The notes under the pieces were generated by a model. The model had not been told where the DNA came from. It made no database searches and saw nothing but the letters and a program-made list of their open reading frames with translations. From contig CAZOHR010000001.1 of NCBI GenBank assembly GCA_964579045.1, positions 1 to 43,793 of the forward strand: a DNA stretch of 43,793 nucleotides, given 5' to 3'. Position 1 is the first letter of the stretch; every line of letters starts with the position of its first letter. The position numbers were made by a program, and so were the translations under genes. This DNA comes from an uncultured Bacteroidales bacterium. GTDB lineage: Bacteria; Bacteroidota; Bacteroidia; Bacteroidales; ML635J-15. Below are positions 1 through 43,793 of this stretch, one piece after another.

Positions 1-107
1 ACAGATAAATCCGTAGGAGCTACCTGTACAGCAATATCCAGCGCACGGTTCAATCCAGTAGAATTACCAATAATCTCAAATCTTTGTTTTATACTTTGCA
101 AGTCCAT
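1..107 (-). CDS. sigma-54-interacting AAA+ transcriptional activator, first 35 codons only (gene runs off the window start)
   Basis: Absent from the ORF track. My own minus-strand translation from the ATG (complement of 105-107) gives MDLQSIKQRFEIIGNSTGLNRALDIAVQVAPTDLSV... From memory this matches the stretch directly preceding the Walker-A box of REC-less sigma-54 enhancer-binding proteins of Bacteroidota. A TAACTTTG box lies 29 nt upstream. Confidence 0.5.
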   Translation of the reverse strand, partial: MDLQSIKQRFEIIGNSTGLNRALDIAVQVAPTDLS

Positions 108-135
108 AATTGCCTCAAACAAAATAATTTAGGTG

Positions 136-143
136 CAAAGTTA
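136..143 (-). promoter_or_regulatory. putative Bacteroidota sigma-A -7 box (TAACTTTG) for the sigma-54 activator gene
   Basis: Exact match to the TAnnTTTG consensus on the minus strand, 29 nt upstream of the ATG at 107. Confidence 0.35.
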
Positions 144-216
144 ATAAAAATTGTAAAATATTTTGATTCATAGTTTCATTTGCAAATTTATCCTGATGTT
201 GTTAGTTGAAATTTAT

Positions 217-224
217 TAATTTTG
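217..224 (+). promoter_or_regulatory. putative -7 box (TAATTTTG) for the metallophosphoesterase-like gene
   Basis: Exact TAnnTTTG match 22 nt upstream of the ATG at 246. Confidence 0.35.
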
Positions 225-245
225 TAGAATAATGAGTAGGTTAAT

Positions 246-1106
246 ATGAAATTACAACTTATAATTTTGTCATTATTTGTGACAATTATACATACGGTAT
301 CTCTTTCACAAAATCAAGCATACTCTTTCTTTATTGCAGGACATTCTTATGGAATTGTAGGTGGTCAAAACAAAGGGCTGCATCCACAATTTGTAAAAGA
401 ATTTGAATATCTTAAAACCCGCCAGGAGATAGAACTTGGATTTTTATTGGGTGATATAATACGTTTTCCTAACGAAGAGGGTTTTGATTCAATTGACAGC
501 GAAATCGAGAAACTGGGTTTTCCAGTTTGTATTGCTGCTGGAAATCATGAAATGAAAAACCGAGAGCTTTTTGAAGCTAGATATGGGCCAAGTTATTATA
601 AGTTTATGCATAATGGCGATCTTTTTATTATTCTTAATCCAAATATTGATGCTTGGAATATTAGTGGAGACCAACTTGCATTTCTGAAGAAAACATTAGA
701 TGAAGATGCTTCAGAATCAGCTAATATATTTGTTCTTTTTCATCAATTGTTGTGGGTTGACAACGATAATATTTACAATAAAATAATCCCTAATTCTTTT
801 GAGGGTAGAGCTGACTCAATAAATTTTTGGACAGAGGTTGAACCACTATTTAAGAATCTTAAAAACAATGTTGTCTTTTGTGCAGGTGATTTAGGAGCAT
901 TTACTTGGTGCCAGAATTTTATGTATGATTCATATGCAAACATAAGTTTGGTTGCGTCTGGCATGGGCGATGGAGAAGGAGATAATTTTATTATTGTAAA
1001 TGTTGATGAAAACAAAAATATAAGTTTCGAGATTATTTGCTTGAGTCCCCAAAAGCAAAATTGTGATAAGGACATTACCAAATTTAAAATTTCAGATGCG
1101 AAGTAA
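246..1106 (+). CDS. secreted calcineurin-like metallophosphoesterase-family protein with divergent motifs
   Basis: 286-aa ORF. Signal peptide MKLQLIILSLFVTIIHTVSLSQ. Motifs LLGDIIRF (GDxxxR-like), AAGNHE (GNHE) and VLFHQ are present. The first (GDxH) and last (GHxH) metal-binding motifs are not canonical (AGHSYG, CAGDLG). Confidence 0.6.
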   Translation: MKLQLIILSLFVTIIHTVSLSQNQAYSFFIAGHSYGIVGGQNKGLHPQFVKEFEYLKTRQEIELGFLLGDIIRFPNEEGFDSIDSEIEKLGFPVCIAAGNHEMKNRELFEARYGPSYYKFMHNGDLFIILNPNIDAWNISGDQLAFLKKTLDEDASESANIFVLFHQLLWVDNDNIYNKIIPNSFEGRADSINFWTEVEPLFKNLKNNVVFCAGDLGAFTWCQNFMYDSYANISLVASGMGDGEGDNFIIVNVDENKNISFEIICLSPQKQNCDKDITKFKISDAK

Positions 1107-1117
1107 CGCCCTTATAA

Positions 1118-1828
1118 TCATAGACTTACTTCGTAGAATTTAGATATCCCATCAACATATTTTGAATTCCTGGTCATGCGAAAAGGAAGCGTGTTTATTA
1201 CTGAAGAAGCACTATCATTATATAGTTCATTATATTTTATTTCAACAACAATCTCCGGGTCAACAAATGAGTCGTTTAAACGGTTATAGACTTCTCCTAA
1301 TTTAAAGTATTCTATTTTTGAGTCTATTGTAAGTCTAAAATTACCGCTTAAGTCCCTAAAGTATTCTCTGTGATATCTGTTCATCAGCTTTATTTCAAGA
1401 CCAGCAATTTCGTCAAAAACTTCAGGTGTGATTTCAGAGTGGCGAAAAATATTTCTAAAGAATTGGGTTGAAATATTCTCTGTAATTTCGAAATCGGGAA
1501 GTAGAAACGACATTTTTGTTCCACGGTATCCAGATTTTATTTTGATTTCAAAAACAGCACCACAAACAGTTCCAGTTTTCTCGCCATACCAGCGTATTCT
1601 GTATTTTTTTCTATCAGAATCTCCTCCAATGTTGTCGAAGAATGAATCCAATTCAGGAGTATCAAAATAGATATTATTTACAAAACGAGGATTAAAAATA
1701 CAGCGAAAAAATGCCTCAGATGAAAGAACAATATTCCTTATTTGTTGATATGACAAGGCAGAGGGTTTGAATTTTCTTTCATACCTATAGTTTTCGAGTT
1801 TTGTGTATTTAATTTCTTCGTTCTCCAT
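1118..1828 (-). CDS. VTC-domain protein (CYTH-like triphosphate-tunnel fold, polyphosphate-polymerase-like)
   Basis: 236 aa with no signal peptide. N-terminal YRYERKF (CYTH ExK-type strand). Alternating charged beta-strand segments (KYRIRWYGE, VFEIKIK, VVEIKY). Its start codon overlaps the stop of the upstream DUF4956 gene (TAATG). The CotH/DUF4956/VTC gene context fits this family. Confidence 0.65.
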   Translation of the reverse strand: MENEEIKYTKLENYRYERKFKPSALSYQQIRNIVLSSEAFFRCIFNPRFVNNIYFDTPELDSFFDNIGGDSDRKKYRIRWYGEKTGTVCGAVFEIKIKSGYRGTKMSFLLPDFEITENISTQFFRNIFRHSEITPEVFDEIAGLEIKLMNRYHREYFRDLSGNFRLTIDSKIEYFKLGEVYNRLNDSFVDPEIVVEIKYNELYNDSASSVINTLPFRMTRNSKYVDGISKFYEVSL

Positions 1829-2499
1829 TATTGAATATCCACAAAAGAAACAGAAGCATTTTCAAGTTTAAGTAGATCGTTTTTACACTCAGTTAGAATT
1901 CCAATATTTTTAACTCTTACCCTAAATGCAAGGTCAAGATTAGTTTTATTCTGATCAAAACGTCTGAGAGTTGGTCTGCTAAACTTTGAATTTACTATCG
2001 AAATAATATTTTCCATATCTCCATCTTTAGGATTTTGTAAATTTACAATCAGGTTATATGAGTTAAGTTTGTTCATTGGTTTTATAAAATATCTTACCCA
2101 AATAACAGATAGTAGCACAAGGAATGCAATAATTGTAACTACTGGCTGATTGGCACCCATTCCCAAGCCAGTTGCTATTGCTAGGAAAAGATATGAAAGT
2201 TCTTCGGGCTCTTTAATTGCAGCACGATAGCGAACAATCGACAAGGCGCCTACTAGACCTAAAGAAAGAGCAACAGAACTTCCTACCAAAGTTATAATGA
2301 GCATTGTGGTTAATGAAACCATAATGAAATTGTATGAAAACTGGCTTTTGTTTGAAAGACTGTTTGCACAGCGACGATATGTTAACTCAAGTAATATTGA
2401 CAAAACTATCGTCATTGCAGCATTTATCAAAAAGAGTTTAATATCAATCTCCTGCTGCTCAAAATTGAAGTACTGTAAGATCTTTTCGTAATTATTCAT
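1828..2499 (-). CDS. DUF4956-family multi-pass inner-membrane protein
   Basis: 223 aa. About four hydrophobic segments (LFLINAAMTIVLSILL, FIMVSLTTMLIITLVGSSVALSLGLVGAL, LSYLFLAIATGLGMG, VVTIIAFLVLLSVIWV). Contains the LSIVRYRAAIKEPEE motif I associate with DUF4956. Soluble C-terminal ~80 aa. Confidence 0.6.
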   Translation of the reverse strand: MNNYEKILQYFNFEQQEIDIKLFLINAAMTIVLSILLELTYRRCANSLSNKSQFSYNFIMVSLTTMLIITLVGSSVALSLGLVGALSIVRYRAAIKEPEELSYLFLAIATGLGMGANQPVVTIIAFLVLLSVIWVRYFIKPMNKLNSYNLIVNLQNPKDGDMENIISIVNSKFSRPTLRRFDQNKTNLDLAFRVRVKNIGILTECKNDLLKLENASVSFVDIQ

Positions 2500-2532
2500 A
2501 GTTTAAAGTATTATTTTGTAAAAATATTGAAA

Positions 2533-5529
2533 TTATTCGTAAAACATTGCAAACAATCTTGGTTTCTTTCCTTGGTAAATGACACCATTTAATTTTAGAG
2601 ATGAACCTTTTTCAATTAGGGACGATACCCCAACGTTAGATAACTTACAATTATTAGCGCTAATAAATGCTGGACCGAATTCAGGTTTCTTTTGCATTAT
2701 CACAAAGCCATAAACTGCATTATTTATTGAAACATTATCCAATTCGGCTGATGAGAGATCTTTGCTTGATATTCCTATGTTAACATTTTCGATATTCACA
2801 GTTGAGATTCTTGCTTTTGAATTTTCTCCAATGCTAATACCTTTATCCACACATCCAGAGATATCACAACTGATAATTTCCACATTACTGGTTGAGAAAT
2901 CAATAGCATCATTTCCAGCATTTATAAACTTACAATTTTTAACAATGCCGGTACAAAAGTCTGAGTCATGAGAATCACCAAACGTGTTTTTAATAATACA
3001 GTCGTGAATATAAAAATCGCATCTAATGGTATTAATCATATCTTCACTATAGTTATCCGAGAAAATTGAATTGCTGATTTCGACATCGGATTCATAAAAT
3101 ACTACAGCACCAGTAAGTATCCAATCATTATAATTGATAGTGTTTAGATTGCTGAATTCTGTGTATTTAATTACAGATTTATTACTTGCTTGTAGGATAG
3201 TAAATCCCATAGCAGATTTGTCGGAAGAGGATATTTTTATCGGATTTTCTTTTGTGCCATTTAGCAATACTCCTGAGTTACTAATAAAGGCAGACCCATT
3301 TACCAAATCAATTTCTGTTCCTGGATTAATAACCACTGTATATCCTTTTGGAATATAAATATGCTCTTTGAATTTTAATTTCCCTGTAAATACAATTTGT
3401 TTATTTTCTTGGTTGGTGTACTTGGTTAAATCCATTGAGTTTGATGCAATATCTGTTCTTGGATTATATTTTGTTGGGGCTGGCCATTTACTGATTGGCA
3501 CCATAAAAACAGAGTCTTTTAGTGCTAGTTTAAAATATAGAAATTCACAATCTGTTAAATCAGTGTTTGTACTTAACAGCTTTTCAAGAGCTTTGTCAGG
3601 ATTGTTGTTTTGAATTTCTATATTTAACTCATGTGTCAACTTTTCTTTTGTGCCAAAGCCTTGAATAATTATTGCATCGTTAAGGAATATTTTAAGTAAA
3701 AATTCCTTTTCATTTTGTTTAAAGCAGTTAATATATTTATCAGCAACTATGTCGGTTCTGTAAATTCTTTTTGAGTCCATTGGCATATTGGCCAAATTCT
3801 TTATTTTTTGCTGATACTCGCTGTTTGAAAGTGAATCACAAAATGCCGGCAATAAGCTAGTTATTCTTGTAGTAACCCAATCAAACTGTTCTATATTCAT
3901 ATTGTAGTTGGAAAACTCTTTTTTTAATAATTGGTCATTTAGAGAATATGAATTTATGAATTCTTTTCTTGTGTCAGAAAAATGTTTCTCGCTCGTAAAA
4001 ACACGAAGATATTTTAAGTAAGAATTTGCAAAACTAGTATCAGAAATAAGGTAGTATGTTGATGCTTTTAATTTGGAACAGTCGAAGTCGTCTGGCATAA
4101 ATGAAATTGGAAAGTCGTTGTGATAAACAGATTCGCCAGCAAACATATCAAATCCTATTGGTTCGAGTCTTGATAAAACAGGGTTATAATAATATCGGAT
4201 ATTATGCCATTCAAGCGCATGAAATGCATTTCTCGAGTTTAATAGAGCATAAAATTTTGCCGTTTTGTCAACATCAAAAATTTCTGATGCTGGTGCGGAC
4301 ATGTTTCTAAAGCATTCGAGAAGGTTTTGCGCAACCAAAAAAGTGTTAAATTGTGCACTGTCACTCAATGTTTTATCTTTCCCAAAAGGCTCAATAACAC
4401 TTGATTCAAATGAAAATTCGCTAGCCATTTTCAATCTCATAAAATCCCACATTCCAGCTTCAGAAAATTTAATTACCAATCCTTCTCTTCTTTTATTGCT
4501 TTCAATTAATTCTTTCTGAAAATGCTCTTCGTAGGCGTATAAACCATAGGACTTCCCATTGATATATACTGGTACAAACCCATATCTTGATGTAAGTAAA
4601 TCTTCTTTTAGAAATTCTTTATGCAATAACCACTCATTTAAGAATGCTCTAGTCTTTGGCGTGTGAATTGAAAAAACCGACATTCCATTCCAACTACCTT
4701 CTTTTAATTTAATTCTGTACGACCATTTGTCTCCACTTAGATGATCAAGCCAATCTCCTTTTAATCTCATCTCAGCTTCAATCATTTTTCCATCAATGTA
4801 TATTAATGCTTTTACATAGCTGTCGTCTTCGGTTATTAAAACTCCTTTTTTTAATGCTTCATTACGTTTCGCTTCTAGTTTCTCGAATTCTGTCTGTTGG
4901 ATATAAATTAATAGAGGTTCAATTTCTTTGAATTCAGGGTATTTCTTTTCTTTTTTTATTTCTATTTTAAAATCGTCGATATAGGTTTCTTGAAATGCTG
5001 AATTAAAAACATAAAAAGCCAAACTATCATTAAAACTTGCTTCAGTAAATACTTCTATTTCAATTTGTTTCCAATCGTCATCAGGATCACCAATGTTTAT
5101 ATTTGATATATAGTAGAAGTTTTTATCGGCAACACCTTGCAAAACAAGATATGCATCAGACCCTTTTTTAATCGATAAGCTAACCTTTAGATATTTTGAA
5201 CCTTTTACTCCCCCAAGTTTTATTAAACTTTGATATTGCTGCCAAGAATTTATTTTTAAACTATTATTACCAGAATTTGAGATGCTATCAATTATTTTAC
5301 TCTCTAAACAATTAACATTCAGACCTTTAATGTTTGTATATATTTGCCCAGTGTCTGAGGAGTGCTCAAAATCGCAAATGATAATCTCATCAATATATAC
5401 CTGCTTTTTGGGAAGCATGTTATTGTATATCGACATAATCCCCAAAAGTAGCAACAGCAAGATAATGATTGAAATAAAATCTTTAATTTGCTTTTGTTTT
5501 ATTGATTTTCCGATATTCTTGATTGCCAT
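2533..5529 (-). CDS. membrane-anchored CotH-family atypical protein kinase with a C-terminal right-handed beta-helix region
   Basis: 998 aa. N-terminal signal anchor (FISIIILLLLLLGIMSIY). CotH core at roughly nt 3880-4850 (MRLKGDWLDHLSGDKWSYRIKLK..., FLNEWLLHKEFLKEDLLTSRYGFVPVYINGKSYGLYAYEEHF). The C-terminal ~300 aa are parallel beta-helix repeats (NAGNDAIDFSTSNVEIISCDISGCVDKGISIGENSKARIS...). Confidence 0.75.
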   Translation of the reverse strand: MAIKNIGKSIKQKQIKDFISIIILLLLLLGIMSIYNNMLPKKQVYIDEIIICDFEHSSDTGQIYTNIKGLNVNCLESKIIDSISNSGNNSLKINSWQQYQSLIKLGGVKGSKYLKVSLSIKKGSDAYLVLQGVADKNFYYISNINIGDPDDDWKQIEIEVFTEASFNDSLAFYVFNSAFQETYIDDFKIEIKKEKKYPEFKEIEPLLIYIQQTEFEKLEAKRNEALKKGVLITEDDSYVKALIYIDGKMIEAEMRLKGDWLDHLSGDKWSYRIKLKEGSWNGMSVFSIHTPKTRAFLNEWLLHKEFLKEDLLTSRYGFVPVYINGKSYGLYAYEEHFQKELIESNKRREGLVIKFSEAGMWDFMRLKMASEFSFESSVIEPFGKDKTLSDSAQFNTFLVAQNLLECFRNMSAPASEIFDVDKTAKFYALLNSRNAFHALEWHNIRYYYNPVLSRLEPIGFDMFAGESVYHNDFPISFMPDDFDCSKLKASTYYLISDTSFANSYLKYLRVFTSEKHFSDTRKEFINSYSLNDQLLKKEFSNYNMNIEQFDWVTTRITSLLPAFCDSLSNSEYQQKIKNLANMPMDSKRIYRTDIVADKYINCFKQNEKEFLLKIFLNDAIIIQGFGTKEKLTHELNIEIQNNNPDKALEKLLSTNTDLTDCEFLYFKLALKDSVFMVPISKWPAPTKYNPRTDIASNSMDLTKYTNQENKQIVFTGKLKFKEHIYIPKGYTVVINPGTEIDLVNGSAFISNSGVLLNGTKENPIKISSSDKSAMGFTILQASNKSVIKYTEFSNLNTINYNDWILTGAVVFYESDVEISNSIFSDNYSEDMINTIRCDFYIHDCIIKNTFGDSHDSDFCTGIVKNCKFINAGNDAIDFSTSNVEIISCDISGCVDKGISIGENSKARISTVNIENVNIGISSKDLSSAELDNVSINNAVYGFVIMQKKPEFGPAFISANNCKLSNVGVSSLIEKGSSLKLNGVIYQGKKPRLFAMFYE

Positions 5530-5627
5530 GTTTTTATGGGAGAAGTAACAGGATTAAATGCAATATAGTTATTGTAAATAGCTGCTTTTTAATGATTGAA
5601 AATTTGATGCAATAATTTTTGTGGTAA

Positions 5628-6788
5628 TTACAAAGGTCTGGCATAAGCCACAACATCTTCTGCATTTATTGATGCACCACATAAAATTACCAATCGCTCG
5701 ATAACATTTCTAAATTCGCGAATGTTTCCAGTCCAGTTGATTTTTGATAGTTCATCAATCGCTGCAGGGTTTATTTTCTTTAAAGGAACACCCTGTTCAT
5801 TGCACGACATTTCGATAAAATAGTCAGCTAGTAATGGGATATCCTCTTTTCTGCTATTAAGAGAAGGTACATGAATGAGGATTACACTAAGTCTGTGGTA
5901 TAAATCTTCTCTGAAGTTAGTTTTTTCAATCTCAGAGCTTAAGTTTTTATTTGTGGCAGCAATAATTCGCACATTAACATCTATATCTTTGTCGCTTCCA
6001 ACTCTCGAAATTTTATTTTCCTGTAAGGCTCTCAAAACCTTTGCTTGTGCCGATAAGCTCATGTCGCCAATTTCGTCAAGAAAAATAGTACCACCATCTG
6101 CTTGCTCAAATTTTCCCTTACGCTGTTTAATCGCAGAGGTAAAAGCTCCTTTTTCGTGACCAAATAGTTCACTTTCAATAAGTTCGGAAGGAATAGCAGC
6201 ACAATTTACTTCAATAAAAGGAGCTTGTGCCCTATTGCTTTTTTCATGCAGCCATCTTGCAACAACCTCCTTGCCAGTACCATTTTCACCAGTTATTAAA
6301 ACTCTTGCATCAGTTGGAGCAACTCTGTCAATCATATCTTTAACCTTTTTGATTGCAGCCGATTCGCCAATCATCTGATACTTCATACTAACCTTCTTTT
6401 TTAAGGTTTTTGTTTCCATTATCAGATTCGATTTGTCTAGAGCATTGCGCAGGGTAATCATTATTCTGTTTAGGTCGAGAGGCTTTGGAATAAAATCGAA
6501 AGCTCCTTTTTTTATTGCCTCCACAGCCGTTTCGATATTGCCATGACCCGAAATCATTACCACTGGAACTTCGGGAGCCGATTCGTGCAGACTTTCTAGC
6601 ACTTCGATTCCATCCATCTGTGGCATTTTGATGTCACAAAATATTACATCATAAGTGTTTTCTGCTGCAAGCTGAATTCCGGTTTTTCCGTCTTCTGCCA
6701 AATCAACATTATGACTTTCAAAAGTAAGAATATCTTTCAGCGTGTTTCTAATGCTACGCTCGTCATCAATAATAAGTATTTTAGCCAT
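5628..6788 (-). CDS. sigma-54-dependent response regulator (REC + AAA+), lacking a C-terminal HTH domain
   Basis: The real start is MAKILIIDDERS (ATG at complement 6786-6788), not the ORF-track start at 6878. REC acceptor FCDIKMPQMDG. Walker A GENGTGKE, GAFTSA loop, Walker B FLDEIG. The protein ends ~25 aa after the AAA+ lid (..RNVIERLVILCGASINAEDVVAYARPL). Confidence 0.9.
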   Translation of the reverse strand: MAKILIIDDERSIRNTLKDILTFESHNVDLAEDGKTGIQLAAENTYDVIFCDIKMPQMDGIEVLESLHESAPEVPVVMISGHGNIETAVEAIKKGAFDFIPKPLDLNRIMITLRNALDKSNLIMETKTLKKKVSMKYQMIGESAAIKKVKDMIDRVAPTDARVLITGENGTGKEVVARWLHEKSNRAQAPFIEVNCAAIPSELIESELFGHEKGAFTSAIKQRKGKFEQADGGTIFLDEIGDMSLSAQAKVLRALQENKISRVGSDKDIDVNVRIIAATNKNLSSEIEKTNFREDLYHRLSVILIHVPSLNSRKEDIPLLADYFIEMSCNEQGVPLKKINPAAIDELSKINWTGNIREFRNVIERLVILCGASINAEDVVAYARPL

Positions 6789-6808
6789 GGCTTTGTTTTT
6801 TCTTTTTG

Positions 6809-6816
6809 CAAAGATA
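6809..6816 (-). promoter_or_regulatory. putative -7 box (TATCTTTG) for the response-regulator gene
   Basis: Exact TAnnTTTG match on the minus strand, 21 nt upstream of the ATG at 6788. Confidence 0.35.
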
Positions 6817-6837
6817 AAAAAAGAACAGGATAATTGC

Positions 6838-6894
6838 AAATCACAATCCGCCGTGGCGGACAAATCGCAAAATAGCACGATTCCCTTGTGATTT
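6838..6894 (-). terminator. possible structured 3' element / weak intrinsic terminator after the MORN-repeat gene
   Basis: On the minus strand, the GC hairpin TCCGCC-AC-GGCGGA (plus-strand 6847-6860) is followed by TTGTGATTTGC. The 9-nt arms AAATCACAA (6838-6846) and TTGTGATTT (6886-6894) are also complementary. It lies between the stop at 6898 and the next promoter box. Confidence 0.3.
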
Positions 6895-6897
6895 TAT

Positions 6898-7719
6898 TTA
6901 TTTTTCCGATTTACTTTCCTTAACCAATATTTCTGGAAATGTTTCTTCTTTTATCATTTTTCCACTTTCGTCGAAGTACTGCCATAGTCCAGTTTTTTGA
7001 TTCTCAGAAAATTGACCTTTAATTGCTAAAATGTTTGGGTTATGGTATTTCTCAAAACTTCCTTGTTTTACGTTCGCTTTGAATTGTATTTTCTCTTTTA
7101 TATTTCCGTCTTCAAAATATTCTGTTTCAAATCCTTGCTTCTGGTTTTCTACAAAATCGGTCTCTCTTAATATTTTGCCCGATTTATAATACTCTTTCCA
7201 TGTGCTATTTTTTTTCGATAATACATAAGTGATTTCTCCCTGCAATTCACCTGTTTCATAGTAATACAGCCAAGTGCCGGTTTTTTTATGTTTTTCGTAA
7301 AACTGTACTTCACGCAGGTTTCCGTTTTCAAAAAAGTATTCCCATTTTCCAGTTTTCTGACCAATTATATAATTCTCAACAAATTTTTTATTCCCATTTT
7401 CAAAATATCCACAAAATTCACCATCTAGTTTGCCTTCTTTGTATTGTGCCGATGTTTTTTTCTTGCCGTCAGAATAATACTTTACCCATTTCCCATCTTG
7501 CAAATTATCTTTGTAGGTTCCTTTTTCTTTTATTTCGCCAGTTTCATAATATGTAGTGTGTTTACCATTAAGTCTGTTATTCTTATATTTGGTTACAGAC
7601 ATTTTTTGACCATTTTTGTAAGTGCTGGTAATCGTCCACACAGAGTCTTTTTGATTTCCAGCAAAGACAAAATAAGAACACACCAACATGACTAAAACTG
7701 AAACTATTGAAGCTTTCAT
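6898..7719 (-). CDS. secreted MORN-repeat-variant (YwqK-like) protein
   Basis: 273 aa. Signal peptide MKASIVSVLVMLVCSYFVFAG. About ten copies of the G-x-W-x-YY/F-x-x-G-x-(K/L) repeat (GKWVKYYSDGKK, GKWEYFFENGNL, GTWLYYYETGEL, GLWQYFDESGKM). Confidence 0.7.
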   Translation of the reverse strand: MKASIVSVLVMLVCSYFVFAGNQKDSVWTITSTYKNGQKMSVTKYKNNRLNGKHTTYYETGEIKEKGTYKDNLQDGKWVKYYSDGKKKTSAQYKEGKLDGEFCGYFENGNKKFVENYIIGQKTGKWEYFFENGNLREVQFYEKHKKTGTWLYYYETGELQGEITYVLSKKNSTWKEYYKSGKILRETDFVENQKQGFETEYFEDGNIKEKIQFKANVKQGSFEKYHNPNILAIKGQFSENQKTGLWQYFDESGKMIKEETFPEILVKESKSEK

Positions 7720-7780
7720 AATCTTTTATTATTTAGTTATTCTGTAAAAACTAGAATCAAGTTCGTGTACTTTTATTTTT

Positions 7781-7911
7781 GTAATCGGTAATCTGTAATC
7801 AGTAATCAGTGGTTTTTCATTGCCGCTATCGCTAATTGGAATTACACTTTAGTTATAAAAAGTAGAATCTCGAGCTTACTACAATTTTACCGATTACCTA
7901 CTACTGATTAC
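7781..7911. repeat. intergenic inverted array of GTAATC(A/G)GT nonamers
   Basis: Three forward copies at 7781-7810 (gtaatcggt, gtaatcagt, gtaatcagt). Two reverse-complement copies at 7889-7897 (accgattac) and 7903-7911 (actgattac). A direct pair aaaaactagaatc (7746-7758) / aaaaagtagaatc (7856-7868) lies in the same region. Confidence 0.5.
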
Positions 7912-7950
7912 ATAATAATAACAGAGACCTAAAACATCTACCATAATCTT

Positions 7951-10764
7951 TTATTTTTCAGTTACAACAATCTTTTTCACCTCATTAATTGTTGCAGATT
8001 CTAACTTTATAAAGTAATTACCTGCCGAAACCTTTTGGCCAGAAGTTGTTTTTAAATTCCATGATATAGTGTGTTTTCCGGAATTTAATTTGCCGTTTTC
8101 GAGAACACTAATTGTTTTACCCTGCGAATCCAAAACTGTAAGTTTGATTTTTCCAGTTTCATTTAGATAGAATTCAATATTTGTAAAGTCAAAACAAGGA
8201 TTAGGATTTATTCTCAGTAAATCGGTAGAATTGTTTTCGATAATATTCACTGTGTTTTCTTCAACGTTAATATAAAGGTCCTTGGTTTCGGTGCCATTAG
8301 GAGTAGTTAATTTAACTGTGTAGAATCCTGGAAATGTATAGGTAAACTGTGGATCTTGAGCATTGCTGTCATCAGAACCATCGTCGTCAAAATCCCAACT
8401 CCACGAAGCTGATGCTGGATATGACAAGTCGGTGAACGAAATGCTTAATGGAGCAACACCAGTAGTAATATTTGCAGAAAAATCAGTGTAAGCCGTCATA
8501 CTAGAGTTAGCAGTAAAAACTTGTTCGTCGGACCAGTCGCTCCATTTTTGGTTGTGATCGCGGTATGAAACTCGCCATGCATACTCGTTACCGTCAATAA
8601 GAGGAGCATTAACTTGTAAACGTCGTAAATCAATGCCTTCGTTTAGGTCCGTTGGAATGTAATCAGGTGCTCCACTATCGCCATATATATTAACCCAATC
8701 TTGTCTTTTTTCCAAAACTAGATTGCTATAGTCACCAGGATTATCTGTAATTTGAAATTTAACACTCATCAGACTATCAACTCCAACATATTCGGAAGCA
8801 ACTAAAAGAGGTAGTAACCCAGTTTCTCCAGAAGGAGACATTGCAACAGGCTTTTCTGGTTTAGGTTGATCTAGCTTTCTGTAATAATAGTCAATAAGAA
8901 CGTTGTCCATGCCCAAATCTGTATTTCCGAATGCGTAGGTAAACATCTCAAAACTGCGATTTTCCAAATCTATATCCACAATATTATATAGGTAATAATC
9001 AAGGGCAATCATAATCTCTTCATAGTCTTGCTGATTTGGATACATTCCCCATCTGTCGAGTGCAGAGCCAGCTCCACCTGTTAGCATTACAAAAAAATCG
9101 CCATTTGAATTTGCAACTTTAGATTCTACTGTACCTCGTTCATAGTTATGAGAATGACCATAAGCAAGAAGTTGAACTTTGTCATAATCCTGCAATACTG
9201 GAATAACATCATTTTGGATATAATCGGTATTTCCATCAGGCCAAATTTCGCTGTGACCAGGCTGGTGTGTAAAACAGAAAGACATATCAACATCTGGATT
9301 GGCATCAGCTTGCGAAAGTTTGTTTTCGAGCCAAGATGTTTGAACACTATTGGAATAAGTTCCATTTCCGTTAATAAATACAAACTGAGTATTCAAATAA
9401 TAAAAATTGTAAAACTTCTCGCTCAATGGCCAAGAGTAATCACTAACATCTTCATATTTCATATAATCGTAGAAGTTTGCCGATTCATTTTCGTGATTGC
9501 CAATGATTACCATAAACGGAAGGTTTGCTGATAAAGAGGCGTAAGGTCTGAAATATTCATTTTCATATTGACTGATTTCACTGCCACTGGAAACAATATC
9601 TCCAACATGAACAACCATGTTTATATAATCCTCAATAGGAGATCCATACATTTCGACAGCTTTGTTTTTTGCAGCAATGGCTATTTCTGTAGTTTTTGCT
9701 ATATCTGTTCTACTGTCACCAACTAGAATAAACCTTAGATGCTGATTACTTTCTACTGTTTCAGATGGAGTATTAAAGCTATAAATCTCAGATTCCTCTG
9801 ATTCACTAATACATTTATAATAGTATTTGGTGCCAGGAGTTAAGCCACTAAGTTTTGCAGTTTGCCAATTTTTACCATTAATGTCTTCATTTGACCCAGT
9901 TTGTGATAATCCAAGCGCAGTGGTTGTTCCATATTCAACAGTAGTTGATCCTGTAAGATTTGAATGCCAACTTATATAAATACTAGTAGGTGTTGGAGTT
10001 TGTAAATATGGTAAAATTCCAGTTAAAATCGGATCTATAGTATGTCCGTAACCTCCAAGCGAATTAACCTCTGTCTGATTTAAGGGATGATTAAAAATTG
10101 CTGTTAGCGCAATGTCAATAGGATTGTCTTCGCCGTCATTATCTGCAAAAAAATGAACAAGATTATCACCAGATGATGGATACAAACTGTAACTGCCGTC
10201 AACTGGTAATGGTCCGCCATTTAGAATTAAAGATCCGTCGAGATAAACACGGTAATAGTTTCCTAAATCAACCGAAACTACCATACGATACCATTCGTTT
10301 GGATTTACGACATAGGTACTGTAACCTGGACCATCGGTCGAACGACCAACTTGACCTGCTGTGTTTATAAAAAGCTCCCCATCATTTGAGTTTGAGGCAT
10401 TCGCCTGATAGAAACAATGCCAAACCGAAGTGCTAGATACTTTAAAGTCGTAAACCAAACTATATTCATTTACTTCTGTACCACCACCGTTACCGGCTAA
10501 ATCATGGTAACATGTGTAGTAACTTCCAGTTCCAATTGTAACTGCGTTATCCCCAGCTTCTGGGCCAGCAATTGCCGTAGCTGAGCCAGTAAGTACCAAG
10601 CTATTTCCTGTAGTTGCTGCGGTTAAGTCGGCACCATTATTAAATTCCCATAACCCAGCAATTCCTGGATGTTCGGCAGGGATTATCTGTGGTGCCTGTG
10701 AAAAAAGAGCTACACTTTGAATCATTAGAAAAACTAAAATCGAAATAGAATAAATGAGTTTCAT
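7951..10764 (-). CDS. T9SS-secreted multidomain metallophosphoesterase (LamG-like, purple-acid-phosphatase-like Fn3, metallophos, PKD, type-A sorting domain)
   Basis: 937 aa with a signal peptide. Phosphoesterase motifs LVGDSRTD, VHVGDIVSSG, IIGNHE, FCFTHQP and YGHSHNYERG. PKD unit ISFTDLS...WSWDFDDDGSDD...FTYTFPGFYTVKLT. C-terminal LRINPNPCFDFTNIEFYL...GNYFIKLES...KKIVV is a type-A T9SS CTD. Confidence 0.8.
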   Translation of the reverse strand: MKLIYSISILVFLMIQSVALFSQAPQIIPAEHPGIAGLWEFNNGADLTAATTGNSLVLTGSATAIAGPEAGDNAVTIGTGSYYTCYHDLAGNGGGTEVNEYSLVYDFKVSSTSVWHCFYQANASNSNDGELFINTAGQVGRSTDGPGYSTYVVNPNEWYRMVVSVDLGNYYRVYLDGSLILNGGPLPVDGSYSLYPSSGDNLVHFFADNDGEDNPIDIALTAIFNHPLNQTEVNSLGGYGHTIDPILTGILPYLQTPTPTSIYISWHSNLTGSTTVEYGTTTALGLSQTGSNEDINGKNWQTAKLSGLTPGTKYYYKCISESEESEIYSFNTPSETVESNQHLRFILVGDSRTDIAKTTEIAIAAKNKAVEMYGSPIEDYINMVVHVGDIVSSGSEISQYENEYFRPYASLSANLPFMVIIGNHENESANFYDYMKYEDVSDYSWPLSEKFYNFYYLNTQFVFINGNGTYSNSVQTSWLENKLSQADANPDVDMSFCFTHQPGHSEIWPDGNTDYIQNDVIPVLQDYDKVQLLAYGHSHNYERGTVESKVANSNGDFFVMLTGGAGSALDRWGMYPNQQDYEEIMIALDYYLYNIVDIDLENRSFEMFTYAFGNTDLGMDNVLIDYYYRKLDQPKPEKPVAMSPSGETGLLPLLVASEYVGVDSLMSVKFQITDNPGDYSNLVLEKRQDWVNIYGDSGAPDYIPTDLNEGIDLRRLQVNAPLIDGNEYAWRVSYRDHNQKWSDWSDEQVFTANSSMTAYTDFSANITTGVAPLSISFTDLSYPASASWSWDFDDDGSDDSNAQDPQFTYTFPGFYTVKLTTPNGTETKDLYINVEENTVNIIENNSTDLLRINPNPCFDFTNIEFYLNETGKIKLTVLDSQGKTISVLENGKLNSGKHTISWNLKTTSGQKVSAGNYFIKLESATINEVKKIVVTEK

Positions 10765-10788
10765 ATTAGTTGGATTGAAAATTTGTGA

Positions 10789-10796
10789 TAAAGATA
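10789..10796 (-). promoter_or_regulatory. near-consensus -7 box (TATCTTTA) for the 937-aa phosphoesterase gene
   Basis: Matches 7 of 8 consensus positions on the minus strand, 25 nt upstream of the ATG at 10764. Confidence 0.25.
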
Positions 10797-10805
10797 GAAT
10801 TTTTT

Positions 10806-10826
10806 TTAATGTTAAGTTAATGTTAA
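10806..10826. promoter_or_regulatory. tandem direct repeat TTAATGTTAA-g-TTAATGTTAA (11-bp phasing) in a divergent promoter region
   Basis: Two perfect 10-mers at 10806-10815 and 10817-10826. They sit 10-30 bp upstream of the putative -7 box of the phosphoesterase gene. Confidence 0.4.
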
Positions 10827-10895
10827 CTGAATTTTTAATTTTTACAGGATTTACTTACAAAAAATCTTTGTTTTTTCCGTTTAAACAATTTTATT

Positions 10896-10903
10896 TACTT
10901 TTG
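10896..10903 (+). promoter_or_regulatory. putative -7 box (TACTTTTG) for the ECF sigma / anti-sigma operon
   Basis: Exact TAnnTTTG match 28 nt upstream of the ATG at 10931. Confidence 0.35.
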
Positions 10904-10930
10904 GCTGTTGATTAATACTAAATATCACAG

Positions 10931-11512
10931 ATGTTTTTTAAACGCAATAACTTTTCATTAATGACTGATGATGAGCTGATAAAGCACTATAAGCTTCATC
11001 AGGATAAGGAATGCGTTGGGGAACTTTACAAACGCTATACTGGCCTAACTTACTCTATTTGTGTAAAATACCATAAAGATTCTGAAAAGGCTCGCGAAGC
11101 AGTTTTGATGATTTTTGAAGAACTGATTGACAAATTACTCGTACACGAAATACAAAATTTTAAGTCGTGGCTTCACACTGTTGCAAGGAATCATTGTTTA
11201 TTAAGTTTCCGTTCCAAAAAATATGAAGAGCAGTTTATTGATAATTATCAAAAATATCAAAACGATTTTATGGAACAGGATAAAGTTTTGTATCCTGAGT
11301 ACATTGTAAAAGAAGAAAATTACAAAGAGCTTGAAAAATGTATTAATCAATTAAAACAAGAACAACGAAACTGTATCGAATTATTTTATTTGCAAGACAA
11401 GTCTTATGTTGAAACAGCACAAATTACTGGCTATACAATGAAAGAGGTAAAGACTTATCTGCAAAATGGTAAACGGAATTTAAAAATACTTATGAGCGGA
11501 AAAAATGAGTAA
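10931..11512 (+). CDS. RNA polymerase ECF-type sigma-70 factor
   Basis: 193 aa. Region 2 (FKSWLHTVARNHCLLSFR). Region 4 HTH (QRNCIELFYLQDKSYVETAQITGYTMKEVKTYLQNGKRNLK). Overlaps the next gene by 8 nt (ATGAGTAA). An alternative start at MTDDELI (10961) is possible. Confidence 0.85.
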   Translation: MFFKRNNFSLMTDDELIKHYKLHQDKECVGELYKRYTGLTYSICVKYHKDSEKAREAVLMIFEELIDKLLVHEIQNFKSWLHTVARNHCLLSFRSKKYEEQFIDNYQKYQNDFMEQDKVLYPEYIVKEENYKELEKCINQLKQEQRNCIELFYLQDKSYVETAQITGYTMKEVKTYLQNGKRNLKILMSGKNE

Positions 11513-12857
11513 AAAATTAAACATATCAGATTGCTCAGAATGCTTTTCGGAAGAGGTATTGGTAAAATATATCAACGACGAACTAAGCATTGAAGAATCG
11601 GCAGCTGTTGAGAAGCATATTTTGTCCTGCGAGATATGCTCCGATGCTATTGATGGACTTTTGATGCTTGAATCAACAGAAGTATTTATTAACACAAAAG
11701 ATGGAATTAACACTGAAATTGATAATTTAATCAGAGTATCACATAAGAAGAGAGCATTGAATATTAATTCAATTCGTGCGATTGCCGCTGTTGCTCTGAT
11801 TTTGGTGTTGTCGGGAACCTATTTTTTAATTGACAATTTACTTTCTGATGATACCGTTGAGCAAATTAATCTTGCCGACAATTCCAATAGTGACAGTGCT
11901 GAGATATCACCAGAAAAACCGGCTCAAGAAAATGAAATTGCCGATATGAAGATAGGTGATCAACAAAATCAGAAAGAGATATATTTTATACCGCCTATTT
12001 TTAATCCAGATTCCGATTTCGAAGTATACGAAGAAGAATCTCAACCATCTGATGTTGATGTCCTAAAAGTGGAAGAAAAAAGCGGAGATGAATTGGAGTC
12101 TACTAGAAACATAGAAGGAATTTTTGCGTGGGGCAATGCCACTCCAACAACTGCGTCAGGAGGCTCTGCAGATGATAGAAGTTCAAATTCTGCAATTGTG
12201 GTTGAAAACAAGAATGAAGTAGGAACTGGTGGTAGTATTGAAACGATTAGCTCTTCGAAAGTTAATGCAGTAAGTGAAGATTTTGAACAATCAAGTGCTG
12301 GACTATTTTCAGGTAAAGAGAAAGCAGATAAAAAACTTGCCGAACGAGAAGAGGCTAGAAATAAAAGAGACGAATTCTCAAAAGCAAACAAGGAGAGTGA
12401 TGCTCCTGGAGTAGCTGTAAAACATGAAGGAGGTGAGATAGATGGTATAACTCAAGTAGTTAGTTATTCCGATGCAACTGTAGAAGCATTAACGATTGTG
12501 GATGATAATATGGAGGTTGATGAAGACGAAGTTGAGGAATGTGTGAGTTTTGCAGTTGTGGAGCAAAAACCGACTTTTCCTGGAGGAGATACAGCATTAT
12601 TGTCTTTTATCTCACGCAATATTGTTTACCCGGACGAAGCAAAAGATTCAAATATTGAAGGGAAGGTTTATGTCCAATTTGTAATTGACAAAAACGGTGA
12701 TGTTAAAAACGTTAGTATTGTCAAAGGAGTATGCAATTCTTTAGACTCGGAAGCTTTGAGAGTAATAAAGATGTTGCCACGCTGGACACCCGGAAAACAA
12801 CGCGGGAAAGCAGTAGAAGTATCTTATCTTATTCCTATTAACTTTAAAATGGACTAA
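11505..12857 (+). CDS. membrane-spanning zf-HC2 anti-sigma factor fused to a TonB C-terminal domain
   Basis: 450 aa. N-terminal putative zinc-finger anti-sigma motif (C-x2-C ... H-x3-C-x2-C: CSECFSEE...EKHILSCEICSDA). One TM segment (IRAIAAVALILVLSGTYFLI). An acidic/Ser-rich linker of about 220 aa. C-terminal TonB_C (PTFPGGDTALLSFISRNIVYPDEAKDSNIEGKVYVQFVIDKNGDVKNVSIVKG...ALRVIKMLPRWTPGKQRGKAVEVSYLIPINF, nt ~12569-12854). Confidence 0.8.
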   Translation: MSKKLNISDCSECFSEEVLVKYINDELSIEESAAVEKHILSCEICSDAIDGLLMLESTEVFINTKDGINTEIDNLIRVSHKKRALNINSIRAIAAVALILVLSGTYFLIDNLLSDDTVEQINLADNSNSDSAEISPEKPAQENEIADMKIGDQQNQKEIYFIPPIFNPDSDFEVYEEESQPSDVDVLKVEEKSGDELESTRNIEGIFAWGNATPTTASGGSADDRSSNSAIVVENKNEVGTGGSIETISSSKVNAVSEDFEQSSAGLFSGKEKADKKLAEREEARNKRDEFSKANKESDAPGVAVKHEGGEIDGITQVVSYSDATVEALTIVDDNMEVDEDEVEECVSFAVVEQKPTFPGGDTALLSFISRNIVYPDEAKDSNIEGKVYVQFVIDKNGDVKNVSIVKGVCNSLDSEALRVIKMLPRWTPGKQRGKAVEVSYLIPINFKMD

Positions 12858-12900
12858 TTGAATATTTACAATTTTTCTTTTGTAAGTTGAACACTTAGCT

Positions 12901-12908
12901 TACTTTTG
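12901..12908 (+). promoter_or_regulatory. putative -7 box (TACTTTTG) for the CoA-binding protein gene
   Basis: Exact TAnnTTTG match 32 nt upstream of the ATG at 12941. Confidence 0.35.
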
Positions 12909-12940
12909 TTGTTATAAATTACAATTAAATTAAAGGAGAT

Positions 12941-13297
12941 ATGCTAAATGTTGTTTTAGGAGCAAGCCCAAATCCAAGAAGATACTCATATAAGGCAATT
13001 GAAGTCCTTGTGGAAAATAAGTATAAAGTTATTGCTGTAGGTGTTAGGTCTGGCACTGTTTCGGGAATAGAAATTCAGGAAGAATTTCCGTTGCAGATAC
13101 CAATTGACACCATTGCCATGTATCTCTCAATAGAAAATCAGGAAAAATATTATGATTTAGTTCTAAATAATTTACCGAGAAGAATCATTTTTAATCCGGG
13201 AACATACAACCCAGAATTTCAAAAAATGCTTGTTAGCAAAGGGGTTGATGTTGTAAACGATTGCGTTCTAGTTATGGTAGGCAGGGGTATCTTTTAA
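12941..13297 (+). CDS. small CoA-binding domain protein (YccU-like)
   Basis: 118 aa. VLGASPNPRRYSYKAIEVL...KVIAVG...FNPG is the Rossmann-like CoA-binding pattern. Confidence 0.65.
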   Translation: MLNVVLGASPNPRRYSYKAIEVLVENKYKVIAVGVRSGTVSGIEIQEEFPLQIPIDTIAMYLSIENQEKYYDLVLNNLPRRIIFNPGTYNPEFQKMLVSKGVDVVNDCVLVMVGRGIF

Positions 13298-13346
13298 ATG
13301 AGGGAAACAAAAATTCATAAAACAAATATTTGTAATAATATTTTTT

Positions 13347-13354
13347 TATTTTTG
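13347..13354 (+). promoter_or_regulatory. putative -7 box (TATTTTTG) for the Wzz-Wzz-ligase operon
   Basis: Exact TAnnTTTG match 21 nt upstream of the ATG at 13376. Confidence 0.35.
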
Positions 13355-13375
13355 TGGGCTATAAAAAAAAATTAG

Positions 13376-14404
13376 ATGTCGGATTCGAGTCAGGAAAATA
13401 TTTTTAATCTGTCTAACTTGTTAGGATTTATTTCAAAGAATAAAATCGCCCTGATTATAATATGTATTGTTGCTTTTATCGTTTCTGTAATTGTTACAAT
13501 GTCGATTCCTCCCAAGTTTAAATCGACAGTAATTCTATTTCCAACATCATCAGGATCCATCTCGCAGGCATTGATTACAGAAAGTCAGCAGAAGAAGGAG
13601 ATTTTAAATTTTGGAGAAGAAGAAGATGTTGAGCAATTGATGCAGATTTTACTTTCATCAGAAATCAGAAATCGAGTAATCGAAAAGTATGATTTGTTTA
13701 AGCACTATAATATTGATAGAGATTCCAAATACGCCAACAGCCAACTTTATAGAAAGTATGAAGCAAATGTAGATATTTCGCGTACAGAATATATGTCGAT
13801 CCGAATAGATGTGTTGGACGAAGATCCAGAAATCGCAGCACTTATTGCCAATGATATTGCAGCGCTGGTTGATAGCATGTATTCTAAAATCCAGAAAGAA
13901 CGTGCAACAAAAGCTTTTAATATTGTTGAGAGAGAATTTATCTCACAAAAGGAAAAGATTAAAAATATTGAAGATTCTCTCGATGCCTTAGGAAAACTTG
14001 GAGTGATTGATGTTAAATCGCAAACAGAAATGTATAGCGAACAGCATGCAATTGCAATTGCTTCAGGTAATGAAAGAGCAAAGCTAGAAATAGAAAAAAA
14101 GCTAGATATTCTTGCAACATACGGAAGTTCTCATTCAATTTTAAAAGAGCAGATGTTTGAAGAAGTAAAACAGCTTGCTGTTATTGAAGCGAAATATCGA
14201 GAAGCAAAAATTGATCTTGAACAGGATTTGCCAAATACATACATTGTTAGTCCTGGAGAGGTGGCAGACAGAAAAACCTATCCAATATATTGGCTCACAA
14301 CAAGCATTAGTGTAATTTCGACGCTATTGTTTTCAATTGTACTGCTTGTCTTATTTGATAAGTACTTAAAAAAAAAAGTCTGGCCTTTGTCGAAGAAGAC
14401 CTGA
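13376..14404 (+). CDS. Wzz-like polysaccharide co-polymerase (chain-length determinant family, no kinase domain), paralog 1
   Basis: 342 aa. N-terminal TM followed by PPKFKSTVILFP. A long coiled-coil-like middle region. C-terminal TM (YWLTTSISVISTLLFSIVLLVLF). This is the bitopic PCP topology. Confidence 0.65.
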   Translation: MSDSSQENIFNLSNLLGFISKNKIALIIICIVAFIVSVIVTMSIPPKFKSTVILFPTSSGSISQALITESQQKKEILNFGEEEDVEQLMQILLSSEIRNRVIEKYDLFKHYNIDRDSKYANSQLYRKYEANVDISRTEYMSIRIDVLDEDPEIAALIANDIAALVDSMYSKIQKERATKAFNIVEREFISQKEKIKNIEDSLDALGKLGVIDVKSQTEMYSEQHAIAIASGNERAKLEIEKKLDILATYGSSHSILKEQMFEEVKQLAVIEAKYREAKIDLEQDLPNTYIVSPGEVADRKTYPIYWLTTSISVISTLLFSIVLLVLFDKYLKKKVWPLSKKT

Positions 14405-14445
14405 GAGAATTGGTAAATAAATTTGAAATACCTAAATACGAAGTT

Positions 14446-15372
14446 ATGGAAAATTATTTTAAAACAAAGAGTATATTTGTACTGATAATGAAGTGGAAAT
14501 GGCATCTTCTAGTTCTAGCTGTTGTCGCTGGTGGTCTTGGAGCACTGTTCTCGTCTTCATGGTTTATTAAACCTAAGTTCAAATCTACTGCAGTAGTTTA
14601 TCCAGCTAATATTGCTCCTTTATCAGAAGAGTCTGAAAGTGAGCAGATGCTCGAGTTGCTTCAGTCGGATGATATTAAATTTGAAGTTATTGACGCTTTT
14701 GATTTATATGAACATTATGGAGTTGACCCAGATGGAAGTAACCATGTATCTAAAATAATTAAGACCTATGATGGTAATGTTAACATTACAAAAACACCAA
14801 ACGAAGCAATAGTTATAACTGCTTTTGATATAGATCCTCAAATGGCTTCTGACATTATTGATTCAATTATTGCATACTATAATTTAAAGGTGCTAGATTT
14901 AAACATTTCTAAATCAAAGGAGATTGTCACCATTTATAAGAGAGAATACAATAAAAAAATAAAAGAAGTAGATAGTCTTGCAAACATTTTAAAGACTTTC
15001 AGAACCCAATATGGCATGCTAGATTTAACGGCTCAGGTTGAAAAATACACAGAAGCCATCTCTAATGGAAGAACTCTAGACGAAGCTCACGAGGTACTTG
15101 GCAATTGGGAAGAATACGGTGCAGAATACAGTAAGAACGACTCATTGTTCTATTACGCCCTATCTGATATGCATACAGCTAAAACAATTTACGAAGGTTC
15201 TCTAAGAGATTCGGAAAAGATGCAAACATATGCTCATGTGGTTTCAAAACCTTATCCTGCTGATAAAAAATCATTTCCTGTTCGTTGGGTTATTGTTCTA
15301 TTCTCTGTTTTAGGAGGATTCTTGGCTGGAACAATTATAATTTCAATAATTGAGGGTATCAAAAAACAATAA
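14446..15372 (+). CDS. Wzz-like polysaccharide co-polymerase, paralog 2
   Basis: The ORF-track start at 14410 is a TTG. The first ATG gives MENYFKTKS (14446), and ATG 14488 is an alternative. Architecture matches paralog 1 (TM, KPKFKSTAVVYPAN, C-terminal TM VRWVIVLFSVLGGFLAGTIIISI). Its stop directly abuts the next start (TAAATG). Confidence 0.6.
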   Translation: MENYFKTKSIFVLIMKWKWHLLVLAVVAGGLGALFSSSWFIKPKFKSTAVVYPANIAPLSEESESEQMLELLQSDDIKFEVIDAFDLYEHYGVDPDGSNHVSKIIKTYDGNVNITKTPNEAIVITAFDIDPQMASDIIDSIIAYYNLKVLDLNISKSKEIVTIYKREYNKKIKEVDSLANILKTFRTQYGMLDLTAQVEKYTEAISNGRTLDEAHEVLGNWEEYGAEYSKNDSLFYYALSDMHTAKTIYEGSLRDSEKMQTYAHVVSKPYPADKKSFPVRWVIVLFSVLGGFLAGTIIISIIEGIKKQ

Positions 15373-16842
15373 ATGGAAATTACCGAAGCTAAATATAAAC
15401 TAATAGCTTTCTATGCACTTGCTTTTCTCTTTATTGTCACCAATTCATATGTGATTATAAAAGAAGAGAGTTTTTTGTTTAACCTTATTCCTTTAGCGAT
15501 TATTGTTTTTTTTGCTTTGTTCTTCGCATTGGACAAAATGCTTCTATTCTCCGTTTTCCTTGTTCCGTTTTCCGTTCCATTAAGAATATTCTTTCCGAAT
15601 CTGGATTTTAATATTGATTTACCAACAGAGCCAATCTTCGTCGCAATTCTGATAATTTTTCTTTTAAAACAACTCAGAGATCGTGATTTTGACAAAGCAG
15701 TAGCTCGCCATCCTATATCAATTTCAATATACATTTATCTTGCATGGAAGCTTGTTACCGTTTTTACTAGTACAATGCCACTTGTGTCAGTTAAGTATTT
15801 TTTTGCTTCTCTTTGGTTTATCATTCCCTTCTTCTTCCTAATGTCGCAGGTTTTTAGGAAAGAAAAAAACATAATTCGATTTTACTGGATGTACATTATT
15901 CCGTTCTGTGGGGTTATTACATATACATTGATTAAACATGCTGCTCGAGGTTTTAGTCAAAACTCTGCAAATTATGTAATGAATCCCTTTTATAATGACC
16001 ATACTTCATATGGTGCTCTTCTCGCAATGTTTATTCCTGTAATTGTCGGATTTTTGTTCAATAAAGAATTAAAAACTAAATTAAGAGTTATTGCTGGTAT
16101 TGTGTTGTCATATTTTCTTGTAGCAATTGTTATGTCTTATACCAGAGCAGCATGGGTCAGTCTCATCGGTGCTTTAGGCGTTTATATGATTCTCCGATTT
16201 AAAATTAATTTTAAGGTTGTGATTGCTGGGATTGTGATTGTCGTAGGCTTATTCTTGGTGTTTCAAGATCAAATTTTTTTCTCTCTAGAACGAAATAAAC
16301 AGGATTCATCTACCGACTTTAAAGAACACCTGCAGTCAATTAGCAATGTTGCTACTGATGCATCAAATATGGAACGATTAAATAGATGGAATTGCGCAGT
16401 GAGAATGTTCAAAGAAAAACCAGTTTTTGGTTGGGGGCCGGGGACTTATCAGTTTAAGTACGCTCCATTTCAGTTTTCATACGAGAAAACAATTATCAGC
16501 ACTAATGCAGGAGATATGGGGAACGCTCACAGTGAATATTTAGGTTCTCTTTCCGAGTCTGGATTGTTTGGGATGCTCTCGTTTATTGCAATGTCATTGA
16601 TTATCTTTATTACTGCAGCAAAGAACTATGTAAGGGCGAATTCATATTCGCTTAAGATTATTACAGCTTCAACAATTGCTGGTCTTACAACATATTTATT
16701 GCATGGATTTTTAAATAACTTTCTTGATATAGATAAAGCAGCTGTTCCATTTTGGGGTTTTGCTGCAATTATTGTAGCTGTTGATGTTTATCTTATTAAG
16801 AATAATAAAGAGAAAGAAATCGAAGTAGATAAAATAGATTAA
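15373..16842 (+). CDS. O-antigen ligase / polymerase family (Wzy_C-type) integral membrane protein
   Basis: 489 aa with about 10-12 TM segments. Contains SYTRAAWVSLIGALGVY and a periplasmic loop with GNAHSEYLGSLSESGLFGML (H-x3-L-x5-E-x-G-x2-G signature of the WaaL/Wzy_C family). Confidence 0.75.
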   Translation: MEITEAKYKLIAFYALAFLFIVTNSYVIIKEESFLFNLIPLAIIVFFALFFALDKMLLFSVFLVPFSVPLRIFFPNLDFNIDLPTEPIFVAILIIFLLKQLRDRDFDKAVARHPISISIYIYLAWKLVTVFTSTMPLVSVKYFFASLWFIIPFFFLMSQVFRKEKNIIRFYWMYIIPFCGVITYTLIKHAARGFSQNSANYVMNPFYNDHTSYGALLAMFIPVIVGFLFNKELKTKLRVIAGIVLSYFLVAIVMSYTRAAWVSLIGALGVYMILRFKINFKVVIAGIVIVVGLFLVFQDQIFFSLERNKQDSSTDFKEHLQSISNVATDASNMERLNRWNCAVRMFKEKPVFGWGPGTYQFKYAPFQFSYEKTIISTNAGDMGNAHSEYLGSLSESGLFGMLSFIAMSLIIFITAAKNYVRANSYSLKIITASTIAGLTTYLLHGFLNNFLDIDKAAVPFWGFAAIIVAVDVYLIKNNKEKEIEVDKID

Positions 16843-16896
16843 AATCAAGTTCCGGAGATATTTAATATTTATTCCATAAAACAAATTTAAAAAGCT

Positions 16897-17391
16897 ATGA
16901 ACAACAAGAAGTTTTTATTAATATTATCATCAATTCTAATTATTTCAATAGCCAATTCCTGCACAATGAAAAAGAAAATCGGAACTGATATTACGAAAAT
17001 AGTATATTCTTTTGGAGATTCCTCTGTTCCACCAATGTATCACAGAAGTTATGTTATCACAGCAACTCCTGAGTCAATTAGTATTGTTGTTGATTCATAT
17101 GGAACTATTCTTGCAGATACTAGTTATACTTTCGACTCGGAAAGATTCGTAGCATTAACAAGTAAAATCAAAGAATTTAAGATTGAAAATGGGAAAGATG
17201 CTGAAGATAGCAAGGGCTGTACAGGTGGAACTACCAAGTCTGTTCAGGTATTCAAGGGTGAGGAAGAGATTATTAATGGCACAAATTACTATTGTGGTGG
17301 TGAAATATTTGGCAATCTAAAAGGCGATGCGGACTCTTTTGCCGACGAAATAAAAACGTTTATCCCAGACTTGGATAAATTGCGCAAATAA
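16897..17391 (+). CDS. small lipoprotein of unknown function
   Basis: 164 aa. Signal peptide with a lipobox-like SIANSC. No family recognised. Confidence 0.5.
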   Translation: MNNKKFLLILSSILIISIANSCTMKKKIGTDITKIVYSFGDSSVPPMYHRSYVITATPESISIVVDSYGTILADTSYTFDSERFVALTSKIKEFKIENGKDAEDSKGCTGGTTKSVQVFKGEEEIINGTNYYCGGEIFGNLKGDADSFADEIKTFIPDLDKLRK

Positions 17392-17497
17392 AAATATACA
17401 GAACCTTAATATTAAAAGCAGCCAAAATCAAAAAATTAGCGTCATAAAAATATTCTGTGCGAATTAATTGAGTAACTTTATGCACTTAAAATATTTT

Positions 17498-20400
17498 ATG
17501 AAAAATTACATATTTTTATTTCTATTTGTTTTATGTTTTGGTTTCTTTGCTAATGCCCAAATCAGCACTTTCCCTTGGAACGAAGATTTTGAATCTGCAG
17601 GTCTGCCATCGGGCTGGACTCAGGAGTATGTTAACGCGAGTGTAAATTGGCAAACTTATGCTGGGGGTACTTATGGAATGCCATCTTCTTCATATTCAGG
17701 CACAAAAAATGCGTTTTTCTCATCCGATAATTACGATGACAATCAAACGATTCTAATTAGTCCCCAACTTGATTTATCTTCTCTCACAAATCCGATTCTG
17801 AGTTTTTATCATGCCCAGATACCTTTTGACACAGATCAAGACGAACTTAGAATTTATTATAAAACATCTGCAAGCGGACCTTGGATTTTATTGCAGTCAT
17901 ACACTACCGCTGTGATGAGTTGGACTTTTCGTCAGATTATTTTGCCCGAAACGTCGAATGATTTTTATATTGGATTCAGTGCGAAATCGGGATATGGCCT
18001 AGGTGTTTGTGTCGACCTTGTAGAAGTGCAAAATGTTGAACCTTGCCTTGATCCAACAGCTATTTCTATATTGCAAGCTTCAGATTCGGGTGCAGTAATT
18101 GATTGGCTTGCTGGAAGTTCAGAATCAAACTGGCAGGTAGAGTATGGAGTTCAAGGCTTTACTCAGGGTGGAGGGACACTTGTCAATACAACCGAGTCCA
18201 CACACACATTCACATCTCTTTCTGCTAACGAAGATTATGATTTCTATGTGAGAGCATATTGTAATCCTTTGTATAGCGATTGGGTAGGCCCTTTCAGCTT
18301 CTCAACAATTTGTGCAATTGCTGATATCTTTCCATATAATGAGGGATTTGAAAACACAACAGCTCCTGTGCCATGCTGGAGTATGGAATATGCAAACCCT
18401 ACACCCAATAGCGGCAACTTAATGACCCACAGTAACTCCTTTGCTTTTGAAGGAGCTAGATCATTCAAATTTTGTAGCTATTACATTGGAGCACCTTATA
18501 ATCAATATCTTATTAGCCGTCAATTTGATTTTCCTCAAGAGATGCAAGTCAGTTTCAGATATAGAAAAAACACAAGTGGTACTGAAATTTTCTGTGTTGG
18601 AACTTCATCAACAACGGATGCAGTATCTTCTTTTACATGGGGCGAAAATGTCACAAATGCAAATTCAACTTGGAAATACTTCAGTTTAGAAATTCCAGCG
18701 AACACAAAATATATTGCAATTCAGTACAAATCTAATTTTCAAAATTCATTGTTTGTAGATGATCTGCAAATTAGAAATGCTACTAATTGTTATGAGCCTG
18801 TTGATGTTACTATTGGCACAGTAGGCTCTACTACGGCAGTAGTTGGATGGACTGCTGTAAATGGAGAAACAACATGGAAGCTAGAATACGGTACCGCTGG
18901 TTTTACACAAGGTTCTGGTACAATAATCAATACAGGCTTAAATCCATACACAATCACAGGTCTTAATTCCGAGACACAATACGATGTTTATGTAAAAGCT
19001 GATTGTGGTACTCCCGAAAGTATCTTTACAGAAAAAAAGAGCTTCACAACTTTGCCAGCTTGTTTGCCAGTGACGGGTTTTCAAGTTACTTCAAATACAA
19101 ATAGTAGTGTTAGTTTAAGCTGGAATACCAATGCCGCGGTTTTTTACGAAATAGAATACGGTGTAGATGGATTTATACAAGGTTCTGGAACTACAGTTTC
19201 GTCAATTGTTACAGGAACAAAAACGATTACTGGTCTTCTCGAAAACACCGCCTACGATTTTTATGTCCGCGCTTATTGCGGGGCTGCAAATGGTTTTTCG
19301 GATTGGAGCACAGCAGTAAGTTGCATCACATATCCTTGTGCTACAGGTTGTTTTTACACATTTACTCTTAACGATTATTGGGGCGATGGTTGGGGAAATG
19401 TTAGTCTTGGAATCTATCAGGATGGAGAATTAACAAATACACTTAAAATCGAATCAGGATATACTTTGGAAAGTCAAATCTACATATGTGATATTTCAAA
19501 TGTCGAAATCGTTTTAAATCAAGGAAGCTTTGCCGACGAATGCTCTTTCTACGTTTACACACCTTATGATGTATTTGTTTATTCTAGTGATTTTGAAACT
19601 TTAGGGTCTGTTCCTGACCAAACGGTACTAAATAGTTTTACTGGTGATTGTAGTGAACCAGATTGTTATCCGCCATCGAATACTTCCTATTCACAACTTT
19701 TGTATAGCTCATGCATGATAAGTTGGCAGGCTGGAAATGGTGAAACTTCATGGAATGTAGAATATGGTGCTGCTGGATTTTTACCAGGTTCGGGGACATT
19801 AATTTCTGGCGTTACTGAAACCACATATTTACTAAACAGCTTAACTCCTTCAATGGCTTATGATGTCTATATTTATGCAAATTGTGGCGTGTCTGGATTA
19901 AGCAATCCTGTTGGGCCCGTTTCTTTTACCACATCAGCAGCACCTATTGCATTAGATATTTGTGGGCTTAGTCTTAATATTCCAGATAATTCCTTCTCAA
20001 ATGCAAATTTTGAAGTTTCTGGTTTGGTACCATCAAGTCCTTTTACACATTTCAATCTAGAGTCAGTTTCATTTATAATTCAACATCCTTATGATGCGGA
20101 TTTAGAGTTGTTTCTTGAATCTCCCGAAGGCGTAACAGTTACTCTTATTCAAGATAATGGTGGAATTGGTGATAATTTTGGAGATGTTGGTGGTTCTTGT
20201 ACTTATAAAACTATATTGTCGCTTAATCCTGTTAATGGAAGTATTGCTTCTGGCACAGCTCCATTTAATGGAAATTACTCAGCAATCGGCGATTTGAACA
20301 ACTTCAATACAGGAGCAGATTTAAACGGGCTTTGGAAGCTCAAAATTGTTGATGATAATAATTTATATACAGGTAAGTTACAATACTTTAATCTCAGTTT

Positions 20401-21589
20401 TATTGAAACCAAAGCACTTTTTGCTGACGATGAAACATTTTTTGAAAATGTTACCAATGATGGAAGTATAAGTAATACTATCTCCCTTCAACTATACAAC
20501 GAAAGTTTTGCTACAATGGGTAATCTTGTCGAAAATACAGATTTTGAGGTTCTGAATTTGCCAAGCGGACTGTCTGTTCAGATAAATGTAACAGGAGCAG
20601 ATATGGCAGATATTAGTTTAGTCGGGAATGCAATTGATAATATGACTGACCTTAACAATTTAATTATAAGTTTAAAAAATGCTGCTTTTGTAGGGGGAGA
20701 TGCTAATGCTGTCGAAGGGTCGATTTTGAATTTTAACATAGATTACCTAACAGTCATAAACTTGACAAATAATTCTGTTTCCGAAACTGTTATTTGTGCT
20801 AATGAAACATATCCAGTTTTTGTTGATTATTCTTTTACCAATAATAGTGAAACTACTCTGGAAATCGGCACCGAAATATCGCTAGATGTTGAATCTCCTG
20901 TAGGTTCATTAGCTTTTACTGAGGTAATTACTCTACAAGAAGTTTTGGCAATCGGTGAAAATGTGTTGGGTGAATGCACTACACCTTTGTATTTTGATAT
21001 TCAAGGGGAACATACTGTTTCTACAGAAGTCAATATCGCCAATGATGTTAATTCTGCAGATAATGAAATTATGGTTTTATTTGAGGCAGTTACTCACCAT
21101 AGCGAATTTCCACAATCTGTAAATGACACTATATATGTTGACGCCTTCCCATTTGGTATATATGCAACTGCAGTATTCGAGCCAGTTGAGTATACTCAAG
21201 TTTTGTATTATTTCTGGAATGGAGAGTCTGGATCTGCCTCGTATGATGTTTTCGCTGAAGGATGGGTCTATCTAAATACAGAATCAAATTACTGTAATGT
21301 GATGGATTCAATTTATATTGCACTAGGCACTTCGATACCAACTGAATCGAAAACCGAGTTCAGTATTTATCCCAATCCTGCCAATGATGTTATTATTATT
21401 AATTCATCAAATATTGACGCACAACGAATATTTATTTGTGGTGTAGATGGCAGAATTTATATTGAGTCAAATATAACTGAGCAGAATAATACATTTGAAT
21501 TATCTGTATCTCAGCTATCTCCTGGATTATATTTTGTAATTGTCGAAAGCAATACAGGAAGTTATAAAAAGAACTTTATTAAAATGTAA
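17498..21589 (+). CDS. large T9SS type-A cargo: choice-of-anchor-J/MAM-like modules, four Fn3-like modules, orphan proprotein-convertase P domain, type-A sorting domain
   Basis: The ORF-track start at 17468 is a TTG. In-frame ATGs are at 17480 (MHLKYF) and 17498 (MKNYIFLFLFVLCFGFFANAQ, a clean signal peptide). FPWNEDFESAGLPSGW is recognised as a choice-of-anchor-J-type motif, and PYNEGFENTTAPVPCW is its counterpart at the second module. Four Fn3-like units share W-x-x-EYG-x-x-GF-x-x-GSGT...Y(D)FYVRAYC (nt ~18044-18310, 18788-19060, 19061-19330, 19663-19940). P domain at nt ~19961-20405 (VSFIIQHPYDADLELFLESPEGVTVTL...NGLWKLKIVDDNNLYTGKLQYFNLSF). C-terminal FSIYPNPANDVIIIN...GLYFVIVES is the CTD. 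Confidence 0.8.
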   Translation: MKNYIFLFLFVLCFGFFANAQISTFPWNEDFESAGLPSGWTQEYVNASVNWQTYAGGTYGMPSSSYSGTKNAFFSSDNYDDNQTILISPQLDLSSLTNPILSFYHAQIPFDTDQDELRIYYKTSASGPWILLQSYTTAVMSWTFRQIILPETSNDFYIGFSAKSGYGLGVCVDLVEVQNVEPCLDPTAISILQASDSGAVIDWLAGSSESNWQVEYGVQGFTQGGGTLVNTTESTHTFTSLSANEDYDFYVRAYCNPLYSDWVGPFSFSTICAIADIFPYNEGFENTTAPVPCWSMEYANPTPNSGNLMTHSNSFAFEGARSFKFCSYYIGAPYNQYLISRQFDFPQEMQVSFRYRKNTSGTEIFCVGTSSTTDAVSSFTWGENVTNANSTWKYFSLEIPANTKYIAIQYKSNFQNSLFVDDLQIRNATNCYEPVDVTIGTVGSTTAVVGWTAVNGETTWKLEYGTAGFTQGSGTIINTGLNPYTITGLNSETQYDVYVKADCGTPESIFTEKKSFTTLPACLPVTGFQVTSNTNSSVSLSWNTNAAVFYEIEYGVDGFIQGSGTTVSSIVTGTKTITGLLENTAYDFYVRAYCGAANGFSDWSTAVSCITYPCATGCFYTFTLNDYWGDGWGNVSLGIYQDGELTNTLKIESGYTLESQIYICDISNVEIVLNQGSFADECSFYVYTPYDVFVYSSDFETLGSVPDQTVLNSFTGDCSEPDCYPPSNTSYSQLLYSSCMISWQAGNGETSWNVEYGAAGFLPGSGTLISGVTETTYLLNSLTPSMAYDVYIYANCGVSGLSNPVGPVSFTTSAAPIALDICGLSLNIPDNSFSNANFEVSGLVPSSPFTHFNLESVSFIIQHPYDADLELFLESPEGVTVTLIQDNGGIGDNFGDVGGSCTYKTILSLNPVNGSIASGTAPFNGNYSAIGDLNNFNTGADLNGLWKLKIVDDNNLYTGKLQYFNLSFIETKALFADDETFFENVTNDGSISNTISLQLYNESFATMGNLVENTDFEVLNLPSGLSVQINVTGADMADISLVGNAIDNMTDLNNLIISLKNAAFVGGDANAVEGSILNFNIDYLTVINLTNNSVSETVICANETYPVFVDYSFTNNSETTLEIGTEISLDVESPVGSLAFTEVITLQEVLAIGENVLGECTTPLYFDIQGEHTVSTEVNIANDVNSADNEIMVLFEAVTHHSEFPQSVNDTIYVDAFPFGIYATAVFEPVEYTQVLYYFWNGESGSASYDVFAEGWVYLNTESNYCNVMDSIYIALGTSIPTESKTEFSIYPNPANDVIIINSSNIDAQRIFICGVDGRIYIESNITEQNNTFELSVSQLSPGLYFVIVESNTGSYKKNFIKM

Positions 21590-24500
21590 TGAATAAGCTA
21601 TACCGAAACATCATAATTTACATATTACTTGTTTTTTCAATTACAGGTTATTCTCAAAGTATCGAGATTAGTAAAGACTACAATAGCCCTACGCCTTTCG
21701 TGTATAATTCTGCTGATGACTTCTATTTTGTCTCCATGCTCGGAGGCAATTGCCAACCGATTTCTATTCCCAGTTGTACGCGACTATATAATTCAAACAA
21801 TAGCTTTTTTCAATTTACAGCAAATGATGGGGGAAATTTTAAACTTGAGTGTGATTTTCGTGATTCTGTAGCTGGTGGCATTAGTTTCTTTGTTCAGAAG
21901 AATGGTGTTTTAAAAGAATTATATTGCACAGATTTTAATACCAATTTGCTGTTGGTAAAGTATATAAACAGCAATATTGCTGGAGAGACAATAATTGCAC
22001 AAGTTTGGTTTCATCAAACAGAAGTGGATTATGGTGCACACCTTAAAATTACCGATTTTGCAGGCTATGGAAATACAAAAGTTCCAGATATTGATATCAC
22101 CACTTATACTCCAGAGCAGCTTGTCAACGATGTCTTGATTTCTGGTTGTGTAGAAGCATTAAATATTACTTATCAGGGTGATGATCAAAGTATTGGATAT
22201 TTCGAAAATGGAGTTCCTGGACTTAGTTTTACAAAAGGAATTGTAATGAGTTCGGGTAGGGTAACAAATGTGCCTGGTCCAAATGATTCTGGTTCCGAAG
22301 GCTCAAATATGCACGAGCCGGGAGACAACGATCTGGAAGCTATTATTGGTGGAATGGATACTCACGATGCTGCTGTTCTTGAATTTGATTTTATCCCAGC
22401 TAGTAATGTTGTTAGTTTTGAGTATGTTTTCGGTTCAGAAGAGTATGAAGAATTTGTAGGACAAGGCTTTAATGATGTGTTTGGGTTTTTTGTTAGTGGT
22501 GGCCCAGAAGCATACACAAATGTAAACATAGCAAGAATTCCCGTTGTTGGTGTTCCAGTTAGCATTAATAACGTAAATCAGACAGATAATTCGGCGTATT
22601 ATGTAAATAACGATGGTGGCGTTCATCTCCAATTTGATGGAATGACAGTAACCTTAACTGCCGAATTAAATGTTACGCAATGCCAAACTTATCATATGAA
22701 ACTTGCGGTTGCTGATGTTGGTGACGGCATATATGACTCGGGCGTTTTTCTTAAAGCAGGGAGTTTTAATTCAGGTGCAAGTGTGGAGCTGCGAAATTAT
22801 AATGCATGGGGTCTCGAAGGCTTTGTGCACGAGGGCTGCACCAACGATATCATCTTTGCTAGATCAGATTTATCTAATCTTAGTGATCCGATGTCTGTGC
22901 TGATTTCTATTGATGGTACTGCAATAAATGGCACTGATTATACAACGATAAATACCAACTACACTATTCCTGGAGGGATCGAATTTATTACGACAGACCT
23001 TGAAGCGCTTGTTGATGGAATTACAGAAGGCCCCGAAACAGTAATAATTACAGTTTACAATGGATGTCCTTGTAGTGTACAAACCGCATCCGACACAATT
23101 ATTATTCTTGACCAAATAGTATTCACTCCAACTTTAACAAACAATGGACCGGCTTGTCCTGGCGATTCTGTTCTTTTAAGTATTAGCTATCTGCCAGTAC
23201 CCGACACTTGTCGTGTGGAGTGGAGTAATGGGGTTATCGGACCTTCACAAATTTGGGTTACGCCCGTAGCAACAACAACTTATACTGCAAATATATATTA
23301 TCCATGTAGTGTAAAAACTGTATCTACAACAGTTGTCGTTAACGTAGCACCAAATGCAACGGCTTCAAATGATGGCCCTTATTGTGTAGGCGATCCTATT
23401 CATTTGTTTTCATCTGGTGGGGCAACTTATCGTTGGCGAGGACCTAGTTCATATCTTAGCTTGCAACAAAATCCTACAATTAATAGCTCTCAATTGTTGA
23501 ATGGTGGTACCTATCAAGTTACTGTTACTGGGGCGAATGGTTGTAAATCGATTGCCTCAACCTTTGTAGAAGTATATCCTTTACCAGTTGTTGATTTAAG
23601 TGCCAATACTCCGTTTTGTTCAGGCGACCCAATAAGCTTTATAATTGATACTTTCCCCGATTATTTTTACTACGGTCCAAATTCATGGAGTTCTGTTGAC
23701 AGTTTTCCAATCATTAGTAATGTAGACGAAACAAATGAAGGTTGGTATTATGTAATTATTACCGACACAAATATGTGTCGTGATATTGATTCTGTTTTTA
23801 TTGAAGTTAATCCTACACCTGTTGCTAACGCGTGGACAAATTCACCGATATGCGAAGGAGGTCTTTTGCAATTATTTTCTGATGGTGGTCCTGATTACTC
23901 ATGGACAGGGCCTGACGGTTTTACTTCGACAGATCAAAATCCATTTATAAATCCTGCTCTTCCAGTAAATTCGGGAGACTATACAGTGACAGTAAGAAAT
24001 ATTTATAATTGTTCTGATACTTTCACCGTAAGTTATACGGTTTACCCTACGCCAGATGCAAGTTTTACAAACCCTGGTCCACTATGTATTAACACCCCAA
24101 ATATTACACTTAGTCCAGTAAATTCAGGTGGCACTTGGAGTGGCACTGGAATTATAAATGCAGTTACTGGGGTTTTTAGTCCTGCAACTGCTGGTGCTGG
24201 AACACATATAGTTTCGTATTCTCTTATTCAGAACGGGTGTGTTGGTTCATTTTCCAATTCTATTGTTATTGATGCAATGCCTGTAATCAATATTAGTCCA
24301 GCAGGTCCATTCTGTGTATCCGATGCTGCTGTTAATCTCTCTGCTACAGACTTAGGTGGAACATGGAGTGGTACTGGAATTACTGATGCCATCTCTGGAA
24401 CTTTTGATCCAAATGTTGCTGGAACAGGAACTCATACCATAACTTATACTCTTACAAACGGTACATGTACTGATGCAAATAATATTTCGATTGTTGTTAA

Positions 24501-27500
24501 TTCAGTTGTTGATGCTACAATAAACCCATCTGGTCCATTTTGCGAAACGGATGCTTCTGTAAATATGACTGCAGCAATGCCATTAGGCACATGGTCTGGT
24601 ACTGGGATTACAGATGCTGCTACTGGAACGTTTGATCCTACTGTTGCAAATCCTGGTATACATACTATTTCTTATAGCCTTACAAACGGAGGTTGTAGTG
24701 ACACTGATACAGAGCTAGTTACGGTTTATTTATATCCTAATTCTGATTGGGGCATTATAGGTCCTTTCTGTGAGACTGATGCATCGGTAAATATCCTACC
24801 AGTTACTGTAGGTGGTTCTTTTTCTGGAACAGGAATTACAAATGCAGCAGCAGGAACTTTTGACCCTTCTATTGCTGGAGCTGGCACGCACATAATTACT
24901 TACACTGTAGTAAATGGCGCCTGTACTTCAGTTACGACAAAATCAATTATTGTTTTCGAGAGCGTTGATGCCACAATTAGTCCTTCTGGTCCTTTTTGCG
25001 AAACAGATCCTGCAGTAATTCTTACAGCTGCTGATGCTGGTGGAACATGGAGCGGTACAGGCATTGTAAATGTTATAACAGGAGCATTCGATCCTGCCCT
25101 TGCAGGACCTGGTGTGCATACCATAACCTATAATATTGCCAATGGTACTTGCAACGATACTGATAGCGAACTTTTAACTGTTTACTCTAATCCCAATGCA
25201 GACTTTGCTATCGCTGGTCCATTTTGTGAAAACGATGCCGCTATTAACCTTGTTTCTGTAAATCCAGGCGGAACATGGACTGGAACTGGTATAACTAACG
25301 CTGTAAATGGCACATTTAACCCAGCTGTGGCTGGTCCGGGAGTTCATAGTATTACTTACACTATCGTTAATGTAGAATGCACTGATTTTGTAGTGAGAAC
25401 AATTACAGTTAACACTGCTGTTGATGCCACCATTACGGCTGGCGGTCCATATTGTCAAAATCAGGCTGCGATTAATTTGACTGCAGCAGATCCTGGTGGA
25501 GCATGGAGTGGCACAGGAATTACAAATCCAACTACTGGGAATTTTAATCCAGCAATTGCTGGTCCAGGAATTCATACAATTACATATTCAATTGCTAACG
25601 GAGCTTGTTCCGACACTGATACCGAAATATTTGTAGTGAATCTATATCCAAATTCTGCAATCACCCCAGCTGGGCCTTTTTGCCAAGCTGCTGCTGCGGT
25701 AAATCTTGTTGCTGCCTCTGCTGGTGGAACATGGAGTGGAACAGGCATCACTAGTTCGGCGCTGGGAACATTTAATCCTGCTGTGGCTGGTAGTGGAAAT
25801 CATACAATTTCATACACAGTTATTAATGGGGCCTGCACATCTGTTAGCAGTACTGTTATTCATGTTGATGCTTCTGTAAACGCAACAATAACTCCAGTAC
25901 CCGCAGTTTGTGTCTTTAATCCTGCATTTAATCTTACTGCCGTAAGTTCAGGTGGAACTTGGAGTGGAACAGGGATTACCAATTCTACAAACGGTACTTT
26001 TGATCCTACCATTGCCGGTGCTGGAATTCATATCATTACTTATTCTGTAACAAACGGTACTTGTTCTGATACTGATACAGAAAATATTAATGTTTCTGCA
26101 AACCCTAATCCAACAATAATTGCTGCAGGTCCATTTTGCTCAACAGCAGCAGCACTTAATTTAACGGCCGCTACAGCAGGCGGAACTTGGAGCGGAGTAG
26201 GAATTACAAATGCAGCTCTTGGTACTTTTGATCCAAGCATTGCTGGGAGTGGAAATCATACAATTACTTATCAGATTACTCTTGGAGCTTGTTCTAATTC
26301 AGATACCGAAGTAATTCATGTAGATGCAAATGTAAATGCTACAATTACTCCTGCTGGTCCGTTCTGTCAGTTCGACCCTGCGGTTAATCTAACAGCGGTG
26401 TCGCCAGGAGGAACATGGGGCGGTTCTGGTATCACTAATACTAGTACTGGAAATTTCAGCCCGAGTGTTGCAGGAATTGGTTCACATAATATCACATACA
26501 GTGTAGTTAATGGTTTGTGTAGCGATTCCGATAATATTAATATTATTGTAAACGTCGCTCCAGATGGAACAATTACAGATCCTGGAGTATTTTGTGTTAC
26601 AGATGGACCAGTTCTGCTCACTGCCGCAACTGCTGGTGGAACATGGGCTGGAACAGGAATCATAAATCCTGTTCTAGGAACTTTCGACCCATCTGTTGCA
26701 AATATCGGCGCTAATAATATAACATACACAATAAGTAACGCATTTTGTACTACAGTGGCAAGCATACAGATTTTTGTTTACAATAATGTTGTTGATGGAA
26801 CAATTACAAGTACTGGTCCTTATTGTGTAAGTTCTAGCGAGTTAATTCTAACAGCTGTTTCTGCTGGTGGTACTTGGTCTGGTACGGGAGTTACAAATCC
26901 TGCCACAGGAGCTTTTAATCCTGGAATAGCCGGACCTGGAAATCATCTGATAACATATAATGTGGGAAGTGTTGCTTGCTTTGATTCCGACACACAACTA
27001 ATACATGTTGACGATACTTTAAGCGCAGTTATTACTTCCGTGGGTCCGGTTTGTGAAACATCGCCAGCATTTAATCTGACCGCTGCAACTGCTGGTGGAA
27101 CTTGGTCAGGTGTTGGGATTACAAATTCTGCGCTTGGCACATTTAATCCTGTTGTTGCTGGTGGCGGAAATTATTTAGTCACATACAGTATTAACAACGG
27201 AGTCTGCACCAATACAGACACTTTTACAGTACAAGTTAGCAATGATGTTGATGCGACTATTACACCTGCTGGTCCATTTTGTAATAATGAGGTTATTCAG
27301 ACACTTGTGGCAGTTAGCCCTGGTGGTACTTGGAGTGGTACTGGGATTGTTAATTCTGTGAATGGATTGTTTCACCCTGTTGTTGCTGGTGGTGGAGATC
27401 ATACTATTACATATTCTGTTGTTAATGGTGCGTGTTCTGATTCAGATACAGAAACCATTCATGTTGATGCATATCCAAATACTACAATATTGGCTGCTGG

Positions 27501-30500
27501 TCCATTTTGCGAAACAAGTCCTGCTGTTATCTTAAGTGCGGCTTCGGCTGGTGGAACTTGGTCTGGAACTGGAATTACTAATCCTTTAACAGGCACTTTT
27601 GATCCATTAGTTGCTGGTGGCGGCAATCATACTATAACTTATGAAATAACTAATGGGGCATGTAATAGCATTTCAACACAGGTAATTCATGTTGATGATT
27701 TTTTTGCTGCAACTATTACTGCCGCAGGTCCTTTCTGTAATACACAGCCTGCTCAGAATCTTGTTGCTGCTTCTACAGGTGGAACTTGGTCGGGAATAGG
27801 AATCACAGATGTAAATGTTGGAATATTTCATCCAGGTGTAGCGGGTCCTGGAGACTTTATAATTCAATATTCTATAACAAATGGACAGTGTAGCGATATT
27901 GACAATATTTCAATACATGTGGATCAATATTTTGATGCTACAATAACTCCGGCAGGTCCGTTTTGTGAAAATTCGGCTGTAATTAATCTTTCTGCAGCAA
28001 ATCCTAGTGGATTATGGAGTGGCAACGGGATAATTGTCCCTGGAGCCGGAACGTTTAATCCCGCAATAGCAGGTTCTGGTAATCATGTGATAACATATAT
28101 AATTACCAATGGTGTTTGTTCATCATCTGATACCGAAACAATTCAAGTTGATGCAGTATTAGATCCTTCAATAGCACCATCTGGTCCATTTTGTCAAAAT
28201 ACTGCTGCCCTTAATTTGACAGCAGCCACTATAGGTGGAACATGGAGTGGAGTGGGAATTACAAACATTACAAATGGCACTTTTAACCCTGCTGTTGCTG
28301 GTCCAGGAAATCATCTTGTAACATACCAACTTGTTAATGGAACTTGTACTTCGTCTGACACAGAAAATATTATTGTAGATTTATATCCAACTACCAGCTT
28401 ATCAGCTTATGGTCCTTATTGCGAGATATCTGCAGCAATTGATTTGGTAGAACCAAGTATAGGAGGAACATGGACTGGAACTGGGATTGTAAATCCAATC
28501 ACTGGATTGTTTGATCCTGCGATTGCAGGTGATGGAACACATCTGATAACTTATACAAATATAAATGGAGCATGTACCTCAACTGGCACAGTCAATATTC
28601 AGCTTGATGCTTCTGTTGATGCTACAATTACCTCCGCAGGTCCATTCTGCAGCAGCGACGGCTCAGTACTTCTTACAGCAGTATCTCCAAACGGGTTATG
28701 GAGTGGAACTGGAATTATAAATCCTGTAACTGGTTTATTTAATCCTGTTTTGGCAGGTGGGGGAACTCACATTATTCAGTATTCTGTGTCTAATGGCGTT
28801 TGCTCTGATACTGACAATACCTCAATAGTAGTTGAATCAAATCCAAATCCTACAATAATTACTACAGGTCCGTTTTGCGAAACTGATGGAAATCAGATAT
28901 TCTCTGCAGCAACTTTGGGAGGTGTCTGGAGTGGTGTTGGAATAGATGTGACTGGCAATTTTAGTCCCTCTGTTGCTGGGGTAGGTTCACACACAATAAC
29001 TTACACTCTTACAATAGGCACTTGTGTTGCAATCGATCAGGTGGATATTACAATAGATCAATTTTTAGATGCTACAATAACATCTTCTGCTAATTTCTGT
29101 ATTATGGATAGCCCTGCTCAGTTATTGTCAGCAAATACTGGTGGAATATGGTCTGGAAATGGGGTTAACTTATCTGGTTTGTTTAGTCCAGTAGTTGCTG
29201 GAGTCGGTAACCATAATGTAACTTATACTATTGTCAACGGAGCTTGTACTGATTCAGATAGTCATGTTTTTAGTGTAAATAATAATCCGGATGCAACAAT
29301 TACTGACAATTCGCCAGTGTGTTTAAATACTCCTGATTTTAGTTTAGTTGCTGCTACGGCAGGTGGAACATGGTCGGGAACTGGAATTTCTGATGCCGTT
29401 GCAGGTATCTTTTCACCAAACACAGCAGGCTCGGGAACTCATACAATTTCATACTCTATCACTGTTGGTGGATGCTCATCAGTTGACCAAACCGACATCA
29501 CTGTAAATGCATTGCCAGCTGTTACGATTTCTAATTTACTGACGGATTATTGTTTAAATGAAGCTGCCGTAACTGTGGGAGTTTCTCCTGCTGGAGGAAG
29601 TTTGACTGGAGATGGAATTAGTGGCACAATCTTTAACCCTGCCACTGCAGGAGTCGGTAATCACCAGATTTTATACACATATTCAGATGTTAATTCATGT
29701 ACGAACATTGCAACTGTTGATGTTAGTGTTCACGATTTACCAACTGTTAGTATTAATGGTATAGATCCTTATTATTGTCTTTATGATGCTGCCGTAAATC
29801 CTGTGTTACTTCCTATTGGTGGAGTTTTTGAAGGTAGTGGAGTTGTTGGAACTTCATTTAATCCAAATGCTGCTGGAGCAGGATCGTTCGAGTTGTTATA
29901 TCATTTCACAGATGTAAATTCATGCACAGATACAGCTTTTGTTAGTACTATTGTTTTGAGTAGTCCTGAAATAAGTTTCAGCTTTATTGAGCCATCTTGC
30001 TTTGGACTTTCTGATGGAAGTATTACAACGTCTATTAGTGGAGGTCTCGAACCTTATGTTTATTTGTGGAGTGATGCAGCCGCTTCGTCTACAACTGATT
30101 TGAATAATATCAATGCCGACATGTATTATCTTACAATTACTGATGATAATTCTTGTGTAAAAATTGACAGTGTTGATTTAACAGAACCAGAAGAACTTAC
30201 GGCTCAAATTACAAATTCTACAAACCCATCTTGTTTTGGTTATAGTGATGGATCTTCGACTGCAGTCGCTAGTGGAGGAACTCCAGATTATTCATTCTTA
30301 TGGGATAATGAAGATGCAAGTACGACAGAAACAGTGAATAATCTTGCTGATGGCGACTATTCTGTTACTATTACAGATTTGCATGATTGCACAGCATCTG
30401 CCACAATTTCCATAACACAGCCTACTGGTATGGAGCTTACTTTTACCGATTTGCAAAATGTTATTTGTTATTCAGAGTCAAATGGTGCTGCAAGTGTTGA

Positions 30501-32073
30501 AGTTTCTGGTGGTTCTCCTTCATATTCTGCTGTGTGGAACAATTCTGCATCTACTTCGGGATTTAGCATTACGAATCTTAGTTCTGGATATTATACAGTC
30601 ACGGTAACAGATTCTCAAGATTGTCAAATTGTTGACTCAGTGGAAATTACTCAACCAGATTCATTATATTTTGTGCCAGTAATAAATCCTGTTATCTGCG
30701 CACTGCAACTTGGTTCGGCAGGAATTACTACCTATGGTGGAACAGTACCGTATGAATTTGAGTGGTCGTCGGGTGAGACTGTTCCTGTACTTTTCAACAA
30801 AATTGCTGGCACCTATTATGTTACAATAGAAGATGCAAATAATTGTATTCTTCAGTCTTTTATCGAAATTGGAACATCTGGTTTTATTAATGCTGAAATA
30901 ACACAAACCGCATATAATCTTTGTTTTAAGGACGAAATTGCCAATATTGTTGCGTATTCAGATAACGCAGCAGATACAAGTTTGTATATATGGTCCAATT
31001 TTATTACTGATTCGATTAATCTAAATTTGGGCGCAGACGAATACTTTGTTACAATAACTGATAGATGGGGATGCAAAGGATTTGATTCAATTACTGTCAC
31101 AGAACCCGATCTTCTCGAACTTGATATAAGTTCGGTCAATATTAAATGTAAAGGCGATCTAACAGGTAGAGCAGGTGTTGTAATTGTTGGTGGAACGGCT
31201 CCATATTATCCAATTTGGCAAAATGGCGACCAAGCATTCTCTAGTAATACTTTACCAGCAGGAAAAATTTGGGTGACAGTTACCGACCATAATGGCTGTG
31301 TAGATAGTATTTCAACAATTATCACTGAACCAGAGACGGAGCTTTCTATTAATTTAGATATTGAACAAATAACTTGCTTTGGTGCAATGGATGCTTCAAT
31401 TAATTCTTATGCATCTGGTGGAACTCCCCCATATTTTTTCAATTGGAATCTACACGGTTTGGTGCTAACTGATCCAACCATTAGATTTCTTGATAAAGGA
31501 AATTACTATCTAACAATAACAGATAATAATAATTGTTTTGCTGACACAACCATAATCTTGTTTGAGCCTGGATTATTGGGGTCTACATTTATTACGAGTA
31601 ATCCGAGCTGTGACGGAAATTACGATGGGCACATTATGATGGCCAGCTATGGCGGAACTTTACCATATTCTTATTTCATTTATGACAATATTGCAACTCC
31701 TTACTTAATTGATTCTTTGTATGAAGGGGAGTACTTTGTAATGGTTAGAGATTCAAATAATTGTGAACATACTACTGGTCCAATTGCACTTATTGATAAT
31801 GATGTCGATTGCATTCATTTTCCAGTTGCATTTAGCCCGAACGGGGATGGGTATAACGATGAATGGTTTATCGAAAATATTCACTTATATCCTAAGTCAG
31901 TAGTCCAGATTTATAATCGATGGGGACAGTTGTTGTATGAGGAGAAAGGGATAGATGGCTATTGGGACGGGACTTTTAATGGGAACCCAGTACCAACAGG
32001 AGTGTATATTTATCTTCTAATTCTTAATAATGACGAGAAAACTCGTACTGGCACATTAACTTTAGTGCGATGA
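21589..32073 (+). CDS. giant (3494 aa) SprB-family cell-surface adhesin with a T9SS type-B (gliding-motility-associated) C-terminal domain
   Basis: Signal peptide [23 protein letters not shown]. Choice-of-anchor-L-like head at nt ~22105-22775 ([69 protein letters not shown]). Four Ig/PKD-like units at ~23150-24040. About 26 tandem two-Cys units. Eight SprB repeats. The C-terminal [41 protein letters not shown]...GVYIYLLIL is the type-B CTD (~31801-32070). Its start overlaps the upstream stop (TAATG). Confidence 0.9.
   Translation: [3494 protein letters not shown]
24040..29965 (+). repeat. in-frame tandem array of ~26 units of ~225-231 bp (75-77 codons)
   Basis: The consensus unit by eye is GPFC-x2-D-x-A-(V/I)-NLTA-x3[10 protein letters not shown]-x5-G-TF(D/N)P-x2-AG-x-G-x-H-x-ITY-x4-NG-x-C-x3-D-x4-I-x-V. 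The GGTWSG-type core recurs 26 times; the last two are degenerate ([20 protein letters not shown]). Confidence 0.85.
29985..31800 (+). repeat. eight SprB-type repeats (~72-75 aa each)
   Basis: Units start at [108 protein letters not shown] and [16 protein letters not shown]. Each is followed by a Y-x-(V/L)T(I/V)TD-x-x-x-C element. Confidence 0.75.
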
Positions 32074-32122
32074 TAAAATTACAAAAGCCTAATATTTACT
32101 ATTTAATTTAGGGGAGAAATAA

Positions 32123-33175
32123 ATGAGTTATTCAGAAGCGAAAAAAGGACTTGAACCGGGTTCGGTATTATACACTGGGAAGAAAAAAGTTGAGCATGTA
32201 ATAATCGAAAATATTATTTTCAGCCCTAAAGAAATTATAGAAACACGTATTACCGACGTCTCTGAGTTAAAATGTAATATTGATAATGATCTAGTACAAT
32301 GGGTAAACATCACAGGGTTACATGAGGTTTCAACAATTGAAAAAATTGGAAATATTTTTGGAATTCACAATTTAGTTCTCGAAGACATCTTAAATATTGA
32401 GCAGCGCCCCAAAGTTGATTTCCATACCGATAGTATTTATATTATTTTAAAAAATTTAAAGTTTAATGCGTCAAAATCGGTAATTGAACAAGAGCAAATT
32501 AGTATTATTCTTCACAAGAATTTTGTGCTGAGTTTTGTTGAGAAAGATGAATTGCTATTTTCCCCAATATTATCGAGACTTAAGATAGTTGGATCAAAAA
32601 TGAGGGGAATGGGCGTTGATTATTTAGCATATTCTCTTATGGATTTAGTAATTGACCATTATTTTATATTGCTCGAAAAAATAGAGGAGCATCTCGATTT
32701 TTATGAAAACAAAATCATTAAGGTAGAGCACAAAAATGTACTTAATAAAGTTTATAATTTAAAACGAGAAAATCTTGTGCTAAACAATGCTGTTTGGCCA
32801 CTTCGCGAATTGGTTTCCCAACTTGAGCGCACAGATACAGATTTGATAAAAAAGAAAAATCATATATATTTTCGGGATTTGTACGACCATACGATTCAGG
32901 TTATTGACCGTATTGGTGTTTATCGTGATTTACTCAATGCATTAATAGAGTTACATTTATCTGGCTCAAGCAACAGAACAAATGAGGTGATGAAGGTACT
33001 TACAGTTATTTCGACAATCTTTATGCCTTTAACATTTATTGTAGGTGTTTATGGGATGAACTTTAAGTATATGCCTGAGTTGGAGGTTAGATGGGCATAT
33101 TTTGCAGTCATGGGATTAATGTTGATTATTGCTCTAGCAATGCTCTATTATTTCCGTAAGAAGAAGTGGCTATAA
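32123..33175 (+). CDS. corA: magnesium/cobalt transporter CorA
   Basis: 350 aa. Two C-terminal TM helices flank the signature YGMNF (VGVYGMNFKYMPE). Ends in a basic tail, FRKKKWL. Confidence 0.9.
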   Translation: MSYSEAKKGLEPGSVLYTGKKKVEHVIIENIIFSPKEIIETRITDVSELKCNIDNDLVQWVNITGLHEVSTIEKIGNIFGIHNLVLEDILNIEQRPKVDFHTDSIYIILKNLKFNASKSVIEQEQISIILHKNFVLSFVEKDELLFSPILSRLKIVGSKMRGMGVDYLAYSLMDLVIDHYFILLEKIEEHLDFYENKIIKVEHKNVLNKVYNLKRENLVLNNAVWPLRELVSQLERTDTDLIKKKNHIYFRDLYDHTIQVIDRIGVYRDLLNALIELHLSGSSNRTNEVMKVLTVISTIFMPLTFIVGVYGMNFKYMPELEVRWAYFAVMGLMLIIALAMLYYFRKKKWL

Positions 33176-33195
33176 AAGTAGGATTGTCATAAAAC

Positions 33196-33236
33196 AAAAA
33201 AACTTCAACCCGTTGCCGGATTGAAGTTTTTTGTTT
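33196..33236. terminator. bidirectional intrinsic terminator between convergent corA and the PKD/T9SS gene
   Basis: AAAAAAACTTCAACC-cgttgcc-GGaTTGAAGTTTTTT forms a ~10-bp stem with one bulge. An A-tract flanks it on one side and a T-tract on the other, so it can terminate both strands. Confidence 0.7.
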
Positions 33237-33256
33237 AATAAACTTATAACAAGTAT

Positions 33257-34240
33257 CTATTTAATTGAGATCGTTTTTGTTATTTCACCGTCAGCAGTAA
33301 CAACTTTAATAAAGTAGTTTGCTTTTGTGAGCTTGCTGATATCAATAACTTCTTTTGCAGAATTTGATTCTTCACTATAAACTACCTTACCAAGAATATC
33401 AACAATGCTAATTGATTTAAGATTCTCAGCCTCAATTGTAATTTCGCTAGTAGCTGGATTTGGATAAACCTTTACACTGTTGATTAACGCATTGTTAATA
33501 TCAGAACCAGATGTAATTGTTATGTAGTCGGATGCTGTGTGGAAATCTTCTCCACCTTCGTTGGCAACAGTTAATGAAACGTCATAAATACCAACAGTCG
33601 AGTATGTAACAACAGGATTCTGTACATCGCTAGTTGCAGGTGTTCCACCTTCAAATATCCATGCCCAAGAGGTTGGAGTATTTGTACTTTCGTCTGTAAA
33701 ACTTACATTCATTCCAGTTTCTGTAGTAGTTACATCTGCAGAGAAAGCTGCAACTGGTGCTGGAGGTAAAGCTGGAACAACAATAACCATAAGTGACGTG
33801 TCATCAGTCATAGGTGATTGTGCTATCGGGGTTCCAAAAACATTAATGTAAGGAACAATAGTAAGAGTTAGTTGGTGTTCTCCAATTTCTGTGGAGGTTC
33901 CATAAAGTTGACAGCAATAACTTGTAGCAGGATCTGTAACTAAGAAAACATCTTGACTTTTACACCATGTCATTCCTGTAGGTAATCCCTCAACATTAGT
34001 AATTTTAATTGAATGAATAACAGGTAGACCTTGATATTCTGCCGGAGGAATAACGGTTACTGTTTCGTCATAGTACACACCAGAAGTTGCTGTAGGGAGA
34101 ACTAATGGACATACCTCGCCAGGATTGTCAATGTCAACACAACCCGGATTAGGGGTGCATGGAGGATCACAAATTTGAGCGTTCATCTGCATTGCAAAAG
34201 CAAAGAATAAAATTGATAAAACTAAAGTAATTTTTTTCAT
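33257..34240 (-). CDS. secreted PKD-domain protein with a T9SS type-A sorting domain
   Basis: 327 aa. Signal peptide. Cys-rich N-terminus (QICDPPCTPNPGCVDIDNPGEVCP). PKD unit (VSFTDESTNTPTSWAWIFEGGTPATSDVQNPVVTYSTVGIYDVSLTVAN). C-terminal VKVYPNPATSEITIEAENL...ANYFIKVVT...TISIK. Confidence 0.75.
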   Translation of the reverse strand: MKKITLVLSILFFAFAMQMNAQICDPPCTPNPGCVDIDNPGEVCPLVLPTATSGVYYDETVTVIPPAEYQGLPVIHSIKITNVEGLPTGMTWCKSQDVFLVTDPATSYCCQLYGTSTEIGEHQLTLTIVPYINVFGTPIAQSPMTDDTSLMVIVVPALPPAPVAAFSADVTTTETGMNVSFTDESTNTPTSWAWIFEGGTPATSDVQNPVVTYSTVGIYDVSLTVANEGGEDFHTASDYITITSGSDINNALINSVKVYPNPATSEITIEAENLKSISIVDILGKVVYSEESNSAKEVIDISKLTKANYFIKVVTADGEITKTISIK

Positions 34241-34266
34241 ATTAATTGAATTATTGGTTAAACATA

Positions 34267-36735
34267 TTAAAAGTTAGAACTAAACATAATCTCGTATCTT
34301 CGTGGAGCGTGCATATCGCCTGGGCGACCAACAAATTCCTGATTTAGCACATTTTTGACGATAAAAGACGCCCTTAGTTCCTCACTAAATTTAAAACCAA
34401 AACGCAGGTCTAAATTTAAATATCCCTTATCGGCAGTAGCAAGTCTATAATCCCAATATCCAGGTAAGATACTTTGACTAAATAATTGGTAGAATGCATA
34501 AATACCTGGGTCTACTGTAGTTTGATCTCTCTCATCGCAAAATAATCTGTCAACATTTTCCATCGAGCTTCTCCATATAATGTTTGCTCCGAAGGTAATG
34601 CGTTTTGATTCAAAATTAATATCTCCTTTTACCGAATGCTTGTTTCTGTATTTGAGTAGTGGAGAAAGACTTGATGCTGTTGAGTCAAGGCCTGCTTTTG
34701 AAATTGGATTGTTATATGTGTATCCTATCATTGCGGTAATAAGCATTTTCTTAACTTTACCGCCAATAGATGCTGACACATCCATACCAGATATACGCAC
34801 ATCACCATAGTTTTGAGACTGGAATCCAATTGTTGGAGCAACTGTGTCTGTCGATACATAAGGCATATATGTAACAGGATTAAATACTCCGAAAGTGAAT
34901 TCCATCATATTATTAATATCCTGATTATAAATTGCTAGATCGGCAAAACCTCTCCATTTACCAATTTTATATGCCTGCTTTACTCCAACTTCAGCGCTCC
35001 AGCCAGATTCTGGTTCTAAATACGGATTTGGCAAAATGTTTACCATGCCCAAAGAAGTTGCAGTATATTTCTCAGCTATCGATGGGAATCTATATCCTTG
35101 ACCAAACGAAGCTCTTAAGAAAGTTTGTTCGGTTATTTGGTAATTTGCCCCTGTTCTGAAAACTGGTTTAAATGGAATTTCAATTCTGCTGTCGCCAATA
35201 TTAATATCAACAACAGATTCGGTTTGGGTTGAGTCTAAAACAAAATATTCTCCTCTTATACCCAGCGAAAGCTTTAGCCTGCCAAGTTTCGCATCTAGCT
35301 GACTATAAAGGGAGACATTATTACCAAAGTGATCACCAAATAAATTTGCATCAACAATGGAATAAGTTTCGACAACACCAGCTGTAATATTCCATTTTTC
35401 TGCAATCACATTCTGGTACTGAAACTCAGCATAAGCAGTGTTACCTGTACTGTTTTTCTGTGTATCTGTCGGCATTACGTTTTCGGTTCTAAAATATCGA
35501 GTTCGTAAGCTATATTTTGCTCCACTAGGTGCATAATAATACACAAATGGATCGAGATTCATTCTAAAGCCCTGAGTAGGAACGTTTGCTCCCAAAGAAG
35601 TACTTGCTAGATAGGCGTTAGTGTCTGATTTCCACATGAAAAAATCGCACATGTCTATCGCCATAAAATTGGTATTCAGACCTAGAGCCAGGCCTCTGAT
35701 TCCCTCGCTCCTGTATCTCATGTTGACATTAAAACGACTTCTGCGTTCGTATTGGCTTTCTTTATATCCTTCTTCTATAAAGTGATTTCCACCCATTGAT
35801 AGATCTAGATTATCAAATTGCTGGCTATGTGAAAAGCTTAAGCCTCCATACATAGGACTTCTTACCCAATAAAATACTTCTTCACGTAATGGAATGTTGA
35901 ATTTACTATTACTGCCAGAGAAAAATTCTTTTGCCCACCACTTTTGCCTATCATCTCTTGGATTGCCATAAACCCCATTGAAATAGGATATTTTGGTAAC
36001 TGGTTTATCAGTCGGATAAGCAGACCTTATATTTATAACACCACTTAAGGCAGATGATCCAAATAAGGCAGAACTTGCCCCTTTAACTACTTCTACTTGT
36101 GAGATGTTTTCCATCGGAATATAATTCCATTTTACGTCTCCAACATCGGCTGACATGATTGGTAAATCATCCATTAAGATTATTACACGGCTGCCTGCAC
36201 CATAACTCCATCCTGTGCTGGCTCTAATACTCGGCTGTTTGTCGTTGATATCAACTCCAGGAACCTGATTTAGTGCCTGGTCCATAACAAACGAATTGTT
36301 GTTTTCAATGGTCGAAGGTTTTATTACCTCCATAGATACCGTTACATCTGACAGCTTCTGTTCAAACTTTCCAGCACTGACAACAACTTCTTCTATTATC
36401 TCAGCTTTCTGAGACAGAAGCACGTCTACTACGATTGGCTTACCAACAATTAATTCGACAGTTTTTACAATTTCTTCATATCCAATGTAAACGAAATGAA
36501 TTTCGTAAGTGCCAGGATATAGGGCAATTTTGTAATTGCCATCAAAATCTGTTGTTGTTCCCAACTGAGATTTATCTGAAAGAAACTCATTTGTGTTTTT
36601 AATTATAATGTTTACCCCATAAAGAGTTTCTTTATTGGTTTCATCTAAAACATTACCACTCAGCATTACTGTCTGAGAGATTAAGGAAGAAGCTAAAAGC
36701 AAGGCGGCAATTAAAACAAGTAAAAATTTCCTCAT
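34267..36735 (-). CDS. TonB-dependent outer-membrane receptor with an N-terminal carboxypeptidase-regulatory-like domain
   Basis: 822 aa with a signal peptide. CarbopepD_reg-like segment (LSGNVLDETNKETLYGVNIII...DFDGNYKIALYPGTYEIHFVYIGYE). Plug domain (VEVVKGASSALFGSSALSGVINI). Long beta-barrel ending in a terminal aromatic residue (..EIMFSSNF). Confidence 0.85.
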   Translation of the reverse strand: MRKFLLVLIAALLLASSLISQTVMLSGNVLDETNKETLYGVNIIIKNTNEFLSDKSQLGTTTDFDGNYKIALYPGTYEIHFVYIGYEEIVKTVELIVGKPIVVDVLLSQKAEIIEEVVVSAGKFEQKLSDVTVSMEVIKPSTIENNNSFVMDQALNQVPGVDINDKQPSIRASTGWSYGAGSRVIILMDDLPIMSADVGDVKWNYIPMENISQVEVVKGASSALFGSSALSGVINIRSAYPTDKPVTKISYFNGVYGNPRDDRQKWWAKEFFSGSNSKFNIPLREEVFYWVRSPMYGGLSFSHSQQFDNLDLSMGGNHFIEEGYKESQYERRSRFNVNMRYRSEGIRGLALGLNTNFMAIDMCDFFMWKSDTNAYLASTSLGANVPTQGFRMNLDPFVYYYAPSGAKYSLRTRYFRTENVMPTDTQKNSTGNTAYAEFQYQNVIAEKWNITAGVVETYSIVDANLFGDHFGNNVSLYSQLDAKLGRLKLSLGIRGEYFVLDSTQTESVVDINIGDSRIEIPFKPVFRTGANYQITEQTFLRASFGQGYRFPSIAEKYTATSLGMVNILPNPYLEPESGWSAEVGVKQAYKIGKWRGFADLAIYNQDINNMMEFTFGVFNPVTYMPYVSTDTVAPTIGFQSQNYGDVRISGMDVSASIGGKVKKMLITAMIGYTYNNPISKAGLDSTASSLSPLLKYRNKHSVKGDINFESKRITFGANIIWRSSMENVDRLFCDERDQTTVDPGIYAFYQLFSQSILPGYWDYRLATADKGYLNLDLRFGFKFSEELRASFIVKNVLNQEFVGRPGDMHAPRRYEIMFSSNF

Positions 36736-36763
36736 GACATGAAAAAATTATGATTAATGTCAG

Positions 36764-36771
36764 CAAAAATA
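36764..36771 (-). promoter_or_regulatory. putative -7 box (TATTTTTG) for the TonB-dependent receptor gene
   Basis: Exact TAnnTTTG match on the minus strand, 29 nt upstream of the ATG at 36735. Confidence 0.35.
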
Positions 36772-36830
36772 GAAATAATGTTAACCCGTGGTTTTTTTTA
36801 TTGTGTATTTAGATATGATTTTTTAAACAA

Positions 36831-36856
36831 TACGTATAAATACGTATAAATACGTA
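36831..36856. repeat. three palindromic TACGTA hexamers at exact 10-bp spacing (TACGTATAAA x2.6)
   Basis: tacgtataaa at 36831-36840, again at 36841-36850, then tacgta at 36851-36856. CAATACG recurs at 36828 and 36894. The array lies 60-90 bp upstream of the putative receptor promoter. Confidence 0.5.
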
Positions 36857-36997
36857 CTGAGTATAATTTATAGTAGGTAGGTTAGAGTATAGACAATACG
36901 CAAATTATAGCACACAAATACCACAATTGCCAACAATCACGAAGATTGTCAAAGTTTCTAATATACTTCCTAAAAAGCAGGAAATTATGATTCGTTT

Positions 36998-39382
36998 CTA
37001 AATTTTAGTTCGAATTGCTTTTAAGCTTGGTAATTCTTTTCCTTCGATATATTCAAGTAAAGCGCCTCCAGCAGTTGATACGTAGCTAATTTTATGAGCT
37101 AATCCATACTTGTTTAATGCCGCAATACTATCACCACCACCAACAAGGGAGAATGCACCAAAGTCTGTTGATCTAGATACCGAGAGAGCGATTTTTATAG
37201 TTCCATTGCAGAAGTGATCCATTTCAAATACACCCATAGGCCCATTCCACAGCAGGGTGTTCGATTTTTCAATCACCTTTGCAAAGGTTTCAGCAGTTTT
37301 TATTCCAATATCTAGACCTCTCCAGCCTTTTGGGATTTCATTGATTTTACAATGTTTGATTCTTGCATCGTTGCTAAAACTATCTGCAATTACACAGTCG
37401 ATAGGGAGATATAATTTCACATCAGTCTTCATAGCTTGTTCAAGAATCTCTCTAGCTACCGGGATATAATCTTCCTCAATAAGTGATTCTCCAATATTTC
37501 CACCCATTGCTTTTATAAAAGTAAATGCAATACCTCCACCAATAATTAGGTTGTCAACTTTCTCCATCAAGGCTCTGATGATATCAATTTTTGTTGAGAC
37601 TTTAGAACCACCGATTATCGCTGTAAAAGGTTTTTCTCCTTTAAATAATACACGATTAATATTATTGACTTCACTTTCGACAAGATAACCTAGCATTTTA
37701 TCATCTGGAAATGATTTTGCTATCATATAGGTTGACGCGTGTGCTCTGTGTGCTGTTCCAAAAGCATTCATAATATAGACATCACCCAAACTGGCAAGTT
37801 TTTTTGCAAATTCTTCGTCGTTTTTTTCCTCAAGTGGATTGAATCGTAGGTTTTCGAGAATTAATACTTCGCGAGGTTTTAATTCTCTCGCCATTTTTTG
37901 TGCTTCCTCTCCAATGCAGTCAGGTGCGAATTTTACATTAGTGTCGAGTATCTTTGTCAGATATGGGACAATGTGCTTAACAGAGTATTTTTCTTCATAT
38001 CCACCTTTTGGGCGACCAAGATGAGTCATAAGAATTATTGAGCCTCCATCTGCCATAATCTTTCTGCAAGTGGGCATTGCAGTTACTATTCTGGTAGTAT
38101 CCACAATATTAAAGTCTTTGTCTAGTGGCACATTAAAGTCAACTCTGATGAGCGCTCTTTTGCCATAGAAATTGTAATCGTCAACACTAAATGATTGTTT
38201 TATTGCTTTAATTGCCGGAAGATTTTTCTTTTCGAAGTACTCCAAAAGAGCGCCTCCAGCAGAGCTAATATATGAAATTTTATGCGCCAGACTGTATTTG
38301 TTAAGTGCAGCAATTGTGTCTCCACCACCAACAACCGAATACAAACCTTTATCTGTAGCACGCGCAACAGAAAGAGCAAGCTTTAAGGTGCCATACGAAA
38401 AGTGTGGTAATTCATAAACGCCCATTGGTCCGTCCCATAATAGGGTTTTAGACTCTTCAATAACTTCAGCAAAGATGTCAACGGTTTTAATTCCGATATC
38501 CAAAGCTCTCCAGCCATCAGGTATTTCGGAAAATTCGCAATGTTCAATATTTGCATCATTACCATTGTGGTCAGCAATGATACAATCAACGGGAAGATGT
38601 ATTTTAACATTGAAACTCTCGGCGTTTTTTAAAATGCGTTTTGCTACTTCGATACAACTCTCTTCAACTAACGAATTGCCAACCGGATAGCCTAAAGCTT
38701 TGGCAAAAGTAAATGCAATTCCACCACCAATGAGCAAATTGTCTATTTTCGGAAGCAAAGTTTCGACAATTCCAATTTTGGTTGTAACCTTGTCGCCACC
38801 AATCATTAGTGTAAATGGACTTTCAGCATTTTTTGAGAGTTTGTCGAGTTTCTTCATTTCGCCTTCAACAACATATCCAAACATTTTATCGTATGGAAAT
38901 GATTTTGCAAGAGTTACTGTTGAAGCATGGTTTCTGTGAGCGGTACCAAAAGCATCGTTTACATAGCAATCACCAAGAGAAGCTATTTTCTGTGCAAATT
39001 TTTCATCAGCATTTAGTTCTTCTTTATAGAATCTGATATTCTCCAACAACATTATCTGTCCGCTTTTTAATCCTGCCGCCACCGCAGCTGTTTCGTCTGA
39101 TAAAGGATTGTCGCAGAAAATCACTGTCCTGCCGATTAGCTTTTCTATTAGAGGAAGCATGTGCTTTAACGATCGCGATTCTACATATTCGCCTTTTGGT
39201 CGTCCCCAATGAGTGATGAGAATAATTGATCCCTTTTCAGATAAAATCTTTTGGATAGTTGGCAAAGCCATTTTTATTCTTGTATCATCTAGGGAATTTG
39301 AATCACTAGTAATTGGAATATTAAAATCTACTCTGAGCAATACTCTTTTTCCATCAAAACTGTAATTGTCTAAGGTGTTCAT
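36998..39382 (-). CDS. pgk: tandem double phosphoglycerate kinase (two complete PGK units fused head to tail in one ORF)
   Basis: 794 aa. Unit 1 is aa 1-396 (nt 38195-39382) and unit 2 is aa 397-794 (nt 36998-38194). The junction ...LPAIKAIKQ|SFSVDDYNFYGKR... has no linker. Both units keep RVDFN(I/V)P, TH(W/L)GRPKG, NAFGTAHR(N/A)HAS or NDAFGTAHR, GG(D/S)KV(T/S)TKI, IGGGIAFTF, LDIGIKT, LW(D/N)GPMGV(Y/F)E, GGGD(T/S)IAA and AGGALLEY. Confidence 0.9.
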   Translation of the reverse strand: MNTLDNYSFDGKRVLLRVDFNIPITSDSNSLDDTRIKMALPTIQKILSEKGSIILITHWGRPKGEYVESRSLKHMLPLIEKLIGRTVIFCDNPLSDETAAVAAGLKSGQIMLLENIRFYKEELNADEKFAQKIASLGDCYVNDAFGTAHRNHASTVTLAKSFPYDKMFGYVVEGEMKKLDKLSKNAESPFTLMIGGDKVTTKIGIVETLLPKIDNLLIGGGIAFTFAKALGYPVGNSLVEESCIEVAKRILKNAESFNVKIHLPVDCIIADHNGNDANIEHCEFSEIPDGWRALDIGIKTVDIFAEVIEESKTLLWDGPMGVYELPHFSYGTLKLALSVARATDKGLYSVVGGGDTIAALNKYSLAHKISYISSAGGALLEYFEKKNLPAIKAIKQSFSVDDYNFYGKRALIRVDFNVPLDKDFNIVDTTRIVTAMPTCRKIMADGGSIILMTHLGRPKGGYEEKYSVKHIVPYLTKILDTNVKFAPDCIGEEAQKMARELKPREVLILENLRFNPLEEKNDEEFAKKLASLGDVYIMNAFGTAHRAHASTYMIAKSFPDDKMLGYLVESEVNNINRVLFKGEKPFTAIIGGSKVSTKIDIIRALMEKVDNLIIGGGIAFTFIKAMGGNIGESLIEEDYIPVAREILEQAMKTDVKLYLPIDCVIADSFSNDARIKHCKINEIPKGWRGLDIGIKTAETFAKVIEKSNTLLWNGPMGVFEMDHFCNGTIKIALSVSRSTDFGAFSLVGGGDSIAALNKYGLAHKISYVSTAGGALLEYIEGKELPSLKAIRTKI

Positions 39383-39427
39383 AGTTAGCGAATTATGTTG
39401 TTTTTTATGAGATTAGCTTTTATCAAA

Positions 39428-39435
39428 CAAACATA
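39428..39435 (-). promoter_or_regulatory. possible -7 box (TATGTTTG) for the double-PGK gene
   Basis: Exact TAnnTTTG match on the minus strand, 46 nt upstream of the ATG at 39382. Confidence 0.25.
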
Positions 39436-39539
39436 GTAATTAAAAGCTTTGAGTTTTGTTTTAAGATTATGTTTTTTATCACAAATTCCTTCAATATTTC
39501 GTTAATAAAAAAATACTTATAAAATTTAAGGAGTTTTAT

Positions 39540-39547
39540 TAAATTTG
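39540..39547 (+). promoter_or_regulatory. putative -7 box (TAAATTTG) for the holB operon
   Basis: Exact TAnnTTTG match 21 nt upstream of the ATG at 39568. Confidence 0.35.
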
Positions 39548-39567
39548 CAACGAGCGAAATTTGCGTT

Positions 39568-40689
39568 ATGAAGTTTGATAAAGTTACTGGACAGAACGAA
39601 ATAAAGGAAAAACTGAGACAGAGTTACTATAGTAACCGACTCAGTCATTCTTATTTATTTTATGGTTTTCCAGGAACTGGAAAGCTTGCTCTAGCTATAG
39701 CTTTTGCTCAATTTCTGTCTTGTGAAAATAAATCAGAAACAGATAGTTGTGGAGAATGCCCTTCTTGTAAAAAATACGAAAAGCTGGTTCATCCAGATCT
39801 TCATTTTGTTTTTCCAGTAATTACCGTTCCAGGAAAAAAATCGATTAGCGACATGTTTATTCAGCAATGGAGAGAAATGGTTCTGGAGGATTCTTATTTT
39901 TCCTACAATGAGTGGATGGCCAAACTTGAAAGCGAGAATAAGCAAGGAAGTATTTATTCGGACGAATCGGCGGAGATAATTAAAAAGCTGAATTTAAAGA
40001 CTTTCGAATCGGATTATAAAATAATGATAATCTGGTTGCCAGAGAAGATGAATGCCTCTTGTGCTAATAAATTGCTCAAAATACTTGAAGAGCCTCCTCA
40101 AAATACAGTTTTTATTCTTGTTAGTGATAATCGAGAGGATGTACTTCCTACGATTTTGTCAAGAACACAGCCTGTGAAAATTCTAGCAATCGAAGATGAT
40201 TGTCTTAAACAGGAATTGATTCGCAGATATAGCATAAATGAGGAGCTTGCCAACGATGTTATTGCAATTAGTAATGGAAGTTTACTTGAGGCAAAAGAAC
40301 AAATTACAACCAGTGAAGAAAATAAGTTCAATCTTTCGCAGTTTATATCATTGATGAGGCTTTCATATTCGCGTAAGATTGATGAAGCTTTGAAATGGGC
40401 AGAACAAATGTCCAAATCGGGTAGGGAGAAACAGAAGAGTTTTTTATATTATTCATCTGTGCTCTTGAGAGAGAATTTTGTGTATAATTACAAACAAAAA
40501 AAGATAAGCTACATGACAAAAGAGGAAGAGGATTTTGCTTCCAATTTTGCTAAATTTGTAAATGCTGAAAATATTGATGACTTGTCAGAGATTTTTAATT
40601 TGGCACATTATCATATTGAACGAAACGGATATGGAAAAATCGTTTTTACTGATATGGCATTTAAGATTATGAAGGTTATTAGGAAATAA
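39568..40689 (+). CDS. holB: DNA polymerase III delta-prime subunit (clamp-loader AAA+)
   Basis: 373 aa. HSYLFYGFPGTGKLALAIAFAQFLSC. Zinc module CGECPSCKKYEKLVHPDLHFVFP. ANKLLKILEEPP box. TILSRTQ sensor motif. Confidence 0.75.
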   Translation: MKFDKVTGQNEIKEKLRQSYYSNRLSHSYLFYGFPGTGKLALAIAFAQFLSCENKSETDSCGECPSCKKYEKLVHPDLHFVFPVITVPGKKSISDMFIQQWREMVLEDSYFSYNEWMAKLESENKQGSIYSDESAEIIKKLNLKTFESDYKIMIIWLPEKMNASCANKLLKILEEPPQNTVFILVSDNREDVLPTILSRTQPVKILAIEDDCLKQELIRRYSINEELANDVIAISNGSLLEAKEQITTSEENKFNLSQFISLMRLSYSRKIDEALKWAEQMSKSGREKQKSFLYYSSVLLRENFVYNYKQKKISYMTKEEEDFASNFAKFVNAENIDDLSEIFNLAHYHIERNGYGKIVFTDMAFKIMKVIRK

Positions 40690-40697
40690 ATAATAAA

Positions 40698-41855
40698 ATG
40701 ACAGATAGAGAGTTTGAAAGAGGTTGTGTGCCATCTTGTGTTGATGAAAATACTGGAAATGTTAATATAAAGCATTGTTGCAACAAACTGAATGTTTATG
40801 ATTGGCTAGGTGATATTAATGATCCAATGTTTCAAAACAAATACGTTGAGGTCAGATTTAAAAATACCAGAAAAGGGATTTACGAAAATGCTTCCGAACT
40901 TCAACTGGAGGTTGGTGATGTTGTTGCCGTAGAGTCATCTCCAGGTCATGACATAGGTATAATTTCTGCTGTTGGCAAAATGGCTCTTTATCAGATGAAG
41001 AGGTACAAAGTGAGCAAAGAGAACGAAATTAAGAAAGTCTATCGCAAAGCCAGAGCAACCGACATACAAAAATGGCAAGAGGCAATTTCAAAGGAAGTTC
41101 CAGTTATGCTCAGAACCAGAGAAATTGCCAGAATGCTCAAATTGACGATGAAAATCGGAGATGTGGAGTTTCAAGGCGATAAAACTAAAGCAATTTTCTA
41201 TTATATCGCAGAAGAGAGAGTAGATTTCCGCGAACTAATCAAAAAAATGGCCGAAGAGTTTCGTATCCGTATCGAAATGAAACAAATTGGTGCAAGGCAA
41301 GAAGCAGGTAGAATTGGCGGTATTGGACCATGTGGAAGGGAACTTTGTTGTACAACATGGATGGCAGACTTTATTTCTGTATCTACAAATTCTGCTAGAT
41401 TGCAGGAGTTATCACTCAATCCTCAGAAGCTAGCAGGGCAATGTAGCAAGCTAAAGTGTTGCCTCAATTATGAGCTATCAGTTTATCTTGATGCTCGCAG
41501 ACAATTTCCAGAGAATATTGTTGCCCTCAAGACTAAACAAGGCGATGCGTATCACATTAAAAATGACATTTTTAAAAGTCAGATGTACTACGAAATCCGT
41601 ATTAATGATATCCCAGTTATCAGAGCATTGCATGTTGATAAGGTGAAGGAAATTATGGACTTAAATAAAAAAGGTATTTTCCCTGATAATGTCTTTGAAA
41701 GCGAAAAAACTGGAGGCCGAGCTAATATTTCGTTTAAAGAGGAGCTAAATTCTGATAGTCTAACCAGATTTGATTCAGGACAGCCAGTATCTAAGAATAA
41801 GAAAAGGAAGAAAAATCGCAATAAAAATAAAACTCAAAACAATGAAAAAGAATAA
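40698..41855 (+). CDS. ricT: PSP1-domain protein (RicT/YaaT-like Fe-S regulatory complex subunit)
   Basis: 385 aa. PSP1 core (GDVVAVESSPGHDIGIISAVG...FYYIAEERVDFRELIKKMAEEFRIRIEMKQIG). Cys cluster GPCGRELCCTTW...QCSKLKCCLNYE. Lys/Asn-rich tail. Lies immediately downstream of holB, as in many bacteria. Confidence 0.75.
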   Translation: MTDREFERGCVPSCVDENTGNVNIKHCCNKLNVYDWLGDINDPMFQNKYVEVRFKNTRKGIYENASELQLEVGDVVAVESSPGHDIGIISAVGKMALYQMKRYKVSKENEIKKVYRKARATDIQKWQEAISKEVPVMLRTREIARMLKLTMKIGDVEFQGDKTKAIFYYIAEERVDFRELIKKMAEEFRIRIEMKQIGARQEAGRIGGIGPCGRELCCTTWMADFISVSTNSARLQELSLNPQKLAGQCSKLKCCLNYELSVYLDARRQFPENIVALKTKQGDAYHIKNDIFKSQMYYEIRINDIPVIRALHVDKVKEIMDLNKKGIFPDNVFESEKTGGRANISFKEELNSDSLTRFDSGQPVSKNKKRKKNRNKNKTQNNEKE

Positions 41856-42318
41856 TTTGGTCTTTGCAATTATTGCAATTGCGTTTGTTGTTATGTCGTG
41901 TGATAGAAATAAGGTATATGAGGAATATACTGAAATTAAGGACTACAACTGGCAGAGTAAAGATGCTGTCAGATTCGAGTTTGAAATTGATGATACTGCA
42001 TCATTGCATAATGTTTATATCAATGTGCGACATGCAAACATGTATCAGTTTAATAATCTTTGGTTATTTGTAAAGTCATCGGCACCAAACGGACAAACTA
42101 ATGTAGATACAGTAGAATGTGTGCTTGCTGACAATTCTGGTAAGTGGCTTGGAGATGGTATGGGCGATATCTGGGATATTCAAATTCCATGGAGAATGGG
42201 TGTTAGATTTCCTGTCAAAGGCAAGTATATTGTGGAATATAAACAGGGTATGCGAGTAGATGTTCTACCTGGTATTATGGATGTTGGTTTAAGGGTTGAA
42301 AAAGCCGAAGTAAAGTAA
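41842..42318 (+). CDS. gldH: gliding-motility lipoprotein GldH
   Basis: The true start is MKKNNLVFAIIAIAFVVMSCD (ATG 41842; lipoprotein signal with Cys). The ORF-track start at 41770 lies inside ricT. The protein is 158 aa. YEEYTEI..W...D...FEFEIDD....YNVYINVRH...YQFNNLWLF matches my recollection of GldH. It overlaps the ricT stop by 14 nt. Confidence 0.7.
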   Translation: MKKNNLVFAIIAIAFVVMSCDRNKVYEEYTEIKDYNWQSKDAVRFEFEIDDTASLHNVYINVRHANMYQFNNLWLFVKSSAPNGQTNVDTVECVLADNSGKWLGDGMGDIWDIQIPWRMGVRFPVKGKYIVEYKQGMRVDVLPGIMDVGLRVEKAEVK

Positions 42319-42325
42319 AATTGAA

Positions 42326-43048
42326 ATGTCGAAGAAGCAAAAATTACTTAAGTTCGCTCAAATCAAAACGTATTCTAATATTTTCGAGCCGGTATTTGTT
42401 TTTGTGGCTCCACTTGATTTTTCATTAAAATCGAAATGGCACAAAGATTTTTTCAAGAATGACAATCCTATTGTTCTTGAGTTGGGTTGTGGAAAGGGAG
42501 AATATTCGGTTGAGCTAGCAAAAAAATATCCTCAAAACAATTATATCGGAATGGATATAAAGGGAAACCGTATGTGGACTGGAGCTACAGAAGCAATTGA
42601 ATTGGGTTTACAAAATATTGGATTTATTCGAACTTTTATTGAATTTGTACATTATTGTTTTGGCAAAAATGAAGTTTCCGAAATATGGATTACTTTTCCA
42701 GATCCACAGCTTGGCCCTCGCAAAAGAATAAAAAAGAGACTTACATCATCAGCTTTTCTAAGTCGCTATCAGCAGTTTTTGGTCCATAATGGAATTATTA
42801 ATCTAAAGACAGATGACGACACCTTATATTTATACACCAAATCTCTTATTGAGCTAAATAATCTTGAGTTGCTTGCAGATACAGATGATCTTTATGATTC
42901 AGATTATTTTACAGATGTTCTAGCTATTAAAACACATTATGAGAAGTTGTGGAATAAAGAGAAAAAGACAATAAAATATCTACGCTTTTTATTGCCACAG
43001 GATATAACAATTATAGAACCTCCATTTGAAGATGACGAAAACAGATGA
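42326..43048 (+). CDS. trmB: tRNA (guanine46-N7)-methyltransferase
   Basis: 240 aa. SAM-binding LELGCGKGEY. The FPDPQ...KKR motif (WITFPDPQLGPRKRIKKRL). Confidence 0.85.
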   Translation: MSKKQKLLKFAQIKTYSNIFEPVFVFVAPLDFSLKSKWHKDFFKNDNPIVLELGCGKGEYSVELAKKYPQNNYIGMDIKGNRMWTGATEAIELGLQNIGFIRTFIEFVHYCFGKNEVSEIWITFPDPQLGPRKRIKKRLTSSAFLSRYQQFLVHNGIINLKTDDDTLYLYTKSLIELNNLELLADTDDLYDSDYFTDVLAIKTHYEKLWNKEKKTIKYLRFLLPQDITIIEPPFEDDENR

Positions 43049-43370
43049 AGAGAGCTTCTTTGAAAAGGTTTACGATGTTGTTAGGCAAATTCCATTTGGT
43101 AAAGTTACATCATACGGAGCTATTGCTCGATGTATAGGTTCACCTCAGTCATCTCGCATGGTAGGATGGGCAATGAATGGTTCGCATACAATAAGTCCTT
43201 ATGTTCCTGCTCACAGGGTGGTAAACCGCAACGGAATGCTAACAGGGAAGAATCATTTTGCTGGAATAGAAGTAATGCAGGAATTGCTTAAAGCCGAAGG
43301 AATAGAGGTTTGTGATGATAAAATCGTAAACTTTGAAGCACATTTTTGGGATCCAATGCTTATTTATTAG
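43032..43370 (+). CDS. alkyltransferase-like (ATL) protein: MGMT DNA-binding domain lacking the acceptor cysteine
   Basis: The ORF-track start at 43026 is a TTG, and the first ATG is at 43032 (MTKTDEESFF). TSYGAIARCIGSPQSSRMVGWAM...VPAHRVVNRNG carries PAHRV where active MGMT/Ogt has PCHRV. Overlaps trmB by 17 nt. Confidence 0.75.
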   Translation: MTKTDEESFFEKVYDVVRQIPFGKVTSYGAIARCIGSPQSSRMVGWAMNGSHTISPYVPAHRVVNRNGMLTGKNHFAGIEVMQELLKAEGIEVCDDKIVNFEAHFWDPMLIY

Positions 43371-43504
43371 ACTAAACCATTCTGCGAAAAACAATTTAAA
43401 CAGTCTAAAAGAGTGTTTAGTATCTATATATGCACAATATAGCTAAATGTGATATAAAAATTATCAATATTTAGGTCAGCAGATATTTAGAACAAAAAAT
43501 AGTT

Positions 43505-43512
43505 TACATTTG
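43505..43512 (+). promoter_or_regulatory. putative -7 box (TACATTTG) for the RRM protein gene
   Basis: Exact TAnnTTTG match 28 nt upstream of the ATG at 43540. Confidence 0.35.
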
Positions 43513-43539
43513 CAGCATAATTATTAACTAAATTTTAGG

Positions 43540-43793
43540 ATGAACATTTTTATCGGAAGCTTGCCTTACTCAGTAAAGGACAGCGATTTACAAGGATTCT
43601 TCGAAGAGTACGGAGAAGTTAGCTCAGCAAGAATAATCACAGACAAAATGACAGGCAGAAGCAAAGGTTTCGGTTTTGTTGAAATGTCGGATGAGGCAGC
43701 AGCTAAAAAAGCAATTGAAGAATTAAACGGTGCAGAACTTGAAGGACGCACAATCGTAGTTAACGAAGCTCAGGAAAGAACTGAGAGAAAACC
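43540..43793 (+). CDS. RRM-type RNA-binding protein (3' end beyond the window)
   Basis: Absent from the ORF track because there is no stop in the window. My own translation is MNIFIGSLPYSVKDSDLQGFFEEYGEVSSARIITDKMTGRSKGFGFVEMSDEAAAKKAIEELNGAELEGRTIVVNEAQERTERK. It has RNP2 (IFIGSL) and RNP1 (KGFGFVEM). Confidence 0.85.
   Translation, partial: MNIFIGSLPYSVKDSDLQGFFEEYGEVSSARIITDKMTGRSKGFGFVEMSDEAAAKKAIEELNGAELEGRTIVVNEAQERTERK

Follow-up and report, generated by a model that had tools for sequence, protein, structure and literature searches.

Near one end of a 43,793-nucleotide stretch of DNA from an uncultured Bacteroidales bacterium (hereafter the window), a VTC-domain protein, a DUF4956 membrane protein and a CotH-family protein are encoded side by side, raising the question of what these proteins do together. 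The original prediction proposed that a cytoplasmic polyphosphate (polyP) synthase, a membrane conduit and an extracytoplasmic kinase supply a phosphoryl donor in a compartment without ATP. Our analysis partly supports that interpretation. Judged by its conserved linkage, the triad is a genuine module kept across many bacterial phyla, and it probably modifies cell-surface polysaccharide.

Locus layout and conservation of the triad

The three open reading frames lie exactly where they had been predicted and form a compact unit on the minus strand (Table 1). The CotH-like gene is separated from DUF4956 by 33 nt, and the VTC start overlaps the DUF4956 stop by 1 nt (TAATG, within ...CAATAATGGAG). 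The family assignments also hold, with profile matches to PF09359, PF16316 and PF08757 and the CotH fold recovered by AF2, Foldseek and profile alignment. So does the predicted placement of the proteins outside, within and inside the inner membrane: the CotH protein has an N-terminal hydrophobic helix, DUF4956 has transmembrane (TM) helices, and hydropathy gives no hydrophobic segment in the 236 residues of the VTC protein. The estimate of about four TM helices in DUF4956 needs correction, as the AF2 model has five.

Table 1. Features of the triad and its neighbourhood (window coordinates).
Feature	Coordinates	Strand	Evidence
CotH-family enzyme, exported, 998 aa	2533..5529	-	ORF; Pfam CotH + Beta_helix; AF2; Foldseek
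Lys-rich N-terminal tail and single TM helix, aa 8-38 (signal anchor)	5416..5508	-	hydropathy; AF2 helix
CBM-like beta-sandwich, aa 48-192	4954..5388	-	Foldseek
CotH kinase-like domain, aa 205-580	3790..4917	-	profile alignment to 5jd9; column counts
His437, at canonical catalytic Asp position	4219-4221	-	column counts
Asp461, metal-binding Asp	4147-4149	-	column counts
Invariant His263	4741-4743	-	column counts
Right-handed beta-helix, aa 710-990	2560..3402	-	Pfam Beta_helix; Foldseek; invariant columns
DUF4956 membrane protein, 223 aa	1828..2499	-	Pfam; AF2; Foldseek
DUF4956 five TM helices	2083-2442	-	AF2
DUF4956 ACT-like domain, cytoplasmic	1837-2064	-	AF2; Foldseek
DUF4956 invariant RxRAAIKEPEE loop	2200-2232	-	alignment columns
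VTC triphosphate-tunnel polyP-polymerase homologue, soluble, 236 aa	1118..1828	-	Pfam; Vtc4/Vtc2 alignment
Metallophosphoesterase with signal peptide, 286 aa	246..1106	+	family recurrence; motifs; solved relatives
Sigma-54-type response regulator, REC + AAA+	5628..6878	-	Pfam
Purple-acid-phosphatase-like T9SS cargo protein	7951-10764		ORF family searches

Genomes of at least 580 species encode a relative of DUF4956. At 41 of 49 well-flanked loci, representing about ten phyla, the complete triad shares a strand and fits into a 5-kb span, with three arrangements (CotH-DUF4956-VTC, DUF4956-CotH-VTC and DUF4956-VTC-CotH). The triad is linked far beyond chance. Its hosts include Bacteroidota, Chlorobiota, Calditrichota, Planctomycetota, Verrucomicrobiota, Omnitrophota, Spirochaetales, Nitrospinaceae and Saccharibacteria. 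Six of the 49 loci have DUF4956 and VTC without CotH, two have DUF4956 and CotH without VTC, and the triads, in many phyla, contain at least two unrelated CotH architectures. The DUF4956-VTC junction overlaps or spans at most 20 nt in 48 of 56 adjacent pairs; this translational coupling and the synteny are supportive of a putative complex between the two proteins.

Polysaccharide context and neighbouring genes

These three genes have been described before as a group, although the original prediction knew of no experimental description. The genes cotH, a poly-phosphate polymerase and DUF4956 adjoin Gram-positive pel operons (Whitfield et al., 2020, PMC7112168), and in S. intermedius the triad corresponds to SIR_1592-1594, whose deletions were phenotyped in 2025 (PMC12345266). 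Deletion of DUF4956 or CotH produced an aggregation phenotype whereas deletion of VTC left aggregation unaffected, and Pel levels moved in opposite directions, rising without DUF4956 and falling without CotH (PMC12345266). In the literature that we searched there are no biochemical data on any bacterial VTC, DUF4956 or exported CotH protein, and no biochemical mechanism has been published for the triad. What is new here are the VTC residues, the five-TM topology, the domains of the CotH protein, His437 and a fourth partner.

The authors of the 2025 study found no synteny of the triad outside Pel loci (PMC12345266). Contrary to that search, the triad does occur outside them: Pel and DUF4832 families are absent from the scanned ORFs of the 43.8-kb window and from the cluster representatives of recurrent neighbours at 80 loci, a sampling that rare cases could escape. 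Recurrent neighbours of triad loci include GT2, PMT_2, MBOAT with AlgX, Wzx, Wzy, Bac_transf and GT4; like the proximity to pel in Gram-positives and the shifted Pel levels of the DUF4956 and CotH mutants, they speak for a glycan as target.

The original prediction also saw a phosphate theme in two nearby phosphoesterases, and one of the two bears it out. The metallophosphoesterase at 246-1106 is convergent with VTC, 11 nt away. It scores 20.4 bits against Pfam Metallophos, just under the cut-off of 21.5, and throughout its family the GD and GNH[DE] motifs are retained (invariant G69-D70 and G99-N100-H101) together with invariant H33, H166 and G214-D215. Its closest solved relatives, PPD1 (3zk4, E=4e-8), Lmo2642 and Rv0805, are dimetal phosphoesterases. 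Members of the family occur at 27 of 80 loci; at 15 of these they lie within the operon or less than 500 bp from it, and at 4 they lie within it. By recurrence and motifs, this predicted secreted metallophosphoesterase is a conserved fourth partner of the triad. The yeast VTC complex is paired with luminal polyphosphatases, one of which, Ppn2, is a Zn-dependent metallophosphatase. The second phosphoesterase (7951-10764) is not a conserved neighbour. The family of the response regulator is found at 12 loci, adjoining the module in several; the true start of this recurrent neighbour is likely Met31, Pfam detects no HTH in it, and the region upstream of the operon has no match to a sigma-54 promoter.

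The three proteins and the readings they allow

DUF4956 matches PF16316 with E=1.3e-14, and all 40 homologues match the family model. In the AF2 model (pLDDT 80) the five TM helices are followed by an ACT-like domain, and Foldseek matches are to ACT domains and the MgtC C-terminal domain 2lqj, with weak E-values; 17 of the 40 members show Pfam MgtC below the gathering threshold (best E=0.01). The family has its own invariant motif, SIVRxRAAIKEPEEL. Natural fusions of a signal peptide and a lectin domain to DUF4956 fix the topology, with the N-terminus on the outer side and the ACT domain in the cytoplasm. The invariant basic residues R90, R92, K96 and R136 sit at cytoplasmic helix ends, alignment and model show no conserved basic residue within the membrane, and none of the 40 members matches a DUF202/Vtc1-type channel at E<=1. 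The conduit originally predicted thus lacks the expected signs of a Vtc1-type channel, and we would speak of a conduit by analogy only.

These features favor a regulatory reading, which we consider rather doubtful though it survives best among the alternatives. VTC and DUF4956 would act at the cytoplasmic face alone, producing or sensing polyP or a short triphosphate signal, by which the MgtC-like/ACT protein would adjust an exopolysaccharide synthase or the cell's phosphate homeostasis, and the CotH/beta-helix protein would be a separate, co-regulated glycan enzyme with a donor from elsewhere, for example a lipid-linked phosphate. MgtC-family proteins regulate other membrane proteins (cited in PMC12345266), DUF4956 combines an MgtC-like membrane part with an ACT-type ligand-binding fold and has no pore-lining basic residues, the DUF4956-VTC pair occurs without CotH, and the opposite Pel phenotypes in S. 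intermedius look regulatory. However, the linkage to an exported CotH protein survives the three gene orders and the different CotH architectures, more than mere co-regulation would readily account for, the extracytoplasmic lectin-like domain on some DUF4956 proteins implies that the membrane protein itself reaches outside, and a polymerase-specific Lys is invariant in VTC.

The CotH-like protein matches PF08757 weakly (27.3 bits; cut-off 23.8) and also Beta_helix PF13229. Its AF2 model (pLDDT 89, pTM 0.86) has B. cereus CotH 5jd9 as top Foldseek match (E=4e-9, TM-score 0.64), and the profile of its kinase domain aligns to 5jd9 over 340 positions, the whole domain, with E=4.5e-10. The Lys-rich N-terminus is followed by one hydrophobic helix (hydropathy 2.5-3.1), there is no Cys lipobox at the N-terminus and no second TM segment by hydropathy, and 46 of 54 family members have a hydrophobic or lipoprotein-type N-terminus; an orientation with the N-terminus in and the catalytic domains out via a signal anchor is supported by these sequence features. 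The N-terminal beta-sandwich resembles CBM22, CBM16, CBM4 and a porphyran-binding CBM, and at 14 loci the same domain also forms part of neighbouring DUF2079 GT-C-like membrane proteins. The beta-helix, which carries many invariant Asp and Lys residues, matches GH87 glucanase, alginate lyase, AlgG epimerase, phage depolymerases and polygalacturonases. Because of the CBM-like domain and this polysaccharide-enzyme-type beta-helix, the substrate is likely a glycan, in contrast to the protein substrate of Bacillus CotH; the export and the glycan-type domains of the protein here speak for a substrate and a donor other than protein and ATP.

The idea that CotH acts as a kinase of the Bacillus type survives in its fold and metal-binding Asp but not in its catalytic Asp or its accessory domains. 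The column aligned to the Bacillus catalytic Asp, with a register uncertainty of one residue, holds His (His437) in 58 of 59 clade members, and no conserved acidic residue lies nearby in the columns of this 59-member clade. The metal-binding column (D461, equivalent to B. subtilis D251 and the B. cereus 'PWD' motif) is D/E in 59 of 59, within a kept polar set of H263, S270, R294, E334, N443, R445, E456 and D/E461. In B. subtilis CotH, D228Q is inactive (PMC7821199). Given the lost catalytic Asp, the CotH domain of the His437 clade could be no phosphotransferase at all.

Such a loss is central to a second alternative, which we find unlikely, slightly more so than the regulatory one, and in which export of polyP is an end in itself. 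VTC and DUF4956 would secrete polyP as a polyanionic matrix or cation binder, for example cross-linking cationic Pel, the CotH-like domain of this clade would be a non-kinase (a binding module, a pseudokinase or an enzyme of different chemistry), catalysis would fall to the beta-helix, a lyase, hydrolase or epimerase like the active enzymes it resembles and with invariant Asp and Lys to match, and turnover of polyP would be the task of the phosphoesterase. The inactivity of D228Q and the occurrence of the DUF4956-VTC core without CotH agree with this reading. Against it, strict conservation extends to the metal-binding Asp, the HN-motif Asn and the further polar positions, as in an active site and not as in a decayed pseudoenzyme, and other triads have canonical CotH proteins with Asp at the His437 column and without the beta-helix.

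The VTC protein matches PF09359 with E=8.5e-24 (84.8 bits; cut-off 23), and its profile aligns to Vtc2 and Vtc4 structures with E down to 1.5e-9. K19, R77, R79, K96, Y152, R154, E196, S222 and K223 show no variation among 24 sequences, which come from many phyla, and align with Vtc4 K200, R264, R266, K281, Y359, R361, E426, S457 and K458, the nine catalytic residues set by mutagenesis (bioRxiv 10.1101/2023.01.27.525886); the E196 and S222-K223 segments have low stand-alone alignment significance, with exact motifs (VLEVK, SKF). At the position of K223, the K458 equivalent, inactive Vtc2 and Vtc3 have Ile or Leu. By Pfam and hydropathy the protein consists of the VTC domain only, with neither an SPX domain nor a C-terminal Vtc1-like (DUF202) TM domain. 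That it is another triphosphate-tunnel enzyme (a tripolyphosphatase, an NTPase or cyclase-like) and polyP is not involved seems to us quite improbable: the TTM/CYTH superfamily is functionally diverse, the searched literature holds no assayed bacterial VTC-family member and the S. intermedius deletion has no phenotype, but the match is specifically to Pfam VTC, and none of the nine polymerase residues of Vtc4 varies, not even the Lys by which Vtc4 differs from its non-catalytic paralogues.

A putative envelope module and its relation to known systems

The reading that we prefer, tentatively and with limited confidence, is that of a four-part envelope module carrying phosphate chemistry across the inner membrane to cell-surface polysaccharide. 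Soluble VTC, with its full set of catalytic residues, would make polyP from NTP at the cytoplasmic face. It would work on DUF4956, an association suggested by coupling, synteny and topology, and DUF4956, its ACT-like domain and RxRAAIKEPEE loop towards the cytoplasm and its N-terminus outward, would hand either the polymer or a polymer-derived signal over to the periplasmic side. The anchored CotH enzyme would hold polysaccharide via its CBM-like domain and beta-helix and phosphorylate or otherwise modify it, possibly with exported polyP as donor instead of ATP and His437 in the role of the canonical Asp. The secreted metallophosphoesterase might then trim polyP or take off the phosphate mark. 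The S. intermedius VTC deletion, with no aggregation phenotype unlike the DUF4956 and CotH deletions, fits poorly with a strictly linear pathway.

Export of polyP as a phosphoryl donor is plausible. The complete version, in which a VTC-type synthase and an MgtC-like protein deliver polyP outside as donor for exported CotH enzymes phosphorylating envelope polysaccharide, is one that we regard as doubtful. If true, hundreds of species would have an ATP-independent extracytoplasmic phosphorylation system, with a His in place of the kinase catalytic Asp in the Bacteroidota-type clade. We know of no case of polyP-dependent extracytosolic phosphorylation. FAM20B and POMK are glycan kinases of the secretory pathway, for which ATP is imported into the compartment, and LpxT is a periplasmic phosphotransferase with the non-ATP donor undecaprenyl-PP; by analogy, and with no homology shown, these enzymes resemble the proposed module in phosphorylating glycan or lipid outside the cytosol and in facing a donor-supply problem.

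The yeast VTC complex (Vtc4/Vtc3/Vtc1) shares with this locus a homologous tunnel domain with all catalytic residues, a synthase linked to a membrane protein, and a phosphatase on the far side (Ppn1/Ppn2 in yeast, the metallophosphoesterase here). It differs in having an SPX domain, absent here, where the catalytic domain stands alone as a soluble protein, and in its three-TM Vtc1/DUF202 channel, which has no detectable homology to the five-TM MgtC-like partner. DUF4956 has the five TM helices and C-terminal ACT-like domain of MgtC/SapB/YhiD proteins, but falls below the Pfam threshold for that family, has a motif of its own and has an obligate VTC partner. Bacillus CotH (5jd9/5jda) has the same fold, metal-binding Asp and HN motif, at ~15% identity, but it acts in the ATP-containing mother-cell cytoplasm whereas the CotH protein here is exported, carries glycan-type accessory domains and has His for B. 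subtilis D228.

The closest parallel is the Gram-positive pel accessory group, which likewise has the three families in one syntenic block, an exported CotH protein, a link to extracellular polysaccharide, and a DUF4956 protein described as an MgtC-like TM domain with an ACT domain (PMC7112168; PMC12345266). There the block is contiguous with pelDEADAFG, the CotH protein carries FN3 instead of the CBM-like domain and beta-helix, its catalytic position is not the His found here, and the partner is a DUF4832 glycoside hydrolase instead of a secreted metallophosphoesterase. Unlike the Gram-positive pel hosts, the host here is diderm, so that the compartment outside is the periplasm or the cell surface.

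A three-gene module kept together across phyla

The CotH-like, DUF4956 and VTC genes lie exactly where the original prediction placed them on the minus strand. ORF coordinates and the sequence at the junctions give 33 nt between the CotH stop and the DUF4956 start, and one base common to the DUF4956 stop and the VTC start (…CAATAATGGAG…). Pfam assigns all three families, CotH weakly, and NCBIfam recognises none of the proteins. The contig comes from a gliding, T9SS-bearing member of the Bacteroidota (it encodes GldH, SprB and Por_Secre_tail proteins), and its closest relatives are Bacteroidales and Marinilabiliales MAGs. It also carries an unusual tandem fusion: in a 794-aa ORF (36998-39382, minus strand), one complete phosphoglycerate kinase unit (aa 1-397) is followed head to tail by another (aa 399-794). 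The two are 57% identical and are joined without an intervening stop or frameshift (Pfam PGK, 931 bits over two stretches).

Coordinates of the module genes and of the parts of the CotH-like protein
Feature	Position	Strand	Description
VTC	1118-1828	-	236 aa; Pfam VTC E=8.5e-24
DUF4956	1828-2499	-	223 aa; Pfam DUF4956 E=1.3e-14
CotH-like	2533-5529	-	998 aa; Pfam CotH weak, 27.3 bits vs cut-off 23.8; right-handed beta-helix
TM helix	aa 8-38 of CotH protein		structure model
Beta-sandwich	aa 48-192 of CotH protein		PDB fold matches CBM22, CBM16, CBM4
CotH fold	~aa 205-580 of CotH protein		top PDB fold match B. cereus CotH 5jd9, E=4e-9
Small beta domain	between CotH fold and beta-helix of CotH protein		structure model
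Beta-helix	aa 710-990 of CotH protein		PDB fold matches GH87 glucanase, alginate lyase, AlgG epimerase, phage depolymerases, polygalacturonases

By scanning one genome per GTDB species with a DUF4956 profile, we obtained matches in at least 580 genomes and fetched 80 loci (L-numbers below), whose ORFs were scored with HMMs built from our own alignments; canonical CotH proteins missed by the clade-specific HMM were added afterwards. Linkage was counted in the 49 loci flanked by 4.5 kb or more on each side: 41 carry DUF4956, VTC and CotH on one strand within 5 kb, six carry DUF4956 and VTC without CotH, and two DUF4956 and CotH without VTC. The window order, CotH-DUF4956-VTC, occurs in 27 loci, DUF4956-CotH-VTC in 11 and DUF4956-VTC-CotH in 5, and adjacent DUF4956 and VTC genes overlap or lie at most 20 nt apart in 48 of 56 pairs. 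The loci span Bacteroidota, Chlorobiota, Calditrichota, Planctomycetota, Verrucomicrobiota, Omnitrophota, Spirochaetales, Nitrospinaceae, Ignavibacteriales and Saccharibacteria; genera with the operon include Maribellus, Roseimarinus, Mariniphaga and Draconibacterium (L008, L027, L016, L039). That the genes stay linked despite rearrangement, and do so in many phyla, argues strongly that they function together, and the predicted co-conservation shows that the module is real. Identity to the nearest relatives falls from DUF4956 (~80-90%) through VTC (60-78%) to CotH (~50%), as would be expected if the membrane core is under constraint and the exposed enzyme evolves fast. Searching 72,556 plasmids by tblastn with DUF4956 and VTC found neither, and so yielded no annotated Gram-positive example to compare.

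Some contigs encode two to four paralogous CotH/beta-helix genes, in tandem in Saprospiraceae (loci L042, L045 and L079, and the contigs behind library proteins P0250/P0256/P0260, P0249/P0258 and P0246/P0261). At L042 and L045, DUF4956 is followed by two CotH genes, with no VTC within 5 kb.

The cytoplasmic, membrane and exported proteins

Mutagenesis and cryo-EM of Vtc4, the catalytic subunit of the yeast VTC complex, define a catalytic set of K200, R264, R266, K281, Y359, R361, E426 (Mn2+), S457 and K458, the last being replaced by Ile or Leu in Vtc2 and Vtc3, which are inactive (bioRxiv 10.1101/2023.01.27.525886). Our profile, built from 24 VTC proteins of many phyla, aligns domain-wide to the Vtc4 and Vtc2 structures (E down to 1.5e-9). 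K19, R77/R79, K96, Y152/R154, E196 and S222-K223 of the window protein fall on Vtc4 catalytic residues and are invariant among the 24 proteins, K198 aligns on Vtc4 K428, and bacterial VTC proteins and Vtc4 have 'SKY' or 'SKF' where Vtc2 has 'SIF'. Pfam and sequence inspection found no SPX domain, TM segment or signal in the VTC protein, as expected from its proposed cytoplasmic location. By these comparisons the active site of a polymerase is complete in VTC and faces the cytoplasm, and, given this residue set and the lack of SPX, TM segment and signal, the protein looks like a minimal, catalytically competent, cytoplasmic polyphosphate (polyP) polymerase. Our literature search found no assay of any bacterial VTC member.

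DUF4956 is a membrane protein as predicted, but with five TM helices (20-44, 51-72, 75-94, 98-115 and 119-139 in an AlphaFold model of pLDDT 80) rather than about four, followed by a beta-alpha-beta-beta-alpha-beta domain (aa 146-221). This domain matches ACT domains and, further down the ranking, 2lqj, the C-terminal domain of MgtC; all of these fold matches have weak E-values. This fold and the sub-threshold Pfam MgtC matches in 17 of 40 homologues agree with the description of a streptococcal homologue as MgtC plus ACT (PMC12345266). Conservation peaks in TM3, the cytoplasmic loop and TM4 (…SSVALSLGLVGALSIVRxRAAIKEPEEL…GLGxGA). The best library matches include about a dozen longer proteins (444-502 aa), and all six sequences read from this class share one layout, in which a cleavable signal peptide is followed by a ConA-like lectin/glucanase domain (PF06439 in most), then by a linker rich in Pro and Glu, and finally by DUF4956. 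This N-terminal part rules out their being VTC-DUF4956 fusions; they are informative on topology and give no evidence for a complex of the two proteins. Examples of the variant are loci L081 (6216-10076) and L082 (2711-6478) and proteins P0402, P0415, P0418, P0437, P0462 and P0469. The signal peptide and lectin fusions place the DUF4956 N-terminus outside and, with five helices, the ACT domain inside, next to VTC. Our data thus show DUF4956 as a membrane-spanning protein that keeps its conserved loop and ACT domain on the inner side and exposes its N-terminus on the outer side, where some lineages add a lectin-like domain. Neither sequence nor fold searches found a PDB counterpart of its TM domain, and a weak match to yeast Ist2 was discounted as a hydrophobic-segment match. 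Since DUF4956 homologues have no match to a Vtc1-type channel domain and lack conserved basic residues inside the bilayer, the proposed role as a conduit was not borne out beyond analogy.

The CotH-like protein was modelled with high confidence by AlphaFold (pLDDT 89, pTM 0.86). Because 46 of 54 full-length relatives begin with a hydrophobic anchor or lipoprotein-type signal, we conclude that the enzyme is exported, its catalytic parts lying outside as anticipated; the protein sits outside, and its architecture is that of a protein that holds polysaccharide. Neither the single sequence nor a full-length profile found a match among PDB sequences, and reaching the CotH structures required a profile of the kinase domain only, built from diverse loci, which aligns end to end with 5jd9 (E=4.5e-10). 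In Bacillus subtilis CotH, D228Q is inactive and D251 is a metal ligand (residue assignments from PMC7821199). The Bacillus cereus 'PWD' Asp, equivalent to D251, aligns with the invariant D461, and the 'NFDGF' Asp 23 residues upstream, equivalent to D228, aligns with His437. This column holds His in 58 of 59 CotH-like ORFs of the window clade, and no conserved acidic residue was found near it among the 59. H263, S270, R294, E334, N443, R445, E456 and D/E461 are essentially invariant in the clade's CotH domain, which, alongside His437, is the signature of a putatively live but altered active site. His437 was rejected as a universal feature of triad CotH proteins (for example as a phospho-His nucleophile for polyP), as other triads have canonical Asp-type CotH. 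The partner of the lectin-DUF4956 variant at L081 and L082 is a PKD-CotH with canonical 'DNWD…NNYYLYHDP…IPWD' and Asp in the His437 column, and most Verrucomicrobiota and Saccharibacteria CotH proteins beside DUF4956 and VTC have Asp in this segment, in a loose multiple alignment.

Neighbouring phosphoesterase, glycan and regulatory genes

Clustering of 660 neighbouring ORFs showed that a secreted phosphoesterase travels with the module. The family of ORF 246-1106 is the commonest neighbour (27 loci) and adjoins the operon or lies inside it in 15 of these, between CotH and DUF4956 in L028 and L037, between DUF4956 and CotH in L025, and directly after VTC in L076. Most copies have a signal peptide, and the motifs GD and GNH(D/E) of dimetal phosphoesterases are retained throughout the family together with invariant His residues. 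Motif I has Gly-His instead of the usual Asp-x-His, Gly replacing Asp, and motif V Gly-Asp instead of Gly-His, which makes the metal site atypical. The closest solved relatives are a plant diphosphonucleotide phosphatase, Lmo2642 and Rv0805. The phosphate theme first suggested by two phosphoesterases therefore holds for this family but not for the PAP-like T9SS protein at 7951-10764, which, like the MORN protein at 6898-7719, is not recurrent among the clustered neighbours.

Envelope-glycan families recur around the module: GT2 (21 loci), DUF2079 GT-C-like proteins carrying the CBM-like domain of CotH (14 loci), MBOAT and AlgX-like O-acylation pairs (8 loci), and PMT_2 GT-C, Wzx, Wzy_C, Bac_transf, GT4 and sugar-nucleotide epimerase. 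No Pel family was seen among the recurrent neighbours. The DUF2079 proteins (for example L020 8114-10171, L021 3680-5629 and 11904-13970, L032 11426-13489, L060 14300-16390) are multi-TM proteins of ~650-690 aa, and their C-terminal domain shares homology with the N-terminal domain of CotH. This common CBM-like domain suggests that both may bind the same glycan. The closest polysaccharide-assembly genes in the window, encoding Wzz, Wzz and Wzy_C (O-antigen ligase/polymerase-like), lie 8 kb from the module (13376-16842, plus strand).

A sigma-54-type response regulator family recurs in 12 loci, including the window (5628-6878, minus strand), and, in several loci from Bacteroidales, directly adjoins the module, its orientation varying. 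The window protein is NtrC-type, with REC and sigma-54 AAA+ domains and no detected DNA-binding HTH; its listed GTG start is probably ~30 codons too far upstream, MAKILIIDD being the likely start. A regulatory tie to the operon is unsupported, the upstream gap (5530-5627) having no sigma-54 promoter match. The best such match in the window (17100-17115, plus strand, TGGAACTATTCTTGCA, one mismatch) lies inside a 164-aa ORF (16897-17391), ~350 nt upstream of a 1373-aa fn3/P_proprotein T9SS gene (17468-21589). A sigma-70 promoter and terminator scan, whose promoter models do not cover Bacteroidota, matched shuffled expectation.

Function of the module and comparison with the Pel-associated triad

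Taken together, we think it probable that the triad genes act together on an envelope polysaccharide. The observation behind the original prediction stands, as do the synthase site, topology and linkage in its interpretation; the polyP chain is more tentative. VTC would make polyP, polyP or its phosphoryl groups would cross the membrane through DUF4956, and CotH would use them to modify the glycan, a complete sequence that we regard as possible rather than probable.

The triad had been thought to be experimentally undescribed; it was in fact published in 2020 (Whitfield et al. 2020, PMC7112168) and its deletions phenotyped in 2025. In streptococci, clostridia and bifidobacteria, cotH, a 'poly-phosphate polymerase', DUF4956 and DUF4832 form an accessory group contiguous with pelDEADAFG, and CotH was suggested to regulate Pel via protein phosphorylation (PMC7112168). 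The same cotH/polymerase/DUF4956 trio is recognisable in C. perfringens NELoc-2 (PMC2879425). When each triad gene was deleted in S. intermedius, loss of DUF4956 or CotH cut aggregation in sputum medium by >50%, Pel being raised in the first case and lowered in the second, and loss of VTC had no phenotype; the authors noted a possible role in phosphate metabolism and did not find synteny outside Pel loci (PMC12345266). Neither study (PMC7112168, PMC12345266) proposes polyP export or polyP as donor, and our literature search found no biochemistry on the bacterial triad.

No other single result speaks as strongly against a linear pathway as the silent VTC deletion, although this is a single phenotype from a single organism. 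VTC and DUF4956 might instead have a regulatory role on the cytoplasmic side; we consider this unlikely. It is less likely still that polyP is exported for matrix or cation purposes and that CotH is a non-kinase. That VTC is not a polymerase we strongly doubt, with the Vtc4 catalytic residues conserved in it.

Bacterial polyP synthesis is credited to PPK1 and PPK2, VTC being regarded as eukaryotic (e.g. PMC10657179). If the bacterial VTC were active and tied to a membrane protein, the pair would represent a third bacterial polyP route and a candidate ancestry for the eukaryotic VTC complex. Exported kinases face an unsolved donor problem, since there is no ATP outside the cytoplasm, to which a polyP-fed CotH would, if true, be the first answer. 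With 5,759 DUF4956 clusters at 50% identity in a full-library search, in addition to the species count, this is a large module. It is tied to polysaccharides of the surface, among them Pel, the biofilm polymer of pathogenic streptococci. CotH H437 and D461, VTC K223 and the DUF4956 RxRAAIKEPEE loop offer experimental handles.

The module described here is a variant of a published, mechanistically uncharacterised one. In contrast to the Pel-associated triad, the module of the window and its relatives is self-contained and independent of Pel, and combines a CBM-CotH(His)-beta-helix enzyme with a phosphoesterase partner; these three features are new.

Follow-up and report, generated by a model that had tools for sequence, protein, structure and literature searches.

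A single open reading frame (ORF) in a 43,793-nucleotide stretch of DNA from an uncultured Bacteroidales bacterium (the window) is predicted to encode one polypeptide of ~88 kDa that consists of two complete phosphoglycerate kinases (PGKs) joined head to tail. Judged from its homologues, this double PGK is conserved across a clade of uncultured Bacteroidales. The best explanation, to which we assign a probability of roughly 65%, is a fused double of single origin in which unit 2 serves as the PGK and the function of unit 1 has shifted. Such a PGK–PGK fusion appears to be undescribed; a full-text search of the literature found no paper describing one.

Two complete PGKs in one reading frame

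The ORF starts with ATG and contains no internal stop codon (Table 1); it lies on the minus strand, which the original prediction had left unstated. When compared by BLASTP, unit 1 and unit 2 were 57% identical (77% positives) without a gap over 393 residues (E 2e-171), in line with the 55–60% that had been estimated by eye in the original prediction. Pfam detected PF00162 as the sole family in the protein, in two full-length stretches (931 bits; cut-off 27), and profile positions 1–379 of 379 were matched in unit 2. The PGK part of the PGK/triosephosphate isomerase (TIM) profile NF010569 scored 439 bits in unit 1 and 502 bits in unit 2. ORF, BLASTP and Pfam thus confirm the earlier claim of two full units joined without a linker in 794 residues. 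The junction, spanned by the peptide ...LPAIKAIKQSFSVDDYNFYGK..., lies where it had been placed, at nucleotides 38194/38195, with KAIKQ followed directly by SFSVDDYNF. The motif pairs quoted for units 1 and 2 were also located (THWGRPKG/THLGRPKG, AHRNHAS/AHRAHAS, WDGPMGVYE/WNGPMGVFE and SSAGGALLE/STAGGALLE).

In an AlphaFold model of the double (mean pLDDT 85) each unit folds as a PGK, and one model unit matched 3Q3V and 2IE8 with a TM score of 0.96 and an rmsd of 1.3–1.5 Å over ~395 residues. The inter-unit geometry of the model carries no confidence (pTM 0.51, junction pLDDT <50), and none of the PDB chains spans both units (TMq ≤0.48). The obligate pseudo-dimer suggested in the original prediction, and any coupling between the units, are accordingly hypothetical. 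The best PDB matches to unit 2 by sequence were 1VPE and 1PHP (E 1e-117 to 1e-114); P. horikoshii 2CUN was also among the PDB sequence matches.

The candidate promoter elements between the double and holB are consensus matches only: the −7 motif TAnnTTTG was found 65 times in the window against 61.9 expected, which is no enrichment. Scans for sigma-70 promoters and terminators returned chance-level hits only, and an Rfam search of the whole window gave no match.

Table 1. Features of the double-PGK locus (positions in the window; residue numbering as in human PGK1).
Feature	Position	Strand	Basis or remark
Complete double-PGK ORF, 794 aa + stop	36998..39382	-	ORF call, two PF00162 stretches, homologue lengths
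Unit 1 (aa 1-396), full PGK fold	38195..39382	-	Alignment, profile score, AF2 model
Unit 2 (aa 397-794 + stop), canonical PGK, all core residues kept	36998..38194	-	Alignment, profile
Junction KAIKQ/SFSVDD	38177..38209	-	No linker, stop or in-frame ATG/GTG/TTG
Unit 1 GGDKVTTKI, position 214 = Asp; Lys215 and Lys219 kept	38774..38800	-	Alignment
Unit 1 ADHNGND, Phe291->Asn	38555..38575	-	Alignment
Unit 1 WDGPMGVYE, Asn336->Asp and Phe342->Tyr	38411..38437	-	D and Y in 17/17 subclade members
Unit 1 SSAGGALLE, Thr393->Ser and family-wide hinge Gly394->Ala	38240..38266	-	Alignment
Unit 2 GGSKVSTKI, Lys215 and Lys219 present	37586..37612	-	Alignment
Unit 2 WNGPMGVFE, canonical nucleotide and closure motif	37223..37249	-	N 121/121, E 121/121
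Unit 2 STAGGALLE, family-wide hinge Gly394->Ala	37052..37078	-	Alignment
Divergent intergenic region, double pgk/holB	39383..39567		Candidate Bacteroidota -7 motifs
Candidate -7 motif	39428-39435	-	Consensus match only
Candidate -7 motif	39540-39547	+	Consensus match only
holB (DNA polymerase III delta', PF13177)	39568..40689	+	Synteny anchor of the ancestral pgk slot

The fusion is shared by a family of homologues

An ORF of this kind could arise as an artefact, if two tandem pgk genes had been merged by mis-assembly, sequencing error, a missed stop or a frameshift. We examined the best 120 matching 90%-identity clusters, drawn from NCBI, JGI, ENA and Logan assemblies. Almost all were ~794 residues long and aligned over their full coverage, and the spacing across the junction, from GGALLE of unit 1 to RVDFN of unit 2, was 31 residues in 116/116 homologues. 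One homologue is carried on a 4.6-Mb contig (ENA ERZ21831104 ctg97523c), the genome GCA_001603595.1 likewise has the double, and a gene identical to that of the window (100% at the nucleotide level over 2385 bp) is present on a second, 4105-bp JGI record (L081). At the DNA level, five close and two more distant relatives were open through the junction, each with a single terminal stop. Among the assembled sequences we found no point in favour of a merger, and because more than 100 independently assembled full-length homologues share the fixed junction we regard an artefact as excluded, with next to no chance of being correct. The double PGK is a family, not a single-genome oddity.

We also considered that one ORF might yield two proteins, with unit 2 made additionally or exclusively as a separate chain through internal initiation or proteolysis at the junction. 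Four NCBI records of relatives (P0275, P0281, P0282 and P0458) indeed consist of unit 2 only, annotated from an internal start. However, P0275 corresponds exactly to residues 396–795 of P0009 on a contig of equal size, so these starts look like model-guided annotation choices. The junction of the window's double (hereafter the query) offers no in-frame ATG, GTG or TTG, a methionine within 8 residues of the junction occurs in just 3 of 120 homologues, and a promoter-like motif directly upstream of the junction was not found. Internal initiation would, moreover, leave unit 1 still translated through to unit 2. Two separate products are consequently very unlikely.

In-place duplication of the housekeeping gene

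Units were aligned by pairwise splitting of the doubles and in-register alignment (A1), and compared with 78 single Bacteroidota PGKs in a neighbour-joining tree with 60 bootstraps. Units 1 and 2 together were monophyletic apart from the singles in 60/60 bootstraps, and eight synapomorphies are common to both units and absent from the singles. These include the hinge substitution Gly394→Ala (TGGG→TAGG): in the double family, unit 1 and unit 2 sequences alike have Ala at position 394 in 98% of cases, against Gly in 77 of the 78 singles, where the hinge reads STGGGALLE. The oddity that the original prediction had noted at this site is therefore one of eight such characters without a counterpart in single enzymes. 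Among the matches listed in a contig scan, the units were 52–60% identical to single Bacteroidota PGKs.

The genomic context agrees with this grouping. In 17 Bacteroidota loci holB lies divergently upstream of a single pgk, and it is likewise divergently upstream of the doubles in loci L082, L083, L085, L086 and L087. The double occupies the ancestral pgk slot beside holB, which points to a housekeeping pgk that was duplicated and fused where it stood. On this evidence the gene was duplicated once, in an ancestor of the uncultured Bacteroidales clade, loss of the stop between the two copies created a single chain, and the fixed-length junction has been retained since the fusion. Monophyly, the synapomorphies and the holB–pgk slot all favour the tandem duplication within the lineage, followed by loss of the stop, that had been suggested at the outset.

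In the same tree neither unit 1 nor unit 2 was monophyletic by itself, and the cross-clade orthology signal between units was weak, so that concerted evolution may have been part of the duplication history. Sliding-window identity between unit 1 and unit 2 revealed no mosaic pattern and no localized gene-conversion tract.

A comparison of dN/dS for each unit, as had been proposed with the original prediction, gave dN of 0.05–0.175 and dN/dS of about 0.03–0.06 for both, values that amount to upper bounds because dS was saturated in most pairs and that indicate strong purifying selection. At about 0.04–0.06, dN/dS of unit 1 was only slightly above the value for unit 2. The dN of unit 1 exceeded that of unit 2 in 10/10 pairs, and the unit 1 branch was long (0.122 versus 0.019).

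The nucleotide pocket of unit 1 is remodelled

The basic patch that binds 3-phosphoglycerate (3-PG) and 1,3-bisphosphoglycerate (1,3-BPG), formed by Asp23, Asn25, Arg38, His62, Arg65, Arg122 and Arg170, is 97–100% conserved family-wide, with sporadic losses from unit 1, and neither query unit lacks any of it. Both also have Lys215, Lys219, Glu343 and Asp374. Across the family the core residues hardly vary, and additional core losses were confined to unit 1 of the query subclade: P0088 lacks R65, R122, H169, R170 and G396, and R65 is missing from P0012, P0020 and P0086. Unit 1 of P0014 carries D374N.

Relative to positions at least 90% conserved in all other PGK units examined, unit 1 of the query shows 15 departures and unit 2 a single one. 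The query subclade comprises 32 clusters, and conservation of Asn336 and Phe342 was counted in 17 of its members. Neither residue varies in any other unit or in singles (100% conservation), yet both are replaced in unit 1 throughout those 17 (Table 1). At position 214, unit 1 has D or N in 31/32 members of the subclade. Position 291 is F in 111/121 unit 2 and 87/119 unit 1 sequences and is N, R, K or H in the query subclade. The nucleotide-pocket set of unit 1 in this subclade reads N336D, Ser/Ala214→Asp, F291N, F342Y, T393S and Leu63→Trp, and the signature DDNYSTW co-varies across the 32 clusters. Query unit 2, by comparison, keeps Asn336 and Phe291 where unit 1 has Asp336 and Asn291, and the hinge Gly394 is absent (Ala) from both. 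Asn336 makes contact with the beta-phosphate of ADP, and domain closure reportedly requires it (PMC2441801, PMC3900376); Ala214 and Phe291 are nucleotide contacts (PMC2441801), and Gly394 and Thr393 have a hinge role (PMC3900376). A different change, Lys215→Gln, occurs in unit 2 of seven other clusters.

The original prediction had both units keeping their substrate- and nucleotide-binding motifs. This holds for the 3-PG patch, which is found in both, but not for the nucleotide motif of unit 1 (N336D, F291N and S/A214D). Its description of unit 1 as slightly drifted proved too mild, since the 15 changed positions include several nucleotide contacts. Its suggestion that one unit is specialised gains support from the fixed, co-varying pocket change in unit 1, and from K215Q in unit 2 of another subclade.

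Function of the two units

In the query the working PGK is most likely unit 2, with unit 1 having shifted in function. Unit 2 retains every canonical residue, from which we infer that it catalyses the reaction 1,3-bisphosphoglycerate + ADP <-> 3-phosphoglycerate + ATP, which would proceed through the usual hinge closure. Because its pocket changes are fixed and co-vary, unit 1 has probably ceased to be a standard ATP-dependent PGK. It may have become a weakened or regulatory module that binds 3-PG, or its preference for the phosphoryl donor or acceptor may have changed. Unit 1 could nonetheless have kept activity, since in the query it retains Arg38, His62, Arg65, Arg122, Arg170, Lys215, Lys219, Glu343 and Asp374, and its nearly equally low dN/dS speaks for a still-working enzyme and against functional loss.

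These observations also bear on another reading, a simple covalent double made of two fully active, conventional PGKs, in which the changes in unit 1 are neutral or mutually compensating. Here the benefit of the fusion would lie in dosage, stability or co-folding and not in division of labour. Such a double would be consistent with the complete set of core catalytic and 3-PG residues in both query units, with the low dN/dS of both and with the 80/119 clusters in which both units are fully canonical. It does not readily account for the replacement of the otherwise-invariant Asn336 and Phe342 in 17/17 members together with changes at Phe291 and residue 214, for the role of Asn336 at the ADP beta-phosphate and in closure (PMC2441801, PMC3900376), or for the absence of 3-PG arginines, from unit 1 only, in several subclade members. 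We consider this reading rather unlikely.

A more elaborate version of the shifted-function reading would make the double a bacterial counterpart of the hexokinases, in which one unit has become, after the fusion, a non-canonical module, either an allosteric sensor of 3-PG/1,3-BPG or a kinase with another donor or acceptor, which would be rigidly coupled to the catalytic unit through the fixed junction and the Ala394 hinges, with sub-lineages having chosen opposite units. We offer this tentatively, as a possibility that we would not bet on. The module role would have fallen to unit 1 in the query clade and, elsewhere, to unit 2 with its Lys215→Gln change.

Whether the double is the organism's housekeeping enzyme depends on what other PGKs accompany it, a point raised in the original prediction. 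Relatives do carry a standalone PGK-family paralogue of 428–438 residues adjoining or near the double, and paralogue and double were found on equal-sized contigs in at least 14 cases. The paralogue often adjoins the double and a PGM/PMM-family gene. This paralogue is divergent, however, scoring 270 bits to the Pfam PGK profile and being 28–31% identical to the units of the double, and on inspection neither the Arg170/His169 motif (NDAFGSWQPHTS) nor the WNGP...E343 motif could be seen in it. It was not found in the 43.8-kb window. These properties argue against the paralogue, or an unseen single pgk, performing the housekeeping reaction while the double serves another role, as do the position of the double in the ancestral slot and the typical PGK sequence and fold of its units; we judge this alternative extremely unlikely. 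The double is most likely the glycolytic and gluconeogenic PGK of the organism.

Significance

A conserved double PGK with three coexisting states provides a natural experiment on the duplication and fusion of a core enzyme, and a system in which to ask about communication between two hinge enzymes that share a chain. The finding has a practical side too. With NCBI entries of several relatives that contain unit 2 only, and with the double passing the NF010569 model without a TIM domain, metabolic reconstructions from Bacteroidales metagenome-assembled genomes could mis-size or mis-name this enzyme.

Comparison with known systems

PGK is the textbook example of a monomeric enzyme that works by hinge bending, and a single pgk has been described for most bacteria. 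Each unit of the double (~396–398 residues) has the same length and fold as the canonical bacterial enzymes of T. maritima (1VPE), B. stearothermophilus (1PHP) and C. jejuni (3Q3V), with which both units have in common the 3-PG patch, Lys215, Lys219, Glu343 and Asp374. The double differs in placing two units in one chain without a linker and in having Ala394 in both, and unit 1 of the query differs further by N336D, F291N, S214D and F342Y.

In the Thermotoga PGK–TIM fusion (NF010569) a PGK is likewise extended at its C-terminus. The double scored 936.7 bits against this model (cut-off 883), the matched stretches being the PGK part (profile positions 5–393 of 645), and the cut-off was passed because two PGK matches were summed. 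In contrast to the Thermotoga protein, the double contains no TIM domain (PF00121), and the partner is a second PGK. A closer parallel is the P0123 family (797–799 residues, seven clusters), another head-to-tail PGK–PGK without a linker, encoded in a housekeeping setting directly upstream of tpiA. It is ~42% identical to the query, has the canonical STGGGASLE hinge and a junction spacing of 33 residues by hand count, as opposed to 31 in the query family, and comes from a GC-rich, non-Bacteroidota-like lineage. The low identity, the canonical hinge and the different lineage indicate a separate origin; read from these sequences, PGK–PGK fusion arose independently elsewhere.

Glycolytic kinases have been built by duplication and fusion before, as in the mammalian 100-kDa hexokinases I–III and eukaryotic phosphofructokinase, and in some of those lineages both halves look catalytic, whereas in others catalytic residues of one half are missing or altered. 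The double PGK shows a comparable pattern of three states, with both units canonical, unit 1 remodelled, or unit 2 carrying K215Q. Unlike those kinases it is bacterial and belongs to an unrelated fold and family, and a regulatory role for its altered half is putative only. The hyperthermophilic archaeal PGKs, finally, are homodimers of non-covalently associated, identical chains; the double would form a similar two-PGK particle, but one that is covalent and whose units have diverged to 57% identity.

A conserved tandem fusion of two phosphoglycerate kinases

The original prediction placed two complete phosphoglycerate kinase (PGK) units in a single 794-aa ORF; the ORF, the alignment of the two units and Pfam all agree with this, and the predicted junction position matches the sequence. 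Units 1 and 2 were 57% identical (77% positives) with 0 gaps over 393 residues (E 2e-171), and PF00162 (PGK) was the sole Pfam family in the protein, present as two full-length stretches totalling 931 bits. AlphaFold gave each unit a standard PGK fold (mean pLDDT 85; TM 0.96 to 3Q3V and 2IE8). The pTM of the double was 0.51 and pLDDT dropped below 50 at residues 396-398, which does not support any particular arrangement of the units relative to each other. A faint PF06962 (rRNA_methylase) match is precomputed between both PGK matches in many doubles, including in the gene table of the relative's locus L087; it did not recur when the query was scanned against Pfam and is probably spurious.

Coordinates of the double PGK, other window genes and related loci
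Feature	Locus	Position (nt)	Strand	Remarks
Double PGK ORF	window	36998..39382	minus	ATG start, 794 aa, no internal stop
Unit 1	window	38195..39382	minus	aa 1-396
Unit 2	window	36998..38194	minus	aa 397-794
Junction	window	38194/38195	minus	...KAIKQ / SFSVDDYNF...
1373-aa ORF	window	17468-21589	+	fibronectin-III, proprotein-convertase P and T9SS C-terminal sorting domains
3494-aa ORF	window	21589-32073	+	directly after the 1373-aa ORF
PSP1-domain ORF	window	40698-41855	+	overlaps GldH ORF by 86 nt
GldH ORF	window	41770-42318	+	from first TTG
Divergent paralog	L087	12552-13838	+	directly downstream of double; PGM/PMM-family gene next
Divergent paralog	L001	8419-9723	+	directly downstream of double
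Divergent paralog	L084	1-130	-	N-terminus only; about 10 kb from double
P0123 double PGK	L088 (ENA ERZ21831019 ctg33840l)	10001-12394		directly upstream of tpiA

The double PGK is a real, conserved tandem fusion. In a homolog search of 5.8 billion protein clusters, 116 of the best 120 clusters were 790-805 aa long; the 120 were 59-92% identical to the query at a coverage of nearly always 98-100%. They were drawn from NCBI, JGI, ENA and Logan assemblies; a contig of 4.6 Mb carries one homolog, and a second JGI record contains the identical gene (100% nucleotide identity). The spacing from GGALLE, the last motif of unit 1, to RVDFN, the first of unit 2, was exactly 31 residues in 116/116 proteins, and in the DNA of the seven relatives retrieved the reading frame always continued across the junction and ended at one terminal stop. 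A mis-assembly or missed stop in place of a true fusion is thus very unlikely.

Separate products through internal initiation are also unlikely: the query junction has no in-frame ATG, GTG or TTG, and only 3 of 120 proteins had a Met within 8 residues of it. Several NCBI entries do consist of unit 2 only (395-401 aa). On comparison of P0275, P0281, P0282 and P0458 (MDD2387315.1, HOE03591.1, MBP7462700.1 and HOK38766.1) with the doubles P0009, P0052 and P0008, these entries proved to use an internal start within an uninterrupted ORF of ~795 aa; P0275, for example, equals residues 396-795 of P0009. Such entries mask the two-unit layout in nr.

When clustered at 50%, the family as a whole collapsed to one representative plus fragments and is therefore a fairly tight clade, with source names of Bacteroidales, Marinilabiliales or Bacteroidota MAGs. 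The window, too, has Bacteroidota-like features (GldH, T9SS sorting domains, a CarboxypepD_reg-type TonB-dependent receptor, 35.7% GC). Elsewhere in it, the 3494-aa and 1373-aa ORFs probably encode giant secreted or cell-surface proteins. The true GldH start probably lies further downstream, because relatives' GldH proteins are 158-161 aa long.

Origin by duplication in place

We built a tree from 66 doubles split into units and 78 single PGKs across Bacteroidota; the outgroups were T. maritima and B. stearothermophilus. In 60/60 neighbour-joining (NJ) bootstraps, the unit 1 and unit 2 sequences formed one clade. Eight positions had a state found in 85% or more of both units and in no more than 10% of singles, among them S to T in THLGRP, M to I in GGGIA, V to I in GGGDSIA and G to A in STAGG, which supports the in-lineage duplication proposed earlier from shared oddities. 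STAGGALLE is not a phylum-wide motif.

A holB homolog (DNA polymerase III delta') lies immediately upstream and divergent in 17 loci with a single pgk; the window's double and those in relatives' loci L082, L083, L085, L086 and L087 are flanked in the same way. By its position, then, the double is the ortholog of the housekeeping pgk, and it arose when that gene was duplicated in place and the copies fused. Because the junction is fixed, one single fusion event is most parsimonious. The NJ tree did not recover unit 1 or unit 2 as separately monophyletic; its basal branches were very short and the cross-clade orthology signal was weak (0.668 versus 0.658 identity). Some concerted evolution of the units is conceivable; no mosaic pattern was seen between them.

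The window holds no PGK besides the double. Relatives carry a divergent PGK-family paralog of 428-438 aa ('RVDHNVV' type), with equal-sized contigs for this paralog and at least 14 doubles. A housekeeping role for this paralog is unlikely: by inspection it has neither the AHR (Arg170) motif (NDAFGSWQPHTS) nor the WNGP...Glu343 motif, and it scored 270 bits to Pfam PGK and was 28-31% identical to the double's units. Its best 120 clusters were 77-100% identical to the L087 copy, with matches at about 80% that include MAGs labelled Desulfobacterales, Desulfobulbaceae and Altiarchaeales, which suggests horizontal spread and a distinct function. For the double, which occupies the housekeeping slot, a non-glycolytic role is unlikely.

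Reciprocal divergence of the two units

Family-wide, Asp23, Asn25, Arg38, His62, Arg65, Arg122, Arg170, Lys215, Lys219, Glu343 and Asp374 (human PGK1 numbering) were 94-100% conserved in both units. With dN at 0.05-0.175 and synonymous sites saturated, dN/dS was about 0.03-0.06 for each unit, pointing to strong purifying selection on both. Gly394, one of two main hinge points (PMC3900376), is Ala in both units.

Three states were distinguished. Both units were canonical in 80/119 clusters. In 32 clusters, the query's subclade, unit 1 is remodelled by a co-varying signature: Asn336 to Asp, residue 214 to Asp/Asn, Phe291 to Asn/Arg/Lys/His, Phe342 to Tyr, Thr393 to Ser, Ser375 to Thr and Leu63 to Trp/Arg. 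In seven clusters (P0102, P0107, P0112, P0114, P0115, P0117 and P0120), unit 2 alone has its catalytic Lys215 replaced by Gln, accompanied by just four further mild changes; unit 1 is fully canonical, and this subclade is the mirror image of the query's. Across the family, one unit has diverged lineage-specifically and reciprocally.

Unit 1 had been described as having drifted slightly. Its divergence is real but larger than that: in the query's subclade it differs at 15 sites with at least 90% conservation across all remaining units and the singles, against one in unit 2 and none in the rest of the family. Unit 1 there had a branch length of 0.122 (versus 0.019), and dN was higher for unit 1 than for unit 2 in 10/10 pairs. 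Further core losses were confined to unit 1 of this subclade (R65, R122, H169, R170 and G396 in P0088; R65 in P0012, P0020 and P0086; D374N in P0014).

Asn336 contacts the ADP beta-phosphate through its NH2 group, and Phe291 and Ala214 are among the nucleotide contacts (PMC2441801). Domain closure reportedly needs Arg38, Lys219, Asn336 and Glu343, and Thr375 and Thr393 lie on a signalling path to the hinge (PMC3900376). By these published roles, the unit 1 changes cluster in the nucleotide pocket and along its connection to the hinge.

Most likely, unit 2 catalyses the reversible PGK reaction in the canonical way. In the query's lineage, unit 1 may still bind 3-PG or 1,3-BPG, but its nucleotide site is altered, and the alteration is fixed and under selection. 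This unit has probably been weakened or turned regulatory, or has changed its nucleotide preference. The main rival, in which both units are ordinary active PGKs, would fit the conserved core and purifying selection in both; set beside the remodelled pocket it seems rather doubtful.

Comparison with other PGK fusions

No PDB chain with two PGK units and, in a full-text search, no description of a PGK-PGK fusion were found, and the tandem-fused double PGK does not appear to have been described in the literature. Sequences are already deposited under the plain name 'phosphoglycerate kinase' (for example MEJ5266952.1, 797 aa). The Thermotoga-type fusion is PGK-TIM, whereas the query double has no TIM domain. 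It nevertheless scored 936.7 bits against NCBIfam NF010569 (bifunctional PGK/triosephosphate isomerase; cut-off 883 bits) because its two PGK matches sum, which creates a mis-naming hazard.

PGK-PGK fusion has also occurred in bacteria on at least one other, independent occasion. The P0123 family (797-799 aa, 7 clusters) is GC-rich, has no linker and keeps the canonical STGGGASLE hinge, in contrast to STAGG in the query's family. PGK proteins of ~790-950 aa (P0417, P0422-P0424, P0441, P0442 and P0450) hint at more origins. Eukaryotic records with 2-5 PGK units per protein (P0129, P0131, P0416, P0418-P0420, P0445 and P0447) come from molluscs (Bulinus, Aplysia), plant gene models of 865-909 aa and MMETSP protist transcripts; these may be true fusions, or tandem genes merged into one model. 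The closest functional parallel would be the duplication-fusion history of the 100-kDa hexokinases and of eukaryotic PFK.
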